Below, piece by piece: positions 1 through 64,000 of a stretch of 64,000 nt of DNA. The translations under genes were made by a program, and so were the position numbers. How positions within the stretch are numbered: position 1 is the first letter of the stretch; each line of letters begins with the position of its first letter. The DNA lies in assembly GCA_041305385.1 (NCBI GenBank), contig JBFYLO010000046.1, positions 491 to 64,490 on the forward strand, written 5' to 3'. The notes beneath the pieces were generated by a model. The model saw only the letters and a list, made by a program, of their open reading frames with translations, had not been told where the DNA came from and did no database searches. Source of the stretch: Candidatus Micrarchaeota archaeon. Its GTDB lineage: Archaea; Micrarchaeota; Micrarchaeia; Burarchaeales; JAKAKT01.

Positions 1-223
1 GCGATGTTCTGGTTTCTCCTTAATGATTTCATTGACTATGCCTTTGGAACGCGTCCCCCAATTCCCGCGTCCCATCTCCAGGAAATTTTCACCTACACAA
101 TGATGATGACTTTCGTCTTCTCGCTCGGAAGCTACTGGCTGGTAAGGAAGTATACAGACTCGGGAATCAGTCCGAATATCGGCAAAAAGTTATCCTAGCT
201 GGATTCAGGATGAGAGCGAAAAA

Positions 224-1609
224 CTAGGCGACTGACCCAGCCAGCCCCTCCATGTTCTTGAGCAGCTTCTTCTTCGCAGCCCCGTCCTGGAGCGCAGCAG
301 CGAGGACCTCGCAAATGGTTTTTACCGGGACAATCTCGATTTTTTTCTTCGCGTCCTTCCCCAAATAAACGTCCTTGAGGTTCGAGGCAGGTATCACCAC
401 CTTCTTCGCCCCGGCCTCGATTGCAGCCTCGATTTTCGCCGTGACTCCGCCAACTGGGAGCACTTCCCCCCGCACGCTGAGCGAGCCGGTCATGGCAACA
501 GTCTGGTCAATCGCGATGCCCTCCATTGCCGAGAGCACTGAAACCGCTGTTGCCACGCTCGCACTGTCCCCCTCGACTCCCTCGTAGGTCTGGAGGAACT
601 GCACGTGAATATCATACTGCGACACGTCCTTCCCGATGTGCTTCTTTATGATTGCCGAAACGTTCTCAACAGCCTCCTTCGCAATCTCCCCGAGCTTTCC
701 AGTTGCAATCAGTTTTCCCTCGCTCCTGGATGAAGACGGGGTCACTTCCGCGACAATTGGCAATATCAGCCCGCTCATCGCGTCGCCTAGCACTGCAAGT
801 CCGTTGACTTTCCCGACAAGATACCCGCTGGTCACGAACACCTGGTACTCCTTCTTTATGTCTATGAACTCCTGGGACATCTGCTGCTCGAGAGTCCTCG
901 CCACTCCCTTGGACCGTACGACGTGGTCGCGGGTGACGAGCTTTGCCCCCTCCTCCTTTGCGATGTCCCCGGCAGCCCTAACCATCCCCCCGAGCTCCCT
1001 CAGCTTGAGCGACAGCTTGTCCTTCCTCCCAGCCTTCTTCCTGGCCTCCTCAATCATCTCTTCTACAGCCGCCTTCTCGAAATGCGGTATCTTGCCGTCC
1101 TTCTTTACCTCCTGGGCGATGAACTGGACAACCCTCTCCTGGTTCTCGGGAGTGTCCGGCATCGTGTCCTCGACATAAATCTCATAGCCATATCCCCGAA
1201 TCCTCGACCTCAGGGCCGGGTGCATGTTTCGAAGGTCAATCACGTTCCCTGCAGCCACAAGCACGAAATCGCAAGGGACAGGCTCGGTCCTCACAATCGC
1301 CCCGGAGCTCATCTCGCTCTGGCCGGTAATGGAGAACTTCTTGTCCTGCATCGCTGAGAGCAAATCCTGCTGGGACCTCGGTCCAAGTGACGAGACCTCA
1401 TCCAAAAACAGGACGCCCTTGTTCGCCCTGTGAATCGCCCCTGCTTCGACCCTCAAATGAGGGGGAGTTCCCAATCCCCCGGAGTTCTTAACCAAAACGT
1501 CGTTTACGAAGAGCTTGCCCCCCTCAGTGGTGATATTGTAGACATATCCCCGGTATTCCTCGCTTTCGAGGCGGGTTACTCTAGTCGGCTTTATCCTTTT
1601 CTCCCCCAT
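224..1609 (-). CDS. lon: Archaeal LonB protease C-terminal fragment (AAA+ Walker B/sensor region plus Ser-Lys protease domain), preceded by a split-intein C-fragment (IntC); Walker A and membrane-insertion regions absent
   Basis: Strong similarity to Thermococcus LonB from SGGLGTP..HRA.KGVLF.DE onward; GDSAS and K of catalytic dyad present; N-terminal ~42 aa ends [21 protein letters not shown]|S, an intein block F/G pattern like Neq Pol IntC; no GxPGxGKS motif; TATA-like TTTAATAATTTATAAG 15-30 nt upstream of ATG at 1609 (ORF track start 1645 is upstream of that box). Confidence 0.7.
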
Positions 1610-1668
1610 AAAGACGGATATTAGCTTATAAATTATTAAAGGCAAACGGTTAACACGGGGGGATTGGC

Positions 1669-2622
1669 GTGCGAAATTGGTTCATACTTGCAGTTGCCTT
1701 GGCGTTGCTATTTTCGGGTTGCACCGCCAAATCGAAGCTCGACCAGGCGCTTGACGAGTGCAGCAGCATCCAATACGAGACCTTCAAGGAAAGCTGCAGG
1801 GCTACAGTATTCCAGGAATCAGGGGAATTCGAGCGATGCAGCGAAACAGGATACAATAACCAGACGTGCCAATCATTCATAGCAGCCAAATCCGACGTTT
1901 TGCTCTGCGAGAAAGCGGACTGTCCCGATAAGTGCTATTTCGATGCCGCCAAGAAAGCAAACAATTTCTCAATATGCGGCAGGATTTCTGACCCTGGAGT
2001 CATGGACTATTGCTATGTCACCATGTTCACGGACACCATAACCACGGATACTTCCGGCATATGTGAAAAAATAAAGTCGGAGAGGGTTATCGAACTATCC
2101 GGGTGCTTCGGTTCCGGCACAGTCGGGGATTCTGCGTTGAACCATACTTTCAAGGAATACTGCATCGCCGAAACCAAAAGCAGCCCAGAGGAATGCGCGA
2201 CATTAAGTGACGACCTGAGGGACTCGTGCCTACTCCAGCTCGCATTCAGAACTGGCGATTGCAATCTCATCAATTACACTTCAAACGACCTCGAGAACAT
2301 CACGATTTCGCGTGCCTACTGCCGCATGTTCAAAGGCATCGCTAAAAACGACAGCCGTGAATGTGATTTCCTCCAAGAAGAGAATATGCAACTACTTGCC
2401 ACCAATTGTTACCTGACGCTCGGGGTAGTAATGGGCGACGAGTCCCTTTGCGGAAAGATTGAGGAAGACTTTCTTACGACGGGCGCAAGAGACCTTTGCA
2501 CGGCATCCTCCAGAGCAACAAGCGGGGGCCTCGAGTCTTGCAACTCTCTCCAAGATAAAGATACGATGCATCTTTGCAGGGCCTTTGCGATTATGGGTGT
2601 GGGCGGGGACTGGGTAAGGTAG
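1669..2622 (+). CDS. Secreted cysteine-rich protein, probable lipoprotein (signal peptide ending LLFSGC)
   Basis: N-terminal hydrophobic signal with LFSGC lipobox-like motif; ~38 Cys spread through the 317 aa; no recognisable family. Confidence 0.45.
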
Positions 2623-2627
2623 ATTAG

Positions 2628-3788
2628 ATGTTCATAGGGGTAGTCGGCAAGCCCAATGCGGGAAAAAGCACGTTTTTCGCAGGCGCAACCCTAGTCGATG
2701 CCAAGATTGCTCCCTTCCCATTCACAACAATCGAGCCGAACCGCGGGAAAGCCTATGTCCGCGCTGAATGCCCATGCAAATCCCTCGGAACCGCCTGCAA
2801 GCCGAGGAACAGCCTCTGCGAGAATGGAACCCGCCTTCTCCCCATTGAGATGATGGATGTCGCAGGCCTGGTTCCTGATGCCCATGCAGGCCGAGGACTA
2901 GGTCTCAAATTCCTAGACGACCTTCGGGCAGCCGATGCGTTGATTCAGGTCGTTGATGCCTCTGGAAGAACTGACTTGGAGGGAAAGGATTGCGATGGCC
3001 GCGACCCTTCTGAAGAAGTCCGCTTCCTTTCCCGTGAGATAGAATACTGGATTGCCGACATCCTGAAGCGGAACATGAGCAAGATAAAAGGGCGTGGGAT
3101 AGACGAGCTGCTCACCGCGCTCACAGGGCTCAAGGTCACACGGGCCCAGATAGAAGAGGTTTCGGTGAAGAAGGGGATTCCAGTGGAAGGAATAAACTGG
3201 AACGATGAGGAGATTCTCTCATTCGCAAAGGAGATTCGCGCCATTTCAAAGCCCATTGCAATTGCAGCGAATAAGGTTGATTCACCAAATGGAAGGAAAA
3301 ATTTCGAGAAATTAAAGGCGGATTTCCCGAATCTGCTCGTGGTTCCAACGTGCGCCGAGGCAGAACTGGCCCTCAGGCGGGCAAATGAGAAAAAATTGGT
3401 GAAGTATATCCCCGGGAGCGCCGAGTTCGAGGTTTTGGGGGGCGAGCCGAAGCAGAGGGAAGCATTGGCTAAGATTCAAGACATCCTAAGAGCGAATAAC
3501 GGGACAGGAGTCCAGCAGCTCATCGACCGCGTAGTTTTCGACCTCCTGAACCTAATTGTCGTTTACCCAGTAGAAGACGAGCACAAGTTCAGCGACCATT
3601 TCGGCAACGTCCTTCCAGATGGCTATCTGCTCAAGAAAGGGAGCAGCTGCCACGCCCTGGCTGAGAAAATCCACACTGACCTCGCCCAGAAATTCGTCTG
3701 CGGCATCGATGCCAGAAAGCACATGCGAGTTGGGAAGGAGCACGTTCTGCAAAATGGGGACGTGATTAAGATTGTGGCTGGACGGTAG
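2628..3788 (+). CDS. Obg-like ATPase/GTPase of the YchF/OLA1 family with C-terminal TGS domain and a Cys4 insertion
   Basis: G1 motif GVVGKPNAGKSTFF, G3 DVAGLV, NKVD G4, C-terminal KIHTDLAQKF...GDVIKIV TGS signature; inserted ECPCKSLGTACKPRNSLCENG Cys cluster. Confidence 0.7.
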   Translation: MFIGVVGKPNAGKSTFFAGATLVDAKIAPFPFTTIEPNRGKAYVRAECPCKSLGTACKPRNSLCENGTRLLPIEMMDVAGLVPDAHAGRGLGLKFLDDLRAADALIQVVDASGRTDLEGKDCDGRDPSEEVRFLSREIEYWIADILKRNMSKIKGRGIDELLTALTGLKVTRAQIEEVSVKKGIPVEGINWNDEEILSFAKEIRAISKPIAIAANKVDSPNGRKNFEKLKADFPNLLVVPTCAEAELALRRANEKKLVKYIPGSAEFEVLGGEPKQREALAKIQDILRANNGTGVQQLIDRVVFDLLNLIVVYPVEDEHKFSDHFGNVLPDGYLLKKGSSCHALAEKIHTDLAQKFVCGIDARKHMRVGKEHVLQNGDVIKIVAGR

Positions 3789-4266
3789 AACTAGTTTATA
3801 TTCGATTACCATGGAGTTGGCAGCGATGGAGTTCCACGAATATCTAACCTTTTCTAATTGGTGGGTCGGGGTTAGGTCAATGTTGTTGCTGTTACTCTTC
3901 ACAATCCCAGCCATTATTATTGCAATAATCCCAATCCTCGGCTTGATTGCTCTGGTAGTTTGGATAGTAACCCTAATACCCTGGTCAATCGATATTACTA
4001 GGAAGGGGATACTCAAGTCCGGATTCGGAATCAACGAAATCTCGAATTATCTAAACGTAGCTAATTTCGTGATCGGTATTCAGGCAATCATCATGGGGTT
4101 TATCATAGCTGCCATCCCAATCTACACCATAGGATTAATTCCAGAAATAGGCCCGCTCCTGTCTTTTCTCGTTCAGATAACTTGGGGACTTATGACTAAT
4201 CCATTAACCGTGGACATTGCGAGAGGAAATTTTGGGTCAACACCGCATAAAACCGAAATACAATAA
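3772..4266 (+). CDS. Hypothetical polytopic membrane protein
   Basis: Four hydrophobic helices; real start may be an internal Met near 3811; no family recognised. Confidence 0.3.
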   Translation: MWLDGRTSLYSITMELAAMEFHEYLTFSNWWVGVRSMLLLLLFTIPAIIIAIIPILGLIALVVWIVTLIPWSIDITRKGILKSGFGINEISNYLNVANFVIGIQAIIMGFIIAAIPIYTIGLIPEIGPLLSFLVQITWGLMTNPLTVDIARGNFGSTPHKTEIQ

Positions 4267-4269
4267 ATT

Positions 4270-5205
4270 CTACCAAGGTGCTACTTTCCCCACGATTCTG
4301 CCCTTGTCTTGATATTCATTCCCGTTCTGGTCTGCATAGTTTATCGTTATTTCCGAAGCGAATTTGTCCATGCTGTTCAGTGGAACTTTCGGGCCTGCGC
4401 ATACAACTATAAACGTCTTACCTACCGGCACTCGTTCTGGCAAGTCAGATCTTATCTCACAGGAAGAGAATTCCGGAACGACTACATCATTTACTCGAAT
4501 GTCAAATTTTTCAGTGTTTTCCATACCGACCAGAAGACTCGTCGTGGTAACGCTTGCACCACTGCAATAAAGTCGCGTGAAACCAGGGCATTCTTCAGGA
4601 TGCCCAGACTGAAAATTAACCGGTATGGCCGAAGAGATTACTACGCCCAATAGGGACAAGGCTACCAGGAAAGAGACTACTGCGGCAACCGCCTTTTTCA
4701 AACCAAACCCATGAATCTCTCCAAGTGCAAGGGCTATCAAATAGACGTAATAGAGACCGAGCGCAATGAAGGCAACCTGCCCTAGTGAAAAGTACGAAAG
4801 ACCCCAGCTAAGCAGATAAACAACTGAAAATACAAACAGATTAAGGGAAAAAAGACGAAAGTGCTCTGCGAACTGTCCTTTCCCCCCAAGCACCTTTGCA
4901 AATGCAAAACAACCAGAAGCCACCACAAGCGTCATCAAAGAATACACGACTAAAAACATAAACACAAAGAGGAAGACCATGACTAAGGGAATCCAGAATG
5001 AAGCAGTTCCTTTTGGTAAAAATTCCGGAAGGCCCGTGCCAACTACAAAAAACATCAATGCAACTAACACCAAGGAGCTAATGAGGCTCGATACCCCGAT
5101 GCTCATGATTGCAGTCTCATATCCTGCCCGCTTCTTTTCTTCTCCGAAAGTTTCTCTAGGCGAAATGATTATTCCCTTCCAAACGGAGAGGATGTTAATG
5201 TTCAC
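4270..5205 (-). CDS. Membrane protein with N-terminal multi-TM (Yip1-like) domain and C-terminal extracytoplasmic domain
   Basis: Five predicted TM helices followed by a ~120 aa soluble Cys-containing domain. Confidence 0.4.
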   Translation of the reverse strand: MNINILSVWKGIIISPRETFGEEKKRAGYETAIMSIGVSSLISSLVLVALMFFVVGTGLPEFLPKGTASFWIPLVMVFLFVFMFLVVYSLMTLVVASGCFAFAKVLGGKGQFAEHFRLFSLNLFVFSVVYLLSWGLSYFSLGQVAFIALGLYYVYLIALALGEIHGFGLKKAVAAVVSFLVALSLLGVVISSAIPVNFQSGHPEECPGFTRLYCSGASVTTTSLLVGMENTEKFDIRVNDVVVPEFSSCEIRSDLPERVPVGKTFIVVCAGPKVPLNSMDKFASEITINYADQNGNEYQDKGRIVGKVAPW

Positions 5206-5214
5206 GCTTCCACC

Positions 5215-6279
5215 TCACTTCCTCCTTATCACTCTTGTCCTTCCCCTGTCAGCCTTCACTTCGGTCTCAATGAGCCCGAGCTTTTCGAGAGTTTCGAGAT
5301 GATTCCTAATAGTCCTATCGGTGACTCCCTCGCCCTTAATCTTGTCATAAAGCTCCCCACTGGTTAGCGGACCAGCTTCGAGCATTTTCAATATCTTTTT
5401 CTCAACAGGCTCCAGATTCCCAAGTTTTTCGTGCTCGACCTTCTCCTGGCTCGCTTCTTTCACGTGCTCGACAGTCACTTTCTTCGCCCCCCTCCTGTCC
5501 GCGAGCTTTCCCGCTTTCCAGAGTGTCGCAATGGCAACTCTCGCATCCCCGCCCCTCTTCGCTCCAATCCCAGCGCACAGGGGAATCACTTCCTCTTCGA
5601 GAACTCCCTTCCCGAAGGCTGATTTCACCCTCTCATTCAGTATGTCTTTTAGCTGCTGCGGTGAATATGGCTTGAAATAAATGCGGTGCTGTGAGAGCGA
5701 GCTGATGATTCTGGAGTCAAGTTTTGCCAGGAACTCTTCGTGATTGGTTATCCCAACAACTCCAATTGGAACTCCGAACACCTCGCTCCCCCTAGCCAGG
5801 TCATAGAGAATCGACTCCTCACCGTACTGGCTTGCAATCAGCCTGTCCACCTCATCGAGCACAAGAACCGGAATTCTTTTCTCCTTAGTTAAGAACTCGG
5901 CAATCCTCTCGGAAACCTCATCAGTGGCGACCCCCCTTCTCGGAACGATTTCCCCGAGCGCAGTCGCAAGCTTGTTCAGAATCGCGTGCCTAGTTGACAA
6001 CTCCCAGCAATTAATGTAGATGGGCAGAGCCCTTTTCGAATATTCTGACAGCTGCTTGAGCACATGCTTCGCGCAGGAGGTCTTCCCAGTCCCAGGCTGG
6101 CCGACCAGAACAATGTTTTCAGGCTTTCCGCCCTTTGTAGCCGACCTGAGGGTGAATGCCATCTCCTTGATTTCGGAGTCCCTGTGCGGGAGAACCGCCG
6201 GTAGATATTCCGGCATCAGGACCCGCTCGTCCCTGAAAACGCTTCCCTCGGCATCGAGCGAGCCGAAAATGTTCGCCAT
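5215..6279 (-). CDS. cdc6: Orc1/Cdc6 replication initiator
   Basis: Walker A LVGQPGTGKTS, Walker B VLVLDEVD, sensor motifs, C-terminal winged helix; typical 354 aa length. Confidence 0.85.
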   Translation of the reverse strand: MANIFGSLDAEGSVFRDERVLMPEYLPAVLPHRDSEIKEMAFTLRSATKGGKPENIVLVGQPGTGKTSCAKHVLKQLSEYSKRALPIYINCWELSTRHAILNKLATALGEIVPRRGVATDEVSERIAEFLTKEKRIPVLVLDEVDRLIASQYGEESILYDLARGSEVFGVPIGVVGITNHEEFLAKLDSRIISSLSQHRIYFKPYSPQQLKDILNERVKSAFGKGVLEEEVIPLCAGIGAKRGGDARVAIATLWKAGKLADRRGAKKVTVEHVKEASQEKVEHEKLGNLEPVEKKILKMLEAGPLTSGELYDKIKGEGVTDRTIRNHLETLEKLGLIETEVKADRGRTRVIRRK

Positions 6280-6310
6280 GAAAAGATATTCCCCAAACTA
6301 ATTTTTAATC

Positions 6311-6679
6311 TTACTCGTGGCTCGCCGCAGCCCTGTAAGCCACCATGAGCATGGCGAGGAAAACGAGCAGCGTGCTTATGAAAAAGGCAGCAATCCGGTT
6401 CGACCAGATGTCGATTCCCGGGAGTGGCTTGTAATGGAGCGTCAGGAGCAGGAGCGCCGTGGCCCAGTACATGGGCCTAAATGCCTTCATCCCTTCGCTC
6501 ACATAGCTGGTGAGCCTGAAGCCCCTCACTTTCGATTCCATTGCCACCATTGCGATTGCAAAAAGCGAGAGCAGTATCACCGAAGGGAGTTCATTCTTGT
6601 TCGGAAGGATGGCAATCACCGCTGCCAACACAAGGACGTCGATAATCAGGTCGGCGCCCGAGGACTCCTCGTAGGGCAT
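6311..6679 (-). CDS. Hypothetical small membrane protein (4 TM)
   Basis: Hydrophobicity pattern only. Confidence 0.35.
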   Translation of the reverse strand: MPYEESSGADLIIDVLVLAAVIAILPNKNELPSVILLSLFAIAMVAMESKVRGFRLTSYVSEGMKAFRPMYWATALLLLTLHYKPLPGIDIWSNRIAAFFISTLLVFLAMLMVAYRAAASHE

Positions 6680-6732
6680 AGTTATGCCTTGTTAACTCGG
6701 TTATTTATAGTTGTCCTTTCGAGTATACTCTC

Positions 6733-7992
6733 GTGAGACTTATCGCAGACCTCCACCTCCATTCCAAGTATTCCAGGGCCACGAGCCCGGACATGGACGT
6801 ATCGGGAATCGCGAAGTGGGCGAAGACAAAGGGCATAGGCTTAGTGGGAACCGGGGATTTTACCCACCCCCAATACCTCTCGGAACTCAAGCAGAACCTC
6901 AAGCCATTGGGAAACGGCCTTTTCGAATTCGATGGCGTCAAATTCATCCTCTCCTCCGAAGTCAGCAACATCTTCCAGCAGAATGGGCTCAAGAAAACGC
7001 ATCACGTAATACTCGCCCCGGGGTTTGAGGAAGTCGAGCAGCTTAACGATAAACTGGCGAAATGGGGGAATTTGGAGGCAGACGGGAGGCCGACTTTCGG
7101 GAGCAGAAGTGCGAGCGAGCTCGTGGAGTTGGTAATGGAAACCTCCAGGGACTTCTTCATCATTCCCGCCCATGTCTGGACCCCCTGGTTCTCAATTTTT
7201 GGGGCAAACTCGGGCTTCGATTCAGTCAAGGAGTGCTATGGGGACATGGAGAAGCACATTCACTCATTGGAGACAGGGCTCTCGAGCAACCCTGAAATGA
7301 ACTGGCGCCTCTCCTCGCTTGACAAGTATTCCTTGGTGAGCAACAGCGACGCCCATTCCCCGTCTAAACTCGGCCGGGAGGCAAACGTTTTCGAGCTCGA
7401 GGAGGCAAGCTACAAGGAACTCACCGAAGCCCTCAAAACAAAAGACAAATCCAAGTTCATCCTCACCTACGAATTCTACCCAGAAGAGGGAAAGTATCAC
7501 TTCGATGGCCATAGAGGCTGCTCAATCAGATTATCGCCCGAGGAAAGCAAAAAACACAACAACATCTGCCCTGTTTGCAGGAGAGAGCTGACAATCGGAG
7601 TCCTGCACCGAGTTGAGGAGTTGGCGGACCGGGAGCCAGGCTTCATTCCAAAGGACTCGGTTCCTTTCGAGAGCCTGGTCCCATTGGAGGAGATACTGAG
7701 CGAAGCAATAGGCAAAGGCAGGGGAACTAAATTGGTCGATCAGGAATACTGGAAATTAATCAAAAAATTTGGGAATGAGCTTGAAGTTTTGCACGCAGAT
7801 GAAAAGGAAATCGAAACCATTTCAGGGGAAAGAATTGCTCATGGAATCGCTAATGTTAGGGCCGGAAAAGTGCGGGTCCTCCCGGGCTATGATGGGGTTT
7901 ACGGAACAGTGAGCGTTTTCGGGAACGAGAAAAAAGACGAAAAAGCACCAGATTCAAGCTCAAAACAAAGTTCACTCGGGGACTTCGGCTGA
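6733..7992 (+). CDS. Endonuclease Q (EndoQ)-like PHP-domain nuclease with C-terminal zinc finger
   Basis: N-terminal ADLHLHSKYSRATS PHP motif, FDGVKFILSSEV, SNSDAHSP, CPVCRREL zinc finger; length ~420 aa matches Pyrococcus EndoQ. Confidence 0.7.
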   Translation: MRLIADLHLHSKYSRATSPDMDVSGIAKWAKTKGIGLVGTGDFTHPQYLSELKQNLKPLGNGLFEFDGVKFILSSEVSNIFQQNGLKKTHHVILAPGFEEVEQLNDKLAKWGNLEADGRPTFGSRSASELVELVMETSRDFFIIPAHVWTPWFSIFGANSGFDSVKECYGDMEKHIHSLETGLSSNPEMNWRLSSLDKYSLVSNSDAHSPSKLGREANVFELEEASYKELTEALKTKDKSKFILTYEFYPEEGKYHFDGHRGCSIRLSPEESKKHNNICPVCRRELTIGVLHRVEELADREPGFIPKDSVPFESLVPLEEILSEAIGKGRGTKLVDQEYWKLIKKFGNELEVLHADEKEIETISGERIAHGIANVRAGKVRVLPGYDGVYGTVSVFGNEKKDEKAPDSSSKQSSLGDFG

Positions 7993-8034
7993 GCCAAACC
8001 AAAGGCTTTTAAACAAAAAGTGGTAAAAGTGTAA

Positions 8035-8307
8035 TTGGTGGTAAAAGTGGAAGAGTACATAACGAAGAAACTTCCCAGAAGGATAAACGGGCGGCTCAGG
8101 CTACTGCAGGCGAGGTACCAGATTAAGCAGAAAAAGAGAATCTCCGAGGGCAGGCTTGTCGAGATGCTAGTGGACTATGCCCTGAGAAACGAGAAGAAAG
8201 TCCTAGGCGGAAAAAAGGGAAACATCTCATCCATTTTCGGCCTTTATACAACCAGGGAAAAAGTCAATTCAGTGAGGGAAATCGATTCGGTAGTTTATGG
8301 TGTCTGA
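8035..8307 (+). CDS. Putative VapB-type antitoxin
   Basis: Small basic ORF immediately upstream of and abutting (TGAATG) a PIN-domain gene. Confidence 0.45.
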   Translation: MVVKVEEYITKKLPRRINGRLRLLQARYQIKQKKRISEGRLVEMLVDYALRNEKKVLGGKKGNISSIFGLYTTREKVNSVREIDSVVYGV

Positions 8308-8691
8308 ATGATAATTGACAGCTCGGTTTTCATCGCTGCCGCAAACAAGAACGACGAGAACTTCAAACGCGCCAATGAACTTCTGGTTATGGCGGAGCGG
8401 GCGGGCGCGAAGACCACGGATCACGTTCTCGAAGAAGTTGTTACTTACTTATGCAAGAAAGCAGGCAGCGATATCGCCTACAAGACCGGGAGTGGGATGC
8501 TGAACTCGTTCGAGTTAGTTTTCTTCTCTGAGGAAAATCTCCGTGAGGCTCTCGAACTGGTGAAGAAGTACAAGCGGCTCAGCCTCTGCGATGCCCTGAG
8601 CGTGGTCGCAGCCAGCGAGATGAGGGATAAGTCAATATGCTCTTTTGATTCCGACTTTGATGTTGTTAAGGGGATAAAGAGAATATTCTAG
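8308..8691 (+). CDS. vapC: PIN-domain ribonuclease, VapC toxin
   Basis: Conserved acidic residues IIDSSVFIA (D4), E39, SLCDA, SFDSDFD; 127 aa. Confidence 0.75.
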   Translation: MIIDSSVFIAAANKNDENFKRANELLVMAERAGAKTTDHVLEEVVTYLCKKAGSDIAYKTGSGMLNSFELVFFSEENLREALELVKKYKRLSLCDALSVVAASEMRDKSICSFDSDFDVVKGIKRIF

Positions 8692-9155
8692 GGGACTTCG
8701 GCTGATTTTCGCTTGTTCTCCATCATTCTTTCGTAAATTTCCCCGACCCTTTTCTCATTAATTTTCTGCCCGAAGCACGTGTGCGGGACCAGGGCCCCGC
8801 TGAACGTCTTGGGGATGTGGAGCAGCTCGTGGATTAGGATTTTTTGCTTCTTTTCATCGTCCAATTTGTCGAAATACTCCGCCAGAACCTCAATCACGTA
8901 ATAAGCCTTAATCTCGAGCGCCACCTGCCAGATTCTCGGCATGCTCCAAATGCGGGCATACGCCCTCGCTTTAGAACCTCTGCTCCTCATGTAGATTAAG
9001 CGATATGAGTTTATGTGCGGGAGCTCTAGGAACGGGAGGATTTCCTCGGCCATCGCCTTTACATCGGGGGCAAGCTCAAAGTCCATGAAAAGATAGTGCC
9101 AATCAGTTTTATTTTGCTGTCTATCCCGGTTATTTTCCCCTATGCCCTGACCCAA
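8688..9155 (-). CDS. Predicted zinc metallopeptidase (HExxH; SprT/WLM/DUF45-like minimal fold)
   Basis: Single HELLH motif near C-terminus with downstream acidic residue; overlaps upstream 446-aa ORF by 26 nt (probable operon). Confidence 0.45.
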   Translation of the reverse strand: MGQGIGENNRDRQQNKTDWHYLFMDFELAPDVKAMAEEILPFLELPHINSYRLIYMRSRGSKARAYARIWSMPRIWQVALEIKAYYVIEVLAEYFDKLDDEKKQKILIHELLHIPKTFSGALVPHTCFGQKINEKRVGEIYERMMENKRKSAEVP

Positions 9156-10470
9156 TACCGGTTACACGATGAGTGGCAGTTATCTGTTCCGCAGTGGCAG
9201 TTCCAATAGTGCCATTGCGCCGAAGTGATTTAAGATTCCTCTCAGTGTTGGCAGGTCCTTTGTGCGTGCTCAGTACTCCCGCCCATACGTTCTCTGGAAC
9301 GCCGTACTGTTTGAGCATCTCAATTATTTTCTCTTGGTTGTTGGCCCTCGTGGTTTCTCTCGCATATGGCGACCACGTCCCGCGAATTTCTCCAGGCCTA
9401 ACTCCAAAATCCTGTGCAAGTTCACGAATTTCCGGGTCCTTAAACAGGCCTGCCATAATCTGGTCATGCGTTAGCTTCGCAAGGTATCTGCCCGTTCCGA
9501 CTTCTTGGGCAATGACTGCCAATGGTCGCATCTCAGAGTCAGCTAGGTACTCCTCCCAAATTGCTAAACCTATTTCGACTCTACTCATTACCAATCCAGC
9601 TATCTGCTCTTCCAGTTTCCGTTCAAGTATCCCCCTGGCTTCTGGCAAAGTAAGCGTTTTGAACACTCCATCGGTATCAGTTATCGAAATCATTTCCTGA
9701 GGAGGGCGCTCGCCGTCTTTTACATGGTCTAAAAATACACTTTCACCGTTTGCCTCCAACAGTATGTGATTAAGCCTCTCTAACTGCCTTTGTTTTCTTT
9801 CCAGGGTAGGTTTTCCTTTTCCTGTAAGTTGCCCCATCAAAACGTTCTCGCTAATCCTGAATCGCTTAGCGGTTTCCTTTACTTTCTGCCCATCAACCTC
9901 GCACCCCTGCTCCAGATAGTAAACGGCAGCCTTTACGGTTCGGATATGGTACAGCGTTCCCACGGTTATTGCTATTCTCTGGTTGGATTCTCTTGTATCG
10001 AAGATGCACGATTCGACACAGCGATACAATATGCAATTGAATTCATCATGGAAAAGGGGCTTTTCATTCAAAGTGCGCCCGATTCCCTCTCCAACGGCCG
10101 TCTGGTAATATTCTACCAGCGAGCCGTTCTCAGCAAGAACAGACTGAGCCATGTTGCGCCTGCCCAGTATGCGATTCGTATATCCCACTGCCAGTTTCCA
10201 GTGGGTGGCAACGAGCTGCTCCATTCCCCTCTTTGCCTCAAGCCTCATGCGTTCGAAAGTCGGGCCCGGCCTATTCCCGTTGAGTTTCTCTTTCGCCTCT
10301 GTAAAGTCAAAAACAGCTTTGCTTGCCCGAGCGTACTCCCCTTCACTCATCACCAGCCCATTTCCATTCCTAACGCTATGTTGGAAGTTCATCATGCTCT
10401 GGAACCATGCCTGAACTGAAAGGGGAGGGTGTCCATCCTCCCGCTGGCGCTGCTTCGCGCTAGTGTGCAT
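9130..10470 (-). CDS. Hypothetical protein, 446 aa, possible helix-turn-helix segments; no family recognised
   Basis: Long uninterrupted ORF with coding-like composition; co-oriented and overlapping with the metallopeptidase gene. Confidence 0.45.
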   Translation of the reverse strand: MHTSAKQRQREDGHPPLSVQAWFQSMMNFQHSVRNGNGLVMSEGEYARASKAVFDFTEAKEKLNGNRPGPTFERMRLEAKRGMEQLVATHWKLAVGYTNRILGRRNMAQSVLAENGSLVEYYQTAVGEGIGRTLNEKPLFHDEFNCILYRCVESCIFDTRESNQRIAITVGTLYHIRTVKAAVYYLEQGCEVDGQKVKETAKRFRISENVLMGQLTGKGKPTLERKQRQLERLNHILLEANGESVFLDHVKDGERPPQEMISITDTDGVFKTLTLPEARGILERKLEEQIAGLVMSRVEIGLAIWEEYLADSEMRPLAVIAQEVGTGRYLAKLTHDQIMAGLFKDPEIRELAQDFGVRPGEIRGTWSPYARETTRANNQEKIIEMLKQYGVPENVWAGVLSTHKGPANTERNLKSLRRNGTIGTATAEQITATHRVTGIGSGHRGK

Positions 10471-10582
10471 AGTTGCATTATTATCGCTTTTAAGGTATAT
10501 AAACGCAGCCGGTCAGGCAGATTCTCCTTCGTAAACCCCGCCGGCATAAGCTATTTATAACTTTAAAACCACATATTTCTCG

Positions 10583-11005
10583 GTGATGCTAATGCCGGAT
10601 GACGAGACTGCCGAAGCTGTTGCAGATGACACTCACACAGACGAACTTGCTGCTGCTGGAGAGGAGGAAGTGGATGCGGCCCTCGACGAGAAATTGCCGT
10701 TCCCGACTGCCCGGGTTGTGCGGATAATCAAGGAGAACATGAAGAAGGAGCATCAGATCCGAAGCGAGGTCAAGATTGCGGCGAACATCCTTGCGGGCGA
10801 GATGCTCAAGGACATCGCGAGGCAGATGGACGAGGAGGAGTACTTCACGCTCTCCATTGAGCACTTCAACAAGGCGGCCAAGAAATACAGGGAGGTTGAC
10901 CTCCAGCTCAAGCGCCTCGAGAACATAAAAAAGATGCTGGAGAAGCAAAGGGCCGACCTTGAAGAGAAGATAATGCAGATAGAGAAAGCGGAAGAGTGGA
11001 AGTAA
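10583..11005 (+). CDS. Histone-fold protein of NF-Y/NC2/Dpb4 type with acidic N-terminal tail and C-terminal coiled coil
   Basis: LPFPTARVVRIIKENM...IAANILAGEMLKDIARQ matches the LP(x)ARI(K)KIMK alpha1-L1-alpha2 pattern of NF-YC/NC2 histone folds; N-terminus rich in D/E; C-terminus heptad-like K/E-rich. Confidence 0.5.
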   Translation: MMLMPDDETAEAVADDTHTDELAAAGEEEVDAALDEKLPFPTARVVRIIKENMKKEHQIRSEVKIAANILAGEMLKDIARQMDEEEYFTLSIEHFNKAAKKYREVDLQLKRLENIKKMLEKQRADLEEKIMQIEKAEEWK

Positions 11006-13686
11006 ACTATTCGGGGGTGAGGAACCTCCAGGTCCCTCAGCTAGACGTGGTCAAACTTGTTCTGTTCCTTCTGGTGATTCTTCCCTCTGCATCGGCGATT
11101 CCAGAACCGAAGCTTTCTTATTCGGAAACATATCCCGAGGCCAGGCCCTGGCCGGGCTGTTGGCCCGAAGAAGGAACCTCGATGCCCTGCTTCTACAGCC
11201 ACAACAGCGTTTCACTCAGCAGCAGATACGATTGCGGGTTCGATTCCGGGATAAACGCATACTTCGCGAGGAACGCGAGCTTCTCGTTCAGCATTCCGAG
11301 AACCGGGAATGCCACCCTCGCTTTCAGGATGTATGAATGCACCTACAACCCGCGCTGGATTACGGTGCTAGTAAACGGGATTTGCAGCATACAAGTCGAA
11401 AACAGGGCTTCCGGAGGCACGAACAGGGGCCCAACAACAAAAACAATCAACATAGCCGAAGATTGCCTGGTGGAAGGAGAAAACAGAATGGAGATAATCG
11501 GAGACGTTGAACTAGGCCTTGGAAAAATGGGGTGTCCGCAGCTTACCTGTCGAAAAGCCCCGCTTTACGCCGACTTTCGAATCCCGGAGCAAGTGAGAAG
11601 CTCGGAAGTTTACGGAAGCGTTTTTCTTGCGGAGAGTTTCTCCAGTTACCTTTTCAAGCCATTAATAGGTGAGGGAGCCAACGGAAGGCTCACTCTCCTG
11701 CCTGGTGCAGTTATTAATGAATGCACGGGTTGCGAGCTGTCTGGCTCAGAGATAAATCTCGGGCCAGGGACCCACAGGATAAACTATTCACTTGAAAACC
11801 TCCAGGTTCACCTCGCTTTCCCAAATTCCCACAACGCATTCCTCGCAAACGAAAGCCGAAAAATCAACGTCACGGTTTCCTACTTGGGAACCCCGACTTC
11901 GGCAGGCGTCTATTTCCCAGAAGGCACCCTTGCCTGCAATGCGGTTGGAGGTTCTTGTGGTCTCTTGCTTCCAGAGGCGGCAGTCGGCACCCATTCCATC
12001 GAGGTCCAGGCAATCGAGAGCCCCATTGGGAGAAGAGGAAAGGCCTCAGCTGGATATAAAATCGACCCGGACCCGGAAGTCAACGTTTCCGAGACTTCGG
12101 GTAGCTCGCTCCTAGTCACGTTCGAAATAATAAACCCAACTCACGAGAATTTCGTCCGCCTTCTCGCCTACTCCCTCCCAGAGGACTTCGAGGGCAATTT
12201 CAGCATAACGCCGCACCCAGAGAGCCTCTCCACATCGAATAGTTCCATCTCTTTCTCCGCCACCTGCCCGGCCTATTCAAACTGCACCTACAATGCGGTT
12301 TTCCCAATAAAAGGAGTTTTAGTCTCAGTTTCGCCAACTTCATTCCCGAAAATCTCCAGAGTCAGTGAGAGCATACTCTCTAAGGGCACGATTCTCCTTA
12401 CCAACACCAACCCAAAAAAGCCAATGCATTCAACCGGCAGAATTTGGAACTGCACCGAAGGGTGCGCGTGGGACTTAGAGCTCGCCCCGCTCGAGAGCAG
12501 GAGCCTCGAATACTCACTCGAACAAGCAGGAGCATCACCATGTGGTTCAAGAAAGACCGCGAGCGCAGGGGCGAGGGAAGAGCTGGAACTCTGTATCCGA
12601 GTGCCGGCCGGCTTTCCTGCGGCCACTAGTATCGAGTATTCGGTTCCGTTCGTTTCAATGCAAGGCTATTCCGGGAGTCCTGAAGCCAGAGTTAAAGGAG
12701 TTTCTGTTCCAATCACCGTCGGTTCGTCCGGACTTCTTATCTCCCTAGGGCTCCTTGCCCCCGGGGAGCACCAGGCAACCATCTCATACCTAAAAACAGC
12801 AGACCAAGCGCCAACCCAGAAAAACGATGCGCCGGAAACCAAAAAGCAAGAGGCGAAACAAGAGGAGTCACCCCCACCAGCCCCTCTCCCAGACAAGCCA
12901 GAAGTTTCAAAGCAGCCAGAACTCCTAATCACCGCTCCAGATGCATCGATGCTCTCCGAAATCGTCCAGGTGGTCGCCATATCCGGCGACTCGCCTGCTG
13001 AAGGCGAGATGTCATTCGTCTCACCGAGCGGAAGGGAGTTTTTGCTAAGACTCGATAATGGCCGGGCAGCCCTCAGGCTCGACGAGGTTGGAATTTGGAA
13101 AGTCAGCTATCAGGGACAGGAGCGTTCGATTCTGGTGGGGAGAACCATAACCGAAATCCCCAAGGAAACAGCAGGCCAACCAACACAGCACGAACTTTCC
13201 GATTTCTCCGTAGCTAGCAAAAGCTCCCCATCATCTGGTTTGGAATTGGGCTCGTGGGTTCTCCTCCTGCTGTTCATTCCGTTCCTTGCCATGCCCGCCC
13301 TTGGCTATCTCCTCATGGTGAGCTCTCGCGGGCCCCAGGTGCTTGTTTCGAAAAGATACGACGGAAAAAAAATCTATCTCGAAGTTGAGAACAGCGGAGG
13401 CGCCCTTACTGACATCTGGATTTCCGATTCCCTCCCAGATGATGCAGTCCTAGGGACTACCGGGGAAGGGAGCTTCAAGAAAACCATTTTTGGGAACGTG
13501 CTTAAGTGGAGGCTTCCTTCTCTCGATGGTGGTGCGAAGTGGAGTGCGAGCTATGAGATGAGGACAGTTTCCGAGAACATTGGAGGCGCGCGCCTCCAGG
13601 CGATAGACCTAAAGGGAAACCAGCTCAAGGCCGCGAGCGGGGAAACCGAGAAGTCAACAAGCAACAATTTAAATGGGGCCAGCTAA
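10996..13686 (+). CDS. Large cell-surface protein (signal peptide, Pro/Thr/Lys-rich linker, C-terminal TM anchor)
   Basis: Signal peptide better explained by GTG at 11047 (VKLVLFLLVILPSASA); many N-x-S/T sequons; PAPLPDKPEVSKQPE linker; C-terminal hydrophobic helix followed by a ~120 aa domain. Confidence 0.5.
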   Translation: MEVNYSGVRNLQVPQLDVVKLVLFLLVILPSASAIPEPKLSYSETYPEARPWPGCWPEEGTSMPCFYSHNSVSLSSRYDCGFDSGINAYFARNASFSFSIPRTGNATLAFRMYECTYNPRWITVLVNGICSIQVENRASGGTNRGPTTKTINIAEDCLVEGENRMEIIGDVELGLGKMGCPQLTCRKAPLYADFRIPEQVRSSEVYGSVFLAESFSSYLFKPLIGEGANGRLTLLPGAVINECTGCELSGSEINLGPGTHRINYSLENLQVHLAFPNSHNAFLANESRKINVTVSYLGTPTSAGVYFPEGTLACNAVGGSCGLLLPEAAVGTHSIEVQAIESPIGRRGKASAGYKIDPDPEVNVSETSGSSLLVTFEIINPTHENFVRLLAYSLPEDFEGNFSITPHPESLSTSNSSISFSATCPAYSNCTYNAVFPIKGVLVSVSPTSFPKISRVSESILSKGTILLTNTNPKKPMHSTGRIWNCTEGCAWDLELAPLESRSLEYSLEQAGASPCGSRKTASAGAREELELCIRVPAGFPAATSIEYSVPFVSMQGYSGSPEARVKGVSVPITVGSSGLLISLGLLAPGEHQATISYLKTADQAPTQKNDAPETKKQEAKQEESPPPAPLPDKPEVSKQPELLITAPDASMLSEIVQVVAISGDSPAEGEMSFVSPSGREFLLRLDNGRAALRLDEVGIWKVSYQGQERSILVGRTITEIPKETAGQPTQHELSDFSVASKSSPSSGLELGSWVLLLLFIPFLAMPALGYLLMVSSRGPQVLVSKRYDGKKIYLEVENSGGALTDIWISDSLPDDAVLGTTGEGSFKKTIFGNVLKWRLPSLDGGAKWSASYEMRTVSENIGGARLQAIDLKGNQLKAASGETEKSTSNNLNGAS

Positions 13687-13695
13687 CTTTCAACC

Positions 13696-14523
13696 ATGCG
13701 GGCATTGGGCATCGCGGCGTTGTTTCTTCTCCTAGCACAGGCAATGGCAAAGGACTGCTCGGAACTCGGGACCAACGGCACAATCTATTCAACCACGATC
13801 CTTTCAGAAGACTACTCTTCCCAAGGGGATTGCATCACCATCGGCTCCGACAACGTTACCCTAGACTGCGCCGGTCATTCCCTGACGGGCCGCGGGGGAG
13901 GGACGGGCATCTATGCCTTCGGCAGAAGAGGAGTCGAGATTAGGAACTGCCACGTCTCCAAATTCAACTATGGGGCACACTTCTCCTATGCAGACTCCTC
14001 CTTTCTAGAGGACAGCGCCTTTTCAGAATCTTATATCGGCATATACATTTCGTCTTCATCGAGCATAATTCTGCAAAAGAACTCCGCAGACAGGAACGGC
14101 CAGGGAATCTATGCCTACGACTTGCGCGATGGCATGATAGCAGCCGGAAGCGCAAAGAACAACAAGGGCCACGGACTAGAAATGAGGTCCTCCATCTCCA
14201 ACAAAATACGGGGCAACGACTTTTCCTCCAATCAAATAGGAATCGGGATATACTCCTCGTCAGACGTAGAGATAACTGGCAACGACCTGCGGGCCTGCTA
14301 TGAGGGAATCAAGCAAACCACAGCAAGGTCCATCAGCCAGTCCGGCAATGCCCAGGACATAATCTCAGGAAGCGGCTGGGACTCCCTGAGCGAAAACACC
14401 AGGACGATTGTCGCCATTGCGCTCGTCATCATGCTACTGGCGGCGCTCACGTTCATCATCGGAATTACCAAGCCGAAAAAGCCGGAGGACAAGCTCCCGT
14501 CAAGGGATGCTTGGGAGCACTAG
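13696..14523 (+). CDS. Secreted right-handed parallel beta-helix (NosD/PbH1-like) repeat protein with C-terminal TM anchor
   Basis: Signal peptide; repeated GxxGIYxxxSxxNxIxxN beta-helix repeats; C-terminal hydrophobic segment. Confidence 0.6.
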   Translation: MRALGIAALFLLLAQAMAKDCSELGTNGTIYSTTILSEDYSSQGDCITIGSDNVTLDCAGHSLTGRGGGTGIYAFGRRGVEIRNCHVSKFNYGAHFSYADSSFLEDSAFSESYIGIYISSSSSIILQKNSADRNGQGIYAYDLRDGMIAAGSAKNNKGHGLEMRSSISNKIRGNDFSSNQIGIGIYSSSDVEITGNDLRACYEGIKQTTARSISQSGNAQDIISGSGWDSLSENTRTIVAIALVIMLLAALTFIIGITKPKKPEDKLPSRDAWEH

Positions 14524-15303
14524 CAGGCGCTTGTATTCCTCAAAGGAAGACAGGACCTCCTCTTTCGATAGGGTTATCACGCGCCGCTCCCCGAGGCCCA
14601 CGCCGCCCGCCACTCTTTTTGCCGTCATGTTCTCAAGCCCAAGCAGTTCCCTCGAGTCATTGATTGCATTCCTGAGTTTTTTATTCCGGTGCTGGAACAC
14701 AGCGTTTATGAACAAGGAGAGCGGCCCCGGCACAGTGCCCCGCTTCCTCAGCCTCACCAGTGCCGAATCCACTTTCGGCTTCGGGCAGAATGCCCCCGCA
14801 GGGACAGAGCAAAGGCTTTCGACCTCAAAAAGAAGCTGGCACATCACCGAGAAGCGCGAGTAGTCCCTGGAACCAGGGGATGCGTCCATCCTCCCAGCAA
14901 GCTCTTTCTGAATGCAGATTACCGCTTCCTTGAAATCGAACGCAGGGAACTTCAGAATCAGTTTTGAGGCGATGCAATAGGGAAGATTTGAGACTATCAG
15001 GTCGAATTTCCCGCCCTCCAGAGCAAGGGCATCCCCGCAGATTATTTCAATATTCTTGAACTCCCGGAGCCTTTCCTTCAGGATGGGGACAAATCGCTCG
15101 TCAATCTCCACAACCGTCAGATGTTTCGCCTCTTTCGCCAGCCCAATTGACAATGCCCCGAGCCCAGGGCCTATCTCGAGAACCGTTTTCCCGCTCGGGC
15201 TGCAGAAGGAGAGCTCGCGCTCAATGTAATTGTTGTCGATGAGGAAGTTCTGCCCCAATCTCCTGTCAGCACCCAGTCCGCGTATGAGGCCTGCGTCGCT
15301 CAT
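14500..15303 (-). CDS. ksgA: 16S rRNA (adenine1518/1519-N6)-dimethyltransferase KsgA/Dim1
   Basis: GQNFL, VLEIGPGLGALS SAM motif, LIVSNLPY. Confidence 0.85.
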   Translation of the reverse strand: MSDAGLIRGLGADRRLGQNFLIDNNYIERELSFCSPSGKTVLEIGPGLGALSIGLAKEAKHLTVVEIDERFVPILKERLREFKNIEIICGDALALEGGKFDLIVSNLPYCIASKLILKFPAFDFKEAVICIQKELAGRMDASPGSRDYSRFSVMCQLLFEVESLCSVPAGAFCPKPKVDSALVRLRKRGTVPGPLSLFINAVFQHRNKKLRNAINDSRELLGLENMTAKRVAGGVGLGERRVITLSKEEVLSSFEEYKRLLVLPSIP

Positions 15304-15369
15304 CAGCTCCCCATCACATCAACACGAGTATACTCGCATTCGAATCGCCCGAGTTCATTCGCGTTCGCT

Positions 15370-15933
15370 TTAATACATCGGCTCCCGGTGCGGGGGCCTC
15401 GTGAGAACATAGTATTTTGAATCTCCCTTAAGTTCCTCTTCTATCCTGTCAACCAGTATGTGAACTGGGTTCGGGAGCAGCGGCACCCTCTTGCTGATGT
15501 CTGCGAAACTCTCGAAGGGCTTCTTTTCCCTCTCGGCGATTAGGTTGTGCATGTGCTTCTTTCCAACCCCTGGCAGGAGCTCGAGCTGGTGGAGCCTTAT
15601 GGTTATCGGACCGCACTTGTTTAGGAAATTGACATACTCCGGCTCGCGGGTCTTCAGTATCTGTTCGATGACTGACTTGAGGCTGCTGCGAGCCGAAGAA
15701 GTGAGGTCCATGAAGTTGATTCTGCCCTTTATGTGGTCTATCCTGTCCCTGTCTCCCTTCCCAATGTAAATTCTTTCTCCGACTTTCATTTGGGCTTCAG
15801 GCTTCGGGGTTACCTCGAGAATGGTAAAGTACGTTTCGCCTATCACCTGGGCCAGGGACTCCTTCTTAGTATCCGTGCTCTTGCCGTACGGCAGGAAGTC
15901 CAATACGACCGCGTACTCTTCCATCGTAGCCAT
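15370..15933 (-). CDS. DUF655 family protein (HhH nucleic-acid-binding protein conserved next to rpoF/ksgA in archaea)
   Basis: LELLPGVGKKHMHNLI helix-hairpin-helix; conserved archaeal gene order rpoF-L21e-DUF655-ksgA. Confidence 0.65.
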   Translation of the reverse strand: MATMEEYAVVLDFLPYGKSTDTKKESLAQVIGETYFTILEVTPKPEAQMKVGERIYIGKGDRDRIDHIKGRINFMDLTSSARSSLKSVIEQILKTREPEYVNFLNKCGPITIRLHQLELLPGVGKKHMHNLIAEREKKPFESFADISKRVPLLPNPVHILVDRIEEELKGDSKYYVLTRPPHREPMY

Positions 15934-15944
15934 TGACCATCGCC

Positions 15945-16295
15945 CTATGCAGGTGAATACTTCTCAACAATCTTGAGCATCTCCGCCATTTCAGCCTTGC
16001 TGAACGCGTGCCTCTCCTTCGCAACTATGACGCTCAGCTGCGCCTCGCTCTTAGGGAGTAGGTCCACCATCTTTATCACTATCTCTGGAGTGACCTTGTC
16101 GAGCTTTGTAAGCTCCTCGACCATCTCGTCAGCCTTCTTCCTGTCAAGAATCGTGCGCGCTTTCAGGTAATCATAGGTTGCCTGCTGCTCGAAGCCGAGC
16201 TCGCCTTCTGCCTTTCTGGCTTCCATTACCTTTTGGACTTCGGCCAGAGTCACCGGCTTCTGCGAGCTTATTCCCTTTCCAATCATTGAATTCAC
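15945..16295 (-). CDS. rpoF: DNA-directed RNA polymerase subunit F (Rpo4/RpoF)
   Basis: Similarity to M. jannaschii subunit F C-terminal half (VDLLP...VIVAKE...AEMLKIVEKY); gene order. Confidence 0.65.
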   Translation of the reverse strand: MNSMIGKGISSQKPVTLAEVQKVMEARKAEGELGFEQQATYDYLKARTILDRKKADEMVEELTKLDKVTPEIVIKMVDLLPKSEAQLSVIVAKERHAFSKAEMAEMLKIVEKYSPA

Positions 16296-16567
16296 CTTAA
16301 ATGAACCGGGGGTATTGTCAGCTCCTTCTCGCTGTCACCAACCCCGACTTTTACAACGCAAGCGTTTCCCCTCTTGCCAACGACTATCCCGGTCAGGCCC
16401 CTGTACCGTGGGTGGGGCATCCCGGAGTGGCCGGATTTCGGGTCGATTGAGACCCTCGCCCCATTCTTGAATTCACGGATGATTGCGCCTATGGTTACTC
16501 CGACCCTGTTCTTCTTGCGCAGAAGCCTGCTTCTCTTCGATAGCTTTCCTCGCGATCTCTTTGCCAT
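16292..16567 (-). CDS. rpl21e: 50S ribosomal protein L21e
   Basis: SGHSGMPHPRYRGLTGIVVGKRGNACVVKV matches the L21e core; start taken at the internal MAKRSRGK; 4-nt overlap with rpoF. Confidence 0.8.
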   Translation of the reverse strand: MAKRSRGKLSKRSRLLRKKNRVGVTIGAIIREFKNGARVSIDPKSGHSGMPHPRYRGLTGIVVGKRGNACVVKVGVGDSEKELTIPPVHLR

Positions 16568-16627
16568 GCTACCCCCTCTTCGTCGAGTATGTCTCCTACC
16601 CTTTATATACATATTTAAATCATTAGG

Positions 16628-16637
16628 TTTATAAATA
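16628..16637 (+). promoter_or_regulatory. TATA box (TTTATAAATA) for the TBP-repeat gene; the same AT-rich region serves the divergent L21e operon
   Basis: About 29 nt upstream of ATG 16666, consistent with leaderless archaeal transcription. Confidence 0.45.
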
Positions 16638-16665
16638 GTTCCAGAGTCTCTTTCGGGTGGTTCTC

Positions 16666-16977
16666 ATGGTTAAGAAGAAAGGGGTAAGCCCATCGAAAAT
16701 CGATACGCGTTTTAAGATTGAAAACATTGTCGCTTCCGCGAACCTTGGCATAGAGCTCGACCTCTATTCCATAGCGCAGAAGGTCAAGGACGTCGAGTAC
16801 GAGCCAGAGCAGTTCCCGGGCGCTATCCTTAAACTTAAGGACCCGAGGGCTTCGCTCCTGCTTTTCAAGAACGGAAAGATAATCTGCACGGGCTCGAAGA
16901 GCGAGAAGGAAGTGAAATTCGCCCTTGAGAGGGCAGTGAAGCTCCTGGCAGCTCACGCGAGGGCGAAGCCTGCATAG
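16666..16977 (+). CDS. Single-repeat TATA-box-binding protein (one TBP domain, 103 aa)
   Basis: IENIVASANL..LDL...EYEPEQFPGAILKL.DP.ASLLLFKNGKIICTGSKSE aligns along the full length of one TBP repeat (hybrid of N- and C-repeat signatures); no second repeat upstream (divergent L21e promoter) or downstream (5S rRNA). Confidence 0.7.
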   Translation: MVKKKGVSPSKIDTRFKIENIVASANLGIELDLYSIAQKVKDVEYEPEQFPGAILKLKDPRASLLLFKNGKIICTGSKSEKEVKFALERAVKLLAAHARAKPA

Positions 16978-16978
16978 T

Positions 16979-16986
16979 TTTATAAA
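16979..16986 (+). promoter_or_regulatory. TATA box (TTTATAAA) for the 5S rRNA gene
   Basis: Located ~22 nt upstream of the predicted 5S 5' end. Confidence 0.45.
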
Positions 16987-17005
16987 CCCTGTCGGGCAGA
17001 ATATC

Positions 17006-17129
17006 CCCTGGTCAGCGACCACAGGAGAGGGGAAACACCCGAACCCATTCCGAACTCGGAAGTTAAGCTCTCTCACGATGTTGCTTGTACTGCCCTTGCG
17101 GGCGGGAACGCGCATTGTTGCTGACCATT
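17006..17129 (+). rRNA. rrf: 5S ribosomal RNA (orphan copy, not linked to 16S/23S in this window)
   Basis: CCCGAACCCATTCCGAACTCGGAAGTTAAGC matches the conserved 5S loop B/helix III region; terminal helix I pairing TGGTCAGC/GCTGACCA; length ~124 nt; boundaries +/-3 nt. Confidence 0.75.
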
Positions 17130-17220
17130 TTACAACCCTTAGCGTAGGCCTTAGAGGAACCGAGTTTCATTAACACCGGCAACTATAACCTTTTTATTCG
17201 CCTTTTGTCATAATATCGGC

Positions 17221-18186
17221 ATGCTTAGAGAGAAACAGACTTCTAATCAGGGTGTTCCCCATGTGAATACCTACGATTTGATTAGAAACAGCCCCTTCCT
17301 CAGGGAACATGGAGCTAAGGCAGTTGACCGTTTTATGAAAGCCTTGGACCGAGGAGATGCAGTGCAGATAGAAAAGGAATCTAACCTGCTCCAAAGAGTG
17401 CACTCCCTCTCCGAGAAAAGCAAAAGTCTATTCTTTTCCGAAGAACGCCAGGCGAACCTGGAGTGGATACTGGCCAGAAGCCTGGACTCCGGAAGGCTTC
17501 CGTTAGTCTCTTACGAAAGGACCAACACGTTTACTCCCATCGGGCATAAACCTCCGACCATTGAAGAGCAGGTGAGAACTCTGGGATATGATTTGAGCCC
17601 AACGGCACCTGGAGGAAAAGCAAACATTCCTGGTCCAGTAGCCAACGGTCCTTTAGATAAAGAAATCCGAAAACAGATAGCAAACGAGGAGAGCGATAAT
17701 GCGATTGCATATAAGAAGACCCTGGACGAAATACGAGAAGCAAACAAACATTCTGACAAAACTGGAATTGAAAAAACAATGTTCGAGAAAATGCTCGCCG
17801 GCGAACTGCCCCCCGCCCAGATGAATGTTTTCAAATATACGGACCCAGCCGGGGAAACGAAGAGCATAGCAATTGTCTACTATATCAACGAAGAAGGCGC
17901 ATTCGTGCCCCTCGGGGAACTCAAGAAAGAATTCGTCTCAGATTCAATGCGAATAGACCGGGAGACCGCAGACCGAGCCAGCGCCTTCTATAATGACGAC
18001 AAGGCCGGGAACTTCGGGAGTTATTCCCCGGCTGTCGAGGATGACCCGATTGCAGCAGTCAACAAAACAGTTGGCAAGCAGTCAGCCAAGGCAATTGTTT
18101 TCTACGAAGCGGGGATGGGAGCGATGGAGCGCATTGCCTCCATAACAGATGAAGAGATAAAAAGAGTCATTTCAGGAAAAGCCTAA
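17221..18186 (+). CDS. Hypothetical protein (321 aa), no family recognised
   Basis: Long ORF with coding-like composition; AT-rich promoter-like sequence upstream. Confidence 0.4.
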   Translation: MLREKQTSNQGVPHVNTYDLIRNSPFLREHGAKAVDRFMKALDRGDAVQIEKESNLLQRVHSLSEKSKSLFFSEERQANLEWILARSLDSGRLPLVSYERTNTFTPIGHKPPTIEEQVRTLGYDLSPTAPGGKANIPGPVANGPLDKEIRKQIANEESDNAIAYKKTLDEIREANKHSDKTGIEKTMFEKMLAGELPPAQMNVFKYTDPAGETKSIAIVYYINEEGAFVPLGELKKEFVSDSMRIDRETADRASAFYNDDKAGNFGSYSPAVEDDPIAAVNKTVGKQSAKAIVFYEAGMGAMERIASITDEEIKRVISGKA

Positions 18187-18192
18187 TTCCAG

Positions 18193-18393
18193 CTACCCCC
18201 CGCCACTAACTGTAAGGGCCGTCCCAACTCCAGCAAGAGTGGCCCCTGCTCCGACTAACCCCCCATCGCTTAAACCTAGGGGCGGGTTCATCCCGAAGAT
18301 TATGCTCATTCCCCCAGCAACGCCTGCGGCCATCATGGTCCAGCCAGTAGCCACCATGAAGAACCCTCGCCATCCTCCTCCCCCTGCAGCCAT
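18193..18393 (-). CDS. Possible small Gly/Ala-rich hydrophobic protein
   Basis: 66-aa ORF with TATTTTATAC box ~28 nt upstream; could equally be noncoding. Confidence 0.2.
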   Translation of the reverse strand: MAAGGGGWRGFFMVATGWTMMAAGVAGGMSIIFGMNPPLGLSDGGLVGAGATLAGVGTALTVSGGG

Positions 18394-18431
18394 GGTACCC
18401 CTTTTTGGTGAATCCAGTATAAAATACTAAC

Positions 18432-19232
18432 CTACTGCCATCTCCCGAGCTTCAGTGAGAATATCCTCGGCGGGCTTCGCTTGTGCGATGATGAGGTCAC
18501 CAGTTTGTAGAGCTTTCTTACTTTCTTCTCCTTTCCCACTTCTTTTATGATGTCTCCCCCATCCATCCCGAGCTCAACGAACATCCCGAGCACCTGGTCC
18601 GCGAAACCGTAGGAGAATCCTAGCTCGCCTTCGTCAGTCTGGTTTTTCCAGAGCCCGGCAGTCGGAGTCTTTTTTATTATCCTCTCCGGAACCCCGAGCC
18701 AGCGGGCAAGCTCCGCCACCTGCCACTTGTAAAGGTCGCCGATGGGGAGCAGGTCCGCCCCCCCATCCCCGTATTTCGTGAAATACCCGAGCAGGAGCTC
18801 GCTCTTGTTCCCAGTCCCGAGCACAAGGTAATCTTTACAGGACGCAGTCCCGTAGAGGAGTATCATTCTGGTCCTCGCAGCAATATTCCCAGAATCAACT
18901 TTCGAGCATCTCTTTCCCCTAGTTTTCTCAAGAAGCTCCTCGAGAGCCTCGGTTCCCGATTTTATGTCGATTGTTTTGTATTCGATTCCAACCCTCTTGG
19001 CAACCTCAACAGCATCCATTGTCTCCTCTGGAAAGACATCCCCATTTGGCATAACCAGCCCTAGGACGTTCTTTTTTCCCAGGGCCCTGGCTGCAAGCAT
19101 CGCGCAGACAGCGGAATCGATTCCTCCGCTCACTCCCAACACAACTCCTTTTCTCCCGGAATTTCGGACATAGTCCCTAATCCCACTGAGTATAAGTTTC
19201 CCAGCGCGTTCAGGGCCGAAGCCGGTTTTCAA
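18432..19232 (-). CDS. nadE: NH3-dependent NAD+ synthetase NadE
   Basis: PP-loop GVSGGIDSAV; length 266 aa. Confidence 0.85.
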   Translation of the reverse strand: MKTGFGPERAGKLILSGIRDYVRNSGRKGVVLGVSGGIDSAVCAMLAARALGKKNVLGLVMPNGDVFPEETMDAVEVAKRVGIEYKTIDIKSGTEALEELLEKTRGKRCSKVDSGNIAARTRMILLYGTASCKDYLVLGTGNKSELLLGYFTKYGDGGADLLPIGDLYKWQVAELARWLGVPERIIKKTPTAGLWKNQTDEGELGFSYGFADQVLGMFVELGMDGGDIIKEVGKEKKVRKLYKLVTSSSHKRSPPRIFSLKLGRWQ

Positions 19233-21835
19233 GCAACCGCCCCCCCGCCCGCGCGCTTCTCATCGATTCTCCTAAGGAAAAACTTTCTCGCCTCCTCTGC
19301 CAAAATCACTGTGCTCGCAACCCCGACTATGAGAATCCAGTCTTCGAATTCCAGTGGAGCGGTTTTGAAAACCTCTTGCAGGGCGGGCGTGTAGATGATG
19401 AGCAGCTGAAGCACAGCCGAGGCAGCGAGCGCGAGCATCAGGTACTTGTTGCGCCAGAACTCCTTTATGAACGAATCCCGGTTGGACCTGCAGTTGAGCG
19501 CGTTGAAGAGCTGGAATACGACGAATCCGGTGAATGCGATTGTTCCGGTTTCAGCAGGGTCCCTTTTTTCTGCGAGCAGGAGAAGAAAGATGGTGCCAGC
19601 GCACATCATCACCCCGGTTGTCAAAACACCTACGGACAGGCCTGAAATGATGCTGTCTTTCGGGTTGCGGGGCTTTCTCTTCATTATCTCTCCCCTCGTA
19701 GGCTCGAGCCCAAGCGCGAGCGCGGGCGGGCCGTCCATTATTATGTTTATCCAGAGCAGCTGGAGCGGAGTAAACGGCATCGGAAGGCGAGTAAACGTCA
19801 CTATGAACATCGTTGCGACTGCTGCAACATTAGTCGAGAACTGGAAGCGCACGAAGTTCCTGATGTTGTCATAGATATTCCGGCCATACTTCACGGCGCG
19901 GACTATTGTCGCGAAATTATCATCTGCAAGAACGACATCCGAAGATTCCTTGGCAACATCGGTCCCGGAGCCCATCGCCACCCCAACATCCGCCTTCTTG
20001 ATTCCAGGGACATCATTCACTCCGTCTCCAGTCATTGCTACGATGTTGCCGCTCAACTGAAGCGCATTGACGATGCGGAGCTTCTGTTCAGGCAGGACTC
20101 GGGCGTAGATGCTCACCGACTCGGATATGGCATGCAGCTCCCTGTCGCTTATCGAGTTCATCTCAGCCCCGGTGACAACCCTGTCGCCCTTCTTGAATAT
20201 TCCAACTTCCCCGGCAATCGCCATCGCAGTCACCGGATTGTCCCCAGTTATCATAACGACCCTGATTCCAGCCTCCTTGCAATGGCGGACAGACTCGTAA
20301 ACATCCTCTCTCGGAGGGTCAATCATGCCCACGAGCCCGAGAAAAACAAGGTCCTCATCAGTCGCCTTTCCCCTCTTGTCGAGCTTTCTATATGCAAAGG
20401 CGAGGACCCTGAGTCCCTGCTTCGCAAGCTCCTCATTCTCAGCAGCGAGCCGTTGGGCATCCGCCTTTCTCATCGCCCCTTCCCCGTCCTCAGTCATGAG
20501 GCGCGTTGACCTCTCGACGATGGATTCAAAGGCGCCCTTCACGAAGACAAACTTGCCGGACCTCTTACTATTCACAGAGACCATGAGCTTCTTCTTCGAG
20601 TCGAACAGGGGCTCGTTCTCCCCGGGCGTCGCCTTCCTGATTCCCACGTACTCAAGCCCAGCTTTCTCTGCAAGAACGAGCAGTGCGACTTCAGTTGGGT
20701 CTCCGACAACCTCCGCCCTGCCCCCCTTTCTTGATATCGAAGAGGCGTTGCAAAGGACCGCAGCCTCGAGCAAGAGCGCGAGGGTCCCAACAGGCTTTCC
20801 CATGGGCTCCCCGTCCATGATGAGCCTTCCTGGTCCGTCATACCCCTCCCCAGTAACCTCTACTTCCTTCATGTCTACAAACACTTTTCGGACAGTCATC
20901 TTGTTCTGCGTTATCGTTCCGGTCTTGTCCGTGCAAATGACTGTCACGCTCCCCAACGATTCGACTGCCAGGAGCTTCCTCACGATCGCATTTCTGGCAG
21001 CCATCTTTTTCATCCCGATTGCAAGCGTTATGGTGACAGTCGTCGCTAGTCCCTCTGGGACGGATGCAACTGCAAGCGTGACTGCAATCAGGAACATCTC
21101 ACCCCAGGGCTTCGGATAAAGCAGCGTGCCGACAATGAAAACTACGAAGCAGGAGACGATGCCCGCGAATCCCACCCGGCTTGCAAGCCAATCGAGCTTC
21201 CTCTGGAGCGGGGTTTTGTCCTCCCTCACCATTATCGTCTTGACTATCCTTCCCATCTCCGTGCCCATGCCGGTCTCCTTTACGAGGCACGTTCCCTTGC
21301 CACGGGCAATCACCGTTCCCATGTAAAGGCGCCTCCCTTCACCCTCCACGCCAGCGTCCTTCTCTACAGTGGTGGACTCGCCGGTCAGCATCGACTCATC
21401 CACAAGGAGCCCAGTTGATTTCAATATCTCCAGGTCAGCAGGCACCTTGTCCCCTTCGCAAACAATCACGAGGTCCCCGGGAACAATCTCCCTGGTGTCA
21501 ATTATCCGCTCCTCTCCATCCCTAACCACCCGCGCCTTGAGTGCAGTCATCTTGATGAGGCTCTCCATCGCCTGCTCTCCCCTGTACTCCTGCATGACGC
21601 TCAGGCAGACGGAGAGCATGGCAGCTATGAATATGGCGATTGCCTCGAGCTGGTCTCCGATGTAGAGGGAAATGGCTGCCGCCGCCAAAAGAAGCATTAT
21701 GATGAAGTTGTTGAACTGGTCGAGAAACAGCCCGAGAAGTGTGACCTTGCCCTTCCGCTCCAGCTCGTTCGGCCCGAATTTCGCAAGCCTCTCCGCAGCT
21801 TCAACGCTTGAAAGCCCTAGGTTTTCCAAATTCAC
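19229..21835 (-). CDS. P-type cation-transporting ATPase (type IIA, Ca2+-ATPase-like)
   Basis: DKTGTIT phosphorylation motif, TGES, MITGDN, MTGDGVNDVPGIKKADVGVAMG; 10 TM helices; 4-nt overlap with nadE. Confidence 0.85.
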   Translation of the reverse strand: MNLENLGLSSVEAAERLAKFGPNELERKGKVTLLGLFLDQFNNFIIMLLLAAAAISLYIGDQLEAIAIFIAAMLSVCLSVMQEYRGEQAMESLIKMTALKARVVRDGEERIIDTREIVPGDLVIVCEGDKVPADLEILKSTGLLVDESMLTGESTTVEKDAGVEGEGRRLYMGTVIARGKGTCLVKETGMGTEMGRIVKTIMVREDKTPLQRKLDWLASRVGFAGIVSCFVVFIVGTLLYPKPWGEMFLIAVTLAVASVPEGLATTVTITLAIGMKKMAARNAIVRKLLAVESLGSVTVICTDKTGTITQNKMTVRKVFVDMKEVEVTGEGYDGPGRLIMDGEPMGKPVGTLALLLEAAVLCNASSISRKGGRAEVVGDPTEVALLVLAEKAGLEYVGIRKATPGENEPLFDSKKKLMVSVNSKRSGKFVFVKGAFESIVERSTRLMTEDGEGAMRKADAQRLAAENEELAKQGLRVLAFAYRKLDKRGKATDEDLVFLGLVGMIDPPREDVYESVRHCKEAGIRVVMITGDNPVTAMAIAGEVGIFKKGDRVVTGAEMNSISDRELHAISESVSIYARVLPEQKLRIVNALQLSGNIVAMTGDGVNDVPGIKKADVGVAMGSGTDVAKESSDVVLADDNFATIVRAVKYGRNIYDNIRNFVRFQFSTNVAAVATMFIVTFTRLPMPFTPLQLLWINIIMDGPPALALGLEPTRGEIMKRKPRNPKDSIISGLSVGVLTTGVMMCAGTIFLLLLAEKRDPAETGTIAFTGFVVFQLFNALNCRSNRDSFIKEFWRNKYLMLALAASAVLQLLIIYTPALQEVFKTAPLEFEDWILIVGVASTVILAEEARKFFLRRIDEKRAGGGAVA

Positions 21836-21840
21836 ACCGC

Positions 21841-23439
21841 CTAAACATAGTCGCTTATCTTAGTCTGCCCCCCAGACTGCCCTTTCTCCGCTTGCGCTTT
21901 TAATTCTTTTTCCTTTCTTTTGGGCCCGGTCCCACTACCCCTCCTTTCTCCTTCAGCCACTTCATCCCGTTTTATCCTGTCTATCGCCCCCATCATCTTC
22001 TTCTCCTTTCTTCTTGAAACCCAATAATACGCCTCATCCCTCGTTCCCCGTGTTACGAGCACCAACACCTCCCCGGCCCTCGTCCTCGCGGTCCTTCCCC
22101 TTCTCTGGATGCTCCTTATCTCGCTCGCCACAGGCTCGTAGAATATCACGCAGTCAACTGAAGGGATGTCAAGGCCCTCTTCCCCGATTTGGGTCGCGAC
22201 AAGGACGTTGTATTCGCCCGCCCTGAATCTTTCAATGGTCTCCTTCTGCTCCTTCTGCGAGACTCCGTCCTTCTTCCCGACAAACCGGACAGGCTTCACG
22301 CCAGGAATTTTTCCAAGGTCCTCCACAACTCTCCGTATCTGGTCCCGGTATTGCACAAACACGATGAACGTCTTGCTCTCCCTCTCGATGATAAGCTCCC
22401 GCAGCCTCTCCATCTTCGGGTGCTCGATGTCGGAATTCCGCGCAATTTCGAGAATCCCGTTCAGCTCCTCATCTGCCAGAAGCCTCTGGACGGCCTTGCT
22501 CTTCTCCTCCCGCCCCCCCATTCTCTCGAAGAAGTCAAGGAAGGTTCCGACTCCCTGCGTCTCGAGGAGCTCGTGCGCATGAAGGAGATTGAAGAGCTCC
22601 GCATACCTTGAGAGCGCAGAGTACCTCCACCCTCCCCCGGAACGCTCGATTTTCCCCCTCAGCTCAATCAGCTTCCTCTTGGACAGCTTTTTCGGGTTCC
22701 CGACCAGTCCCAGTTTCACAAACATCCCGGCCCGCTTCTCGATAAGCGCTTCGAGCCCGAACTTCATCCCCTCAATCGACTCTGGCAGCTCGACCCCGAC
22801 CCACTTGATGCTCACTGGCTGGACATAATCCTTTACGTCATCGTCTTCCTCGCCCCTGATTTCCACTTTGCTTATCCCGAGGGTTTCCATTATCACCCTT
22901 ATCTTCCTCTCATCCGCCCCAGGCGAAGCAGTGAGGGCGAGCGCCATAACCCCGTTTTCCTTGCACTTGCCAGCCACATAAGTATACGCGTATTTCCCGA
23001 CGCACCGATGCGCCTCATCAAAGACGACAAGGCCCACGCCCCCAAGGCTCGCCCTGGATGTTTTCAAATCGTTCTCGAGCGTCTGGGGAGTCGCGAGTGC
23101 AACAGTTGCGTCCTTCCAAAGCTCGGCCCTTTTTTTCGCAGGGGTTGCCCCAGTTATGAGAATTACCCGACTCCCCTCCAAATTCATCAGTTCCGTTATC
23201 GTTTTTCTGTGCTGCTCAGCGAGGGGCTTTGTCGGCGCGAGCAGGATAATCTTTTTCCCCTCCCCGAGATGCTTCGCCATCACCAGGGCTGCGATGAGCG
23301 TCTTTCCCATTCCAGTCGGAAGAACGACCAGGGTGTTCTCGAGCTTCGCCTTCTCGGCAATGGCTAGCTGGTAATCCCTCGGAACAGGGGCATTTTCTTT
23401 GAAAATCTTATCTCGCACCAAATCTCTCCAATGGGCCAA
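21841..23439 (-). CDS. Hef/FANCM-like SF2 helicase (helicase core only, Lys-rich C-terminal tail, no XPF nuclease domain)
   Basis: LPTGMGKT Walker A, DEAH box, QRRGRTAR motif VI; ends after helicase domain with KRKEKELKAQAEKGQ tail. Confidence 0.65.
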   Translation of the reverse strand: MAHWRDLVRDKIFKENAPVPRDYQLAIAEKAKLENTLVVLPTGMGKTLIAALVMAKHLGEGKKIILLAPTKPLAEQHRKTITELMNLEGSRVILITGATPAKKRAELWKDATVALATPQTLENDLKTSRASLGGVGLVVFDEAHRCVGKYAYTYVAGKCKENGVMALALTASPGADERKIRVIMETLGISKVEIRGEEDDDVKDYVQPVSIKWVGVELPESIEGMKFGLEALIEKRAGMFVKLGLVGNPKKLSKRKLIELRGKIERSGGGWRYSALSRYAELFNLLHAHELLETQGVGTFLDFFERMGGREEKSKAVQRLLADEELNGILEIARNSDIEHPKMERLRELIIERESKTFIVFVQYRDQIRRVVEDLGKIPGVKPVRFVGKKDGVSQKEQKETIERFRAGEYNVLVATQIGEEGLDIPSVDCVIFYEPVASEIRSIQRRGRTARTRAGEVLVLVTRGTRDEAYYWVSRRKEKKMMGAIDRIKRDEVAEGERRGSGTGPKRKEKELKAQAEKGQSGGQTKISDYV

Positions 23440-23501
23440 AAAAAGCCCAACAGGGTTTTATTCGCCGAGAACGCTTATTAAAATTCCCATTTTTCGAAAG
23501 A

Positions 23502-23510
23502 TATTTAAAA
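23502..23510 (+). promoter_or_regulatory. TATA box (TATTTAAAA) for the histone gene
   Basis: ~31 nt upstream of ATG 23542 with purine-rich BRE-like AAAG before it. Confidence 0.4.
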
Positions 23511-23541
23511 CCTAACAGTGCGAACGTAACCTTGTGAGTTT

Positions 23542-23739
23542 ATGGCTGTGTTGCCAAAGGCACCAATTGAGCGTTTGATAAGGAAGGCCGGGGCGGACCG
23601 CGTTTCCGATGATGCTGCCGAGGCGCTGGCCAACATTCTCGAGGACCTGGCTGCTGAAATTTCAATGAAGGCGGTGAAGCTTGCCAAGCACGCCGGCAGA
23701 AAGACCGTAACCGAGGATGACATAAAGCTCGCCCGCTGA
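23542..23739 (+). CDS. Archaeal histone (HMf family)
   Basis: [22 protein letters not shown]...[19 protein letters not shown] is the canonical archaeal histone fold, 65 aa. Confidence 0.85.
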
Positions 23740-23783
23740 TTCTCCTGGCCCGCCATATCGCCTAGAAACATATTTATTCCAGT

Positions 23784-24638
23784 TTGTCCACAATTAACAG
23801 CGCTAAAGAGGTGGTTATCGTGAGAGGAATCATGTTTGTTCTCGCGCTTCTTGCGCTCTCGATGTCTGTTTTTGCATTCGACTTAATCGTGAATAACATA
23901 TACTACTACCCGCAAAATCCAACGCCTGGCAGTTTGATTCCCGTAATCGTAGAGGTAATGAATATCGGTAACTCAACTGCGAACTCATCAATGACTGGCC
24001 TGGTCGTCGACGGGGCGTTATATGGGGCACGCATGGTCGGCCCGATTCAACCAATGCAAGCAGCATACGCGAACTTCACTTACAATGTTACGGCATCACC
24101 GAATCCGCACACTCTTGCTGGAGTCGCCGACTACTTCAAGGCAATTTCGGAGACGAATGAGAACAATAACCAGAAGGTAGTTTATCTCACAGTGACAATC
24201 CCCATCTACTGCGGGGACGGCATCTGCAACGGGAACGAAACCTACTATTCCTGCCCGAGTGATTGCCCGCCACCAATCTACTGCGGGGACGGCATCTGCA
24301 ACGGGAACGAAACCTGCAGCACCTGCCCAGGAGACTGCGGCCTATGCCCGAACTGCACTCCGCAGTGGTACTGCAAGAACCCGAACACAAGGGCTTACAA
24401 GAGTTCCACCTGTCAGGTGACGTATTTCCCATGCGGCAACAACTACTGCTGCAATAACGGAAAATGCATTAAGGACCTCTCTAACAAGTGCAGGAACGTG
24501 CAAATCAGCTATGCAGACGATGCGCTGGCACAAATGAAAGGCGCGCAATTACAGCTGAGCGCGCTGGCGTCCCTCCTTCTCGCAGCCCTAGTGGGAATCG
24601 TGCTCTATTCCTTCATGAAGATGGAGTCGCACCTCTAG
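23784..24638 (+). CDS. Cell-surface protein: CARDB-like N-terminal domain, tandem Cys-rich IYCGDGICNGNET..CP.DC modules, C-terminal TM anchor
   Basis: Signal/TM at N-terminus, NENNNQ..VYL CARDB-like motif, two 24-aa Cys modules, C-terminal hydrophobic helix. Confidence 0.5.
   Translation: MSTINSAKEVVIVRGIMFVLALLALSMSVFAFDLIVNNIYYYPQNPTPGSLIPVIVEVMNIGNSTANSSMTGLVVDGALYGARMVGPIQPMQAAYANFTYNVTASPNPHTLAGVADYFKAISETNENNNQKVVYLTVTIPIYCGDGICNGNETYYSCPSDCPPPIYCGDGICNGNETCSTCPGDCGLCPNCTPQWYCKNPNTRAYKSSTCQVTYFPCGNNYCCNNGKCIKDLSNKCRNVQISYADDALAQMKGAQLQLSALASLLLAALVGIVLYSFMKMESHL
24204..24315. repeat. Intragenic direct repeat: 40-bp unit ATCTACTGCGGGGACGGCATCTGCAACGGGAACGAAACCT twice (24204-24243 and 24276-24315)
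   Basis: Exact 40/40 nucleotide identity read directly from the sequence; encodes the duplicated Cys-rich module. Confidence 0.8.
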
Positions 24639-24696
24639 GCACAATGGGGCCCCCCTAGGTGCCCCATTTAAATTCTTTTTTCCCCAATTCTTTCCC

Positions 24697-25413
24697 ATGA
24701 AGCTCAACGTGAAGGACCTTAACCTAGAATTCAACGGAAGCACCCTCTATCTTGACGACGTTCCGGTCAAGCCGGACATACGGACCCTCGGGCAGATGAG
24801 GAAAGTCCTATTCGACCCGGAGGCAGGGAAAGGCGACCAGAACACGCCTCTTTACCACATGTACCGCGACCTGGCCCCAAAACTCAAGGCCAGCAGCATC
24901 CGCTATGACATAACCATAATCTTTCCCAAAAAACTAGGGGCCGAGTTCAACAAGACCCTGGGCCATTACCACCCGGCGGCAGCCCCGGGCCTTTCCTACA
25001 CAGAGCTTTATAATATCCTCGAGGGCGAGGCGCACTACCTTCTCCAGAAGCCAGGCCCCGGCCTGATTGAAGACGCCCTGCTGATACGGGCGAAGAAGGG
25101 CGATGCGGTCCCAATGCCCCCGAACTATGGCCACATAACGATTAATCCTGGCAGCGGGCCCCTCGTCATGGCCAATTTGGTGGAGGCCAATTTCTCTTCC
25201 GAGTATACCGAATACGAGAAGCACAGGGGCGGAGCCTATTACGAGCTTGCAAATGGAAAGTTCATCCAAAACCCGACTTATGGCACGCTTCCAAAGCTAA
25301 GGACAATTGCTGCAGTCTCCTGGAAAGGGCTCGGGCCAGACATTCTCGCTTCTTATCTTAAGGACCAGAAGCCATTCGAATTCCTGAAAGACCCGAGGCT
25401 ATACGAGGAATAA
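24697..25413 (+). CDS. pgiA: Cupin-type glucose-6-phosphate isomerase (cPGI)
   Basis: TLGHYH metal-binding motif, conserved E, and VPMPPNYGHITINPG matching the Pyrococcus cPGI VPPYWAHRTVNIG signature. Confidence 0.6.
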   Translation: MKLNVKDLNLEFNGSTLYLDDVPVKPDIRTLGQMRKVLFDPEAGKGDQNTPLYHMYRDLAPKLKASSIRYDITIIFPKKLGAEFNKTLGHYHPAAAPGLSYTELYNILEGEAHYLLQKPGPGLIEDALLIRAKKGDAVPMPPNYGHITINPGSGPLVMANLVEANFSSEYTEYEKHRGGAYYELANGKFIQNPTYGTLPKLRTIAAVSWKGLGPDILASYLKDQKPFEFLKDPRLYEE

Positions 25414-25460
25414 AAAAGAAAAATAAGTGGGCATCGAGCGCCCGTTCCAGACTATCTTCC

Positions 25461-27566
25461 TCAGAAGCTTGCGGCCCCGCCAACGATGAGCCCTGCAATC
25501 AGCAGCCCAATGACGCTCAATATCTTCATCATGATGTTGAGCGACGGCCCTGCGGTGTCCTTGAACGGGTCCCCGACAGTGTCCCCAACTACTGCTGCCG
25601 CATGGGTCGGCGTTCCCTTGCCCCCGAAGTTCCCGTCCTCGATGTACTTCTTCGCGTTGTCCCACGCCCCTCCTGCGTTGCACATGAACACCGCGAGCAT
25701 CAGCGAGGACACAATTGCCCCGCCCAGGAATCCCCCGAGCGGTTCTATCCCAAGCAGGTAGACAATGGCAATCGGGGAGAGCACAGTGATGATTACCGGG
25801 ACCACAAGCTCGCCCAGAGCGCCCTTGGTCGCGATGTCAACGCACCGCGCGTAGTCAGGTTTGTCCTTCCCTTCCATTATCTTCTTCGTCTTGAACTGCC
25901 TCCTGACTTCTTCAACTATCAGGAATGCCGTCTTCCCGACAGCTTTGATTGCCATCGATGAGAAGAGGAATGGGAACGCAGCCCCGAGCAGGAACCCGAT
26001 GAACACCACGGGTTCGGACACCCTTATTGAGGTTATCCCTACAACCCCGACTTTTGTGAGGAATGCGGCAAACAGCGCAACTGCCGAGACTGCAGCAGAT
26101 GCTATCGCAAACCCCTTCGTAAGCGCTTTCACGGTGTTCCCCACAGAGTCGAGCTCGCTCGTTATCTTTGCAGCCTTCTTGTCGGTCTTGTCCAGGCCGC
26201 TCATTTCGACAATCCCCTGCGCGTTGTCAGAAACAGGGCCGAACGTGTCCATCGAGACAGTAATGCCCGTCGTCCCGAGCATTCCTACGCCGACAAGGGC
26301 AATCCCGTAGAAACCCATCGCCCAGTAGCCGACATATATCGCAACAGAAACAATAATCGCCATTGCAAAAGAGCTTTCATATCCATATGCGACCCCGCTG
26401 ATTATCGTTGTTCCAGCACCGGTCTGCGCTGATTTCGCTATCTCCTGAACCGGGACCTTGCCCGTTATCCTGCCGAAGAGGCTCTTGTGCGGTGCAGTGT
26501 AATATTCAGTCATCCAGCCAATGAGCTGAGTTGCTGCCAAGCCCGCGAAAGCAGCTACAAACGGCCTCCAGTCGTTGAACAGCACCATGGAGATGATGAG
26601 AAACAGGCCAGCCATTATCAGGTTCGCCCGCAGCAGGCCCTTGTCCATCGCTTTCATGGCACTCTCTCCCTTCTTTGCTTTCACAAAGAATGTCCCGGCG
26701 ATTGCCGAGAATGCGGCTGCAGCGTAGAAGAGAATCGGCAGGGCCATTCCGGAAATCCCGTATGTCCCTCCACTTAGCGTTGGGACAGTGGCCCCCAGTA
26801 TTATCGCAGCCACAAGGGAGGCGACATAAGATTCGTAAATATCCGCGCCCATCCCAGCGCAGTCACCAACGTTGTCCCCGACATTATCCGCAATGACTGC
26901 CGGATTCCTCGGGTCGTCTTCTGGAATCCCTTTCTCGATTTTTCCCACGAGGTCTGCCCCGACATCAGCTCCCTTTGTGAATATTCCTCCCCCTACCCTC
27001 ATGAACAGGGCGAGTAGCGATGCTCCGAAGCTGAACCCGACAACCACGTTGCTCATGACCGGGATAGCTTGCTCAGCGTTCCCCCCATAAAGGAAATAAG
27101 CACCAGTGAATATCGCAGTAACCCCGAAGAGGCCTAGGCCTGCAAGCACCATCCCGTTTACAATGCCCGCGCTGAACGCAGTCCTCAACGCGTAATTCAG
27201 GTCAGTTCTCGCAGCATTCGCGCACCTGACATTGGACCTTATCGCAACAAACATCCCGGTGTAGCCTGCGCTAGCGGAGAATATCGCACCGATGACAAAC
27301 GTTATCGGGAGCGCCCATCCCGCAGGCGTGTTCCAGAATGCAACTCCTAGAAGAATCGCAATCAATACGACAACCACAGCAATGGTCCTGAACTGCCTTC
27401 TAAGATAAGCTTCCGCGCCCTCGCGGACAGCCCTTGAGATTTCAATCATCTTGGGCGTCCCCTCTGGCTGTGCAAGCACTCCTTTTCCCATGTGCCATGC
27501 AAAGGCAAGGGCAGCTAAAGCCCCAATAAAACCTAGCGCTATGGCCAGAATCACGATAAAGTCCAT
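25461..27566 (-). CDS. hppA: Membrane-bound H+/Na+-translocating pyrophosphatase (V-type PPase)
   Basis: GGIFTKGADVGADLVGK, DNVGDNVGDCAGMGADIYESY, ~16 TM helices, 701 aa. Confidence 0.9.
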   Translation of the reverse strand: MDFIVILAIALGFIGALAALAFAWHMGKGVLAQPEGTPKMIEISRAVREGAEAYLRRQFRTIAVVVVLIAILLGVAFWNTPAGWALPITFVIGAIFSASAGYTGMFVAIRSNVRCANAARTDLNYALRTAFSAGIVNGMVLAGLGLFGVTAIFTGAYFLYGGNAEQAIPVMSNVVVGFSFGASLLALFMRVGGGIFTKGADVGADLVGKIEKGIPEDDPRNPAVIADNVGDNVGDCAGMGADIYESYVASLVAAIILGATVPTLSGGTYGISGMALPILFYAAAAFSAIAGTFFVKAKKGESAMKAMDKGLLRANLIMAGLFLIISMVLFNDWRPFVAAFAGLAATQLIGWMTEYYTAPHKSLFGRITGKVPVQEIAKSAQTGAGTTIISGVAYGYESSFAMAIIVSVAIYVGYWAMGFYGIALVGVGMLGTTGITVSMDTFGPVSDNAQGIVEMSGLDKTDKKAAKITSELDSVGNTVKALTKGFAIASAAVSAVALFAAFLTKVGVVGITSIRVSEPVVFIGFLLGAAFPFLFSSMAIKAVGKTAFLIVEEVRRQFKTKKIMEGKDKPDYARCVDIATKGALGELVVPVIITVLSPIAIVYLLGIEPLGGFLGGAIVSSLMLAVFMCNAGGAWDNAKKYIEDGNFGGKGTPTHAAAVVGDTVGDPFKDTAGPSLNIMMKILSVIGLLIAGLIVGGAASF

Positions 27567-27618
27567 CGCCGCACCTCCTTGTTTAAGGATAATTTCCCGA
27601 AGCTAATTAAAAATCTTT

Positions 27619-28005
27619 CTAATCAACCACTTCGATGGGAACCGGCTTTCCATCTCTATCATAAGCTCGTGCATCCTGCTCCCTGTATGGATAGCCAGCG
27701 ATTATGTGCACTTTTCCGAGCCTCCCGAAAAAAAGTCTATCGCCCCTCGACGGCCTTGCATCTGGGACTGGGTGCGAGTGGAAACTGCCACAAGAGTGCG
27801 AGAACATCGGGAGCATGTTGAAGTCGATGCTCGAGAACCCATTTCCATAGGTGCTTCTTGGGAGGATTAAAACGTGGGTTATCAATCCCTCATCGTCATC
27901 CCTGAGCAAGGCGATGAACTCATCTGGGTAAACATTCTTGGATGCGCCGAGCGCCAGCTCAAGGGCTTCCCGCTTGATTTTGACCATCAGGCTCGCCAGT
28001 TCCAT
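27619..28005 (-). CDS. JAMM/MPN+ metalloprotease (AfJAMM-like, possible SAMP/ubiquitin-like deconjugase)
   Basis: E...HSHPxxxxxxxSxxD JAMM motif (FHSHPVPDARPSRGD); 128 aa. Confidence 0.65.
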   Translation of the reverse strand: MELASLMVKIKREALELALGASKNVYPDEFIALLRDDDEGLITHVLILPRSTYGNGFSSIDFNMLPMFSHSCGSFHSHPVPDARPSRGDRLFFGRLGKVHIIAGYPYREQDARAYDRDGKPVPIEVVD

Positions 28006-28597
28006 TCGCTCCTTTTTCCCGAGTGCTCGCCGTTCCCGCTTTCCTCGCGAATACCAGGTAAGCAGTGTGGGTCAACCCGGTGTTCTCGGGCCTGAAGCCC
28101 TGCTCCCTCACAAGCATCTCCCGGACAATCGACTCTATGCAAAAAGGATTTGTGAAGCCGACTTTCACGCATTCCTTCACGAACTTGCTCACCTGCTCCG
28201 CGTGCGGCAGATACCCGACCACAAACCCGCCCTCTTTCAGCGCCTTGAAAGCATGCGGAAGAACCCTGTCCGAATCCGCCAAGTCCAGGGCAACCAAGTC
28301 CAGATTTTTTTCACCGATTCCTTGAAAAACATCCCCGAGCTTTACCTTTACATTTTTCAGCTTCGCCCTTTCAACATTCATTTTCGCAAGCTCAGCGAAC
28401 TCCTCCCTTCTTTCGTAAGTCACTACGCTCTTGCACACATTCCCCAAAGCGATTGCAAGCCACCCGCTTCCTGCCCCGGCATCCACTACCTTGCTCGTCT
28501 TCCCAACCCCGGTGAAAGCCAGAATCATCCCGATGTCCTTGGGCAAAATGACCTGTGGCCCTCTCTTCAATTTGTCCAGCAATGGATTGAATTTCAT
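27959..28597 (-). CDS. trmI: tRNA (adenine57/58-N1)-methyltransferase TrmI/Gcd14 family
   Basis: QVILPKDIGMI, VVDAGAGSGWLAIAL SAM-binding motif, VALDL; low-complexity C-terminal tail overlaps JAMM gene. Confidence 0.65.
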   Translation of the reverse strand: MKFNPLLDKLKRGPQVILPKDIGMILAFTGVGKTSKVVDAGAGSGWLAIALGNVCKSVVTYERREEFAELAKMNVERAKLKNVKVKLGDVFQGIGEKNLDLVALDLADSDRVLPHAFKALKEGGFVVGYLPHAEQVSKFVKECVKVGFTNPFCIESIVREMLVREQGFRPENTGLTHTAYLVFARKAGTASTREKGANGTGEPDGQNQAGSP

Positions 28598-28659
28598 AGT
28601 GTTTAATCTCGCAAGACAAACGTTAAATTACTTTTCAGAGGATACACTTCAAGGAGGTT

Positions 28660-29649
28660 GTGCTTATGGCAGTTAACATCTTGGTCGGCGGTCAGTTTGG
28701 TGATGAGGGGAAGGGAAAAATCATATCCTACTTAGCCTTGAAGGACAAGCCCGAAATCGTAGCTCGCGGGGGAGTTGGCCCGAATGCCGGGCATACGGTC
28801 ATCTACAAGGGGCGGACCTACAAGCTGAGGCAATTGCCCTCAGGCATCATTTACGAAAAGTCCCGCATACTGATCGGAGCAGGAGTGCTCGTGAACCACG
28901 AAGTTTTTTTGAAGGAGATTGAGGACTGCGGGGTGAAGAACCGGGTCGGAATCGACTTTAGGTGCACCGCGATAACCCAGGCCCACATAGTCGAGGACAC
29001 TGAGACAGGCGCAAAGATTGGGACGACAAAGACAGGCTGTGGTCCCGCGAACATAGACCGCGTTCGAAGGACTGCGAAACTAGTTTCCGAAGTCCCGGAA
29101 CTGAAGCCTTACTTGACTGATGTCCAGAAAGAAGTGAACAGGGCGAAGAACGTTCTCATTGAGGGCTCCCAGGGGTTCATGCTTTCACTGCTTTACGGGA
29201 CTTACCCATTTGTCACCTCGAAGGACACGAGCGCAAGCACAGTTGCAGCAGATGTCGGCTTGGGCCCGACAAAGATTGATGACGTCATTCTGGTCCTGAA
29301 AGCTTACACCACCAGGGTGGGAAACGGGCCATTCGAGGGCGAGGTTCCCCACGAGCGGGCTGTTGAATTGGGTTATGCGGAATACGGGACCGTTACTGGA
29401 AGACCACGCAGGGTTTCCGAAACCCTCCACTGGGATGAACTGAAGCTCGCTTGCGAGATAAACTCCGCAACCATGCTCGCAGTGACAAAACTCGATGTGA
29501 AATTCCCATCGTGCAAGGGAATCAGGGATTACAAGAAATTGCCCAAGGAAGCGAAGTCCTTCATTCAGGAGATTGAGAAGAAATTGAACGTCCCGGTCAA
29601 GTTCATCGGAACCGGGGCAGACGCAGAGGAGATTATTGACCGGCGATGA
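28660..29649 (+). CDS. purA: Adenylosuccinate synthetase (short archaeal form)
   Basis: GGQFGDEGKGKI P-loop, GPNAGHTV, TTKTGCGP, C-terminal GTGADAEEII; start may be the Met at 28666. Confidence 0.85.
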   Translation: MLMAVNILVGGQFGDEGKGKIISYLALKDKPEIVARGGVGPNAGHTVIYKGRTYKLRQLPSGIIYEKSRILIGAGVLVNHEVFLKEIEDCGVKNRVGIDFRCTAITQAHIVEDTETGAKIGTTKTGCGPANIDRVRRTAKLVSEVPELKPYLTDVQKEVNRAKNVLIEGSQGFMLSLLYGTYPFVTSKDTSASTVAADVGLGPTKIDDVILVLKAYTTRVGNGPFEGEVPHERAVELGYAEYGTVTGRPRRVSETLHWDELKLACEINSATMLAVTKLDVKFPSCKGIRDYKKLPKEAKSFIQEIEKKLNVPVKFIGTGADAEEIIDRR

Positions 29650-30259
29650 GACTATGGACACCGAATTATTGGCCGTCATATGTTTTGTCCCAATGGCCCT
29701 AATCCTCGTCCTCATAGGACTGCTCTACCAAAGGATGCAGAGGAGCGGTGCATCCGCCCTCTTCCACGAGCTTCGCGATTCGCTTGGCGGCCAACTCACG
29801 ACCCCGAGCCACAGCATACTGGAGTTCATTCCCTACTTTTATCCGGATTACGTAATCAGGGGAATCACGGGTTCATGTAATGGCACTGATTACAGAATAG
29901 AGGAGATTATACGCAACCCAGGCCAAGGAGGCAGTTCATTGGCAATACGGGTCTCAGTTGCGTTTGTCTCTCCGTTCTCGCTTTATGTGCGGCACCACAA
30001 CAACAGGTTCAAATACTCGCCGGTCATTCTGGATGGAAAGAAATATGGCGATTTTTGGTTTAAGGCAGACGATGAGAAGTCAGCAAAGGAGTTTATGGGC
30101 AAGAACCTCGAGGACCTCAAGAAACTGCTCGCGCCGGGCAGATTCCTGGACCTTAAGGTTGAACACAACAGACTAAACGCCCTCCTTGGCTATGACAGGA
30201 AACAGATACTCGAGGCTCTTGAACTTCTCTCCGTAATCGCGAAAAAAGAAATAAGGTGA
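29636..30259 (+). CDS. Hypothetical N-terminally membrane-anchored protein (207 aa)
   Basis: One N-terminal TM helix, soluble remainder; first of three co-oriented membrane-protein ORFs. Confidence 0.35.
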   Translation: MTGDETMDTELLAVICFVPMALILVLIGLLYQRMQRSGASALFHELRDSLGGQLTTPSHSILEFIPYFYPDYVIRGITGSCNGTDYRIEEIIRNPGQGGSSLAIRVSVAFVSPFSLYVRHHNNRFKYSPVILDGKKYGDFWFKADDEKSAKEFMGKNLEDLKKLLAPGRFLDLKVEHNRLNALLGYDRKQILEALELLSVIAKKEIR

Positions 30260-30484
30260 TTGAAAATGGAAGGCAAGCGAGCCAGACTAATACTTTTTCT
30301 CGCTTTCGGAATTATCGTTTTACCCGCAGCGTATCTATCATATAAATTAGAGATGAAACAAGCATCCGAGATAGAACTGGTTATTCTCTTGATATTACTC
30401 GGGTTGTTGGTTGTAGGTTTCTATCTTATTGCTAAAGCCAGAAAGGGCAATAAATTTCCGTTTGATGATATAAAAAGAGGGTGA
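30260..30484 (+). CDS. Small membrane protein (2 TM)
   Basis: 74 aa, two hydrophobic helices, starts 1 nt after previous stop. Confidence 0.3.
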   Translation: MKMEGKRARLILFLAFGIIVLPAAYLSYKLEMKQASEIELVILLILLGLLVVGFYLIAKARKGNKFPFDDIKRG

Positions 30485-30489
30485 TTTGA

Positions 30490-30759
30490 ATGGCGTTAGG
30501 AGTAATGGCCGCCTTGATTGCGGCAGTAATCGGCGCAATCGTCGTGATTGTGGGGATAATCGCAATATTCTTCTTCGCGATAATCGGGGCCCTCATGGGC
30601 GCGATAACGGGCTTCATTTTGCATTTCGTCCCGGTTCTCGGCCCGCTCGTCGAGAATGGGCTCACCCAAATCGGAATCCAGAACCCGGACCTGACCTCAA
30701 TCGGGGCAGCGCTCGGGTTCATCGCAGGGTTCTTCAAGAGCGCCCAGGAGCACAAGTAA
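30490..30759 (+). CDS. Small membrane protein (2-3 TM, Gly/Ala/Ile-rich)
   Basis: 89 aa; GxxxG-rich helices. Confidence 0.3.
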   Translation: MALGVMAALIAAVIGAIVVIVGIIAIFFFAIIGALMGAITGFILHFVPVLGPLVENGLTQIGIQNPDLTSIGAALGFIAGFFKSAQEHK

Positions 30760-30799
30760 AGCTTCCCTCTCGAGGGCGCACGTTTTTATTAGTATTTCC

Positions 30800-31010
30800 C
30801 CATATTTCTACTTCGCGGGCCCGTAGTCGAAAGCTCGCCTTTTTGGCGAGCCGACAATGGTAAGACGTCAGTCTCACACACTGAAGATTCGGAGTTCGAT
30901 TTTAGTTCGAGAAGCTCGAGCAAACGAAAACCTCCGCGGGCCCACTCCCTAAACCGCAGGGGGAGCGCCCCCTTCAGTTTTAGGGCTAATCCTGATTCCC
31001 CCCACGAAAA
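30800..31010. other. Hairpin-dense intergenic region (possible small RNA and/or terminators)
   Basis: GCTCGCC-TTTTT-GGCGAGC hairpin, TCAG(N9)CTGA hairpin, TCGAGaagCTCGA hairpin, GGGGGagcgCCCCC followed by TTCAGTTTTAG; CGCGGGCCC direct repeat at both ends. Confidence 0.3.
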
Positions 31011-31018
31011 GACTTCAA

Positions 31019-31588
31019 CTATCTTATCCTAAAATCAGCGCTCAGGCTTCTCGGGCTCTTCTCCCAGCTCACCCAGTAAACGAACGTAATCGAGTAGTTT
31101 CCCCCCGGAACCTGCTCTCCCCTCCTAATGGTTGCAAAACTGCTTCCGCAGGGAATTTTCTGGTCCTTCCACTCCCGCTGGTCCCAGAGGAAAAGAAGCC
31201 CATAGGATTCGGCCTGGAGCACAACCCTTTCCTCGCCCCCCTCAGGAGGCACCAAGATGTTCACTGCCCCCCCTTCGCAGGTGCTGAAGTCCCTCATCTG
31301 CCTATATTCGACGTTCTCGCAGGAGGAATTGGTTTTTCGGCATATCCAAACAGACGGATAAGAGCCGAGGGAATACCCGCCCGAGCGGTTGTTATATGAG
31401 ATTGAGTAATTTGTCGTCTTCAGCTGAATTGCAATCGGTTCGCCGACTGAATAACTCTCGCCAACGATGAGCGCGACCTCGCTGTCATCGCTCACAGGCT
31501 TTTCGGCTGCTTTCTCAGGGCCTGGGCCAAGGCAGCCGAACAGGAGCAAAAGCAGGAGAAGGGCGAGGGAGAGAGCAAACGTCTTCAT
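31019..31588 (-). CDS. Secreted protein, probable lipoprotein (LLLFGC lipobox-like)
   Basis: Signal peptide MKTFALSLALLLLLLLFGC; start taken at the internal Met. Confidence 0.45.
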   Translation of the reverse strand: MKTFALSLALLLLLLLFGCLGPGPEKAAEKPVSDDSEVALIVGESYSVGEPIAIQLKTTNYSISYNNRSGGYSLGSYPSVWICRKTNSSCENVEYRQMRDFSTCEGGAVNILVPPEGGEERVVLQAESYGLLFLWDQREWKDQKIPCGSSFATIRRGEQVPGGNYSITFVYWVSWEKSPRSLSADFRIR

Positions 31589-31690
31589 GATACTATCTCC
31601 TCCTCGAAACAATTAAAACATACCCGATTAAACAAAAAACGAATCTTTATTAACCCCAAATGAGCAATAAGCCATCAATAGGGGTTAGAC

Positions 31691-32275
31691 ATGGACATAG
31701 GGGCAAGCGCTTCAAAGGGGCCTAAACACACCGTAAAGGCGAGAATAGAGACTTGGCGAGACGTAACCAGGACTGAAACTGCATTTTTCAGGACAAAAGA
31801 CAAACACCTGCGCCCGGCAGCTCTAAAGCGAAAACCCAACGAATGCTTCATCAGGCTCCCAAAAGAGGGGGACAAATCCCTTGTCCATACGCATATATAT
31901 GATCGAAAAAAACCACTATCTGAACAGAGGGAGATCTGCAGGGAAAGTTTTGACGACCTGATCATGTTCACGGCGTGGCAGGCCCTAAAAACTAAAATTT
32001 CATATTTTCATATCGCAGTGGTCGATAAGGAAAGCGGAAACCTGATGGGCACTGTATCGTATTTGGTCCGGCAGCCACTCAGAAATTCGGTCGATAAACT
32101 CGTTAAACAGGGCTCCACAATAGAAGGCATTAAATACAGTTGCAGGTTGTGTGGAATCGACGTTGAAAACAGCTTCAGGATCAGGCACGTCCCTGCCGAA
32201 GGTTACATGTTCCACAAGGAAGCGCGAATTTTCAGGCCAACCAAAGAATCACAACAGACTCCTGCAAAACCTTAA
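31691..32275 (+). CDS. Hypothetical protein (194 aa)
   Basis: ORF only; basic N-terminus; no family recognised. Confidence 0.3.
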   Translation: MDIGASASKGPKHTVKARIETWRDVTRTETAFFRTKDKHLRPAALKRKPNECFIRLPKEGDKSLVHTHIYDRKKPLSEQREICRESFDDLIMFTAWQALKTKISYFHIAVVDKESGNLMGTVSYLVRQPLRNSVDKLVKQGSTIEGIKYSCRLCGIDVENSFRIRHVPAEGYMFHKEARIFRPTKESQQTPAKP

Positions 32276-32397
32276 AACCTTTTTAATCCGAAAGCAATAA
32301 CAAACCAAAGGAACAATATGGGCTCGCCCGAGTTCAACCAGGGCTTCGAGGAGCCTGCGAGACCCGCGGTCCCGAATCACATTGTTTTTGTGGGGTA

Positions 32398-35028
32398 TTG
32401 CTCATGCTCACGAAAGATTTGCTTCGAAAGGAGTTCTCCCAGAACTACAAGGACTACTACCAGGTCGAGGTGTTCGAGAAGGAGGGCTTCACCAGGAAAA
32501 CATGTTCCTGCGGGAAGAGCTACTGGAGCGTTGGCGATACTCCCAACTGCGGGGACTCGATTCACGCGCCCTACTCCTTCTTCAAGCAGGCCAAGAGCAG
32601 GGATGATTACGTCAGCTTCTGGAAGAAATACGCCGCATTCTGGAAGAAGAACGGCCACACCATCATAACCCGCTACCCAGTGGTCAGCAGGTGGAGGCCT
32701 GACCTCTATTTCACAATGGCCTCCATTCAGGACTTCCAGAGGCTCGAGAAGGGCAAGATGACCTTCGAATATCCCGCTAACCCACTGATGGTCCCGCAAA
32801 TCTCTCTCCGCTTCAACGACATAGCGAATGTCGGGGTCACTGGCAGGCACTTCTCCTGCTTCACCATGGCAGGCCAGCACGCCTTCAACTACCCGAAAGA
32901 GGGCTATTGGAAGGACAGGTGCCTGGAGCTCAATTTCGAGTTCCTCACCAAGGTCCTCGGGGTCAAGAAGGCCGACCTCACCTACACCGAGGACGTCTGG
33001 GCCATGGGCGACTTCTCGGCATTCGGCCCCTGCGTGGAATCTTTTGCCAACGGGCTCGAGCTCGTCAACAGCGTCTTCATGCAGTACAGCTTCCTGAAGG
33101 ACCAGCGCCGCGAGCTTGACATCAAAGTAATCGATGTGGGCTGGGGATTCGAGAGGCTCCTCTGGTATTCAAACGGTGACTACACAGCATTCGATTCAGT
33201 CTTCCCGCGCGAGATAAAGTTCATGGAGAGCAAGGCAGGGCTCCAGGTGGACAAGGCGCTCTTCCACAAATACGCGGCCCTTGCCTCCAAACTCGACGCG
33301 GACGAGGGCTCAGTGATGTCCTATGAGGAGAAACGAATCGCGAAGGAGCTCGGCAAGACCCCCGAAGAACTCAGGAAGAGCATCTTCCCGCTCCAGGCAA
33401 TCTACGCGATTGCGGACCATTCGAGGACGCTTTTGTTTGCGATTTCCGACGGTTCTCTTCCCTCGAATGTGGGCGGGGGCTATAATCTTCGGGTGATACT
33501 CAGGCGCGCGCTCGGGTTCATGGATGAGTATGGTTTCAATTTTACGCTCGATGAGATAATCGACATGGTGGCCGAGGACCTCAAGCCCGTCTATCCGGAG
33601 CTTGCTGAGAACCTGCCCTCAGTGCACAAGATTCTGGAAGTCGAGACTGCGCGCTATGGGGAGAGCAGGAAGAAGGCGACAGGCATAGTCGAGTCCCTAG
33701 TCTCAGCCACAGGAAAGCTGACTACAGAGAAGATGACAACCCTCTATGAGAGCCACGGGATTACCCCGGAGCTCATCGAGAAAGTGGCCTCGGACATGAA
33801 AAAGCAGATTGAAATCCCAACCAATTTCTACTCAAAAATAACCAAAAAGACATTCAAGGAGAAGGAGGAGGAGATTCAAATCGATGCGAGCGGGCTTCCC
33901 CCAACAGAAATCCTCTATTATGAGGGCAAAACTGAAGCCAAGGCGAAGGTGCTCAAAATCGACGGGAACCGGGTTGTTCTCGACAAAACAATCTTCTACC
34001 CTGAGGGGGGAGGGCAGGCAACTGACTCGGGAACAATGGGCGGAATTCCAGTAATCCGGGCGGACAAGGTTGGGGATATAATTGTTCATACTCTGAAGCA
34101 GGCCCCGAATTTCAAGGTCGGAGAGCAAGTGGCTTGCAGTGTTGACCTAGACAGGCGCAATGCACTCATGCGCCACCACACAGCCACCCACCTGGTAAAC
34201 GCAGCCTGCAGGAAGGTTCTCGGCACCCACGTCTGGCAGGCAGGCGCGAAGAAAGAGCCGGAGATGGCGCACCTAGACATAACCCATTATGAAAAGATTC
34301 CTGCACCGGTTCTAAGGGAAATCGAGATCCTCGCGAACCGCTATGTTTACGAAAACCACACTGTTAAGAAGACAGTGATGGACAGAGGCGAGGCGGAGCA
34401 GAAATACGGTTTCATCCTCTACCAGGGGGGCGGCTCTCCTGGGAAGCGGATTAGGGTCATTGACATTGACGGCCTCGATGCAGAGGCATGCGGGGGCTTG
34501 CATGTCGACAGGACAGGTGACATCGGGCTCATAAAAATCATCTCCGAATCCAGAATTCAGGATGGGATTAACAGGATTGAGTTCAAGGCAGGCGCCCCGG
34601 CAATCGCCTACATTCAGGGGCAGGAGGAGATAATCAGAAAGGCGTCCGAGGAGCTCCACGTCCAACCTCTCCATCTCCCTGAGGCAGTCAGTAAGTTCTT
34701 CAGGGAATGGAAGGAGATGGCGAAAAAGGCGGAATCCATGACGGGCGAGATCGCGTCAGCCCAAATCGAGAAGCTCATCGCAGGAAAGGAGGGCATGATA
34801 AAGGCGAACCTCCCAGTTGACCAGAAATCCCTCCGGACCCTTGCGCTCACTCTCCAGTCAGCCGGGAGAGCAGGAGTTCTCATCGGGAAAGAAAACATAG
34901 TTGTCTGCGTTGGGGATTCCAAACACAAGGCCCGCGAGATGCTTCTTGAACTGACAAAGCAATTCGGGGGGAACGGCGGCGGGGATGACAACCTAGCGAT
35001 GGGAAAATTGGAGAGGAAGCCATTCTGA
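32398..35028 (+). CDS. alaS: Alanyl-tRNA synthetase (archaeal type, full length)
   Basis: N-terminal FEKEGFTRKTCSCGKSYWS...CGDS Zn motif typical of archaeal AlaRS, class II motifs, editing domain HxxxH (HHTATHLVN), C-terminal DHHA1-like GGGG motif. Confidence 0.9.
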   Translation: MLMLTKDLLRKEFSQNYKDYYQVEVFEKEGFTRKTCSCGKSYWSVGDTPNCGDSIHAPYSFFKQAKSRDDYVSFWKKYAAFWKKNGHTIITRYPVVSRWRPDLYFTMASIQDFQRLEKGKMTFEYPANPLMVPQISLRFNDIANVGVTGRHFSCFTMAGQHAFNYPKEGYWKDRCLELNFEFLTKVLGVKKADLTYTEDVWAMGDFSAFGPCVESFANGLELVNSVFMQYSFLKDQRRELDIKVIDVGWGFERLLWYSNGDYTAFDSVFPREIKFMESKAGLQVDKALFHKYAALASKLDADEGSVMSYEEKRIAKELGKTPEELRKSIFPLQAIYAIADHSRTLLFAISDGSLPSNVGGGYNLRVILRRALGFMDEYGFNFTLDEIIDMVAEDLKPVYPELAENLPSVHKILEVETARYGESRKKATGIVESLVSATGKLTTEKMTTLYESHGITPELIEKVASDMKKQIEIPTNFYSKITKKTFKEKEEEIQIDASGLPPTEILYYEGKTEAKAKVLKIDGNRVVLDKTIFYPEGGGQATDSGTMGGIPVIRADKVGDIIVHTLKQAPNFKVGEQVACSVDLDRRNALMRHHTATHLVNAACRKVLGTHVWQAGAKKEPEMAHLDITHYEKIPAPVLREIEILANRYVYENHTVKKTVMDRGEAEQKYGFILYQGGGSPGKRIRVIDIDGLDAEACGGLHVDRTGDIGLIKIISESRIQDGINRIEFKAGAPAIAYIQGQEEIIRKASEELHVQPLHLPEAVSKFFREWKEMAKKAESMTGEIASAQIEKLIAGKEGMIKANLPVDQKSLRTLALTLQSAGRAGVLIGKENIVVCVGDSKHKAREMLLELTKQFGGNGGGDDNLAMGKLERKPF

Positions 35029-35051
35029 CGGCTGTCTCCTGAGCAAATTTT

Positions 35052-36071
35052 CTAATGCTGGTCGAATATCCTCTCTGCCCCGCCCTCCATTTTCGACCTC
35101 TGCCCCAGAATCGGGCTTGGGCTCGGCCCAGAACTGCTCTGCCCAGGCTGGCCCGGAGTGTCGATTAGAGAATATATCCCAACGCGGCCATACTCTTCAA
35201 CAAATATCCTTATGGGTGCGATAATGGAGCCCAAAACCAGGAGTATCGCCGTGCTGATGAGGGCAGGATTGTCAGGATTTCCGCCTTTTTCTATAAACAT
35301 CACAACGACGCCCGGGATTGCAACGGCAAATGTCACTGCGCCGAACAATATCCCAATCACGATTCCGAACACCAGGTTGGTCCCGAACACCTTCCAGAAC
35401 TTGCCCAGGGTGAGTTCCCAGGATTTTTTAATGGAATCCACGGCGCCGCCCTTTCCTGCAAGGAAAATGTACCTGGCGGCGAAGAGCCTGATGCCTACGA
35501 ACGTCCAGAGGATGCTCGCAGCCATCGCAAAAATAATGAAAAACCCGAGGGTCCCCAACATCGGGATGAGCGAACTGAGGTCAGGCCCACTGGAACTCCC
35601 AGAAAGATTGGAAATCATGCCGGCAATCGAGAGGAAGAAGCCAATTCCAGTCGCCGCCATCCCCACGAGAAGAAAAATCCCGGCGGCCAGGAGCTTCATG
35701 TCCATCCAGGGAAAAAGCACGCTCAGCCCCATGAATATGTGGAGGACAATATAGCTTACGAACGAGCCGATGTCGAGGTTTATGTTCCCGAAGCCTTTCC
35801 TATTGAGTCCAGAGAGGGCGATTTTTGCGCCCAGATAAAGGAACACGAACATGAATATGATTAGGACCGCAATCGAAAGCAAACCAAGGGTTGACGCCAA
35901 CACGGGGTTTGCATTCTCGAACTCCTCCGCATATTGCCCCGGTGTGCTCGAGATGAGTGAAGCGATAAAAATCAAGACGAACATCCCGAGAATCCAGCCC
36001 TCCGATTTCCAGGAAACAGAGAACTTCAGCACATCAACGCAATCGTCTACGAATCCCGCCACAGGAACCAC
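35052..36071 (-). CDS. Polytopic membrane protein (7-8 TM), unknown function
   Basis: Hydrophobicity; Ser/Gly/Pro-rich C-terminal tail. Confidence 0.45.
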   Translation of the reverse strand: MVPVAGFVDDCVDVLKFSVSWKSEGWILGMFVLIFIASLISSTPGQYAEEFENANPVLASTLGLLSIAVLIIFMFVFLYLGAKIALSGLNRKGFGNINLDIGSFVSYIVLHIFMGLSVLFPWMDMKLLAAGIFLLVGMAATGIGFFLSIAGMISNLSGSSSGPDLSSLIPMLGTLGFFIIFAMAASILWTFVGIRLFAARYIFLAGKGGAVDSIKKSWELTLGKFWKVFGTNLVFGIVIGILFGAVTFAVAIPGVVVMFIEKGGNPDNPALISTAILLVLGSIIAPIRIFVEEYGRVGIYSLIDTPGQPGQSSSGPSPSPILGQRSKMEGGAERIFDQH

Positions 36072-36110
36072 CCCATTTCTCTTCTTAGGTTAACATCGTT
36101 TTCGTGATTA

Positions 36111-36758
36111 TTAAAGCTTCCTTATGAAATCATGGCCCAGTTTTATCTCCTTTCTCCTGTGCTTTTTTGCGAGCTTGGCCGCCATCTTGCGCTCATGGTC
36201 GAGTATGAGGTGCTTCGACTCCATCCCTCCCTCCTCAACATCTTGTTTTTTAGCAGCAGCATTCTTCGGACCCATCTTCCCAAAGACTTCAGCCAGCTGT
36301 TTTCCCTTCAAAACGAAAACAGCAGCAAATATTATGAAGGCGATTGCCGCGGCCTGGCCGGTCTCAATGGGCGGGAGAGTGAGGTCTATGTTCGGTCCAA
36401 TGGGCCCCCCCAACTCTCCGGTCACGGTTATTGTCTTCTCAACGAGATTTTCCCCGCAGGCGACATTTATCCTGAGCCGCTCCCCAGGCCTCTTGGGGGT
36501 GTAGCTTATCACCGCCTTCCCCTTCGAATCAGTCATGTATGTGTATCTGCCCAGCGTAGTCTCTATCCCGGCTCTTGTTTCCATCACAGAGACAAGGATT
36601 TTGCAGTTCGAGTAAGGCCCTCCGTCCGGCTTCGTAACGTTCACAGCGCTCTTCCAGAGCGAGCAGCACTCGATGTTGTCATTCGAGAAAATCACGTCCG
36701 CCCAGCTAATCCCAATCAGGACAAGCAAAGCTATTGCTGCAGCCGAACGGTAGACCAT
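36111..36758 (-). CDS. Secreted membrane-anchored protein (signal peptide, C-proximal TM, Lys-rich cytoplasmic tail)
   Basis: N-terminal signal; TM AAIAFIIFAAVFVL; KK-rich tail. Confidence 0.4.
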   Translation of the reverse strand: MVYRSAAAIALLVLIGISWADVIFSNDNIECCSLWKSAVNVTKPDGGPYSNCKILVSVMETRAGIETTLGRYTYMTDSKGKAVISYTPKRPGERLRINVACGENLVEKTITVTGELGGPIGPNIDLTLPPIETGQAAAIAFIIFAAVFVLKGKQLAEVFGKMGPKNAAAKKQDVEEGGMESKHLILDHERKMAAKLAKKHRRKEIKLGHDFIRKL

Positions 36759-36794
36759 TGTCTCCTAAACCTATCTCAAGGGCGCTTAAAAAGG

Positions 36795-37307
36795 TTATTC
36801 TGTTATGGTGACTGGGATTATCTTAGTCCCAAGAACAGAACCGCTGGCATTAACTATCTCCATCCGCAGTTCCATCCTTCCCGGCATGCCCGGGCCCACC
36901 ACCTGGTTGAAGAAGAAGACAGGCTGTTCGAGGCTTTTTTCAATTCCTGGCTCAAGTGGGACCAGGCTTTCCGTCCCTCCCTCCAGCCCAGTCACACCGG
37001 TCCAGCTCCTGTCAGCCCCGTTTATCGCCTCCTCGGAATACAGGGGAACCCTCATCTCGTAAATGTCGTATTTCTGGTCAAGAACCTTCAGGTAATTGGT
37101 TATTGAGTCCCTGCTGGTTATGTTTGCCCGGATATGGAAATAGGTCGAATCCCTTGGAAAAGAGATGGAGTCATCGAAGGTCCCCTCGGTTTTCTGGCCA
37201 TCTGCGTCAATGAGAAGATAGCCGAGCTTGAAATCGACTTTCTCCTCTGGCTTGGGACAGCCGAAAAGCAATAGAAGGGCAATTGGGATTACCCACAGAA
37301 TCCTCAT
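36795..37307 (-). CDS. Secreted protein, probable lipoprotein (LLLFGC lipobox-like)
   Basis: MRILWVIPIALLLLFGCPKP signal; start taken at the internal Met. Confidence 0.45.
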   Translation of the reverse strand: MRILWVIPIALLLLFGCPKPEEKVDFKLGYLLIDADGQKTEGTFDDSISFPRDSTYFHIRANITSRDSITNYLKVLDQKYDIYEMRVPLYSEEAINGADRSWTGVTGLEGGTESLVPLEPGIEKSLEQPVFFFNQVVGPGMPGRMELRMEIVNASGSVLGTKIIPVTITE

Positions 37308-37311
37308 AGTC

Positions 37312-37569
37312 TCACAGACCGACAAAATCCTTCGTGCTCTTCCCTTTTGGGAAGACCTTTCCGTTCTTTGCGTATACCGGGAGCTGACATTCCTCGGAAA
37401 TCCTGAGCAATTCCTTCAGGTCGATGAACTTATTCACCTCAAGAACAGCGTATTTCCCGAACGGGGAGTCAATCCGCTTCACCACAAACTCCTCGTTCTG
37501 GTACATCCCGGCCCTGTAGACTCTTATCTCGCCCCTGCCCTTTCCGAGCAGTTCCTCCCTTGTTGCCAT
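37312..37569 (-). CDS. Small hypothetical protein (85 aa)
   Basis: ORF directly upstream of the lipoprotein gene; no family recognised. Confidence 0.25.
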   Translation of the reverse strand: MATREELLGKGRGEIRVYRAGMYQNEEFVVKRIDSPFGKYAVLEVNKFIDLKELLRISEECQLPVYAKNGKVFPKGKSTKDFVGL

Positions 37570-37631
37570 GGCGAATTGATGCCAGTAAATTTTTATAAAG
37601 CTAATAGGGCATTTAACTCGATGGTGATGCT

Positions 37632-38174
37632 ATGGCCACAGTCGTCGATATGGGTTTTGGGATAGGAATTGCGTTGCTTAAGCTGATAGCCGGCCTTGTG
37701 CTTAGCATGGGCTCAATTTACCTTGGAATCAAGATGTTCGACAGGATGACCCCAGGAATAAACGAGATGGAGGAGATAAAGAGGGGGAATGCAGCCGTAG
37801 GAATTCTCATGGCTGCGGTTGTGCTCTCCATCGCAACAGTTGTTCAGGGCGGAGTGCAGGCCTTCGGGTCGAACGTCTCTTCGGACATGAGCGTCATGAT
37901 GATTGCCATCGCGCTCATAATCAGCACTGTGAACCTGCTCTTCAGCGTTCTCGCGGCAATCTTCGCCATCTACCTTGCGCTCAAGATTCTAGACAAGATA
38001 ACAGTCGACATAAACGAGACCGAGGAATTCAAGCAGGGGAACGTGGCAGTCGCGGTCATGGAGGCGGGGGTGCTGCTCGCAGTGGCATTCGTGATTCAGG
38101 CAGGCATAAGCGGAATCACGCAGTCGAGCCTGCTCGACCCGAAAATCATTGCAGGGGCGCTGGGGATTTCCTAG
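37632..38174 (+). CDS. DUF350-domain membrane protein (two tandem DUF350 repeats)
   Basis: Twice-repeated pattern D(R/K)(M/I)T(P/V)(G/D)INE(M/T)EE(I/F)K(R/Q)GN(A/V)AV(G/A). Confidence 0.55.
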   Translation: MATVVDMGFGIGIALLKLIAGLVLSMGSIYLGIKMFDRMTPGINEMEEIKRGNAAVGILMAAVVLSIATVVQGGVQAFGSNVSSDMSVMMIAIALIISTVNLLFSVLAAIFAIYLALKILDKITVDINETEEFKQGNVAVAVMEAGVLLAVAFVIQAGISGITQSSLLDPKIIAGALGIS

Positions 38175-38584
38175 CCCTCTTTTATTTCTATTTTTCCCCG
38201 GACATTTTTTACTATTAGTTCGTCTCCCTCGCTTACCTCTACACTCCCTCCCCAGCTCTCGCACCTAAGCAGAGCGGTTATCTTCTTCCCATTTGCTTCA
38301 GCGGTCAATTCCTTTCCCGAGAGAACGAGTTTCACTTCCCATCCAACCTTCACCACTTTCGAGCTTCCCGGCCCCATCAGGCACACGCCATCGGCCCCTT
38401 CCTGAATGTCGGATGCGAGGGATTCGAGCCTAGAATACTCTAAAGAATTGCTCACTCCACTCTCGACGCTAAATATTAACGAGAGCCAGACCCCGATAAA
38501 CGCCAGAAAAGCAGCTAGCAAAACCAGGAATTCGAGCGAAACCTGCGCCCTTCTCCCCAAGAGCCTATCCGCACTTCCCATCAT
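38171..38584 (-). CDS. Archaeal type IV pilin-like protein (class III signal peptide)
   Basis: LLGRRAQVSLEFLVLLAAFLAF: basic residues, A/Q cleavage context, Q-x-S-x-EF motif and hydrophobic stretch; start taken at MMGSADR. Confidence 0.55.
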   Translation of the reverse strand: MMGSADRLLGRRAQVSLEFLVLLAAFLAFIGVWLSLIFSVESGVSNSLEYSRLESLASDIQEGADGVCLMGPGSSKVVKVGWEVKLVLSGKELTAEANGKKITALLRCESWGGSVEVSEGDELIVKNVRGKIEIKEG

Positions 38585-38837
38585 AGCCACAGTCGCCTGA
38601 CTCGCAATCCGAGTCCTTGGTGCAAGTGCTTCCAACTGCCTTCTTCTCAACCGGCGCTTTGGCAGCGTCGATAGTCTTGTCCACCCCGGAGTCGAGCTTC
38701 TTGTCTATCTCGGTCCCCTTCTTGCTCCACTCGGTGGCTGTCTTCTGGAGCTGCACCACGAGGATGAGGGCGACTGCCAGAAGGGCCGCTATGACTATAA
38801 TGAGCTCGGCGGATATCTGGGCCTTCCTCCCTCCCAT
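38565..38837 (-). CDS. Archaeal type IV pilin-like protein (class III signal peptide) with Cys-rich C-terminus
   Basis: MGGRKAQISAELIIVIAALLAVALIL prepilin-like N-terminus. Confidence 0.55.
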   Translation of the reverse strand: MGGRKAQISAELIIVIAALLAVALILVVQLQKTATEWSKKGTEIDKKLDSGVDKTIDAAKAPVEKKAVGSTCTKDSDCESGDCGYDGKCG

Positions 38838-38880
38838 GCAAGAAATTTAGGCGGAGAATTTTATATGTTTTTCGAACTCA

Positions 38881-40239
38881 TCAGAGCAGGCCAGGGAGCC
38901 TTTCATTATTGCTCCCACCTTCATAGAAACGGGCATACAGGAGCTTTGGGATTATGAGCGCCGCCTTCGTCCCAATTCCGCTCAGCCCCTCCTTCATCAT
39001 TTCCTGGACAATCGGGTTCTTCCTGAGCCTCCTGAATGTGTAAGCGAATATCTCATTGCCGAAAATCAGGTAGTGGTCAAGGGGAATCCCCTCGCTCTTC
39101 ACAAACCACATGAACTCATCAGTGTAGCACCCTTTCAGCACCTGCATCCTGAACTCGAGGTTCGGGCTTTCGTTTTCCAGGTATGCTTTCAAGGCAGCTT
39201 TCTGGGCTTTCAGGTCCATGGACCCAGAAGCTAGAAGCAGCGCGACATCGTATTTATTTGGTGCAGTTGCTAGGAATTCGTTGAGCTCGATGAATGTTCG
39301 AGTCCTCTCATCCATCGGTACATACACATTGAATGAATTGTCGAAATAGACGCCCTTGCAGCTCCTGAAAGAGTGTACTACCTCTGGCATCAAGGCAAAC
39401 AACAATTCAAGGTCAGTTTTCGTCCTTTTCAGGTTCCCTTGGAACACAACCCCGACGTTCCTGTCCTCATCAAGCAGGGCAGGATAAAGCACATGTGCAG
39501 TGAACGTAGTAAGCCTGTGGTCCTCCATATCTATCCAAACATCAACGTTCTTCTGCTTAGCATAATTTACAAGATACTGGATATTGTTGAACGCAAACAA
39601 AAAGCGGGCAATCCAGAGTGCCTCATCCCCCTCTTTCTCGAAAATCCCCGGAAAAATCTCGCGAAGTTCTGCCTCGCCCATATATGTCCCGAACTGGCTC
39701 GGCTTCATCGAAACAGTCGGGTCTTTGAAGTGGAGCCTTGTGCCTCCGGCAAGCTTGGATATCGTCAAAACGTAGTTGTACATGTTCTTCTGGACGCCAG
39801 AGAGAATCTCGGTGTGCTCGCCCGAGAAGTTTGCAATGCCAGTTGCACGTGAATAGTCTCTCCGTATCCTGGCAATCTCTGCAGCCACTTCGTTTGCAGT
39901 CGAGCCTGAGCAGTACCTGTTTGCAGTTAAATTCATGAATGGCCACTTTACAGGCGGGATCCGCATCGCCTTGCTCATAAGAAGAGTCGTAACGTTCTGC
40001 GCATTCCCCCAGCTGAAAGATTTTGGCTCTGGGTCTCCGGCGCCATAGGCAATTGTCGGGTATTGGGACTGCCAATACGCGAGCTTATCGACGAATGCCC
40101 TGATCTCAGAAACAGGCCTAGATTCCATGTTCGCATTGAAGAAAACGCGATTGCCGATGGTTTTCTGCCTCGTAGAAAGGTTAGCGAGCACCTTAGGGGA
40201 CAGATCAGCCCTTCTGGGTTCAACAATTGCTTGAGCCAT
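38881..40239 (-). CDS. Hypothetical protein (452 aa); weak resemblance to proline dehydrogenase-family TIM barrel
   Basis: IDMEDH and VLKGCY resemble the DMEDS and LVKGAY motifs of ProDH but the spacing differs, so the call is tentative. Confidence 0.35.
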   Translation of the reverse strand: MAQAIVEPRRADLSPKVLANLSTRQKTIGNRVFFNANMESRPVSEIRAFVDKLAYWQSQYPTIAYGAGDPEPKSFSWGNAQNVTTLLMSKAMRIPPVKWPFMNLTANRYCSGSTANEVAAEIARIRRDYSRATGIANFSGEHTEILSGVQKNMYNYVLTISKLAGGTRLHFKDPTVSMKPSQFGTYMGEAELREIFPGIFEKEGDEALWIARFLFAFNNIQYLVNYAKQKNVDVWIDMEDHRLTTFTAHVLYPALLDEDRNVGVVFQGNLKRTKTDLELLFALMPEVVHSFRSCKGVYFDNSFNVYVPMDERTRTFIELNEFLATAPNKYDVALLLASGSMDLKAQKAALKAYLENESPNLEFRMQVLKGCYTDEFMWFVKSEGIPLDHYLIFGNEIFAYTFRRLRKNPIVQEMMKEGLSGIGTKAALIIPKLLYARFYEGGSNNERLPGLL

Positions 40240-40308
40240 TCAACCCCTCAGAATAAGTGGTATTTCTAGGGATTTCAAATTTATATTCGTTTCCTGCCAA
40301 GTAATTCC

Positions 40309-41226
40309 ATGGCTTCGATTCTCATAACCGGCGGCGCAGGGTTCATCGGTTCAAACCTGGCCGAAGCTCTCTCGAAGGAAAATAACGTGATTGTTCTTGA
40401 CAACTTCTCCACAGGCAAGAGGAGCAATCTCTCGGGCCTCAAGAAAATAAAAATCATCCGGGGCGACATCTGCGACAGGGCTAAAGTCCAGGCTTCCCTG
40501 AAGGGAATCGACACAGTTATCCACCTGGCGGCAATTGCCTCTGTCCCAAGGTCAATTGCAAACCCCGCAGAAGCCAACCGGGTCAATGCAGGGGGAACCG
40601 TAAATCTTCTCTTCGAGTCCTGCAGGGCCGAGGTTGACAGGTTTATTTACGCCTCCTCCTCCGCAGTTTATGGCGATGCCCCCGGGCTCCCGAAAAAAGA
40701 GACTTCCCACCTAGCCCCAATCTCGCCCTATGCAGCAACCAAGCTCGCCGGAGAGAAATTCTGCCTCTTCTTCGGGCACAACTTCGGCCTCTCGACAGTG
40801 AGCTTCAGGTATTTCAACATATACGGGCAGAAGCAGGACCCAGGCTCGGAATATGCGGCAGTAATCCCGAAATTCATTTCTCTCATGAAGAGGGGAAAGA
40901 GGCCCACAATTTTCGGGGATGGGAAGCAGACCCGCGACTTCACATATATTGGGGACGTGATTCGGGCAAATGAGCTGGCACTAAACTCGAAAAAAGGCTC
41001 CGGCGAAGTGTTCAATATCGCCATGGGCAAAGAGCAGAGCCTGAACGGGCTTGTTAAAACTCTGAACAAAATACTCGGCACGAAGCTCGAGCCAATTTAC
41101 GGTAAGGAAAGGCCGGGGGACATAAGGCGCTCGTTCTCAGACATCTCGAAGGCAAGAAAGGCTTTGGGCTATGCTCCAAAATTCAATCTCGAGCAGGGGC
41201 TAAAGGACACGCTCGGGAAAAAATAA
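40309..41226 (+). CDS. NAD-dependent nucleotide-sugar 4-epimerase (extended SDR, WbpP/GalE-like)
   Basis: TGGAGFIGSNL Rossmann motif, S-Y-K triad (YAATK), LDNFSTGK. Confidence 0.8.
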   Translation: MASILITGGAGFIGSNLAEALSKENNVIVLDNFSTGKRSNLSGLKKIKIIRGDICDRAKVQASLKGIDTVIHLAAIASVPRSIANPAEANRVNAGGTVNLLFESCRAEVDRFIYASSSAVYGDAPGLPKKETSHLAPISPYAATKLAGEKFCLFFGHNFGLSTVSFRYFNIYGQKQDPGSEYAAVIPKFISLMKRGKRPTIFGDGKQTRDFTYIGDVIRANELALNSKKGSGEVFNIAMGKEQSLNGLVKTLNKILGTKLEPIYGKERPGDIRRSFSDISKARKALGYAPKFNLEQGLKDTLGKK

Positions 41227-41368
41227 CAAGACCAAAAAGTAAAGAAGGCCCGGGCGAATTGCATTCTTAGCTCTCCGAGAGCCGCTTATGGTTCTTGAGA
41301 ATTCGATTGGCTTTGGTTGTTGACTGAACCCCGCGGGGCTCGAGCCAGTTGCATTATTTTTTGTTTTT

Positions 41369-41420
41369 GTATTGGAATTTGCTAAATCCAATGCGGCCAA
41401 ATTTCTGCAGAAATTTGTCC
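41369..41420. repeat. 52-bp conserved intergenic element, copy 1 of 3 (GTATTGGAATTTGCTAAATCCAATGCGGCCAAATTTCTGCAGAAATTTGTCC)
   Basis: Near-identical copies at 45157-45208 and 62127-62178; contains perfect palindrome CAAATTTCTGCAGAAATTTG; 23 bp upstream of the GT4 gene start. Confidence 0.75.
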
Positions 41421-41442
41421 TGCTATAGCTCGTTCAACAGTC

Positions 41443-42501
41443 GTGTTTTTTAACATTCGAGCCCATACTCCCCTCATGAGAGTTGCGATATTCGGTCCCT
41501 TCCACCAATCCCCGAGGGAAGGGGGGGTGGAGCAGCATGTGGCAAGGCTTTCCGACTCACTGGAGAAATCTGGAGTTGAAGTGGAGAGATGGAGCTGGAA
41601 AGCCCCCGAGAGCACCGAATCTATAAGGAAGTTCAGCCTGTTTGGCATCAGCGGCGCAGCCAAGAGCACAGGGGCCGACATCGTCCATTTCCACTCAACG
41701 GCAACCACTTTTTCATTGATGTGCGGTCTCGGGCGTTTCAAGGGCAAATCAATCGCAACCATGCACGCATTCTACCACCCGGAGTTTGAAAACACCCTGA
41801 GGATGAAGGCATTGAGCATTGCATTCGCCAAGCCCTATGTGCTGGCACTCAGGAGGCTCGGCAGAAGGATAGCAGTCAGCGAGTTCATCAGGTCCGAGGC
41901 TGAGTCTAATGGAGTGAGGACAGATGCAGTGATAAACAATGGGATAACGCTCAGCGAGTTCAGGGGAATCAGCAGGAGAAGCGAACTCGAGTCCGAAGTG
42001 GTGATGGTGGGGAGGTTCACCGAGCAGAAGGGCGTTTTCGATTTCATCGAGGCGTTCTCAGGCTCGGGAATCCAGGCTGCATTGGCCGGCTACGGCGGAA
42101 AGGACGTTGAGGAGCGCGTCAGGAAGCTCTGCGAAAAAGGAGGCATCAGGTGCTTTGTCAATCCTGACAGGAAAGTTCTCATGGAGATCATCTCCTCCTC
42201 GAAGGTTTTTGCCTTTCCCTCCAAGTACGAGCCCTTTGGAATTGTGGGCCTTGAGGCGATGGCTCTCGGGAAGCCGGTGGTCGTCTACTCGAGGGCCGGC
42301 GGGCCGCTGGACTACGTTTCGAGCGGCAAGAACGGCATGGTTATAAGCGAGGGCCCGGCGAAACTCCGCGACGCAGTCAAATCCCTGCTTGCAGACAGCA
42401 AGAAGCTAGGCACATTCTCAAAAAACGCATTCCAAACAGCGTCCCCCTATGATTGGGATAAGATAGCGGAAAGGACCAAGGCCATCTATTCCTCCCTCTA
42501 G
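41443..42501 (+). CDS. Glycosyltransferase family 4 (GT-B, group 1)
   Basis: EPFGIVGLEAMALGKPVV EX7E motif. Confidence 0.8.
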   Translation: MFFNIRAHTPLMRVAIFGPFHQSPREGGVEQHVARLSDSLEKSGVEVERWSWKAPESTESIRKFSLFGISGAAKSTGADIVHFHSTATTFSLMCGLGRFKGKSIATMHAFYHPEFENTLRMKALSIAFAKPYVLALRRLGRRIAVSEFIRSEAESNGVRTDAVINNGITLSEFRGISRRSELESEVVMVGRFTEQKGVFDFIEAFSGSGIQAALAGYGGKDVEERVRKLCEKGGIRCFVNPDRKVLMEIISSSKVFAFPSKYEPFGIVGLEAMALGKPVVVYSRAGGPLDYVSSGKNGMVISEGPAKLRDAVKSLLADSKKLGTFSKNAFQTASPYDWDKIAERTKAIYSSL

Positions 42502-43481
42502 CCGAACAGCCTCGGCCATCTTCTCATCATTCCTTTCTCGAGCCGTGCTGAAATTTCCGAGAAATACGGGTCTTCGATGTCTAGATGCTCCTTTTTGAAA
42601 ACCTCTTTTGCCAGGGCGATGCTTTCGCTGCCATCCCCAATGACCTCCCTCAAGCGCCCCTCCCATTCCTCCTCCCCAAATCCGCGGACCACCCATTTTT
42701 CAGGCAGGAAAGACGCCGCTCCAACGCGGGCAGAGGCGAGAACCGGAGTCGAGGCGCTCAGCGCCTCAGTGACAACAAACCCAATGGGGTCGCTCAGGGG
42801 CGGATGGATGAGCGCCTTTGCCCTAGAGTAGTACGAAAAGAGCTCCTCCCGTTTCTCCAGGAAAGGGATATACTCCAGGTTTGGAATCGACTTGGCCCGC
42901 TCTGCTATCTCGCTCTCCATCCTTCCCCGGCCTATGAAAACAAACTGCTCTTCCTTCATCTTTTCAGCGAGCCTCAGGAACAGAAGCGGGTTCTTGGAAG
43001 CCTCGGCCCTCCCAACGAAAAGTATGAGGTCCCGTTTCTTCGAGCCGCATTTCTTCTCATCCGCAGGCGGAACGAAGAAGCACTCGAGCCCAAGGCCCCT
43101 GAGGAACGCGGCCCCGGCCTTGGTCTGTGAGATGAAGGGCATTCCTGAGAAAGCCCTAAGCCCCAGGCTAGCAGCAGAATCCTTAATCACGCCTCTTGGG
43201 GTATACTCCTCGCAGAAAACAGCGGGAACTCCGGAGGTGAGAATCTTCCAACACTCAAGCGCGATTAGCGGCGAATTCGCCAAATAAATATTTTCCCTGC
43301 TCAGTTCGAGGGGCATATACCAAAGGATTTTCGTCTTGGAAAGAAACAGGCGCCGCGTGGTGTACTCGCCAGGCGCTATGTCCATAACCCCAAAACCTAT
43401 TTTTTCAGCTATCCTCAGAAGGACAGTTTTTGGGGCCTGGTAGACCGGATGCGACCCGAGCAGAGATATGACCTTTCCCAT
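42498..43481 (-). CDS. Glycosyltransferase family 4 (GT-B, group 1)
   Basis: DPIGFVVTEALSASTPVLA EX7E-like motif; 327 aa. Confidence 0.65.
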   Translation of the reverse strand: MGKVISLLGSHPVYQAPKTVLLRIAEKIGFGVMDIAPGEYTTRRLFLSKTKILWYMPLELSRENIYLANSPLIALECWKILTSGVPAVFCEEYTPRGVIKDSAASLGLRAFSGMPFISQTKAGAAFLRGLGLECFFVPPADEKKCGSKKRDLILFVGRAEASKNPLLFLRLAEKMKEEQFVFIGRGRMESEIAERAKSIPNLEYIPFLEKREELFSYYSRAKALIHPPLSDPIGFVVTEALSASTPVLASARVGAASFLPEKWVVRGFGEEEWEGRLREVIGDGSESIALAKEVFKKEHLDIEDPYFSEISARLEKGMMRRWPRLFG

Positions 43482-43489
43482 AAAAACGC

Positions 43490-44230
43490 CTAGAGCCTTT
43501 TTTTGAAAAGCCCGATGAACCGCTGGGCGAGTTCAGCTGCCGCATAGGGCACCACTGCGCCCTGCTCCTTCTTTATCCGCCTGACTTCGGGCTCGAACTT
43601 CTTCCTCTGCGACATCGTTTTTGAGCTCGAGTGCAGCCTCAAATCCGCGAGCACAATCCCGGGGAGATACTCGATTCTACAACGCTTCGATACCCTCACA
43701 AGGAAGTCATAATCCATGGCGAAGTTGAACCGCTCATCTATAAAGCCGACTTTTTCGAAGACCCCCCGCCTGAAGAAAATTGTCTGCTGCGGAATCATCT
43801 GGAAGTAGTTTAAGTTTCGGAAATAACTGAAGCGGGCGGTTCTCCACACCGCAAGCTCCTTGTCGTTCTCATCTATGAACCTGCAATCCGAATAAATAAG
43901 GTCGGTTTCAGGATGTCCCCCAAGGTAATCTATGGCTTTCTTGAAGGCCCCTGGCTCATAAACATCATCTGCATTTATCCAGCCGATTAGCCCGCCAGTT
44001 GCCATCTTGAACCCAACATTCAGGGCTTGGGACTGGTTGGTCTTCTCTGCCAAAACAAATTTCACATTGGGATATTTCTTAGCTACCCTGTCCGTTCCAT
44101 CATTCGAGCCCGCATCCACAATTATGTGCTCATAGTTCGGGTAGTTTTGGTTTTTCACCGAGAGGATGGTCCTCTCGATGAACGCCCCAGATTTGTAGGA
44201 CGGAGTGATTATGCTTATCTTTTCCATCAA
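43490..44230 (-). CDS. Glycosyltransferase family 2
   Basis: ISIITPSYKSGAFIERTILSVKNQ, DAGSNDGT, DxD region. Confidence 0.8.
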   Translation of the reverse strand: MMEKISIITPSYKSGAFIERTILSVKNQNYPNYEHIIVDAGSNDGTDRVAKKYPNVKFVLAEKTNQSQALNVGFKMATGGLIGWINADDVYEPGAFKKAIDYLGGHPETDLIYSDCRFIDENDKELAVWRTARFSYFRNLNYFQMIPQQTIFFRRGVFEKVGFIDERFNFAMDYDFLVRVSKRCRIEYLPGIVLADLRLHSSSKTMSQRKKFEPEVRRIKKEQGAVVPYAAAELAQRFIGLFKKRL

Positions 44231-45117
44231 GACCCCTCGCGTTTAAGGAATGGATCATATCTGATGAGCCCCAGCTTCTTCTTAAAGGCCACCTCCAAAT
44301 ATCCTGCTCTCGCGAAATAGGAGGCTAAGAAATGGTTGGTGGCAATACCCGCCCATCCATCAAGGAACGCCCCGTAAGTTATGAGCCCGTGGAGGAAATA
44401 GACGGGGTAGCCCAGGAGTATGAAGGCCCATTTCACCAGGGGGTTCCTAGAGAGATACTCCCCTTTCTGCTCTCTCTCGACTTTCACGTAGATATCATGC
44501 TTTTGCCTTATTCTCTCCGCCCCGGCAGTGTAATAAAGATGATCATAGGCGATGTTGGAGTAGAAGTGCTTCCCCTCAATTCTCGGGGCCTCGTGAATTT
44601 TCATGTTCCAATTGATTTTGCAGTTTTTCCTGTAAAACCTGGGCTCATGGTGGGGCCTGTAAAATCCATGCCCAAACCATTTCCCAGGCGCGTAGAAGTG
44701 TTTTGAGAGGAGCCAAATTACATCGTAATCGCTTTGTTTTGCGAGCTTCGGGAGCTCAGCCCGGGCTTCTTCAGTAAGCCTTTCATCTGCATCTATGTGA
44801 AGTATCCACTCATAGCGTGCGTTCTCGTTCAAGAGTGCCCTCTCCACATCTGCCCAGTTCTTTTCAGTCGGGTTCTTTTTTCGGATTACCCTGGCGCCAG
44901 CACCCAAAAGAATCTCAGCCGTCCTGTCATTGCTCTCATGGTCTATCGCGACTATCTCGTCTACGACCCCCCGCAGGTTCGGGAGGAGTTCCGAGAGGTT
45001 CTTCTCCTCGTTTTTTACCATCATGCACGCGGTTATCCATTTTTTTGCAGTTGCCATTTTCCACGCCTTCCCATACGCCAGCGCTTGCTGAAGAACTTCT
45101 AGGGATACATGAAGCAA
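44227..45117 (-). CDS. Glycosyltransferase family 2-like
   Basis: ACMMVKNEE, IDHESND, HIDADE DxD-type motifs; start uncertain (several in-frame Met). Confidence 0.55.
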   Translation of the reverse strand: MLHVSLEVLQQALAYGKAWKMATAKKWITACMMVKNEEKNLSELLPNLRGVVDEIVAIDHESNDRTAEILLGAGARVIRKKNPTEKNWADVERALLNENARYEWILHIDADERLTEEARAELPKLAKQSDYDVIWLLSKHFYAPGKWFGHGFYRPHHEPRFYRKNCKINWNMKIHEAPRIEGKHFYSNIAYDHLYYTAGAERIRQKHDIYVKVEREQKGEYLSRNPLVKWAFILLGYPVYFLHGLITYGAFLDGWAGIATNHFLASYFARAGYLEVAFKKKLGLIRYDPFLKREGS

Positions 45118-45156
45118 ATTTCCGCATGTTGCTTAGACCACAGGCAGTTTTTTATT

Positions 45157-45208
45157 GTATTGGAATTTGCTAATCCCAATGCGGCCAAATTTCTACGGAA
45201 ATTTGTCC
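45157..45208. repeat. 52-bp conserved intergenic element, copy 2 of 3
   Basis: 48/52 identical to copy 1; 40 bp upstream of the start (45117) of the minus-strand GT2 gene. Confidence 0.75.
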
Positions 45209-45490
45209 CGCCATCCCCAGGCTTAAATAAACTAGCCTATCGTTTTAATGTTTTCTCCCAAGCCCAAAGAACACAGAAAAAGCCAAGCAACAAACCCGAG
45301 CTTGAGCTGGCCCGCAGGAGCTACACCACTCCAACCTGATTTTTCGGGTTCGCCGGCGTTGCGCGCTCGGCGTTGGCGAGGCTCGGGCGCAACCCGAGTT
45401 ATCTCGTTGGTTGGGCGCATATGTCCAGGCTTATTGAGAAGTATATCCTCTCAGACAAAAAGTGGCTTCTTTTAAGAAATGCAGGAAATG

Positions 45491-46759
45491 CTAATCCTGG
45501 TTTATCCGCTTAAGCCCAAAGCCCACAAGCGCATATTTTTTTCTGCCAGCAAACCTGTGCCGAAGGAGATTGAATTCAAACCTTATAACCATCAAGGAAG
45601 CGAAAACTCCAGCGGAGAGGATGTTCGAGACTATCTGGAGAGAGCTGTTCTCTAAGTAGTAGTAGAACTTCTGGCTCGGTTCGTGGTAAAGGATTATTTT
45701 CCTGCTCATTATAAGGTTCGTGAGCGCAAGCTCGTTGAAAATTACGACCTCCCGATTCAGCCTGCGGGCGAATCTCAGTAGCCTAGCGAGCGGATTTGCA
45801 GAAAAAACCGTAATATCCTTTTCCTTTATGGGCATCTTTTTCGACAACTCCCCCTTAATCTTGCCAAAGAGAGTTGAAGAAGAGGAATCCAGGTCTGCGG
45901 TTGGCCGCGAGAACGAGAAACTTGTGCACTCCTGAGGGAAGGAGTTTGCGAATTCTTTTTTCAGAAGTTTTGCGTGAATCGCATCTTCGACCGCTTCTTT
46001 CATAAGTCTTCCTGCAGGATTCCCCGTCCTCCTAAAGTAGATTTTAAGCGAGAAAGCGAACATCGCAGAGTTCAGGAAGCGGAGCAGGTTCGGCTTCTGG
46101 TAGAGATAGTAAAACATCTGGTTCCTAGTTAAGTAAAACAGAGCGGAGAGCGGCCTGACTTTTGGTCTTGGGTGGTCGAAGAACACGCCCACGTAGGCGG
46201 AGTTGATGCCTGCGGCCCCTATGCGGTTTGAAAGCTCTATGTCCTCCCAGAACATGTAATAAGGGGCATAGGAGAAGCCGATTTTCTCGAAAGCGCTGCG
46301 GTGGAACATCGTGCACATGGCGACGTTCGCCCTGCAATCCCCATAGTGCTGGTGCTTTGCGTGGGAGACGAGCGCCCCATCGCCGAGTGCTTTTGAAAGT
46401 CCCTCTATGAGGTTTTTTGAAAGCGGGACTGCATCATCATCAGTCACCATTATCTTCTCATAGCCCCGGTCAAAAGCCCACTTCTGCCCTGAAAAAAACC
46501 CGCCAGCCGCCCCGGTGTCTTCTTTGCGCTCAAGCAGGTTCACAGGGCCCCTGAGTTTTGAAACAATTGGAATCAGGGGTGCAGCATCGGTAGCGATTAT
46601 AATGAGGTCCGAGGGCTCCGTCTGCATCTTCCAGGCTTCAATCTGGGCGAGCGCCAGTTTCTCGTTTGTCCCCAAGGTCGGGAAAACCCAAGCTACGCTG
46701 TTTACTTTTTGCTTTACGGAAATGCTTTTCAATTCCCAGAGCCCAAATTCATCGCTCAT
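45491..46759 (-). CDS. Putative glycosyltransferase (GT-A-like N-terminal domain, long C-terminal extension)
   Basis: VTDDDAVP DxD-like motif after a Rossmann-like beta-alpha start; weak. Confidence 0.4.
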   Translation of the reverse strand: MSDEFGLWELKSISVKQKVNSVAWVFPTLGTNEKLALAQIEAWKMQTEPSDLIIIATDAAPLIPIVSKLRGPVNLLERKEDTGAAGGFFSGQKWAFDRGYEKIMVTDDDAVPLSKNLIEGLSKALGDGALVSHAKHQHYGDCRANVAMCTMFHRSAFEKIGFSYAPYYMFWEDIELSNRIGAAGINSAYVGVFFDHPRPKVRPLSALFYLTRNQMFYYLYQKPNLLRFLNSAMFAFSLKIYFRRTGNPAGRLMKEAVEDAIHAKLLKKEFANSFPQECTSFSFSRPTADLDSSSSTLFGKIKGELSKKMPIKEKDITVFSANPLARLLRFARRLNREVVIFNELALTNLIMSRKIILYHEPSQKFYYYLENSSLQIVSNILSAGVFASLMVIRFEFNLLRHRFAGRKKYALVGFGLKRINQD

Positions 46760-46821
46760 GCGCTTCCCTCAAATGCATTGCATAGCAATGGCCGTTTTCT
46801 GCCCACTTTTCAAGTCCCGGC

Positions 46822-48138
46822 TCAGTGCTTGCTTAAGAACTCAGCGAACTTATCCGCGACGTACTCCCGCATCTCATCTATAAGCCCCGGGTAGACTCCG
46901 ACCCAGAACGCGCAGTTCATTATCGTGTCTGAGTTTTTAAGTTCCCCGGCAACTTCGAATTTCTCCTCAAGATACGCGGGCTGCCTCGTTAAGTTTCCCC
47001 CAAAAAGCATCCGCGTAGCTATCCCCCTGGACTCAAGATAGTCTACGATTTCCCCCCTGGTGAATCCGGCGTCCTTGCGTACAGTCAGGAGGAAGCCGAA
47101 TGGAGATGGGTCCGAGCCCTTCGTCTTTACGGGCAGGATGAGCTTGTGCTTCCACACGGAGAGCTTTTTATGGAGGAATTCCCAGTTTTCACGCCTTTTC
47201 CTTACGAACTCCGGCAATTTCTCGAGCTGTGCAAGCCCTATTGCCCCCTGGATATCGAGCATTTTCAAATTATACCCTATGTGTGAATAGATGTACTTGT
47301 GGTCGTATCCATATGGCAGGTCCCCGAGCTTCCACTTGAACCTCTTCTTGCATGTGTTGTCATTCCCAGTCGCGCACCAGCAGTCCCTACCCCAGTCCCT
47401 GAAGGACTCAACTGCTCTCTTGAGGACCGGGTTCGAGGTGAGTACTGCACCTCCTTCCCCGGTTGTAATATGGTGCGCAGGATAAAAGCTGAGAGTCGCC
47501 AGGTCCCCGAACGTCCCAACATGCTTTCCGCGAATCGTCGAACCAAGGGCGTCGCAGCAGTCCTCGACCAAATAGAGGCCATGTTCCTTTGCAATCTTCC
47601 CAATCCTCTCAGCGTCGAAAGTGTTCCCAAGAGTATGCGCAAGGACTATGGCTTTTGTCTTTTCGTCGATTGCCTCCTCGACCATCTCTGGAGTTGGGTT
47701 ATATGTATCCAGTTCAACATCAATGAATCTCGGGACCAGTCCATTCTGGAAAATCGGATTCAGCGTAGTTGGGAATCCGGCTGCAGCAGTGATTACTCTG
47801 TCCCCGTTCTTCAGCCTTTTCTCCCCGAGCAAATGGGAGGTGAGAGCTGAAACCGCAAGGAGATTTGCCGATGAGCCGGAGTTTGTCAGCGAGCAGTATT
47901 TCAGCCCAGTGAATTTCGCAAGGCCCTTGCTGAACTCCCGGCAAAACCTCCCTTCCGTAAGCCAGAATTCGAGGCAGGCGTCAACAGCACCAACTACCTC
48001 GTTTTCATCATAAACCCTGCCGGCATAATTTATCCGCGACTTTTCTGGCAAAAACGGAGGTGCGTTTTTTGCCTTAAGCGAACAATGCCTTCTAACCAGC
48101 TTTAGAATTTCCTCTTTAACTGCTGTTTCATCGGTCAT
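46822..48138 (-). CDS. DegT/DnrJ/EryC1 family PLP enzyme of the dehydrase type (RfbH/DdhC E1-like or ColD-like; catalytic Lys replaced by His)
   Basis: SFYPAHHITTGEGG where aminotransferases have SFHxxKxxxxGEGG; 438 aa matches RfbH length. Confidence 0.65.
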   Translation of the reverse strand: MTDETAVKEEILKLVRRHCSLKAKNAPPFLPEKSRINYAGRVYDENEVVGAVDACLEFWLTEGRFCREFSKGLAKFTGLKYCSLTNSGSSANLLAVSALTSHLLGEKRLKNGDRVITAAAGFPTTLNPIFQNGLVPRFIDVELDTYNPTPEMVEEAIDEKTKAIVLAHTLGNTFDAERIGKIAKEHGLYLVEDCCDALGSTIRGKHVGTFGDLATLSFYPAHHITTGEGGAVLTSNPVLKRAVESFRDWGRDCWCATGNDNTCKKRFKWKLGDLPYGYDHKYIYSHIGYNLKMLDIQGAIGLAQLEKLPEFVRKRRENWEFLHKKLSVWKHKLILPVKTKGSDPSPFGFLLTVRKDAGFTRGEIVDYLESRGIATRMLFGGNLTRQPAYLEEKFEVAGELKNSDTIMNCAFWVGVYPGLIDEMREYVADKFAEFLSKH

Positions 48139-48198
48139 GCATTTTATTTAAAACGTTGCATTTTTATGCTATCCGCAGGAAATGTATTTGGGCATGAA

Positions 48199-49089
48199 AT
48201 GCGAAAGAAGATTCTCCTCACAGGCGGAAGCGGTTTCATAGGGCGAAACATCCTAGAAGAGCTCTGCAAAAAATATGAGATATCCGCTCCAAAGCACGCG
48301 GAGCTCGAGCTTGCGGATAGCGGGGCGGTCGAGACCTACTTGAAAGTGAACGATTTTGACATAGTGATACATGCGGCAAACATCGGGGGTAACCGGAAAA
48401 CCAACGGAATCGGTGGGATATGCGAGAAAAATCTCCGCTCTTTTTTCAACATCGCCAGGTGCAAGGGACACTTCGGCAGGATGATACAACTTGGGAGCGG
48501 GGCCGAATATGATAAAGGAAGGCCGCTAAAGCTAGTAAAGGAAACTGACTTTGATTCATTTGTCCCAACCGATGAGTTCGGTTTCTACAAGTATCTCTGT
48601 TCCAAATATATAACAAAAGAGGAAGGGATAACATGCATCCGGATATTTGGCTGTTACGGGAAATATGAGGATTACGAAGTTCGCTTCATCTCAAATGCAA
48701 TATGCAAAGCGGTGTTTGGCCTCCCAATCACAATAACCAACAAAAACGTCTTCTTCAGTTACCTTTATGCGAAAGATTTGGCAAAAATCCTCGACCGGTT
48801 CATCGAAAAATCTCCGACGCAAAAATTCTACAATGTTGCGCCAGATAGTCCAGTTGATTTGCTTTCAATAGCGAAAAAAGTCATCCAGGTTTCTGGCAAA
48901 AACCTAAAAATAATCCTGAAAAACGAGGGCCTTGGCCCGGAATATAGCGCTGACAACTCATTGCTCAGGAAGGAACTGCCCCATTTCAAGTTCACGAGCC
49001 TTGAAGACGGGGTTCAAGAGCTCTACAACTGGTATTCTCTTAACAAAGGCAAACTAGACAAACGAAAGCTCGAGGCAGACAGGTATTGA
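48199..49089 (+). CDS. NAD(P)-dependent nucleotide-sugar reductase/epimerase (short SDR; RfbJ/YerF-like 4-ketoreductase candidate)
   Basis: LTGGSGFIGRNI, YxxxK (YLCSK); start taken at MRKKILLTGG. Confidence 0.65.
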   Translation: MRKKILLTGGSGFIGRNILEELCKKYEISAPKHAELELADSGAVETYLKVNDFDIVIHAANIGGNRKTNGIGGICEKNLRSFFNIARCKGHFGRMIQLGSGAEYDKGRPLKLVKETDFDSFVPTDEFGFYKYLCSKYITKEEGITCIRIFGCYGKYEDYEVRFISNAICKAVFGLPITITNKNVFFSYLYAKDLAKILDRFIEKSPTQKFYNVAPDSPVDLLSIAKKVIQVSGKNLKIILKNEGLGPEYSADNSLLRKELPHFKFTSLEDGVQELYNWYSLNKGKLDKRKLEADRY

Positions 49090-49099
49090 GCCAGTGGCC

Positions 49100-49609
49100 C
49101 TATTTCTTCTTAACTAGCTTTAGTACCTCTTTCATCCACGGGCCCATGTCCTTAAAGTGCGGCGAGGTTATTATGTTCCCGTCGACTACGACTGGAGCGT
49201 CTATATATTCAGCACCGCTATTTATGAGGTCATCCTTGCATCCCTTATAACACGTCGCCTTCTTTCCTCGCATTATCCCTGCGGATATAAGCACCCATGG
49301 CCCATGGCACACGGCTGCAACAATCCTCTTTTTCTCGTACATTTTTTTGACAAACTCAAGGACTTCAGGAATTTGCCTCACTCTGTCAGGAGCCTCAAGG
49401 CCCCCAGGGATAACCACCAAATCATATCCATCTGCAGTGAGGTCCTTTGTGTCGATTGTCGCCTTGATTGTGACGCCATGCTTTCCTCTGACCTCTAACT
49501 TGTCTTTTGTCGCTACATCTACGGTGAACCCCTCTTCAAGGAGGCGGTAGTATGGGTATACGAGTTCAGAATCCTCAAATCCCGGGCCAGTTATAATGAC
49601 AGCTTTCAT
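49100..49609 (-). CDS. DJ-1/PfpI family protein (intracellular protease I-like)
   Basis: Conserved nucleophile elbow AAVCHGP and VIPGG motif; 169 aa. Confidence 0.8.
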   Translation of the reverse strand: MKAVIITGPGFEDSELVYPYYRLLEEGFTVDVATKDKLEVRGKHGVTIKATIDTKDLTADGYDLVVIPGGLEAPDRVRQIPEVLEFVKKMYEKKRIVAAVCHGPWVLISAGIMRGKKATCYKGCKDDLINSGAEYIDAPVVVDGNIITSPHFKDMGPWMKEVLKLVKKK

Positions 49610-49613
49610 ATGT

Positions 49614-50663
49614 TCACCTCTTCAATTCCTTAATCCCTGTTAATGCAGCTATTTCAGCGAATCCCGCTAGGTCAGCATCAGTGACTGGGATTCCCGTTTT
49701 CAAGCGCTCGGCGAATGCTTTTTTTTCAGGATCGTTCGCAACCATTACGGGCTTTGCAGTGTCAACCGGTTCCAAGGCACGCAACTCATCCATAAGCGCC
49801 TGCATCCTTTTCTTGAATGTCTTTTGGTTCTCAAACCTGGATATATCCATCGCCATGACGAAATGCCCAAGCTTTCTCCTCCTGCTGATGTCGTCAGAAT
49901 AAAGCTTCTCAACATGCGGCCCATACGCCATCCCTGTGAGAATGCTTGAGAGAACTTCAACAACAAGCCCTAACCCATATCCCTTATACCCCCCAATCGG
50001 GAGAAGCCCTGCAACCTTGTCCGGGTCAAGGCATTCGTTTCCTTTAGCATCTACTGCCATCCCGGGCTCAAGGCTCTTCCCTTTTTCCTTATAAGCAAGC
50101 ACCTTGTTTCTGGGAATCACGCTTGTCGCCATATCAAGGCAGAACGGCTCCTTTTCCATACAAGGGGCTGCAAAGCATATCGGGTTTGTGCCTAGAAACG
50201 GCTTTTTGCCATTGAACGGAACCACTTGGGCCTCGGCATGCGTGGCACAAATGCCAATCATTCCCAACCTCGCAGCCCGGAGCGAATAGAGTGCAGCTGC
50301 CCCGAAGTGGGTCGAGTTCTTTATTGCAACAGCTCCAATCCCGGTCTCCTTTGCAACCTCAATTGCCTTGTCCATCCCAGCGGTTGCTGCTGGGATACCA
50401 TACCCATGGTCTGCGTCCATAACTACCGTGGCCGGCCCAGTCCTTCTGAAGTCGTATTTAGGGCTTCCGTTTATCCTTCCAGAAAGCTTTGCCTTTACGT
50501 AGTGCGGCATAAGCCGAACCCCGTGGGAATCAACCCCCCGAAGCGAAGTCTCGATGAGGCCGCCAATCAAAAGGTCCCTCTGCCCCTGTTCGACACCTAT
50601 TTTAGATAACGCCATTTCGAAAAAGTTCTTAAGCACCTTGGGATTCAAGTAAGTTTCAGCCAT
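49614..50663 (-). CDS. Ldh_2 family malate/L-sulfolactate/L-lactate dehydrogenase (ComC-like)
   Basis: GVDSHGV, HFGAAALY and overall Ldh_2 pattern; 349 aa. Confidence 0.65.
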   Translation of the reverse strand: MAETYLNPKVLKNFFEMALSKIGVEQGQRDLLIGGLIETSLRGVDSHGVRLMPHYVKAKLSGRINGSPKYDFRRTGPATVVMDADHGYGIPAATAGMDKAIEVAKETGIGAVAIKNSTHFGAAALYSLRAARLGMIGICATHAEAQVVPFNGKKPFLGTNPICFAAPCMEKEPFCLDMATSVIPRNKVLAYKEKGKSLEPGMAVDAKGNECLDPDKVAGLLPIGGYKGYGLGLVVEVLSSILTGMAYGPHVEKLYSDDISRRRKLGHFVMAMDISRFENQKTFKKRMQALMDELRALEPVDTAKPVMVANDPEKKAFAERLKTGIPVTDADLAGFAEIAALTGIKELKR

Positions 50664-50673
50664 AAATACACCA

Positions 50674-52479
50674 CTAACTCTTATCGCTTACCAGTATGTT
50701 CTTCTTCAGTTCTTCTCTGCTGAGAAGCGGGTGGAGGTCCTCAAGAGGCCTTGAGACTATCTTCCCGTTCGCATCAATCGTTGAAGAAAGGCGCGGGGTT
50801 ATCTGTTGATCAGGCGAACCAACAAGCTCGCAGACAGTCGGTTCCTTCCAAGAGAGGACCTTTTTTATTTTTTCCCTTATCTCACCGTTGTGTCGTATTC
50901 TTTCAGTCTTAAACCCATATGCCTTAGCTACTTCCAGGATGTCGGGAAGGCAGACCCCTGACGTCTTGTCACACCCTACGAAATGGGAGCCAAAGTAATT
51001 CTTTTGAGTGTTTCTAATTGTGACATACCCGCCGTTACTCAGGACGAAAATCTTTATCGGCAGTGAGTAAGTGATGATAGTTTGGAGTTCCTGGATGTTC
51101 ATTTGTATACTCCCATCCCCAGTTATGCATATCGTGCGCCTCCCGCTCCCGACGCAAGCTCCTATTGCAGAAGGCAGGTCCCAGCCCATGGCGGCCATCC
51201 CCCTGGAAGTCAAAAAGCGCTGGCCCCTTTTTATCTTGAATGCCTGGGAGCTCGTTATGTACGCAGTGGCAGAACTTGATGGGACGATTACATCATTTTC
51301 ACTAAGCAAACCTGAAAGCACATCTACGAAAACATATGGGTTCACATGCCCCTGCTCTTCGCAATATTCCGGGAGCGAAACCGGGTACTTCTTATTCCAT
51401 TCCAAGCATCTTCCAATCCACTCAGCATGTTTTTTCGTCTTGTGTGCCTTTCCATTAAGCCGATTGAGCATCTCTTCCATGAACACTTTCGCATCGCTTT
51501 TGATTTTGAGCGCAGGATGCAGGATTTTCTTGTCAAGCTCGGCTTCAGAAATGTCCACCATTGCTAGTTTTGCTCCCCTCGCGAAGCTTTCATGATTATA
51601 CCCTATCTGCTGAATGCCAAGCCTCGCCCCTATTACCAGCAGGAAATCTGAGTTCTGTATTACGAAACTTGCTGCCCTCTGCCCTCCAAGCATATTCGGG
51701 CGCCCAAAATAGAGCTCGTGGTCATCTGGCAAGAAATCTATCGCGCCCCAGGTTAAGAGAACCGGTATTCTAAGGGCTTCGACTAGCCTCTCGAATTCTG
51801 GGAGCCCATGTGCGAGCCTTACCCCATTTCCCGCAAGGAGAACCGGGCGCTTTGCGGAAAGAAGGAGGGTTATCACTTCTTCGACTTGTCTACTTAAAGC
51901 CTTCTTGCCAAGCTCTTCATTTTCTTTTTCCGGGGTGAATCCCTTAAGAGTTTTTTCATCAACTTGCGTTGCTTGTATGTCAAGAGGTATGTCAAGCCAG
52001 ACCGGTCCGGGCCTCCCGCTCGTTGCAAGGTAAAGGGCCTTCTCGAGATGATAACGTATTTTCTCAGGCTCAATGACGAGCTCGGAATATTTTGTTATTG
52101 GCCTCACGATGTCTATGATGTTCAATTCCTGGTACCCGTTTTGCCTGAGCCCTCCGTTCAATAGGTCAGATTGCTTTACCTGACCGGATACGACAATTAC
52201 GGGTATCGAGTCAACCCATGCTCCTGCAATTCCGGTTATGGCGTTTGTGCTGCCAGGTCCCGTAGTTACATTCACTAATCCAACTCCATCCGTCACTCTT
52301 GCATATCCCTCAGCAGCAATCGAGGCCGCCTGCTCATGGAGCGTGCACACATACTTCATTTTCGTTGCCTTTCCAAAAGAGTCGTTCAGGTGCATGGCGC
52401 CACCTCCGCTGAGCATGAAAACGTGCCGTATCCCGCACTCTTCCAGAAACCTTACTATGTAATCAGATACCTTCAACAT
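50674..52479 (-). CDS. Thiamine-pyrophosphate enzyme of the acetolactate-synthase superfamily (YerE/sulfoacetaldehyde acetyltransferase-like)
   Basis: Three-domain ALS architecture: N-terminal pyrimidine-binding domain, central domain, C-terminal GDGS...N TPP-binding motif (ICITGDGSIQMNIQEL...NGGY). Confidence 0.8.
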   Translation of the reverse strand: MLKVSDYIVRFLEECGIRHVFMLSGGGAMHLNDSFGKATKMKYVCTLHEQAASIAAEGYARVTDGVGLVNVTTGPGSTNAITGIAGAWVDSIPVIVVSGQVKQSDLLNGGLRQNGYQELNIIDIVRPITKYSELVIEPEKIRYHLEKALYLATSGRPGPVWLDIPLDIQATQVDEKTLKGFTPEKENEELGKKALSRQVEEVITLLLSAKRPVLLAGNGVRLAHGLPEFERLVEALRIPVLLTWGAIDFLPDDHELYFGRPNMLGGQRAASFVIQNSDFLLVIGARLGIQQIGYNHESFARGAKLAMVDISEAELDKKILHPALKIKSDAKVFMEEMLNRLNGKAHKTKKHAEWIGRCLEWNKKYPVSLPEYCEEQGHVNPYVFVDVLSGLLSENDVIVPSSSATAYITSSQAFKIKRGQRFLTSRGMAAMGWDLPSAIGACVGSGRRTICITGDGSIQMNIQELQTIITYSLPIKIFVLSNGGYVTIRNTQKNYFGSHFVGCDKTSGVCLPDILEVAKAYGFKTERIRHNGEIREKIKKVLSWKEPTVCELVGSPDQQITPRLSSTIDANGKIVSRPLEDLHPLLSREELKKNILVSDKS

Positions 52480-52489
52480 CAGTTCGCCC

Positions 52490-55087
52490 CTATTCTTCAG
52501 GCAGCAAGTCTATCATCATATTCTTCTTCAGTTCATCTCGATTGAGGAACGGGAACATGTCTTCAAGCGGTTTCGAAACAAGGGTTCCGTCGGGCCGCAC
52601 GGCTGAGACAAGGCGTGGTTCTATCTCCTGCTCTTTGCTGACTTCAATGAAGCAGGCGAAAGCACCTTCACTTCTGAATAGTCCTGCCATCAGTTTGTCT
52701 AGCTCTGCGTCATTTTTTATGCGCAACGTCTTGAGCCCAAAAGCCGAGCATATCTTCTCGAGATTCGGGAATCCCTTCCCGCTTTCATCATCTGCGCCAA
52801 ATATCCTGTTCTTGAAATACGCCTTCTGTGCCTTCCTCACAGTGGAATGCCCGTGGTTGTCAAGAATGAAAATCTTTGCCGGAATCCTATACTTTACAAT
52901 CGTCGCAAGGTCTGAGAGGCCCGCGATAAGGCCGCCATCTCCACACACTGCAATTATGTTGTGTTCCTTGTCTGCTGCATACGCCCCTATTGCTCCAGAG
53001 ACGCCAAACCCTGGAACAGGGAGCCCGGAGAACGTGATTACTTTTTGGCATTTTTTGAGCGTTAGCGCCTGCACAACTACATTCAGACCCATGCCCCGGT
53101 CAGCAACAATCACGTCTCCCTCCTTCGCAAGTTCAGAAAGTTTTTCGATGAAATGATAAACGTCTACGAATTCGTCGCTTTTTCTCAGCCTAGCTTCTAC
53201 AAGATATTTCTTCTTCCACTCCCTGCACGTTCCCATCCATGTAGAGCAATCTGGGAGCTTCTCGTTTGCGAGTTGCCGCTCGAGTTCCGCTATGAAATCC
53301 TTTGCGTCAGCGACAATCGGAAGCTCGGGAGAGATAGTGAATTTCTTAACCTCTTCTGGGTCAATGTCAACCACAACCTTCTTTGCCTCCCTTGCGAAGG
53401 CATCGTGCTTGCACCCTATCTCCTGCATGGACAATCTGCTTCCTATCACTATCAGAAGGTCGGAATTCTGCACTGCGAAGTTGGCTGAGCGGTTGCCAAA
53501 CGAACCGAACACCCCGAGGAACTGGCGGTGCCCGGTTTCGATAAGGTCCTTTCCGTTAATGCTTACAACAATCGGGACTTTGAGTTTGCCAATGATTGTC
53601 CTCAGCTCTTTTTCAGCACTAGAAAGCCTTATTCCATGTCCAGCTATAATAAGGGGCCTTTTCGCGCCTTTCAGTAATTCGACCGTGCGGGCAACGTTTC
53701 TAGCGAGCCTCGCCCGAGCGAAGTCATTATCCTCCAGCGTCTCTCCTGGAGCAAATGCCCGCAGTTCATCCTCATCAATCACCCTGCTTTGTATGTCAAG
53801 AGGTATGTCAAGCCAGACCGGTCCGGGCCTCCCGCTCGTTGCAAGGTAAAGGGCCTTCTCGAGATGATAACGTATCTCTTCCGAGTTATCGACACGGGCA
53901 GCGTACTTTGTTATTGGTTTTACAAGCGAGATTGTGTCGAGTTCGCTTATGCCAACCTGCCGCAGCCCAGTGCCGCAGGCTGTTTCAGTAGATTTTGCCT
54001 GGCCCGATATGATAAGGCCGGGGACTGAGCTCACCCATAAGCTAGCAATTCCGCTTATCGTGTTTGCTGCTGAAGCGCCTGCCGCAACTACAGCTACTCC
54101 GGGCCTCCCGCTGACCCGAGAATAGGCGCCGAGAGCCATCACAGTATTCCTCTCGTCGTGAAGGAACACATACCGTATTTGTTCACTCTTGCCAACTGCA
54201 TCAAGCAGGTGAAGATTCGCCGGTCCCGGAGCCAAAAAGAACCCACCTAAACCTTTCCTCTCAAGGTACGAAACGATATAATCAGAAAGCCTAATCATCG
54301 TATCCCGCTTCTTTATGATTAGAAGTTCGACTTCCCCGCTCGCTTTGACGTTTTCCCGGTCTATTCCCTCAAGGTCAATAGTATCCCCGACAGTTGCAAT
54401 TGGTTTTCCCCCATGGCTGTTGATTCCTCCCGAAAGAAGGCTGATTGCATCCGCCTGAAGCCCCCGAAACGCCCTTCGGAACTCATTTGGTCCACTGTAG
54501 CGGGCTATGCGGATGCTGCAGCTCCCGAATTTTTTCATCGTGTTGTAATAAGCGTCGGAACCCTCAAGCGTTATGTAATTGTAGTTCTGGAGATTAATCG
54601 AGTAGTGCTCCTTGCTTTCATATGGCATTCCCGCTCTGCCGTGTGCGTCCTTGAAACGGACAAGGTCTCGCTTATTCACCGGGCTCTCTATTTCCATCAC
54701 GTAAATTCCGCCCTCAGATTTCGCAGTTGTACAATGAAAGACGCCTTTGTCTATCCTCAGTCCATCCCCTGCCGAGAGCTTGAACTCACCATTAAGTGAA
54801 GAGCAGACCGCCTCGCCGGCAATCAAAACAAGCGAGGTCTTTTTGTTTGGGTGGCAATGAAGGGAGGTCTGGAATCCTTTTTTTATGTATAATATCCAAA
54901 CGGCTACCCCCTTATTTACGAAAATCAAATATTCGTGGCCCCAGGGCTTGCGGACAACCACTCTTGAGTAATCAAAGAAGTCGTCAGCCTGGGTTGAGGG
55001 GTCAACATTAATGGCGCTCAGGGTCTTAATGTCAGACTCGCTGCGCTCAATCCGTCTTATCATATGCACCCATTGTTTTTTCAGCAT
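52490..55087 (-). CDS. Fusion protein: N-terminal cupin (sugar 3,4-ketoisomerase/MPI-like, ~260 aa) plus C-terminal ALS-like TPP enzyme (~600 aa)
   Basis: WGHEYLIF...SLHCHPNKKTSLVLIAGEA cupin metal-site motif; then full ALS fold with GDGG TPP motif (IIAVCGDGGLIAGL); paralogous to the adjacent TPP gene. Confidence 0.7.
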   Translation of the reverse strand: MLKKQWVHMIRRIERSESDIKTLSAINVDPSTQADDFFDYSRVVVRKPWGHEYLIFVNKGVAVWILYIKKGFQTSLHCHPNKKTSLVLIAGEAVCSSLNGEFKLSAGDGLRIDKGVFHCTTAKSEGGIYVMEIESPVNKRDLVRFKDAHGRAGMPYESKEHYSINLQNYNYITLEGSDAYYNTMKKFGSCSIRIARYSGPNEFRRAFRGLQADAISLLSGGINSHGGKPIATVGDTIDLEGIDRENVKASGEVELLIIKKRDTMIRLSDYIVSYLERKGLGGFFLAPGPANLHLLDAVGKSEQIRYVFLHDERNTVMALGAYSRVSGRPGVAVVAAGASAANTISGIASLWVSSVPGLIISGQAKSTETACGTGLRQVGISELDTISLVKPITKYAARVDNSEEIRYHLEKALYLATSGRPGPVWLDIPLDIQSRVIDEDELRAFAPGETLEDNDFARARLARNVARTVELLKGAKRPLIIAGHGIRLSSAEKELRTIIGKLKVPIVVSINGKDLIETGHRQFLGVFGSFGNRSANFAVQNSDLLIVIGSRLSMQEIGCKHDAFAREAKKVVVDIDPEEVKKFTISPELPIVADAKDFIAELERQLANEKLPDCSTWMGTCREWKKKYLVEARLRKSDEFVDVYHFIEKLSELAKEGDVIVADRGMGLNVVVQALTLKKCQKVITFSGLPVPGFGVSGAIGAYAADKEHNIIAVCGDGGLIAGLSDLATIVKYRIPAKIFILDNHGHSTVRKAQKAYFKNRIFGADDESGKGFPNLEKICSAFGLKTLRIKNDAELDKLMAGLFRSEGAFACFIEVSKEQEIEPRLVSAVRPDGTLVSKPLEDMFPFLNRDELKKNMMIDLLPEE

Positions 55088-55132
55088 AAATGGTTAAAAA
55101 TGCGAGGGCTCCAAAATTCCCGCGGGGCCCTT

Positions 55133-55762
55133 ATGCAGTTTAGAGCTGTTATTTTCGATTTTGATGGCACGGTTGTCCAGAGCGAGGGAATTCATTTTCG
55201 CCTCTTTCGGAAAACCCTCGCAAAGACAGGGGTAAAACTTACAAGAAAAAAATATTACACTGAGCTAATAGGCACTGGGACCGCAAGCATAATCGCTAAG
55301 TCAGTAGCCGATGCTGGAAAGGAATGTGACATCAATGCACTCGCTGAGCAGAAGCTTTCCGCTTATAGGGCGTACGTTTTCAGAAATAGCCTTCGGACAA
55401 CGCCAGGCCTTCGGACATTTCTTAAGCGCCTGAAGAAAAAAGGGATAAAAACCGCGATAGCGAGCAGCGGAAACAAGGAGACGATGTCTGAGCTCCTAAC
55501 GAGATTGAATCTAGACGCTTGGTTTTGCGTTTTAGTCGGCAGCCAAGACGTAAAGAACCGTAAACCAGATCCAGAAGTGTTCCTCAAGGCAGCAGAGAGG
55601 CTCGGAGTCAAGCCAGAAGAGTGCATAGTCATAGAGGATGCGCCACTAGGCATTGAAGCTGGGAGGCGTGCTGGGATGAGGGTAATACAATTAGAATCAA
55701 AACTCATACCGAAAGTCAACGGTTTTGAGTCCATAAAACGCTTCAGCGACCTTAAGATTTGA
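55133..55762 (+). CDS. HAD-superfamily hydrolase, subfamily IA (beta-phosphoglucomutase/phosphatase-like)
   Basis: VIFDFDGTV motif I, S/T motif II, K and EDAPLGIEAGRRAG motif IV. Confidence 0.65.
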   Translation: MQFRAVIFDFDGTVVQSEGIHFRLFRKTLAKTGVKLTRKKYYTELIGTGTASIIAKSVADAGKECDINALAEQKLSAYRAYVFRNSLRTTPGLRTFLKRLKKKGIKTAIASSGNKETMSELLTRLNLDAWFCVLVGSQDVKNRKPDPEVFLKAAERLGVKPEECIVIEDAPLGIEAGRRAGMRVIQLESKLIPKVNGFESIKRFSDLKI

Positions 55763-55789
55763 GTTAGGCGAAGGCTGTGCCCTGCCCCG

Positions 55790-56782
55790 TTATTCGCCTT
55801 TTTGCATAACGTTCTTTTTGATAAAAGAAACATACCACGGTATCGTTTCCTTCAAGCCTTTCTCTATAGGGTACTTCGCTTCCCATCCGAGCAGTTTTTT
55901 CGCCTTCTCGCTTGAGAGGTATTGGTTCTTTATTTCCCCTCCCGCCTCGTTCAGTATCACGGGCTTCAAGTCCGACTTCATCCCCTTGAGTATCTTCTGG
56001 ACGAGCTCAAGCACAGTGATCCTGTTCGCCGTGCTAAAGTTGAATGCCTGCCCAAGGACCTCTTTTCGCCCCATGTTCTCGGCTAGCCTGATGTATGCGT
56101 CCGCGGCATCCCTAACAAAAAAGTAGTCCCTTATGTAAGTCCCATCGCTCCTAATCACCGGCTTCTCGCCCAGGAGGACGGACTTGATAGTCCCCGGAAT
56201 TATTCGGTTGAAGTTCAAGTCCCCTGGCCCATAAAGGTTCCCGCATCTCGTGATGCAGACTGGGAGCCCGTAAGTATAATAGTAAGACTGCGCTATCAGG
56301 TCTGCGCAGCTTTTTGAGACGTCATATGGGTGCCTCCCATGCAATGGCGCTTCCTCAGTGTAGGGAAGCTTATCCTGGTCCCCATAGGCCTTGTCTGATG
56401 ATGCGAACACGACCTTCTTTACGAGCTTCGAGTTCCTCGCAGCTTCCATTACGTTCCAAGTTCCCTCAATGTTCGCCTTGAACGTTGCAACCGGGGAGCG
56501 ATTCGCTGCGCCAACTATTGCCTGCGCCCCAAGATGAAACACAGTTTCAATCTCGTACTCGTTCATCGCTCTCTCGACTGTCCAGTAGTCCTCAAAGTCT
56601 CCCCTGACGATTCTCGTTTTCTTGTAATCCCCCGTCTCAAACAACATTGACTCTGGGACAAGGTCCCTCATTATTATTGTTGTGTTGGCGCCTTTTGACG
56701 CAAGCTCGCCAACTACCCATGAACCCAAAAACCCGGAAGCCCCGGTCACAAGAACGTTTTTCTCGAGCCAGAATCCCTTCAT
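55790..56782 (-). CDS. rfbG: CDP-glucose 4,6-dehydratase (RfbG/DdhB-like)
   Basis: [16 protein letters not shown] catalytic motif, ~330 aa; 4-nt ATGA overlap with the rfbF-like gene. Confidence 0.65.
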
Positions 56783-57567
56783 TTCCACACCTTCCAGGGG
56801 GTCTTCCCCTCGTCCCACATCTTGTTAAGGTCGAGATAGTCTTTGTAAGTGTCCATGCCGAACCAGAATCCCCCGTGCTTTAGCATCGAGAACTGCCTAG
56901 CTTTAACGAGCTTCTCAAATGGTTCGGACTCCATGATGCAGGACTCATCGCCCGAAATGTAATCAAAGAAATCCTTCTTGAAGCAGTAGAATCCGCCATT
57001 CACATAATCCTCGAGCACGGGTTTCTCGACAAATTCCCTCACGATTCCGCTCTCGCCCTCCCGCACCATTCCCCACTTCGAGTGCGGGTGGACCGCAGTC
57101 ATTGTACCAATCCGTTTCTTCTTTTCGTGAAAGTCGAGAATTTTTTTTATGTTAACATCCGAGAGCCCATCCCCGTAGGTGAGCATGAACTCATCCCCAT
57201 CTATGTATCGTTCGATTCTCTTGACCCGGGCGCCAGTCATTGCCTTGAGCCCGGTTTCTACGAATGTTATTGTCCAGTCCTCCTCGTTCCCTCTGCGATG
57301 CACGATGTCGCTCTTCCTGTCCCGGAGCCTTATGGAAAAGTCATTGTGCATGAGCTCGTGAGTTAAGAAAAATTGTTTTATTGCGTCGCCCCTGTACCCG
57401 AGGCACAGGACGAACTCGTTGAACCCGTAGTGTGAATAAATTTTCATTATGTGCCAGAGGACAGGCATCCCACCAATTGTGACCATCGGCTTCGGCTTGA
57501 ACTCTGTCTCCTCTTTCAGCCTGGTCCCTTCGCCACCGCACAGTATTACTACCTTGGGATTTCCCAT
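56779..57567 (-). CDS. rfbF: Glucose-1-phosphate cytidylyltransferase (RfbF/DdhA-like)
   Basis: [26 protein letters not shown]...H signature of RfbF; 262 aa. Confidence 0.75.
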
Positions 57568-57628
57568 TGACTCCCCCCAGATTTCTTTCCCCGCAACACC
57601 TTAAGTAAGTTTCGCTTGAGTTGCGTTA

Positions 57629-57757
57629 GGGCGTTGACAAATACAATGCGCCATGGCACGGTGGGAAACGCCCGGGCGTTTCCCAGTCGGCCTCGGGGCC
57701 GACCAAGCGCCCCGAGGCGCTTGCCGTCGAATGCCGATGGCGCATTATTCAACGCCC
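57629..57757. other. 129-nt nested inverted-repeat element (outer ~25-bp imperfect stem enclosing two perfect palindromic hairpins)
   Basis: Outer arms GGGCGTTGACAAATACAATGCGCCATGGC / GCCGATGGCGCATTATTCAACGCCC; inner GGGAAACGCCCGGGCGTTTCCC (57663-57684, perfect 22-nt palindrome) and GCCTCGGGGC-N9-GCCCCGAGGC (57690-57718). Confidence 0.55.
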
Positions 57758-57874
57758 TATTGCTTCATACACCATACCAACTGACAAATGGCGTTTTGCA
57801 CTCGAGTCTGGGAATTCGAACCGATTCTCTCGAGAGGCCACGAGCCGTGAGGTGGAAAAGCCACTGCAGCGCGC

Positions 57875-59089
57875 TTAATATTGCGTCAAACCGTATCCCG
57901 TTGTGTGTGGGGTCTTAAGGGCTTTCACCAGGCTCGCGAGAAGCAGGTAGGGGGCGAGGAAAAGGGGCAGGAGGAAGAACAGACCGAGAATCTTAAGCAA
58001 ATGCAGGGGAAGGCTTTCGTTGTCGGCAATCAGCAAGAGATGTCCGTCATCAACCTCCATATACGCTTTCTTCGGAGCAATCGAAGTCAGCGTCGCAGCA
58101 AGCCCAGAAGTCACGTTGGTTAAAACAACCCTCTTCCTGAAAAGCGCCGGCAGGCCCCTGAGAGCCAGGCCCGGCCCTTTCCCAGAATAATCGACCCTCA
58201 GGAAGCTCCCGGCAAGCTCATTTTCCTGAACAACGAAGCTCGCGAATCCACTCTCAAGGTGTTTCTTGGATTCCTTTCCAATGGTGAACAGCAGGGTGAC
58301 CTTCAGGAGCCCCAGGAAAGTTTTCCTTCCGTAACCTGGGAAAAAGAGGAGCAGCATCGGAAGCGAAAGAGCTACTGTCCCCAGGAACCGGAAGAATGCT
58401 TTCGGAACCCCAGTTATGTGCGCAGTGTTCGTCGTGTATAGCCAGTACTTGTCGAACTTTCTGTAAGTAATCTCCGAAGAATGCTGGTAATAGCGCCTGA
58501 CGATGTAAGACCGCTCCTTTATCCTCTCACTGTACTCGCAGTCGTCCGCCCCATAATAAAGAGGCTTATAGCAGAGCCCGTATCTCCTGATGAGTTCGGA
58601 TGAATAAAGCTGATAATGGAATCCCGCCCCCTGGGAAGTCTTGTATCCTTGCTCGTCTATCTGTGGCTTTTCCCCATCCGCCTCATTGATGGAGCCTACA
58701 AGCCCGCGCTCCTTGTTCTTCATCAGCTCCTCCACAAGGTCCTTGTCATAGGGAAGGCAGTCTACATCCGTTAATATCATGTATCTGTAGCCGTTCTCCA
58801 AAGCATACCTCTGCCCGGCGAATATCCCCCCCGAGCATCCGCTGTTCTCCTTTCTAACTGCAGCCACGAGCCCGAACCCAAGTTTTTTTCCCTTCATGAA
58901 GCGGGCCACCCTTTCAACTTCCCCGCCCGGCTCCATTACCACAATCACATCAAAGGCACCCACCGTCTGCTTCGAAAGCCTCTCGAGGTGCTCGAACAGC
59001 AAAGGATATTCGTTATAGAAGGGAATCACTATCAGCAGGTCCTGCCCCTGCCTGTCGAATTCACGAACTTCTGAAAAAAGGGAAACCAT
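57875..59089 (-). CDS. Glycosyltransferase family 2-like protein with C-terminal membrane segments
   Basis: LLIVIPFYNE, DVDC/DxD-like region; hydrophobic C-terminal helices. Confidence 0.45.
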   Translation of the reverse strand: MVSLFSEVREFDRQGQDLLIVIPFYNEYPLLFEHLERLSKQTVGAFDVIVVMEPGGEVERVARFMKGKKLGFGLVAAVRKENSGCSGGIFAGQRYALENGYRYMILTDVDCLPYDKDLVEELMKNKERGLVGSINEADGEKPQIDEQGYKTSQGAGFHYQLYSSELIRRYGLCYKPLYYGADDCEYSERIKERSYIVRRYYQHSSEITYRKFDKYWLYTTNTAHITGVPKAFFRFLGTVALSLPMLLLFFPGYGRKTFLGLLKVTLLFTIGKESKKHLESGFASFVVQENELAGSFLRVDYSGKGPGLALRGLPALFRKRVVLTNVTSGLAATLTSIAPKKAYMEVDDGHLLLIADNESLPLHLLKILGLFFLLPLFLAPYLLLASLVKALKTPHTTGYGLTQY

Positions 59090-59100
59090 CCAATAACCAA

Positions 59101-59832
59101 TCAGCCCTTGTTTTTCTGGGGCGGCAGAATCCCCTCAACATGCCGGTTCGCCCGCCTGTAGGCTTCGATGGTCCCTATGTCAAGCCAGTAGTCCGGCTTG
59201 CAGACATACCCTGCGAGTTCGCCGCTTGAGGCAAGGGCTGGGAAAATCGTCTCCTCGACCCTTTTCCTCTCGAGCTTCAGCGCGCTATGCGCCCCTTGCT
59301 CCAGGATGTAATAGCCGGCATTGGCGAGGTTTGACGGGGCTTCCTCGAGCTTCGGTTTCTCTACGAACCTCTTAACAAGCCCATCGCCATAGTCCGCTAT
59401 CCCGAACCGGTTCACCTCATCGTCTGGAACCTCGAAAAGCGAGAGGGTCGCAGAGCGCTTCATCTTCTTGTGAAACGCAAACATGTCCACAGTGTCTATG
59501 TTCGAGACGACGTCCCCGTAGGCCACGAAAATCGGCCCGTGGACTGCCTTCTCAGTCAATACGATTTTCAGGTCCCCGCCGGTCTCCCATCCCAATGCAG
59601 TTACCAGTTCGACCTCGACCCCATAATCCATGTGGCTTATGTAGCTTTCAATGGTGGTCCTGGAGCGCGAGACTGCCACATAAATCTTCTTTACCTCAGG
59701 GCATTTTCTCAGGTTCTCTATGGCATAATCGAGCACAGGCTTCCCCCCGACCGGGAGAAGCGGTTTCGGGATGGCGTAGGTTATCGGCCTCATCCGTATC
59801 CCCTCTCCTGCTGCAAGCACAATCCCAATCAT
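59101..59832 (-). CDS. Sugar-1-phosphate nucleotidyltransferase (RmlA/G1P thymidylyl- or uridylyltransferase-like)
   Basis: GIVLAAGEGIRMRPIT..PKPLLPVGGKP signature; start taken at MIGIVLAAG (ATGA overlap with upstream gene). Confidence 0.7.
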   Translation of the reverse strand: MIGIVLAAGEGIRMRPITYAIPKPLLPVGGKPVLDYAIENLRKCPEVKKIYVAVSRSRTTIESYISHMDYGVEVELVTALGWETGGDLKIVLTEKAVHGPIFVAYGDVVSNIDTVDMFAFHKKMKRSATLSLFEVPDDEVNRFGIADYGDGLVKRFVEKPKLEEAPSNLANAGYYILEQGAHSALKLERKRVEETIFPALASSGELAGYVCKPDYWLDIGTIEAYRRANRHVEGILPPQKNKG

Positions 59833-60743
59833 AGAACCTCGCCCCTGAACCATTCAATCGTTCTCGCGAGCCCGTCCCGCATGTTCACCTCGGGCTCCCA
59901 ACCAACCGCCTTCTTTACCTTGCCTATGTCCGGCCTCCTCCTCTTCGGGTCATCCTGCGGAAGAGGCCCATAGACAACTTTCGAACTGCTCTTGCAGAGT
60001 TCCCCAATGGTTTTCGCTATCTCATTGACAGTGACCTCGTGCGGGTTGCCGAGGTTGAAGAAGTCGAATTTTATTTTTGAGAACGCGAGTTTTTCCATCC
60101 CTGCAGCCAGGTCGCTCACATAGCAAAGGCTCCTCGTTTGGCTCCCATCCCCGAACAGGGTCATGGGCTCGCCCTTCAGCGCCTGAGTTATGAGGGTCGG
60201 GACCACCCTTCCGTCATCGGTTCTCATCCTCTCGCCGTAGGTGTTGAATATGCGGACAATCACTGTTTCCACTCCGAATTTTTTATTGTAAAGATAGCAG
60301 GCGGTTTCCGCCAGCCTCTTGGACTCGTCATAGCAGGAGCGCGGGCCGATGGTGTTCACATTCCCAAAATAGGTCTCCTTCTGGGGGTGCTCTAGGGGGT
60401 CTCCGTAGATTTCAGATGTGGAGGCCTGGAGCACCCTTGCCTCGTGCTTCCTTGCGTTCTCGAGGACGTTCCTAATCCCGAACGCATTCACCTCGAGGGT
60501 CTCGAGCGGGTATCTCTGGTAGTCGATGGGCGAGGCAGGGGAAGCCATGTTGAAAACCACGTCGCACTTTATGTCGAAGGGCTTCCTCATGTCGTGCTTC
60601 TGGACCTCGATGTTCATCCCCCTTAGATTTTCCTTCTTCCCGGTTATGAAATTGTCTAGGCAGATTACCTCATGGTCCTTCGAGAGCCTCTCGCAGAGGT
60701 GGGAGCCGATGAATCCCGCCCCCCCGGTAACGAGCACTTTCAT
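59829..60743 (-). CDS. uxs: UDP-glucuronate decarboxylase (UDP-xylose synthase)
   Basis: STSEIYGDPLEHPQKETYFGNVNTIGPRSCYDESKRLAE is the hallmark UXS segment; VTGGAGFIGSHL. Confidence 0.8.
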   Translation of the reverse strand: MKVLVTGGAGFIGSHLCERLSKDHEVICLDNFITGKKENLRGMNIEVQKHDMRKPFDIKCDVVFNMASPASPIDYQRYPLETLEVNAFGIRNVLENARKHEARVLQASTSEIYGDPLEHPQKETYFGNVNTIGPRSCYDESKRLAETACYLYNKKFGVETVIVRIFNTYGERMRTDDGRVVPTLITQALKGEPMTLFGDGSQTRSLCYVSDLAAGMEKLAFSKIKFDFFNLGNPHEVTVNEIAKTIGELCKSSSKVVYGPLPQDDPKRRRPDIGKVKKAVGWEPEVNMRDGLARTIEWFRGEVL

Positions 60744-60805
60744 GTCGAAGGGAATGCAAATTCAGATTATTAACTTTTGCTACCAGCGATGATTTCTGCA
60801 GAGCC

Positions 60806-62065
60806 CTACCAGCAGACCCCTTCGTAGTTCCCGCCGCTCTTCTTCTTCAGGACTTTCCTTCCGTCAAAAACGATTTTTCCAGCATAGAGCTTCTCGTCCC
60901 GGAACTCCTTCCACTCAGTGACCACGAACACTACATCTGAGTAGGCGAGAGCCTCCGTGAGGCTTTTCGCATAGCCTATCTTGTTCCCGAATATCCCCCT
61001 GGCGTTCTCATTCGCCTCTGGGTCGTAAGCCATCACCGAAGCCCCTTCCTCGAGAAGCCTGTTGATTATCTTTATGCTCGGGGCTTCCCTCATGTCATCG
61101 CTGTCCGGCTTGAAAGCGAGCCCGAGGACCGCGATTTTTTCCCCTTTCAGGTTCATTCTCTTTTTCGCAATCTCCACGAGCCTGTAGGGCTGCCCCTCGT
61201 TCACTTCGAGCACCGAGCCAAGGAGCCTGGGTTTCACCCCATTCTCCTTGAAAAGGGAAACGATTGCCTTCACATCCTTCGGGAAGCAGCTCCCGCCGAA
61301 CCCGACCCCTGCATTCAGGAACTTCCTGTTGAGCCTGCTGTCGAGCCCCACGGCATCCATCACATCATAAACGTCTATGGAAAGCTCCTTGCACAGGTTC
61401 CCCATCTCGTTCGCGAAGCTGATTTTTGTCGCGAGCAGGGAGTTGCTCGCATATTTTATCATCTCAGCGGTTCTCCTGTTCGTCTTTATTATGGGGCACT
61501 TGAAGTGCGCATAGAGCTCCGAGACTTTATCCATCGTCCGCTCATCCTCGGCGCCTATGGCGAGCCTGTCAGGATTGAAGAAGTCGTTCACGGCCATGCC
61601 CTCCCTGAGGAACTCGGGGCTCATGGCGAGCCCGAAATCCACCCCGTCAATTTTTCCTTTCTTCTTTGCAAGCCCTGCGAGCCTGTCAGTGGTGCCCGGG
61701 ACAACCGTGCTCTTCACTACGATGGCCCGGAAGGAGTCAATGGCTGAAATGACATCAAGGAACGATTTGTCGATATAAGAAAGGTCTATGGACCCGTCAT
61801 TCCTGGACGGCGTCCCCACTGCGATGAAAATAATCTCGGCACCTGGAAGGGCTGCCCCGAGGTCAGTTGTGGCAGTCAGGTTCTTCCCCACAACATCATT
61901 CATGAGCTCCTGAAGCCCCTCCTCATAAATCGGCGGCTTCTTCCCGTTTATCATGTCAACTTTCTTTCTGTCAACATCGATGCAGGAAACATTATGGCCA
62001 AGCTTCGCGAAGCCGCAGCCCGTAATCAGTCCGACATATCCGGTCCCTACAATGCAAATTTTCAT
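60806..62065 (-). CDS. ugd: UDP-glucose 6-dehydrogenase
   Basis: MKICIVGTGYVGL NAD motif, catalytic GFGGSCFPKD, 419 aa. Confidence 0.85.
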   Translation of the reverse strand: MKICIVGTGYVGLITGCGFAKLGHNVSCIDVDRKKVDMINGKKPPIYEEGLQELMNDVVGKNLTATTDLGAALPGAEIIFIAVGTPSRNDGSIDLSYIDKSFLDVISAIDSFRAIVVKSTVVPGTTDRLAGLAKKKGKIDGVDFGLAMSPEFLREGMAVNDFFNPDRLAIGAEDERTMDKVSELYAHFKCPIIKTNRRTAEMIKYASNSLLATKISFANEMGNLCKELSIDVYDVMDAVGLDSRLNRKFLNAGVGFGGSCFPKDVKAIVSLFKENGVKPRLLGSVLEVNEGQPYRLVEIAKKRMNLKGEKIAVLGLAFKPDSDDMREAPSIKIINRLLEEGASVMAYDPEANENARGIFGNKIGYAKSLTEALAYSDVVFVVTEWKEFRDEKLYAGKIVFDGRKVLKKKSGGNYEGVCW

Positions 62066-62126
62066 GAAACCACTCTTTAACTAACGCGTACAACAATTAA
62101 AATTCTTCGGACGGGGTTTCCTTGTT

Positions 62127-62178
62127 GTATTGGAATTTGCTAATTCCGATGAGGCCAAATTTCTGCGGAAATTTGTCC
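62127..62178. repeat. 52-bp conserved intergenic element, copy 3 of 3
   Basis: 47/52 identical to copy 1; 62 bp upstream of the ugd start (62065, minus strand), between divergent genes. Confidence 0.75.
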
Positions 62179-62242
62179 CTTGGCTGCATCTCCATTGGCC
62201 AGAATACGGTAACGTTAAATAGTATGCAGTAGATATAATCTC

Positions 62243-62530
62243 ATGGAGACGCTCGATGAGCTCAGGCAGGAGATTGAACTCTGTGTTCGAATGAAGCGCG
62301 GTGGCCCTTACGACGAGGAATTCGTGAAAAAAGAGCTTCCAGAGAGGCAAAAGCGAATTCTAGAATCCCTTAGGGCAGTCAGCAGGGCTGTTTCCCTAAG
62401 CGAGGACCAGCGGTCGCTTCTTTATGAGATAACTGACATCATCGAGAACGAAAGCAAGTTCAACAACGCAGAATTCCTCGAAAGCGCCAAGAGAAAAACA
62501 GAGGATCTTGCGCAGAACGTAAGAGAATGA
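62243..62530 (+). CDS. Small hypothetical acidic protein (95 aa)
   Basis: ORF only. Confidence 0.25.
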   Translation: METLDELRQEIELCVRMKRGGPYDEEFVKKELPERQKRILESLRAVSRAVSLSEDQRSLLYEITDIIENESKFNNAEFLESAKRKTEDLAQNVRE

Positions 62531-62537
62531 GCCCCCC

Positions 62538-63056
62538 CTACTTTCCTATAAAGTGCTTTAATCTCTCACCAAGCCCTTCCTTCCGCTTCTTCTTGTCCCT
62601 CATGTACTCAATGGCGCAATCCTTGCAGAGGACCCTTTTTTCATCAAGCGGAAGGCCGATTCCAACGACGGGCTTTCCGCATTTATCGCATTTGCCCCCA
62701 ACGGACACCGCCATCCCCACCCCAGCAAATCCTTTCCTTGCACAGTCCTCGCAAAGGGTCTTTCCATCAGGCCCCTTGAACTTCTTCTGCCACTGCTTAA
62801 TCTCCTTCCGGCATGAGGCGCAAACCCACTCCTCCCTCCGCTGCAGCTCCTTCTTGTAGCAGTCGCGGCAAAGGGTGACCCCGAGCGAGCGGTTGACGTC
62901 GCTCTCGTTCATGCGCTTCAGGCACTTCGTGCAGAGCAGGTTCTTTCCTTCTGCACTGAACCTCCTCCTATAACAATCCGAACATATCTGGAAGCTGTCG
63001 TAATAGTGCCGTTCCCAGTCGTAAATCTCCCTGCCGCAGCCGGTGCAATTGGGCAT
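62538..63056 (-). CDS. Protein with four tandem zinc-ribbon (CxxC...CxxC) modules
   Basis: Four repeats of C-x2-C-x9-20-C-x2-C with conserved spacing; 172 aa. Confidence 0.45.
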   Translation of the reverse strand: MPNCTGCGREIYDWERHYYDSFQICSDCYRRRFSAEGKNLLCTKCLKRMNESDVNRSLGVTLCRDCYKKELQRREEWVCASCRKEIKQWQKKFKGPDGKTLCEDCARKGFAGVGMAVSVGGKCDKCGKPVVGIGLPLDEKRVLCKDCAIEYMRDKKKRKEGLGERLKHFIGK

Positions 63057-63110
63057 GTTTAGGATGTTGGACCAGGTTTAATAAAACAGTTCCCCCAGTC
63101 ACCACATAGC

Positions 63111-63854
63111 CTAATTTTTCTCGAGCCACTCGAGCGCTTCCAGGTATTTCCCAACAGGGGCTATCTGATGGCCCCCGCTGAACGAAATCCACCTGGTCTT
63201 TATCCCGGCGTTCCTCAAAAACTCCGCATCGCGCTTTAGGTTATCTGGTGTTTGGACAGTGTCCCTATCACCAGACAGTATTACGACCTTTTCTACCACT
63301 GAGCTGTCGAATCTTCCACTGTTGTCAAAGTTTTGTCCAACATATACCCTGCCATCTTGATTGACAGGAAGCTGGCCATCGTTGCAGATAATCCCATCCG
63401 CCAAACCTGGGTTCAGATAGGCCACGATGTATGCAATCTGACATCCGCCGGAGAACCCGCAGAGATACACATCAGCTGCTCCATGCGATTCCTGTATCTC
63501 AGCTATTGGGTCATCGAGATTTGCCAAATATTCCTCAGAATACGGGTTTTTCGAAACAGCAACAATCAAGCCGGAATCCTCTGCCAGGGGCTTAAGGGCC
63601 TCTACGTATGCCCCGCTGTCCCTGCTCGGATAAAAGCAATACAGGAGCCCATTTTGGGAGTAATCAGCAGGCAAGACCAAATCATACCCTGCGTGGCTTT
63701 CGATTTTCACCAGAGCCTTCTCTTCCTGTTGAACCCCGGAGATAGGGATTCCGGAACCCGCAGCAGACTTTTGGTCGTCTATCTTTTTTGTGCAGCCAAA
63801 CAGGAGTAAAAAGAGCAAGAGAGCGACAATCATTCCCGAATACTGGGGGCCCAT
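63111..63854 (-). CDS. Secreted lipoprotein with alpha/beta-hydrolase (esterase-like) fold
   Basis: LLLFLLLFGC lipobox-like signal; GFSGG nucleophile elbow; conserved D and H downstream. Confidence 0.45.
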   Translation of the reverse strand: MGPQYSGMIVALLLFLLLFGCTKKIDDQKSAAGSGIPISGVQQEEKALVKIESHAGYDLVLPADYSQNGLLYCFYPSRDSGAYVEALKPLAEDSGLIVAVSKNPYSEEYLANLDDPIAEIQESHGAADVYLCGFSGGCQIAYIVAYLNPGLADGIICNDGQLPVNQDGRVYVGQNFDNSGRFDSSVVEKVVILSGDRDTVQTPDNLKRDAEFLRNAGIKTRWISFSGGHQIAPVGKYLEALEWLEKN

Positions 63855-64000
63855 GCATTCACTCCTCCTTGCAGTTTATAATAAGTTTGTGCATCCGAAC
63901 CGCACTGCCAGTAATTCGACATGCCGACAGCCAAAACTTTACCCGAAGGGTTTTATCATTATCTCCCCAATTCCTTTTCATGTATGCGTTCGTCTCAGTC

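Follow-up and report, generated by a model that had tools for sequence, protein, structure and literature searches.

The genes at positions 46,822 to 57,567 of the window (the whole 64,000-nucleotide stretch of DNA analysed) are best read as a pathway to a C-branched CDP-3,6-dideoxyhexose, a prediction from the genes that we hold to be fairly likely, in which the branch would be placed at C-4 and the sugar would enter a surface glycan. This reading is favoured because of a confirmed E1 gene set, the grouping of two ThDP enzymes with JanthE, the pairing of E1 with ThDP enzymes in archaeal loci, and the presence of an SDR in the YerF position. If true, it describes an archaeal version of ThDP-dependent sugar branching, a type of chemistry whose study has so far been confined to bacteria. 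The first-pass annotation had proposed a yersiniose-like pathway; the C-branched reading is supported, but yersiniose itself is probably not what is made, since the window adds Ldh_2, PfpI, HAD and cupin genes and a second ThDP enzyme to the yersiniose pathway. Its further statement that archaea have essentially no known pathways of this kind is true of experiments and reviews but not of genome annotation: automatic pipelines already assign RfbH in many archaeal genomes, that of Methanocalculus natronophilus among them.

Gene content and the CDP-sugar core

Between two flanks lie nine genes with spacings of 0–27 bp between neighbours (the bicupin domain and TPP_A belong to one gene); the SDR and HAD genes are on the plus strand and the other seven on the minus strand.

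41443..46759: left flank (context), two GT4 and two GT2 glycosyltransferases and a 422-aa protein
46822..48138 (-): CDP-6-deoxy-L-threo-D-glycero-4-hexulose 3-dehydrase (E1/RfbH/DdhC), 438 aa, NF011936
48166..49089 (+): extended SDR (SDR307), 307 aa, NDP-sugar epimerase/reductase type, Pfam Epimerase 78.8 bits
49100..49609 (-): PfpI/DJ-1-family Cys-His enzyme, 169 aa, TIGR01382 176 bits (cutoff 139)
49614..50663 (-): Ldh_2-family 2-hydroxyacid/2-oxoacid dehydrogenase, 349 aa, Pfam Ldh_2 367 bits
50674..52479 (-): ThDP enzyme B (TPP_B), 601 aa, stand-alone, three-domain; JanthE-clade lyase
52490..54307 (-): ThDP enzyme A (TPP_A), C-terminal part of an 865-aa fusion, three ThDP Pfam domains; JanthE-clade lyase paralog
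54308..55087 (-): bicupin domain (~260 aa), N-terminal in the same fusion, Cupin_2, AF2 model
55064..55762 (+): HAD-IA hydrolase, beta-phosphoglucomutase family, TIGR02009 153.1 bits (cutoff 153.35), HAD_2 139 bits
55790..56818 (-): NDP-hexose 4,6-dehydratase (RfbG/DdhB-like), ORF 342 aa, top NCBIfam match CDP-glucose 4,6-dehydratase
56779..57567 (-): glucose-1-phosphate cytidylyltransferase (RfbF/DdhA-like), 262 aa, TIGR02623 and Pfam NTP_transferase
57875..62065 (-): right flank (context), GT2 with a C-terminal membrane part, second sugar-1-phosphate nucleotidyltransferase, UXS-like SDR, UDP-glucose dehydrogenase

The host is archaeal, as the window carries an archaeal-type AlaRS (TIGR03683, 862 bits), Hef, LonB, Cdc6, DUF655 and a cupin-type PGI. 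Profile and structure matches bear out the RfbF-like, RfbG-like and RfbH/E1 genes proposed in the first pass, each at its given position. The RfbF-like protein scores 294.8 bits against TIGR02623, just below the cutoff of 300.25, and the 4,6-dehydratase 201.8 bits against TIGR02622 (cutoff 278) versus 181.7 for the dTDP-type model. Because both fall under the curated NCBIfam cutoffs, CDP is given here as the presumed nucleotide; the top matches of both are CDP-glucose enzymes, and the two genes overlap, by 4 nt with the rfbF stop if the dehydratase starts, as is probable, at Met13 (56782). Their orthologs at two other archaeal loci, L087 and L086, share 85% and 71% identity (RfbF) and 84% and 73% (RfbG); RfbF adjoins RfbG and RfbH there, and RfbG comes after RfbF.

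E1/RfbH scores 669.5 bits against NF011936 (cutoff 423) and 518 bits against the Yersinia E1 structure 3BCX. The motif SFYPAHHITTGEGG stands at residue 217, and its first His lines up with E1 His220, which the 3BB8 mutant replaces by Lys, in agreement with the PLP-Lys to His replacement first noted. His222 occupies the place of the PLP Lys, and the iron-sulfur motif is complete (C195-X57-C253-X-C255-X7-C263). These profile and residue data identify the PLP enzyme as a true E1, not the ordinary aminotransferase that had been considered as the alternative.

The reported lack of an E3 reductase also stands: no plant-type [2Fe-2S] or FNR motif occurs in any window ORF of at least 60 aa, and no Fer2/FNR Pfam domain was detected among the approximately 49 window ORFs scanned. 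Nor was an E3 found at any of the six other archaeal E1 loci examined or in related loci, and electrons for E1 would come from a general ferredoxin-type donor.

Two ThDP enzymes of the JanthE clade

Both TPP enzymes announced by the first pass are present as three-domain proteins, of 601 aa (TPP_B) and within the 865-aa cupin-TPP_A fusion (52490-55087, minus strand). The closest solved relative of each is JanthE, a characterised YerE-like lyase whose donors are C3–C6 2-oxoacids and whose acceptors are ketones. TPP_B matches JanthE over its full length with 459 bits versus at most 264 for ALS, and TPP_A matches JanthE 8RPH with 356 bits versus at most 222. The catalytic Glu and the GDG...N motif are intact in both; TPP_B shares with JanthE the C-terminal motif PLEDLxPLLxR and is 43–44% identical to the E1-adjacent ThDP enzymes of Bathyarchaeia and Bilamarchaeaceae loci. 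A neighbour-joining tree, built with few outgroups and without the YpYerE and ErwE sequences, places TPP_A and TPP_B in a clade with JanthE at 100% bootstrap. Grouped with 5AHK (taken here as PpYerE) and a 5AHK-like enzyme from archaea, this clade stands apart from the E. coli enzymes IlvI and Gcl at 100%, and TPP_A joins the cupin-fused copies from other two-TPP loci at 99%. JanthE is the sole biochemically characterised member of its clade, whereas the window enzymes are assigned from sequence.

Placement in ordinary metabolism, as acetolactate synthase (ALS), glyoxylate carboligase or sulfoacetaldehyde acetyltransferase, or together with Ldh_2 in a coenzyme-M-like sulfolactate route, would agree with the top NCBIfam names, which are ALS models (TIGR00118, 384 and 345 bits), with the glyoxylate carboligase, Xsc and L-sulfolactate dehydrogenase models lower in the lists, and with source databases that name homologs 'acetolactate synthase large subunit'. 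We regard it as very improbable. The scores fall far under the cutoffs (TIGR00118, 538; Gcl, 791; Xsc, 620, against 225 bits obtained; sulfolactate dehydrogenase, 500), both enzymes lie below every NCBIfam ALS/Xsc cutoff, the window lacks both an ALS small subunit and partner genes of the ilv, com or xsc kind, and the genomic context is consistently that of glycan synthesis. The first-pass annotation had asked whether the ThDP enzymes cluster with ALS or Xsc; scores and tree together show that they do not, and indicate that these proteins are not acetolactate synthases.

The reductase named alongside them exists, although it is an extended rather than a short SDR, and its PDB matches are weak throughout. 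SDR307 orthologs with 58–64% identity lie directly beside a ThDP gene (L095, L096) or beside RfbH (L087), and others with 44–52% identity just downstream of ThDP, Ldh_2 or PfpI genes (L025, L043, L068, L070, L071). Placed in the YerF/ErwF position, SDR307 probably serves the branching enzyme as its reductase.

A conserved bicupin, PfpI and ThDP module

The Ldh_2, PfpI/DJ-1 and HAD genes and the N-terminal bicupin of the 865-aa protein had gone unnoticed in the first pass. The Ldh_2 protein is under every NCBIfam equivalog cutoff (AllD, 246 of 356; sulfolactate dehydrogenase, 223 of 500), and its PDB relatives are type-2 malate/lactate dehydrogenases. PfpI matches PH1704 with 160 bits, and 49 module-linked homologs conserve its Cys101-His102 pair together with an acidic residue at position 75. 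The HAD gene is divergent from the ThDP operon and probably starts at Met24 (55133), while the fusion likely starts at Met9 (55063), the NCBI gene call being 857 aa.

The bicupin has a weak, sub-threshold Cupin_2 match (23.5 bits) and no NCBIfam match. Its AF2 model (pLDDT 87.5) consists of two beta-barrel halves, for which Foldseek returned only generic cupins (OxdC, CDO, PMI, BacB/AerE) without specificity. Invariant residues include H77, H79, H118, E132, E134, K139, R144, D147 and R151, and the family, with 419 clusters at E<=1e-30, consists mainly of stand-alone proteins about 250 aa long.

A new finding reported here is that bicupin, PfpI and a JanthE-type ThDP enzyme make up a conserved module, which occurs in at least 206 species. 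A PfpI homolog is present at 48 of 50 well-flanked cupin-ThDP fusion loci, and in 63 of 69 cases it is found within 300 bp of the cupin-ThDP genes. Among partners of the fusion, HAD ranks second in frequency (17/50), a second HAD family appears at 13 further cupin-ThDP loci, and 11 of 81 loci, the syntenic CPR operons L068 and L070 among them, have Ldh_2 next to cupin-ThDP genes. E1 is present at only 7 of the 50 well-flanked loci, so the module is not specific to 3,6-dideoxyhexoses; most cupin-ThDP loci carry other sugar-nucleotide genes (HldE/GmhA heptose type, DegT aminotransferases, radical SAM). At some loci the fusion adjoins an altronate/galactarate-type dehydratase, an enzyme that makes 2-keto-3-deoxy acids, which fits cluster-encoded 2-oxoacid donors.

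These associations also bear on a scheme in which the ThDP/bicupin/HAD part makes a chain-extended sugar phosphate with no branching of an NDP-ketosugar: a ThDP-dependent acyloin condensation would join a 2-oxoacid to an aldose phosphate, and ketose-aldose isomerisation by the cupin (PMI/cupin-PGI chemistry), dephosphorylation or mutase action by HAD, and nucleotide activation would come next. The prominence of HAD as a partner is in keeping with it, as are the match of some cupin-domain homologs to PF01050 (type II phosphomannose isomerase), the Thermococcus PMI among the cupin's structural matches, and the many loci with an HldE-like kinase/nucleotidyltransferase and a GmhA-like isomerase, or in which a second RfbF-like transferase immediately precedes PfpI. 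However, the window lacks a sugar kinase, its own cupin has no PF01050 match, JanthE, the closest enzyme to have been characterised, is a lyase that accepts ketones, and NDP-ketosugar branching accounts better for the E1-linked synteny; chain extension therefore appears improbable.

Comparison loci and the predicted route

Five of the six other archaeal E1 loci examined have a ThDP enzyme beside E1, and the sixth, the Methanocalculus-like L093, carries ascarylose-type E1 pathway genes and is ThDP-free. Two of the other archaeal loci also carry the DmpG/DmpF aldolase-dehydrogenase pair, the defining feature of the bacterial erwiniose cluster (PMC9306805). In L095 (Bilamarchaeaceae) and L096, the order DmpF-DmpG-(HpcH)-ThDP-SDR307 ortholog, beside RfbH, matches the ErwJ/ErwI/ErwE/ErwF logic, which for erwiniose was shown by experiment (PMC9306805). 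L086 reads AglB-SDR-ThDP(5AHK-like)-RfbF-RfbG-RfbH-GT2, AglB being an oligosaccharyltransferase; L094 (Bathyarchaeia) reads HAD-ThDP-RfbH; and L008 (Nanoarchaeia) combines RfbF/G/H with cupin-TPP_A, TPP_B and PfpI. The CPR operons L068 and L070, on a single strand, read RfbF-RfbG-RfbF2-PfpI-cupin-ThDP-Ldh_2-SDR307-(GT2)-RfbH, where bicupin and ThDP enzyme are encoded by two abutting genes.

The closest relative, L087 (RfbF 85%, RfbG 84%, RfbH 75% and SDR307 63% identity), has the order RfbF-RfbG-SDR307-RfbH without the module, and a split transketolase just upstream of RfbF replaces the JanthE-type part. Relative to L087, the 6.7-kb HAD-to-PfpI block of the window resembles an insertion and may have a function of its own. 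Two independent pathways might share one glycan island: RfbF/G/H with SDR307 as C-4 reductase would make an unbranched CDP-3,6-dideoxyhexose of the paratose, abequose or ascarylose type, and HAD/cupin-TPP_A/TPP_B/Ldh_2/PfpI another sugar or substituent. The module-free L087 cassette, the occurrence of the module without E1 at 43 of 50 well-flanked loci, near HldE/GmhA heptose-type, aminotransferase or radical-SAM genes, and the ThDP-free pathway of L093 all speak for this division, which we nevertheless judge unlikely. The module lies inside a one-strand RfbF...RfbH operon in L068 and L070 (less compactly in L043 and L071), in L095 and L096 an SDR307 ortholog directly adjoins the ThDP gene, ThDP enzymes recur at most of the other archaeal E1 loci, and the split transketolase means that the L087 cassette is itself not ThDP-free.

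In the C-branched pathway favoured here, family membership supports the first three steps: RfbF would convert glucose-1-phosphate and CTP to CDP-glucose, the 4,6-dehydratase would yield CDP-4-keto-6-deoxyglucose, and E1, with PMP, His for Lys and its [2Fe-2S] cluster, would remove the 3-OH to give CDP-4-keto-3,6-dideoxyglucose. One or both JanthE-clade lyases would then decarboxylate a 2-oxoacid and add the acyl anion equivalent to the C-4 ketone, generating a tertiary alcohol with an acyl branch whose side-chain ketone SDR307 would reduce. Since Ldh_2, HAD, PfpI and the bicupin fill the donor-supply slot held by DmpG/DmpF in erwiniose-type sets, they may make a non-standard 2-oxoacid donor, with roles suggested by analogy. 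A possible route runs from a phospho-hydroxyacid through a hydroxyacid (HAD) to the 2-oxoacid (Ldh_2); PfpI could act as a glyoxalase-III-type enzyme converting a 2-oxoaldehyde to a 2-hydroxyacid, and the cupin could isomerise an enediol or a 2-oxoacid.

Glycosyltransferases occur on both flanks of the region and would build the branched sugar into a surface glycan. The 422-aa protein of the left flank has no Pfam match, and GC content is 0.49–0.50 across 43.5–46.8 kb versus 0.54–0.55 in housekeeping genes.

Layout and deoxysugar front end of the cluster

Nine genes lie within 46822-57567, with intergenic gaps of 0-27 bp. The first-pass annotation had read the region as a yersiniose-like gene set in an archaeon; the RfbF, RfbG, RfbH, SDR and two ThDP enzymes that it named are all present, but the Ldh_2, PfpI and HAD genes and the cupin domain went unmentioned.

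Genes of the cluster (window coordinates, strand, product)
56779-57567 (-): RfbF-like cytidylyltransferase, 262 aa
55790-56818 (-): RfbG-like 4,6-dehydratase, 342-aa ORF
55064-55762 (+): HAD hydrolase, 232-aa ORF
52490-55087 (-): fusion of a cupin domain of about 260 aa with a ThDP enzyme (TPP_A), 865 aa
50674-52479 (-): second ThDP enzyme (TPP_B), 601 aa
49614-50663 (-): Ldh_2 dehydrogenase, 349 aa
49100-49609 (-): PfpI/DJ-1 protein, 169 aa
48166-49089 (+): extended SDR (SDR307), 307 aa
46822-48138 (-): RfbH/E1, 438 aa

The fusion probably starts at Met9 (55063), internal to the longest ORF, in agreement with the 857-aa NCBI gene call and the family consensus. The start of the HAD gene is probably Met24, likewise internal to the longest ORF, and that of RfbG probably Met13, giving a 4-nt overlap with the rfbF stop. 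The window also encodes an archaeal-type AlaRS (TIGR03683, 862 bits), Hef, LonB, Cdc6, DUF655 and a cupin-type glucose-6-phosphate isomerase, and the host is therefore archaeal. The isomerase gene lies at 24697-25413 (+) (PF06560, 132 bits); enzymes of this type are known chiefly from Euryarchaeota. Together with DUF655, LonB and Hef, and with CetZ/TrmB in the relative L087, it suggests a host of euryarchaeal type.

RfbF matches TIGR02623 over its full length with 294.8 bits, against an equivalog cutoff of 300.25, and its next best family reaches 90 bits. RfbG scores 201.8 bits with TIGR02622 (CDP-glucose 4,6-dehydratase), below the equivalog cutoff of 278.45 but still its best match, with the dTDP-type dehydratase close behind at 181.7 bits. 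Its place in the gene order, between RfbF and E1, together with conserved synteny leads us to infer that RfbG functions as a CDP-glucose 4,6-dehydratase.

The PLP-type 3-dehydrase E1 (RfbH) exceeds its curated family cutoff (NF011936, 669.5 bits against 423) and matches the Yersinia E1 crystal structure 3BCX with 518 bits. In the motif SFYPAHHIT, His222 stands where the PLP lysine would be and aligns with His220 of the Yersinia enzyme, a residue changed to Lys in the H220K mutant structure 3BB8. Four cysteines (C195, C253, C255 and C263), all kept in the alignment to 3BCX, reproduce exactly the spacing C-X57-C-X1-C-X7-C, which we take to be the published E1 [2Fe-2S] ligand motif. At the level of sequence, the window RfbH is thus a real E1. 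This bears out the earlier claim of an RfbH/E1-type PLP enzyme with His in place of Lys, and membership among ordinary aminotransferases is not what was found. The further claim that E3 (DdhD), the dedicated [2Fe-2S] flavoprotein reductase of E1, is missing from the window also holds, since neither a motif scan nor Pfam scans covering about 49 ORFs detected a Fer2 or FNR motif or domain. Nor was E3 found among Pfam-annotated genes within 9-10 kb on either side of E1 in the comparison loci L068, L082, L086, L087 and L093-L096. The E1 homolog SpnQ runs on general ferredoxin or flavodoxin systems, so the absence of E3 does not disqualify the window enzyme, and the occurrence of E1 without E3 at all loci examined suggests that, outside enterobacteria, the enzyme is normally reduced by generic systems of the ferredoxin type.

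ThDP-dependent lyases and the proposed branching pathway

Both the TPP_A fusion and TPP_B contain the TPP_enzyme_N, _M and _C domains and keep the catalytic Glu, GDG and Asn. Both enzymes fall beneath all curated cutoffs for acetolactate synthase (ALS), glyoxylate carboligase (Gcl) and sulfoacetaldehyde acetyltransferase (Xsc). With the ALS model TIGR00118 they score 384 and 345 bits against a cutoff of 538, and no ilvH/ilvN-like small-subunit gene adjoins the ThDP genes. TPP_B reaches 225 bits with the Xsc model NF005713 (cutoff 620), and Xsc is absent from the top 25 families of the fusion. Among solved structures, the best relative of both is instead 8RPH, the YerE-like lyase JanthE. TPP_B reaches 459 bits with it and the fusion 356 bits, where ALS gives no more than 264 and 222; the alignment of TPP_B to JanthE is full-length, with 38.6% identity. 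Overall, the window enzymes are 33-39% identical to JanthE and 28-30% identical to 5AHK, which we take to be PpYerE.

A neighbour-joining tree of 594 columns and 200 bootstraps, built without the YpYerE, ErwE and MyGE sequences, unites JanthE with all window and related-locus enzymes in one clade (100% bootstrap). This clade, together with 5AHK and an archaeal 5AHK-like enzyme, is set apart from E. coli IlvI and Gcl, again with 100% bootstrap, and within it TPP_A groups (99%) with the cupin-fused copies of other loci that have two ThDP genes. A C-terminal PLED(L/M)xPxLxR motif is common to the JanthE clade and missing in IlvI, Gcl and PoxB. The clustering with ALS or Xsc that would speak against the first-pass annotation is thus not observed, and from sequence relationships the window ThDP enzymes are assigned to the JanthE branch of YerE-like lyases rather than to ALS. 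A role as an ordinary ALS, Gcl or Xsc can be regarded as essentially excluded. For the ThDP and Ldh_2 genes considered together, these routes and a coenzyme-M-like route were rejected on cutoffs, tree and genomic context.

In most loci with two ThDP genes (L001, L002, L008 and L010), the fused copy carries CEDRG, CEDSG, CEDHG or GKKG in place of GDG and a degenerate NN, and GEG is frequent in the solo copy; in the window, both copies have the canonical motif. The cupin-fused copy of such GDG-less loci may be non-catalytic.

RfbH homologs of about 60% identity, already annotated as RfbH, occur in Bilamarchaeaceae, Micrarchaeota, Nanoarchaeota, Bathyarchaeia, Burarchaeum and Methanocalculus natronophilus. 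The gene orders of the E1 loci compared with the window are given below.

E1 loci compared with the window (locus, relationship or source, gene content)
L087: closest relative (RfbF 85%, RfbG 84%, RfbH 75%, SDR307 63% identical); RfbF-RfbG-SDR307-RfbH, in the same order as in the window
L086: RfbH 71% identical; AglB(STT3)-SDR-ThDP-RfbF-RfbG-RfbH-GT2
L094: Bathyarchaeia; HAD-ThDP-RfbH
L095: Bilamarchaeaceae; DmpF-like, DmpG-like, (HpcH), ThDP and SDR307 ortholog, adjoining RfbH
L096: metagenome contig; arrangement of L095 minus HpcH
L008: Nanoarchaeia; RfbF/G/H with cupin-TPP_A, TPP_B and PfpI
L093: Methanocalculus-related; RfbF-RfbG-RfbH-RmlC-like-SDR, ascarylose type, without ThDP enzyme

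E1 is coupled to a ThDP enzyme in five of the six other archaeal E1 loci examined, a count that leaves out L096. TPP_B shares 43-44% identity with the ThDP enzymes of L094, L095 and L096, which group with JanthE-type sequences; the ThDP enzyme of L086 (588 aa) has 5AHK as its best PDB match (344 bits). Next to the ThDP gene, L095 and L096 encode SDRs with 58-63% identity to SDR307. By these sequence comparisons SDR307 is assigned to the YerF/ErwF position. Linkage of YerE-like ThDP enzymes to genes for an NDP-4-keto-deoxysugar acceptor and for a side-chain reductase is seen in the window, in the Woesebacteria operons L068 and L070, and in L094-L096. The closest relative, L087, has no JanthE-type block, and a split transketolase pair lies directly upstream. 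Compared with it, the 6.7-kb HAD-to-PfpI block of the window is an insertion between RfbG and SDR307; L087 also encodes CetZ/TrmB.

Among known systems, the yersiniose A pathway of Yersinia pseudotuberculosis (DdhA/B/C/D, YerE and YerF) shares its first three enzymes with the window, and in both a decarboxylase/ALS-superfamily ThDP enzyme adjoins them with an NAD(P)-type reductase at its side. The window differs in its archaeal host, in lacking E3/DdhD, and in its two ThDP paralogs, one of them bicupin-fused, which belong to the JanthE branch rather than the 5AHK branch (in the comparison without YpYerE itself); it also has the extra Ldh_2, PfpI and HAD genes. CDP-ascarylose-type pathways (E1, 5-epimerase and 4-reductase), of which L093 is an archaeal example, have the same RfbF/RfbG/E1 front end, whereas the window lacks an RmlC-type epimerase (PF00908) and has ThDP enzymes. 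JanthE of Janthinobacterium sp. HH01 (PDB 8RPH/8RPI/8RPJ) is a YerE-like ThDP lyase that couples C3-C6 2-oxoacids to ketones, with physiological substrates unknown. It is the closest characterised protein and shares the C-terminal PLEDLxPL motif; its ThDP motif is CDG, in contrast to the canonical GDG of both window enzymes, and no cupin fusion has been reported for it, unlike TPP_A.

In the erwiniose cluster of Pectobacterium atrosepticum, ErwE and ErwF are accompanied by the aldolase ErwI and the acetaldehyde dehydrogenase ErwJ; ErwJ and ErwI produce 4-hydroxy-2-oxopentanoate, which ErwE joins to the ketosugar, and the ligated product is then reduced by ErwF (PMC9306805). The window follows a common logic with genes for a deoxy-ketosugar acceptor, a YerE-like lyase, a reductase and cluster-encoded enzymes for a special donor. 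L095 and L096 reproduce the erwiniose set itself, with DmpF-DmpG-ThDP and the SDR307 ortholog beside RfbH and a ThDP enzyme 44% identical to TPP_B. In the window the aldolase/dehydrogenase pair is missing and its slot is filled by Ldh_2, PfpI, the bicupin and HAD, so the donor should be a different 2-oxoacid.

At the front end, CDP-glucose formation, 4,6-dehydration and E1-type 3-deoxygenation are supported by family membership of the predicted proteins. A JanthE-type lyase would then add a 2-oxoacid-derived acyl unit to C-4 of CDP-4-keto-3,6-dideoxyglucose, and SDR307 would reduce the side-chain carbonyl after branching; both steps are suggested by phylogeny, one characterised relative and recurrent synteny. 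By analogy with the donor-making DmpG/DmpF pair, whose slot in erwiniose-type clusters they occupy, Ldh_2, HAD, PfpI and the bicupin may supply the special 2-oxoacid donor. Ldh_2 enzymes interconvert 2-hydroxy- and 2-oxoacids, PfpI/DJ-1 enzymes can turn 2-oxoaldehydes into 2-hydroxyacids, and isomerisations of enediols or 2-oxoacids are known from cupins such as PMI, cupin-PGI and BacB. HAD, again by analogy, could release the hydroxyacid from a phosphate ester.

A bicupin-PfpI-ThDP module and its genomic partners

The cupin domain of the fusion matches only Cupin_2, with 23.5 bits (below the cutoff of 27.2), and no NCBIfam model. At E<=1e-30 its family comprises 419 clusters, most of them made up of unfused proteins of about 250 aa. 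The predicted structure is confident (pLDDT 87.5) and shows two beta-barrel halves; His77, His79 and His118 are invariant and form a conserved three-His site, with Lys/Thr where PMI has Glu. PF01050 (type II PMI) is recorded for some homologs, and the window domain is without it. Structure (Foldseek) and profile searches returned generic cupins only (oxalate decarboxylase, cysteine dioxygenase, PMI, BacB/AerE), and PDB profiles gave only weak matches to three-His cupins (CDO, ADO). Assignments as type II PMI, RmlC or FdtA were rejected, as none had a qualifying Pfam or NCBIfam match.

PfpI lies above the TIGR01382 cutoff (176 bits against 139.05) and scores 160 bits to PH1704 of the PfpI/PH1704 and DJ-1 glyoxalase III/deglycase family, whose Cys-His elbow it keeps. 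The Cys101-His102 nucleophile elbow is invariant in 49 module-linked homologs and an acidic residue is kept as well, so these proteins are probably active enzymes. What distinguishes the module-linked PfpI from its family is that, in glycan loci, its neighbours are almost always a bicupin and a ThDP enzyme of the JanthE type. Ldh_2 belongs to its family (PF02615, 367 bits against 38.8) and reaches no equivalog cutoff (AllD 246/356, ComC-type 223/500).

The architecture of the 865-aa fusion is common: more than 120 protein clusters match it from end to end with 40-50% identity, and 206 loci are confirmed among GTDB species representatives. These are found in Elusimicrobia, Omnitrophota, Planctomycetes, Patescibacteria, Chloroflexi, Bacteroidetes, Nitrospinae and others, and in Woese-, Pace- and Nanoarchaeia. 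Window proteins were mapped on 81 loci, 50 of which have at least 4 kb on both flanks. A PfpI homolog accompanies the fusion in 48 of these 50, HAD in 17, a second stand-alone ThDP enzyme in 16, RfbF in 12, and Ldh_2 and E1-type RfbH in seven each. Across all 81 loci, the PfpI homolog lies no more than 300 bp from the cupin or ThDP genes in 63 of 69 cases. The Woesebacteria loci L068 and L070 encode the cupin on its own, in a gene that abuts that of the ThDP enzyme, and the L068 operon (RfbF-RfbG-RfbF2-PfpI-cupin-ThDP-Ldh_2-SDR307-GT2-RfbH) has essentially the content of the window on a single strand, without E3.

These counts bear on the main rival explanation, namely that the RfbFGH-SDR307 cassette makes an ordinary 3,6-dideoxyhexose while the inserted module acts separately. 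For it speaks that the module is missing from L087 and E1 from 43 of the 50 module loci; the single-strand operons of Woesebacteria, the presence of ThDP enzymes at almost every archaeal E1 locus and the adjacency of SDR307 and ThDP genes argue against it, and we consider it unlikely.

Unbiased clustering of all ORFs in the fusion loci identified as frequent neighbours B12-radical SAM enzymes (31 loci), radical SAM/SPASM proteins (28), methyltransferases (26), classical SDRs (24), HldE-like kinase/nucleotidyltransferases (24), GmhA-like isomerases (12), NUDIX proteins (12) and altronate/galactarate-type dehydratases (8). Such varied neighbours suggest that the module is a portable tailoring unit joined to varied sugar-nucleotide pathways, of which the E1 pathway is one. 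HAD, HldE and GmhA neighbours, together with PMI-like hints for the cupin, also lend some weight to a second rival, chain extension via sugar phosphates; since the window has no kinase and the cupin fails PMI membership, this is quite improbable.

No published account of an association of PfpI, cupin and thiamine was found in the literature. A broader and tentative proposal, which we hold to be possible though doubtful, is that the bicupin, the PfpI Cys-His enzyme and the JanthE-type lyase constitute an unrecognised three-component sugar-tailoring system, fused or adjacent, in at least 206 bacterial and DPANN species. PfpI and the cupin would be catalytic partners making or processing the carbonyl donor or the product, and the system would yield new acyl-branched or chain-extended sugars; here it would be joined to an E3-independent CDP-3,6-dideoxyhexose pathway, giving a sugar unseen in archaeal glycans.

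Several PVC/Omnitrophota loci (L040, L034, L036, L035 and others) combine PfpI and the cupin-ThDP fusion with HldE-like, GmhA-like and HAD genes, with an altronate-dehydratase-like gene and with several enzymes of the B12-radical-SAM and SPASM types. This content suggests heavily modified heptose-type sugars in these uncultured bacteria. Immediately upstream of PfpI, the Bacteroidetes, Verrucomicrobia and Patescibacteria loci L061, L062, L068, L070-L073, L076 and L079-L081 carry a second RfbF-like nucleotidyltransferase, additional to the RfbF that precedes RfbG; it is 34-41% identical to RfbF (TIGR02623, 233 bits in L068).

Surface glycans and wider context

Glycosyltransferases and, on the right, a second sugar-nucleotide gene set border the cluster. 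AglB adjoins the cluster in L086, and together with the flanking glycosyltransferases this points to a protein-linked surface glycan as the destination of the sugar. GC per gene is 0.45-0.51 at 43490-57567, against 0.54-0.55 in housekeeping genes of the same contig; such low GC is typical of a variable, horizontally exchanged glycan island and is consistent with horizontal acquisition. No tRNA genes were found as island markers. On the right flank, 59101-62065 (-) encodes a nucleotidyltransferase, a UXS-like decarboxylase-type SDR and a UDP-glucose dehydrogenase, and a uronic acid or pentose is probably also present in the same glycan.

ThDP-dependent C-branching of CDP-3,6-dideoxy-4-hexulose is already known chemistry in bacteria, in yersiniose and erwiniose. 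What appears to be new is the archaeal setting, the placement of the JanthE clade in sugar-branching contexts and the near-obligate bicupin-PfpI partnership. Reviews of archaeal N-glycans list no CDP-sugars, 3,6-dideoxyhexoses or C-branched sugars, and in a survey of 12,939 genomes these dideoxyhexoses fell into the "rare" group, chiefly in Salmonella and Yersinia and mostly absent from Archaea. The loci of the window, Nanoarchaeia, Bathyarchaeia and Bilamarchaeaceae, and the one beside AglB, predict that branched 3,6-dideoxyhexoses recur in archaeal surface glycans, and archaeal E1 loci offer concrete targets for glycan mass spectrometry and NMR.

Furthermore, JanthE is being engineered as a biocatalyst, and the genomic contexts point to NDP-4-keto-deoxysugar acceptors and cluster-encoded 2-oxoacid donors for its whole clade. 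The near-obligate linkage of PfpI/DJ-1 proteins and a new bicupin family to these lyases provides a testable lead to a physiological small-molecule role of PfpI proteins, whose function is still debated.

In Thermodesulfovibrio thiophilus (L082, 7886-20110), a JanthE-clade ThDP enzyme, RfbF, RfbG and a 541-aa E1-like protein lie directly beside flagellin genes. This locus also encodes a NeuB-SAF-cupin fusion protein, and the same NeuB-cupin fusion is found again in the Bathyarchaeia E1 locus L094 (1-485). Elsewhere in the window, ORFs of 446 and 896 aa (9130-10470 (-) and 10996-13686 (+)) have no Pfam match, and a beta-helix/NosD-like protein and a CARDB-domain protein lie next to them (13696-14523 (+) and 23784-24638 (+)); these proteins may be surface proteins and hence candidate glycan acceptors.

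Follow-up and report, generated by a model that had tools for sequence, protein, structure and literature searches.

An open reading frame of a Candidatus Micrarchaeota archaeon (52490..55087, minus strand, in the 64,000-nucleotide stretch of DNA analyzed here, hereafter the window) joins a cupin of ca. 255 amino acids without any linker to a complete three-domain ThDP enzyme, which raises the questions of whether such a protein is real and what the cupin contributes to its partner. All 865 codons of the frame are open, without interruption. The true start is likely M9 at 55063, giving a protein of 857 aa, because stand-alone homologs and an identical database protein (P0121) begin there. The junction reads LLIIKKRD-T-MIRLSDYIV and is gapless. 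We aligned 121 fused proteins, i.e., 120 database proteins of 845 to 907 aa and the window's own sequence; 119 of the 120 are independent of the window sequence and are 40 to 51% identical to the window fusion. Across this alignment the length of the junction is invariant (pattern IKKxD-x-x-x-K/R-L/V-SDY), and a survey of the architecture retrieved more than 120 protein clusters (90% identity) that share it together with the gapless junction. A false join of two genes, a concern of the preliminary description, can be excluded because the aligned fusions have a junction of invariant length. An assembly or sequencing artifact, in whose favor it counts that M264 aligns exactly with the start methionine of the neighboring unfused paralog, is a negligible prospect, since each of the 120 database proteins, drawn from many phyla and independent assemblies, has this in-frame join without a gap, and AF2 models it confidently. 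The earlier impression that no such fusion had been described holds for the literature searched (nothing relevant was found for YerE or thiamine with cupin, PfpI, or DJ-1; Krug et al. 2024 in Angew, reportedly an in silico survey of more than 200 YerE-like clusters, lay outside the scope), but sequence databases contain many proteins of this architecture, listed with generic names.

The ThDP part is complete and YerE-like, as first described. Pfam locates the PYR domain (TPP_enzyme_N) at aa 266 to 378 (53954..54292), the central domain (TPP_enzyme_M) at aa 465 to 602 (53282..53695), and the PP domain (TPP_enzyme_C) at aa 672 to 809 (52661..53074), all on the minus strand. The three profiles score far above their cutoffs both here and in the adjacent gene (50674..52479, minus strand), which Pfam and alignment identify as a YerE/JanthE-like unfused paralog of 601 aa, 39% identical to the ThDP part over the whole length. 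Both sequences contain the catalytic glutamate and the ThDP-Mg motif GDG-X(24-27)-N(N). In the fusion these are Glu312 and an intact cofactor motif, G716-D717-G718 ... D743-N744 (nt 52856-52942), whereas its PYR domain has changed from HHEQ to HDER and from GPGSTN to GASAAN; the paralog keeps HEQ, GPGSTN, and GDG...N, including E49 and N482. The two genes also share a gene conversion tract (53772..53917, minus strand, corresponding to 51956-52101 of the paralog), in the core of which nucleotide identity reaches 90%, compared with 51% in the background.

Among PDB sequences, the best relative of both proteins, in sequence and in fold, is JanthE of Janthinobacterium sp. HH01 (PDB 8RPH/8RPI/8RPJ; 33% identity), a ketone-accepting YerE-like carboligase. 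It scores 356 bits with the fusion and 459 with the paralog, against 222 and 264 for the best ALS, and a Foldseek search with the ThDP part returned JanthE structures as all of its top six matches (TM 0.93 to 0.95). JanthE matches them in its three-domain architecture and its extended C-terminal tail. It stands alone, however, as a protein of 619 aa that lacks a cupin, and its CDG motif is unusual; its physiological substrate has not been established (PMC12188165). The YerE-like assignment was made through JanthE, since the YerE of Yersinia pseudotuberculosis is known here by its described chemistry and not by its sequence (for the chemistry of JanthE and YerE, see PMC12247030, PMC9306805, and PMC12188165). 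Neither protein reaches the cutoff for biosynthetic AHAS (TIGR00118, 344.6 and 384.4 versus 538), other ALS models are far below theirs, and there is no branched-chain amino acid gene context around the ThDP genes. About 85% of the fused proteins in the 121-sequence alignment have a degenerate cofactor motif in the cupin-attached ThDP domain. In most systems with two paralogs, it is the fused copy that has lost GDG...NN, whereas the window's copy retains it.

The genomic context is that of a CDP-3,6-dideoxy-4-ketohexose. An RfbH/E1-type CDP-6-deoxy-4-hexulose 3-dehydrase (46822..48138, minus strand) scores well above its NCBIfam cutoff (669.5 bits versus 423), and a CDP-glucose 4,6-dehydratase-like SDR (RfbG-like; 55790..56818, minus strand) and a glucose-1-phosphate cytidylyltransferase-like protein (RfbF-like; 56779..57567, minus strand) have these families as best matches at scores under the cutoffs (201.8 bits versus 278 and 294.8 versus 300.25). 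Beside the paralog are an Ldh_2-family 2-hydroxyacid dehydrogenase (49614..50663, minus strand), assigned by profile matches, whose nearest named families (ureidoglycolate, sulfolactate, and malate dehydrogenases) all score below their cutoffs, and a DJ-1/PfpI protein (49100..49609, minus strand; TIGR01382, 176 bits versus 139) with the Cys-His nucleophile elbow AAVCHGP. A HAD-IA hydrolase from the beta-phosphoglucomutase family, its DxDGT motif intact (55064..55762, plus strand; its real start is probably downstream of 55064), is transcribed divergently from the fusion. Finally, an extended SDR of 307 aa (48166..49089, plus strand), with orthologs 44 to 52% identical recurring in related clusters, is by its sequence a candidate ketoreductase of the YerF type or a 4-reductase. 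The window also carries Orc1/Cdc6, an archaeal AlaRS, Hef, and LonB, which point to an archaeal origin.

The N-terminal part has a cupin fold by Pfam, AF2, and Foldseek, but the barrel, first taken to span some 260 aa, is restricted to about aa 40 to 147 (54647..54970, minus strand; also delimited by the family alignment). It is followed by a second, small beta-subdomain (aa 148 to 262; 54302..54646, minus strand) that is visible in the AF2 model and the alignment and ends at the gapless junction. The Pfam search proposed in the preliminary description recovered Cupin_2 along with the three ThDP domains. The Cupin_2 match covers aa 68 to 126 (E = 4.6e-5; 1.1e-5 and 25.4 bits for the domain alone, against a cutoff of 27.2), and MannoseP_isomer (PF01050) matches aa 45 to 147 at 19.3 to 21.9 bits, against a cutoff of 23.6. 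Within the cupin family, 57 of 62 members match Cupin_2 and 56 match PF01050 (E ≤ 0.01). The AF2 model of residues 1 to 262 (pLDDT 93.7) retrieved cupins with a Foldseek probability of 1.0, and the double-stranded beta-helix and both cupin motifs are present; the stretches WGHEYLIF (49 to 56) and SLHCHPNKK (75 to 83), quoted earlier as the metal-site pattern, were found as given. Only weak, generic cupin matches were obtained when the family profile was run against PDB sequences (the top one being a cysteine dioxygenase, E = 4e-4), and no homolog of the cupin was found in a phage collection.

Of the resemblances originally proposed, the one to phosphomannose isomerases (PMI) was supported. The motifs of the family (KPWGxE, TSxHCHPNK, and FH) are PMI-like, and the domain superimposes on Thermococcus PMI (PDB 7ZVY) with an rmsd of 1.5 Å over 104 residues. 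It shares with type II PMIs the barrel, the (R/K)PWG motif preceding it, and the HxH...H pattern. However, although the histidine ligands of HxH(R)xE...H are present, an invariant lysine (K82) occupies the position of the canonical metal-binding glutamate, and the family is extended by an additional helix at the N terminus and a beta-subdomain of ca. 110 aa at the C terminus. The invariant residues of the barrel are K47, P48, W49, G50, E52, T74, S75, H77, H79, K82, F117, H118, E132, E134, and K139, followed by R144, D147, R151, and Y156 around the start of the second subdomain. In the 121 fused proteins and the stand-alone forms, conservation is 100% at 19 positions that are polar, His, Lys, Arg, or Glu. 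Judging from sequence, the three-His arrangement of H77, H79, and H118 looks like a metal site, and the invariant lysines and arginines would be compatible with an anionic substrate. The cupin belongs to an uncharacterized family with PMI-like motifs that is neither FdtA- nor RmlC-like.

The same set of genes recurs in other genomes. The closest relative (P0122) lies in a locus, L089, with a 10-gene operon colinear with the window (RfbF-RfbG-fusion-TPP-Ldh_2-DJ-1-HAD-RfbH-SDR-SDR). RfbH normally requires an E3 reductase, and no gene for one (RfbI/DdhD) was found among the scanned window ORFs (a subset) or the genes listed for L089. In a census of 74 genomes with this cupin, covering up to 7 kb around the cupin gene, a ThDP enzyme of either the YerE-like or the E1alpha/beta type was present in 70 (95%), a DJ-1/PfpI protein in 67 (91%), and a HAD hydrolase in 40 (54%), with none detected in the remaining 46%; Ldh_2 is absent from many of the clusters. 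On at least three separate occasions the cupin has become fused to a ThDP enzyme, twice to YerE-like enzymes (two lineages in the trees) and once to an E1alpha protein; it is also fused to HAD in some proteins and to an SDR(Epimerase) in one. Apparent long fusions of DJ-1, RfbH, and Ldh_2 at high-GC loci were discarded as over-extended ORFs. In CPR and DPANN genomes, the cupin-DJ-1-HAD set has an E1alpha/E1beta pair next to it in place of a YerE-like enzyme, and PhyH oxygenases cooccur with these versions. Both superfamilies are known to branch NDP-ketosugars (PMC12247030). The alpha-KADH2 enzymes (KbDH-alpha/beta, aldgamycin, avilamycin) are E1alpha/E1beta proteins, i.e., of a different ThDP superfamily from the window enzyme, and resemble this system through that adjacency and the cupin-E1alpha fusion, but those that have been characterized act in antibiotic biosynthesis of actinomycetes, and no cupin partner has been reported for them. 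NDP-sugar clusters surround the module in nearly all cases, and the cupin family is highly conserved while its nucleotide-sugar context is of the CDP-dideoxy type in some clusters and of the UDP-amino-uronate type in others. A second NTP-transferase, an HldE-like gene, or an NTP-transferase/GHMP-kinase fusion is present in several clusters. On a Rouxiella plasmid, a trio of cupin, DJ-1, and HAD-like genes has neither a ThDP enzyme nor sugar genes nearby. Overall, the window fusion belongs to a widespread four-enzyme module, seen so far almost only in uncultured microbes.

What the module makes is best approached from the known systems. YerE (Y. pseudotuberculosis O:VI) and ErwE, MMAR_2332, and MyGE transfer the acyl group of a 2-keto acid onto C-4 of CDP-3,6-dideoxy-4-ketoglucose, and in YerE-type clusters ddhA/B/C-type genes are accompanied by a reductase gene (PMC9306805). 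The window resembles them in its RfbF/G/H-like genes and SDR. However, in the known clusters the donor comes from an aldolase or pyruvate is used directly, and neither a paralog pair nor partners of the cupin, DJ-1, HAD, or Ldh_2 kinds have been described. We give an even chance to the fusion being a subunit of a C-4 sugar-branching carboligase, with the cupin, DJ-1, HAD, and Ldh_2 proteins supplying or conditioning its co-substrate. The RfbF/G/H-like enzymes in the operon would convert glucose-1-phosphate into a CDP-3,6-dideoxy-4-ketohexose and so provide YerE's classical acceptor. Probably assembled into a mixed oligomer (we infer this only from the cooccurrence of fusion and paralog and from motif degeneration in relatives), the two ThDP proteins would take a 2-keto acid, decarboxylate it, and then add the acyl group to C-4 of the CDP-ketosugar by YerE chemistry, and the SDR would subsequently reduce the branch. 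The cupin, HAD, DJ-1, and Ldh_2 proteins would make or condition a non-nucleotide donor from a phosphorylated or dicarbonyl precursor, the fusion coupling the cupin reaction directly to carboligation.

The acceptor, the donor, and the donor-side role of the cupin we infer from this context. The pairing of the cupin with DJ-1 and HAD, its fusions to HAD, and the plasmid trio point away from an NDP-ketosugar substrate, and the lack of sugar genes around the trio favors a small molecule; the SDR(Epimerase)-cupin fusion fits an NDP-sugar equally well. Ldh_2 enzymes convert 2-hydroxy acids into 2-keto acids, the donors of ThDP carboligases, although the donor route is not uniform, since Ldh_2 is missing from many clusters and no HAD was detected in 46%. 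The SDR could also be a plain 4-reductase finishing an ordinary CDP-3,6-dideoxyhexose, in which case the ThDP module would be a separate pathway. A glycolate route (glycolate, glyoxylate, tartronate semialdehyde, hydroxypyruvate), in which DJ-1 and HAD would yield glycolate, Ldh_2 glyoxylate, the fused ThDP domain would be a glyoxylate carboligase, and the cupin a hydroxypyruvate isomerase, is chemically coherent, but it was not adopted, having no specific support and being inapplicable to systems with a single ThDP enzyme or a dead paralog.

The preliminary description had instead taken the cupin for an NDP-ketosugar isomerase or epimerase, of the 3,4-ketoisomerase or 3/5-epimerase type, that passes the acceptor to the fused ThDP domain. 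A fusion does argue for consecutive steps, the module almost always lies within NDP-sugar clusters, an SDR(Epimerase)-cupin fusion exists, and the HxH could be a metal-free acid/base pair, as such motifs are in the metal-free FdtA and QdtA. FdtA/QdtA/Tyl1a and RmlC-type enzymes share the cupin fold and work within NDP-sugar clusters, where coupling to a keto-sugar enzyme is plausible, but they are metal-free proteins of ca. 140 to 180 aa, whereas the window family has ca. 255 aa and three histidines that resemble a metal site. None of the 62 cupin-family members matched the FdtA (PF05523) or dTDP_sugar_isom (PF00908) profiles (E ≤ 0.01), and FdtA, QdtA, and RmlC structures are absent from the top 50 Foldseek matches, so that an FdtA or RmlC identity was rejected. 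The single barrel of ca. 140 aa expected of FdtA/QdtA also differs from the two subdomains found here, and a cluster (L001) has a separate dTDP_sugar_isom gene besides the cupin. Moreover, RfbH removes O-3, leaving no 3-OH for a 3,4-ketoisomerase, and the cupin stays conserved across changing sugar contexts, is fused to HAD, and occurs in the sugar-free Rouxiella trio. The resemblance to NDP-sugar 3,4-ketoisomerases is thus not supported, and we regard an NDP-ketosugar role for the cupin as unlikely.

The cupin might also act after carboligation and tailor the branch, isomerizing the alpha-hydroxyketone (ketol to aldol, PMI-like) or cleaving it oxidatively, with DJ-1 and HAD finishing the side chain. 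Its PMI-like motifs and fold would suit the first reaction. Three-His cupins, for their part, include diketone, acireductone, and cysteine dioxygenases, in line with the PDB matches; DJ-1-type glyoxalases use 2-oxoaldehydes, and PhyH oxygenases accompany the CPR and DPANN versions. However, ThDP and sugar genes are both missing around the Rouxiella trio, and a HAD implies a phosphorylated intermediate, which is not expected in a pyruvate-derived branch, so that we rate this as rather unlikely. Still more doubtful, in our judgment a long shot, is that the module builds a new sugar phosphate with no C-4 branch, the ThDP enzyme working on an aldose phosphate in the manner of transketolase or DXS, the cupin turning ketose phosphate into aldose phosphate, HAD serving as mutase or phosphatase, and a second nucleotidyltransferase activating the product. 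The PMI-like cupin, the beta-phosphoglucomutase family of the HAD, and the additional NTP-transferase, HldE-like, or GHMP-kinase genes of several clusters speak for it. On the other side, both ThDP lineages are nearest to ketone-accepting sugar-branching enzymes (PMC12247030), the L089 module sits between RfbG-like and RfbH-like genes in one operon, the DJ-1 protein is left without a role, and there are no kinase genes in the window. Very improbable, lastly, is a noncatalytic cupin, which would be a ligand-binding or regulatory domain of the carboligase comparable to AHAS regulatory subunits; the degenerate ThDP motif of most fusions suggests a scaffold-like subunit, but the 19 invariant polar or charged positions, in fused and stand-alone forms alike, are typical of an active site, and the cupin also occurs on its own and in proteins with HAD or E1alpha.

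YerE-like enzymes are in demand as biocatalysts for making chiral tertiary alcohols and signal the presence of unusual branched envelope sugars, and a conserved, repeatedly fused partner implies a branched-sugar step missing from current schemes (aldolase, ThDP enzyme, reductase). Just short of an even chance, in our estimate, is the broader proposition that cupin, DJ-1/PfpI, and HAD constitute, with a ThDP carboligase of one superfamily or the other, a biosynthetic module not yet described, ancient and widespread from DPANN and CPR to Proteobacteria, that would make an acyl-branched or higher-carbon sugar through a new cupin reaction, the cupin-bearing ThDP paralog being in most lineages a half-dead subunit of an obligate heteromer. 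With their degenerate cofactor motif, most of the fused paralogs would provide this enzyme class with its first example of a pseudo-subunit. The module is often met in CPR and DPANN organisms, with their essentially uncharted surface glycans, and the 10-gene operon of L089, colinear with the window, is a directly testable system.

The fusion is encoded by an uninterrupted minus-strand ORF of 865 codons (52490-55087). Its true start is probably M9, at position 55063, since the stand-alone homologues and P0121, an identical database protein of 857 aa, start at the equivalent of this methionine. The longest ORF extends 8 codons upstream of it (55063-55087), overlapping a divergent HAD ORF, which itself probably begins at M13 or M24. 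The preliminary description of a complete TPP enzyme joined to an N-terminal cupin was borne out by the domain searches. TPP_enzyme_N (aa 266-378), TPP_enzyme_M (aa 465-602), and TPP_enzyme_C (aa 672-809) were found with strong Pfam scores, while Cupin_2 (aa 68-126) and MannoseP_isomer (aa 45-147) fell slightly below their gathering scores. However, these two profiles matched 57 and 56 of 62 homologues, respectively, the AlphaFold model of residues 1-262 had a pLDDT of 93.7, and Foldseek matched the N-terminal part to cupins with a probability of 1.0. Hence, the cupin assignment is secure at the family level, and the proposed likeness to MPI-like cupins also holds. The barrel spans about residues 40-147 and is followed by a second small beta-subdomain (residues 148-262).

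At least 120 protein clusters (90% identity) from archaea, Elusimicrobia, Acidobacteria, and others match the fusion at full length (845-907 aa, 95-100% query coverage), all under generic names and, apart from P0121, 40-51% identical to it. The length of the junction (...IKKxD-x-x-x-(K/R)(L/V)SDY...) is constant and gap-free across 121 aligned fused proteins, and AF2 modeled the whole 857-aa chain with a pLDDT of 89.5 and a pTM of 0.81. Therefore, a false join by sequencing error, raised at the outset as a possibility, is excluded.

The adjacent gene (50674-52479) is, as first thought, an unfused paralogue of the ThDP part (full length, 39% identical). Neither paralogue reached any NCBIfam acetolactate synthase cut-off. 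By far the best solved relative is JanthE (8RPH), with 356 bits for the fusion and 459 for the paralogue, against 222 and 264 bits for the best ALS; JanthE chains also take the first six places among the fold matches to the full-length model (TM 0.93-0.95, rmsd 2.0-2.4). Both sequence and fold thus place the ThDP parts in the YerE-like subclass. JanthE is a characterized YerE-like carboligase that uses ketones as acceptors (PMC12188165, PMC12247030), and YerE itself transfers the acetyl group of pyruvate to CDP-3,6-dideoxy-4-ketoglucose (PMC9306805). Sugar branching is documented for both ThDP superfamilies, YerE-like and E1alpha/E1beta (PMC12247030).

Genes that would supply such an acceptor surround the fusion. 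From high to low coordinate (upstream to downstream for minus-strand genes), the cluster begins on the strand of the fusion with a UDP-glucose dehydrogenase, a UXS/ArnA-like decarboxylase SDR, an NTP-transferase, and a GT2 (57875-62065), a set suggesting that the glycan also contains a pentose or uronate. Next come a glucose-1-P cytidylyltransferase-like gene (294.8 bits; cut-off, 300.25), a CDP-glucose 4,6-dehydratase-like gene, the divergent HAD-IA hydrolase of the beta-PGM family, the fusion and its paralogue, an Ldh_2 dehydrogenase, a PfpI/DJ-1 protein (scoring above its cut-off; the Cys-His elbow is intact), an SDR on the plus strand, the E1 3-dehydrase RfbH (669.5 bits; cut-off, 423), and, at the low-coordinate end, several glycosyltransferases. 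Only 4-10 bp lie between successive genes from the fusion through the paralogue and Ldh_2 to DJ-1. The operon of P0122, the closest relative (50% identical), is fully colinear (NTP-transferase, 4,6-dehydratase, fusion, TPP, Ldh_2, DJ-1, HAD, RfbH-like, SDR, SDR), which argues for a single pathway encoded by the clustered genes. No E3 gene (RfbI/DdhD-type, ferredoxin-NADP-reductase-like) was found beside RfbH among the scanned ORFs at 42498-62065 or in the P0122 locus. A 422-aa ORF between RfbH and the glycosyltransferases (45491-46759) matched no family and has only one hydrophobic segment, so that it does not clearly look like a polymerase or flippase; ORFs 10996-13686 (896 aa, with an N-terminal hydrophobic segment) and 9130-10470 (446 aa) had no Pfam/NCBIfam match. 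The window (about 51% GC) is archaeal, since it carries Orc1/Cdc6 (5215-6279), an archaeal-type alanyl-tRNA synthetase (32398-35028), a Hef nuclease (21841-23439), and LonB (224-1645).

An indexed search with the N-terminal 262 residues gave 208 homologues, and when 1.84 billion representatives were searched exhaustively, 542 cupin-family matches were obtained at E<=1e-30, mostly stand-alone proteins of about 255 aa without an informative name. Residues K47, P48, W49, G50, E52, T74, S75, H77, H79, K82, F117, H118, E132, E134, K139, R144, D147, R151, and Y156 are invariant in the family and 100% conserved in the fused proteins. H77, H79, and H118 fall at the metal positions of cupins, and the Glu usual among them is replaced by K82. 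A scan of GTDB species genomes gave 334 carriers, and the 80 loci retrieved belong nearly all to uncultured lineages, including DPANN, CPR, Elusimicrobia, Nitrospirae, Chloroflexi, Verrucomicrobia, and Alphaproteobacteria, among others. Within 7 kb of the cupin, the 74 of these loci with a complete cupin ORF reveal a conserved ThDP-cupin-DJ-1-HAD module: 70 have a ThDP enzyme (54 YerE-like, 20 an E1alpha/E1beta pair), 67 DJ-1/PfpI, 40 a HAD, and 15 Ldh_2. The cupin is fused to the ThDP enzyme in 33 of the 74, and 26 have two YerE-like paralogues. A plasmid of Rouxiella badensis (NZ_CP060593.1, 10543-12263) carries the cupin, DJ-1/PfpI, and a 148-aa HAD-like fragment beginning with a DFDGV motif; their neighbors are ars genes, a LysR regulator, and an MFS transporter, and neither a ThDP enzyme nor sugar genes lie nearby. 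Another locus (L087, 8513-14565) has DJ-1, the cupin, and two E1alpha/E1beta pairs on a contig of 182 kb that also has an HNH gene and numerous very small ORFs lacking annotation. This contig may derive from a phage or from a strongly streamlined genome; a search of the phage collection gave no cupin homologue.

Of the 121 fused proteins, just 18 retain the GDG...N(N) ThDP-Mg motif. It is lost in about 85% of the fused paralogues (EDR...KS and similar; loci L005-L048, e.g., L005 10001-12595), about 100 of the 121 having E-D-R, E-G-E, or E-K-K instead of GDG and lacking the Asn, and the catalytic Glu of the PYR domain is kept in 120. This pattern suggests a half-dead heteromer subunit, in which the degenerate copies can probably supply no more than the PYR half-site and pair with the intact partner, a putative division of labor resembling that of E1beta/E1alpha enzymes. 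The window fusion, with HHEQ changed to HDER and GPGSTN to GASAAN, and P0122 keep GDG...DN; therefore, both paralogues may be active here. A short gene conversion tract links them (53772-53917 and 51956-52101), containing a 29-aa stretch identical in both (IRYHLEKALYLATSGRPGPVWLDIPLDIQ); its core has 90% nucleotide identity (87% at third codon positions), compared with 51% and 38% elsewhere.

Neighbor-joining trees of the ThDP and cupin domains were concordant. In one fused ThDP clade, in which the window copy is the deepest branch, the unfused partner is always present. A second set of fusions comes from DPANN genomes that have one ThDP gene each; these fusions fall among unfused enzymes, their cupins grouping with DPANN stand-alone cupins, and the fused cupin clade also contains some stand-alone ones. 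Hence, the trees indicate fusion at least twice, and also fission. The exhaustive search added other architectures (P0290, P0321, P0373, P0313, P0336, and P0306): three cupin-HAD (HAD_2) proteins, a cupin-E1alpha protein (the third fusion to a ThDP enzyme, here one of the other superfamily), one SDR(Epimerase)-cupin, and one ATP-grasp (L-amino-acid-ligase-like)-cupin.

We propose that the ThDP proteins would use a 2-keto acid to place an acyl branch on C-4 of a CDP-3,6-dideoxy-4-ketohexose, that an SDR would then reduce this branch, and that the cupin reaction would be coupled directly to carboligation. A donor-side role for the cupin is favored because it fuses to HAD, implying a phosphorylated small substrate, because an anion would fit its invariant Lys and Arg residues, because Ldh_2 enzymes make 2-keto acids, and because the cupin-DJ-1-HAD trio can occur without sugar genes. 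An NDP-sugar is also a possible substrate, given the SDR-cupin fusion; alternatively, the cupin may tailor the branch after coupling, or the module may build a sugar phosphate. The NDP-sugar ketoisomerase role first suggested is disfavored, since neither the profile searches of the 62 homologues nor the top 50 fold matches gave any FdtA or RmlC signal and RfbH removes the 3-OH.

The chemistry of the ThDP part belongs to a known type. No paper linking YerE-like enzymes with a cupin or DJ-1 was found in the literature searched, in line with the initial impression of an undescribed fusion; as far as could be determined, the same applies to the obligate partnership with cupin, DJ-1, and HAD, to the recurrence of the fusions, and to the half-degenerate paralogue. 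Rouxiella badensis, a cultured enterobacterium, could be a tractable model for the cupin/DJ-1/HAD-like trio.
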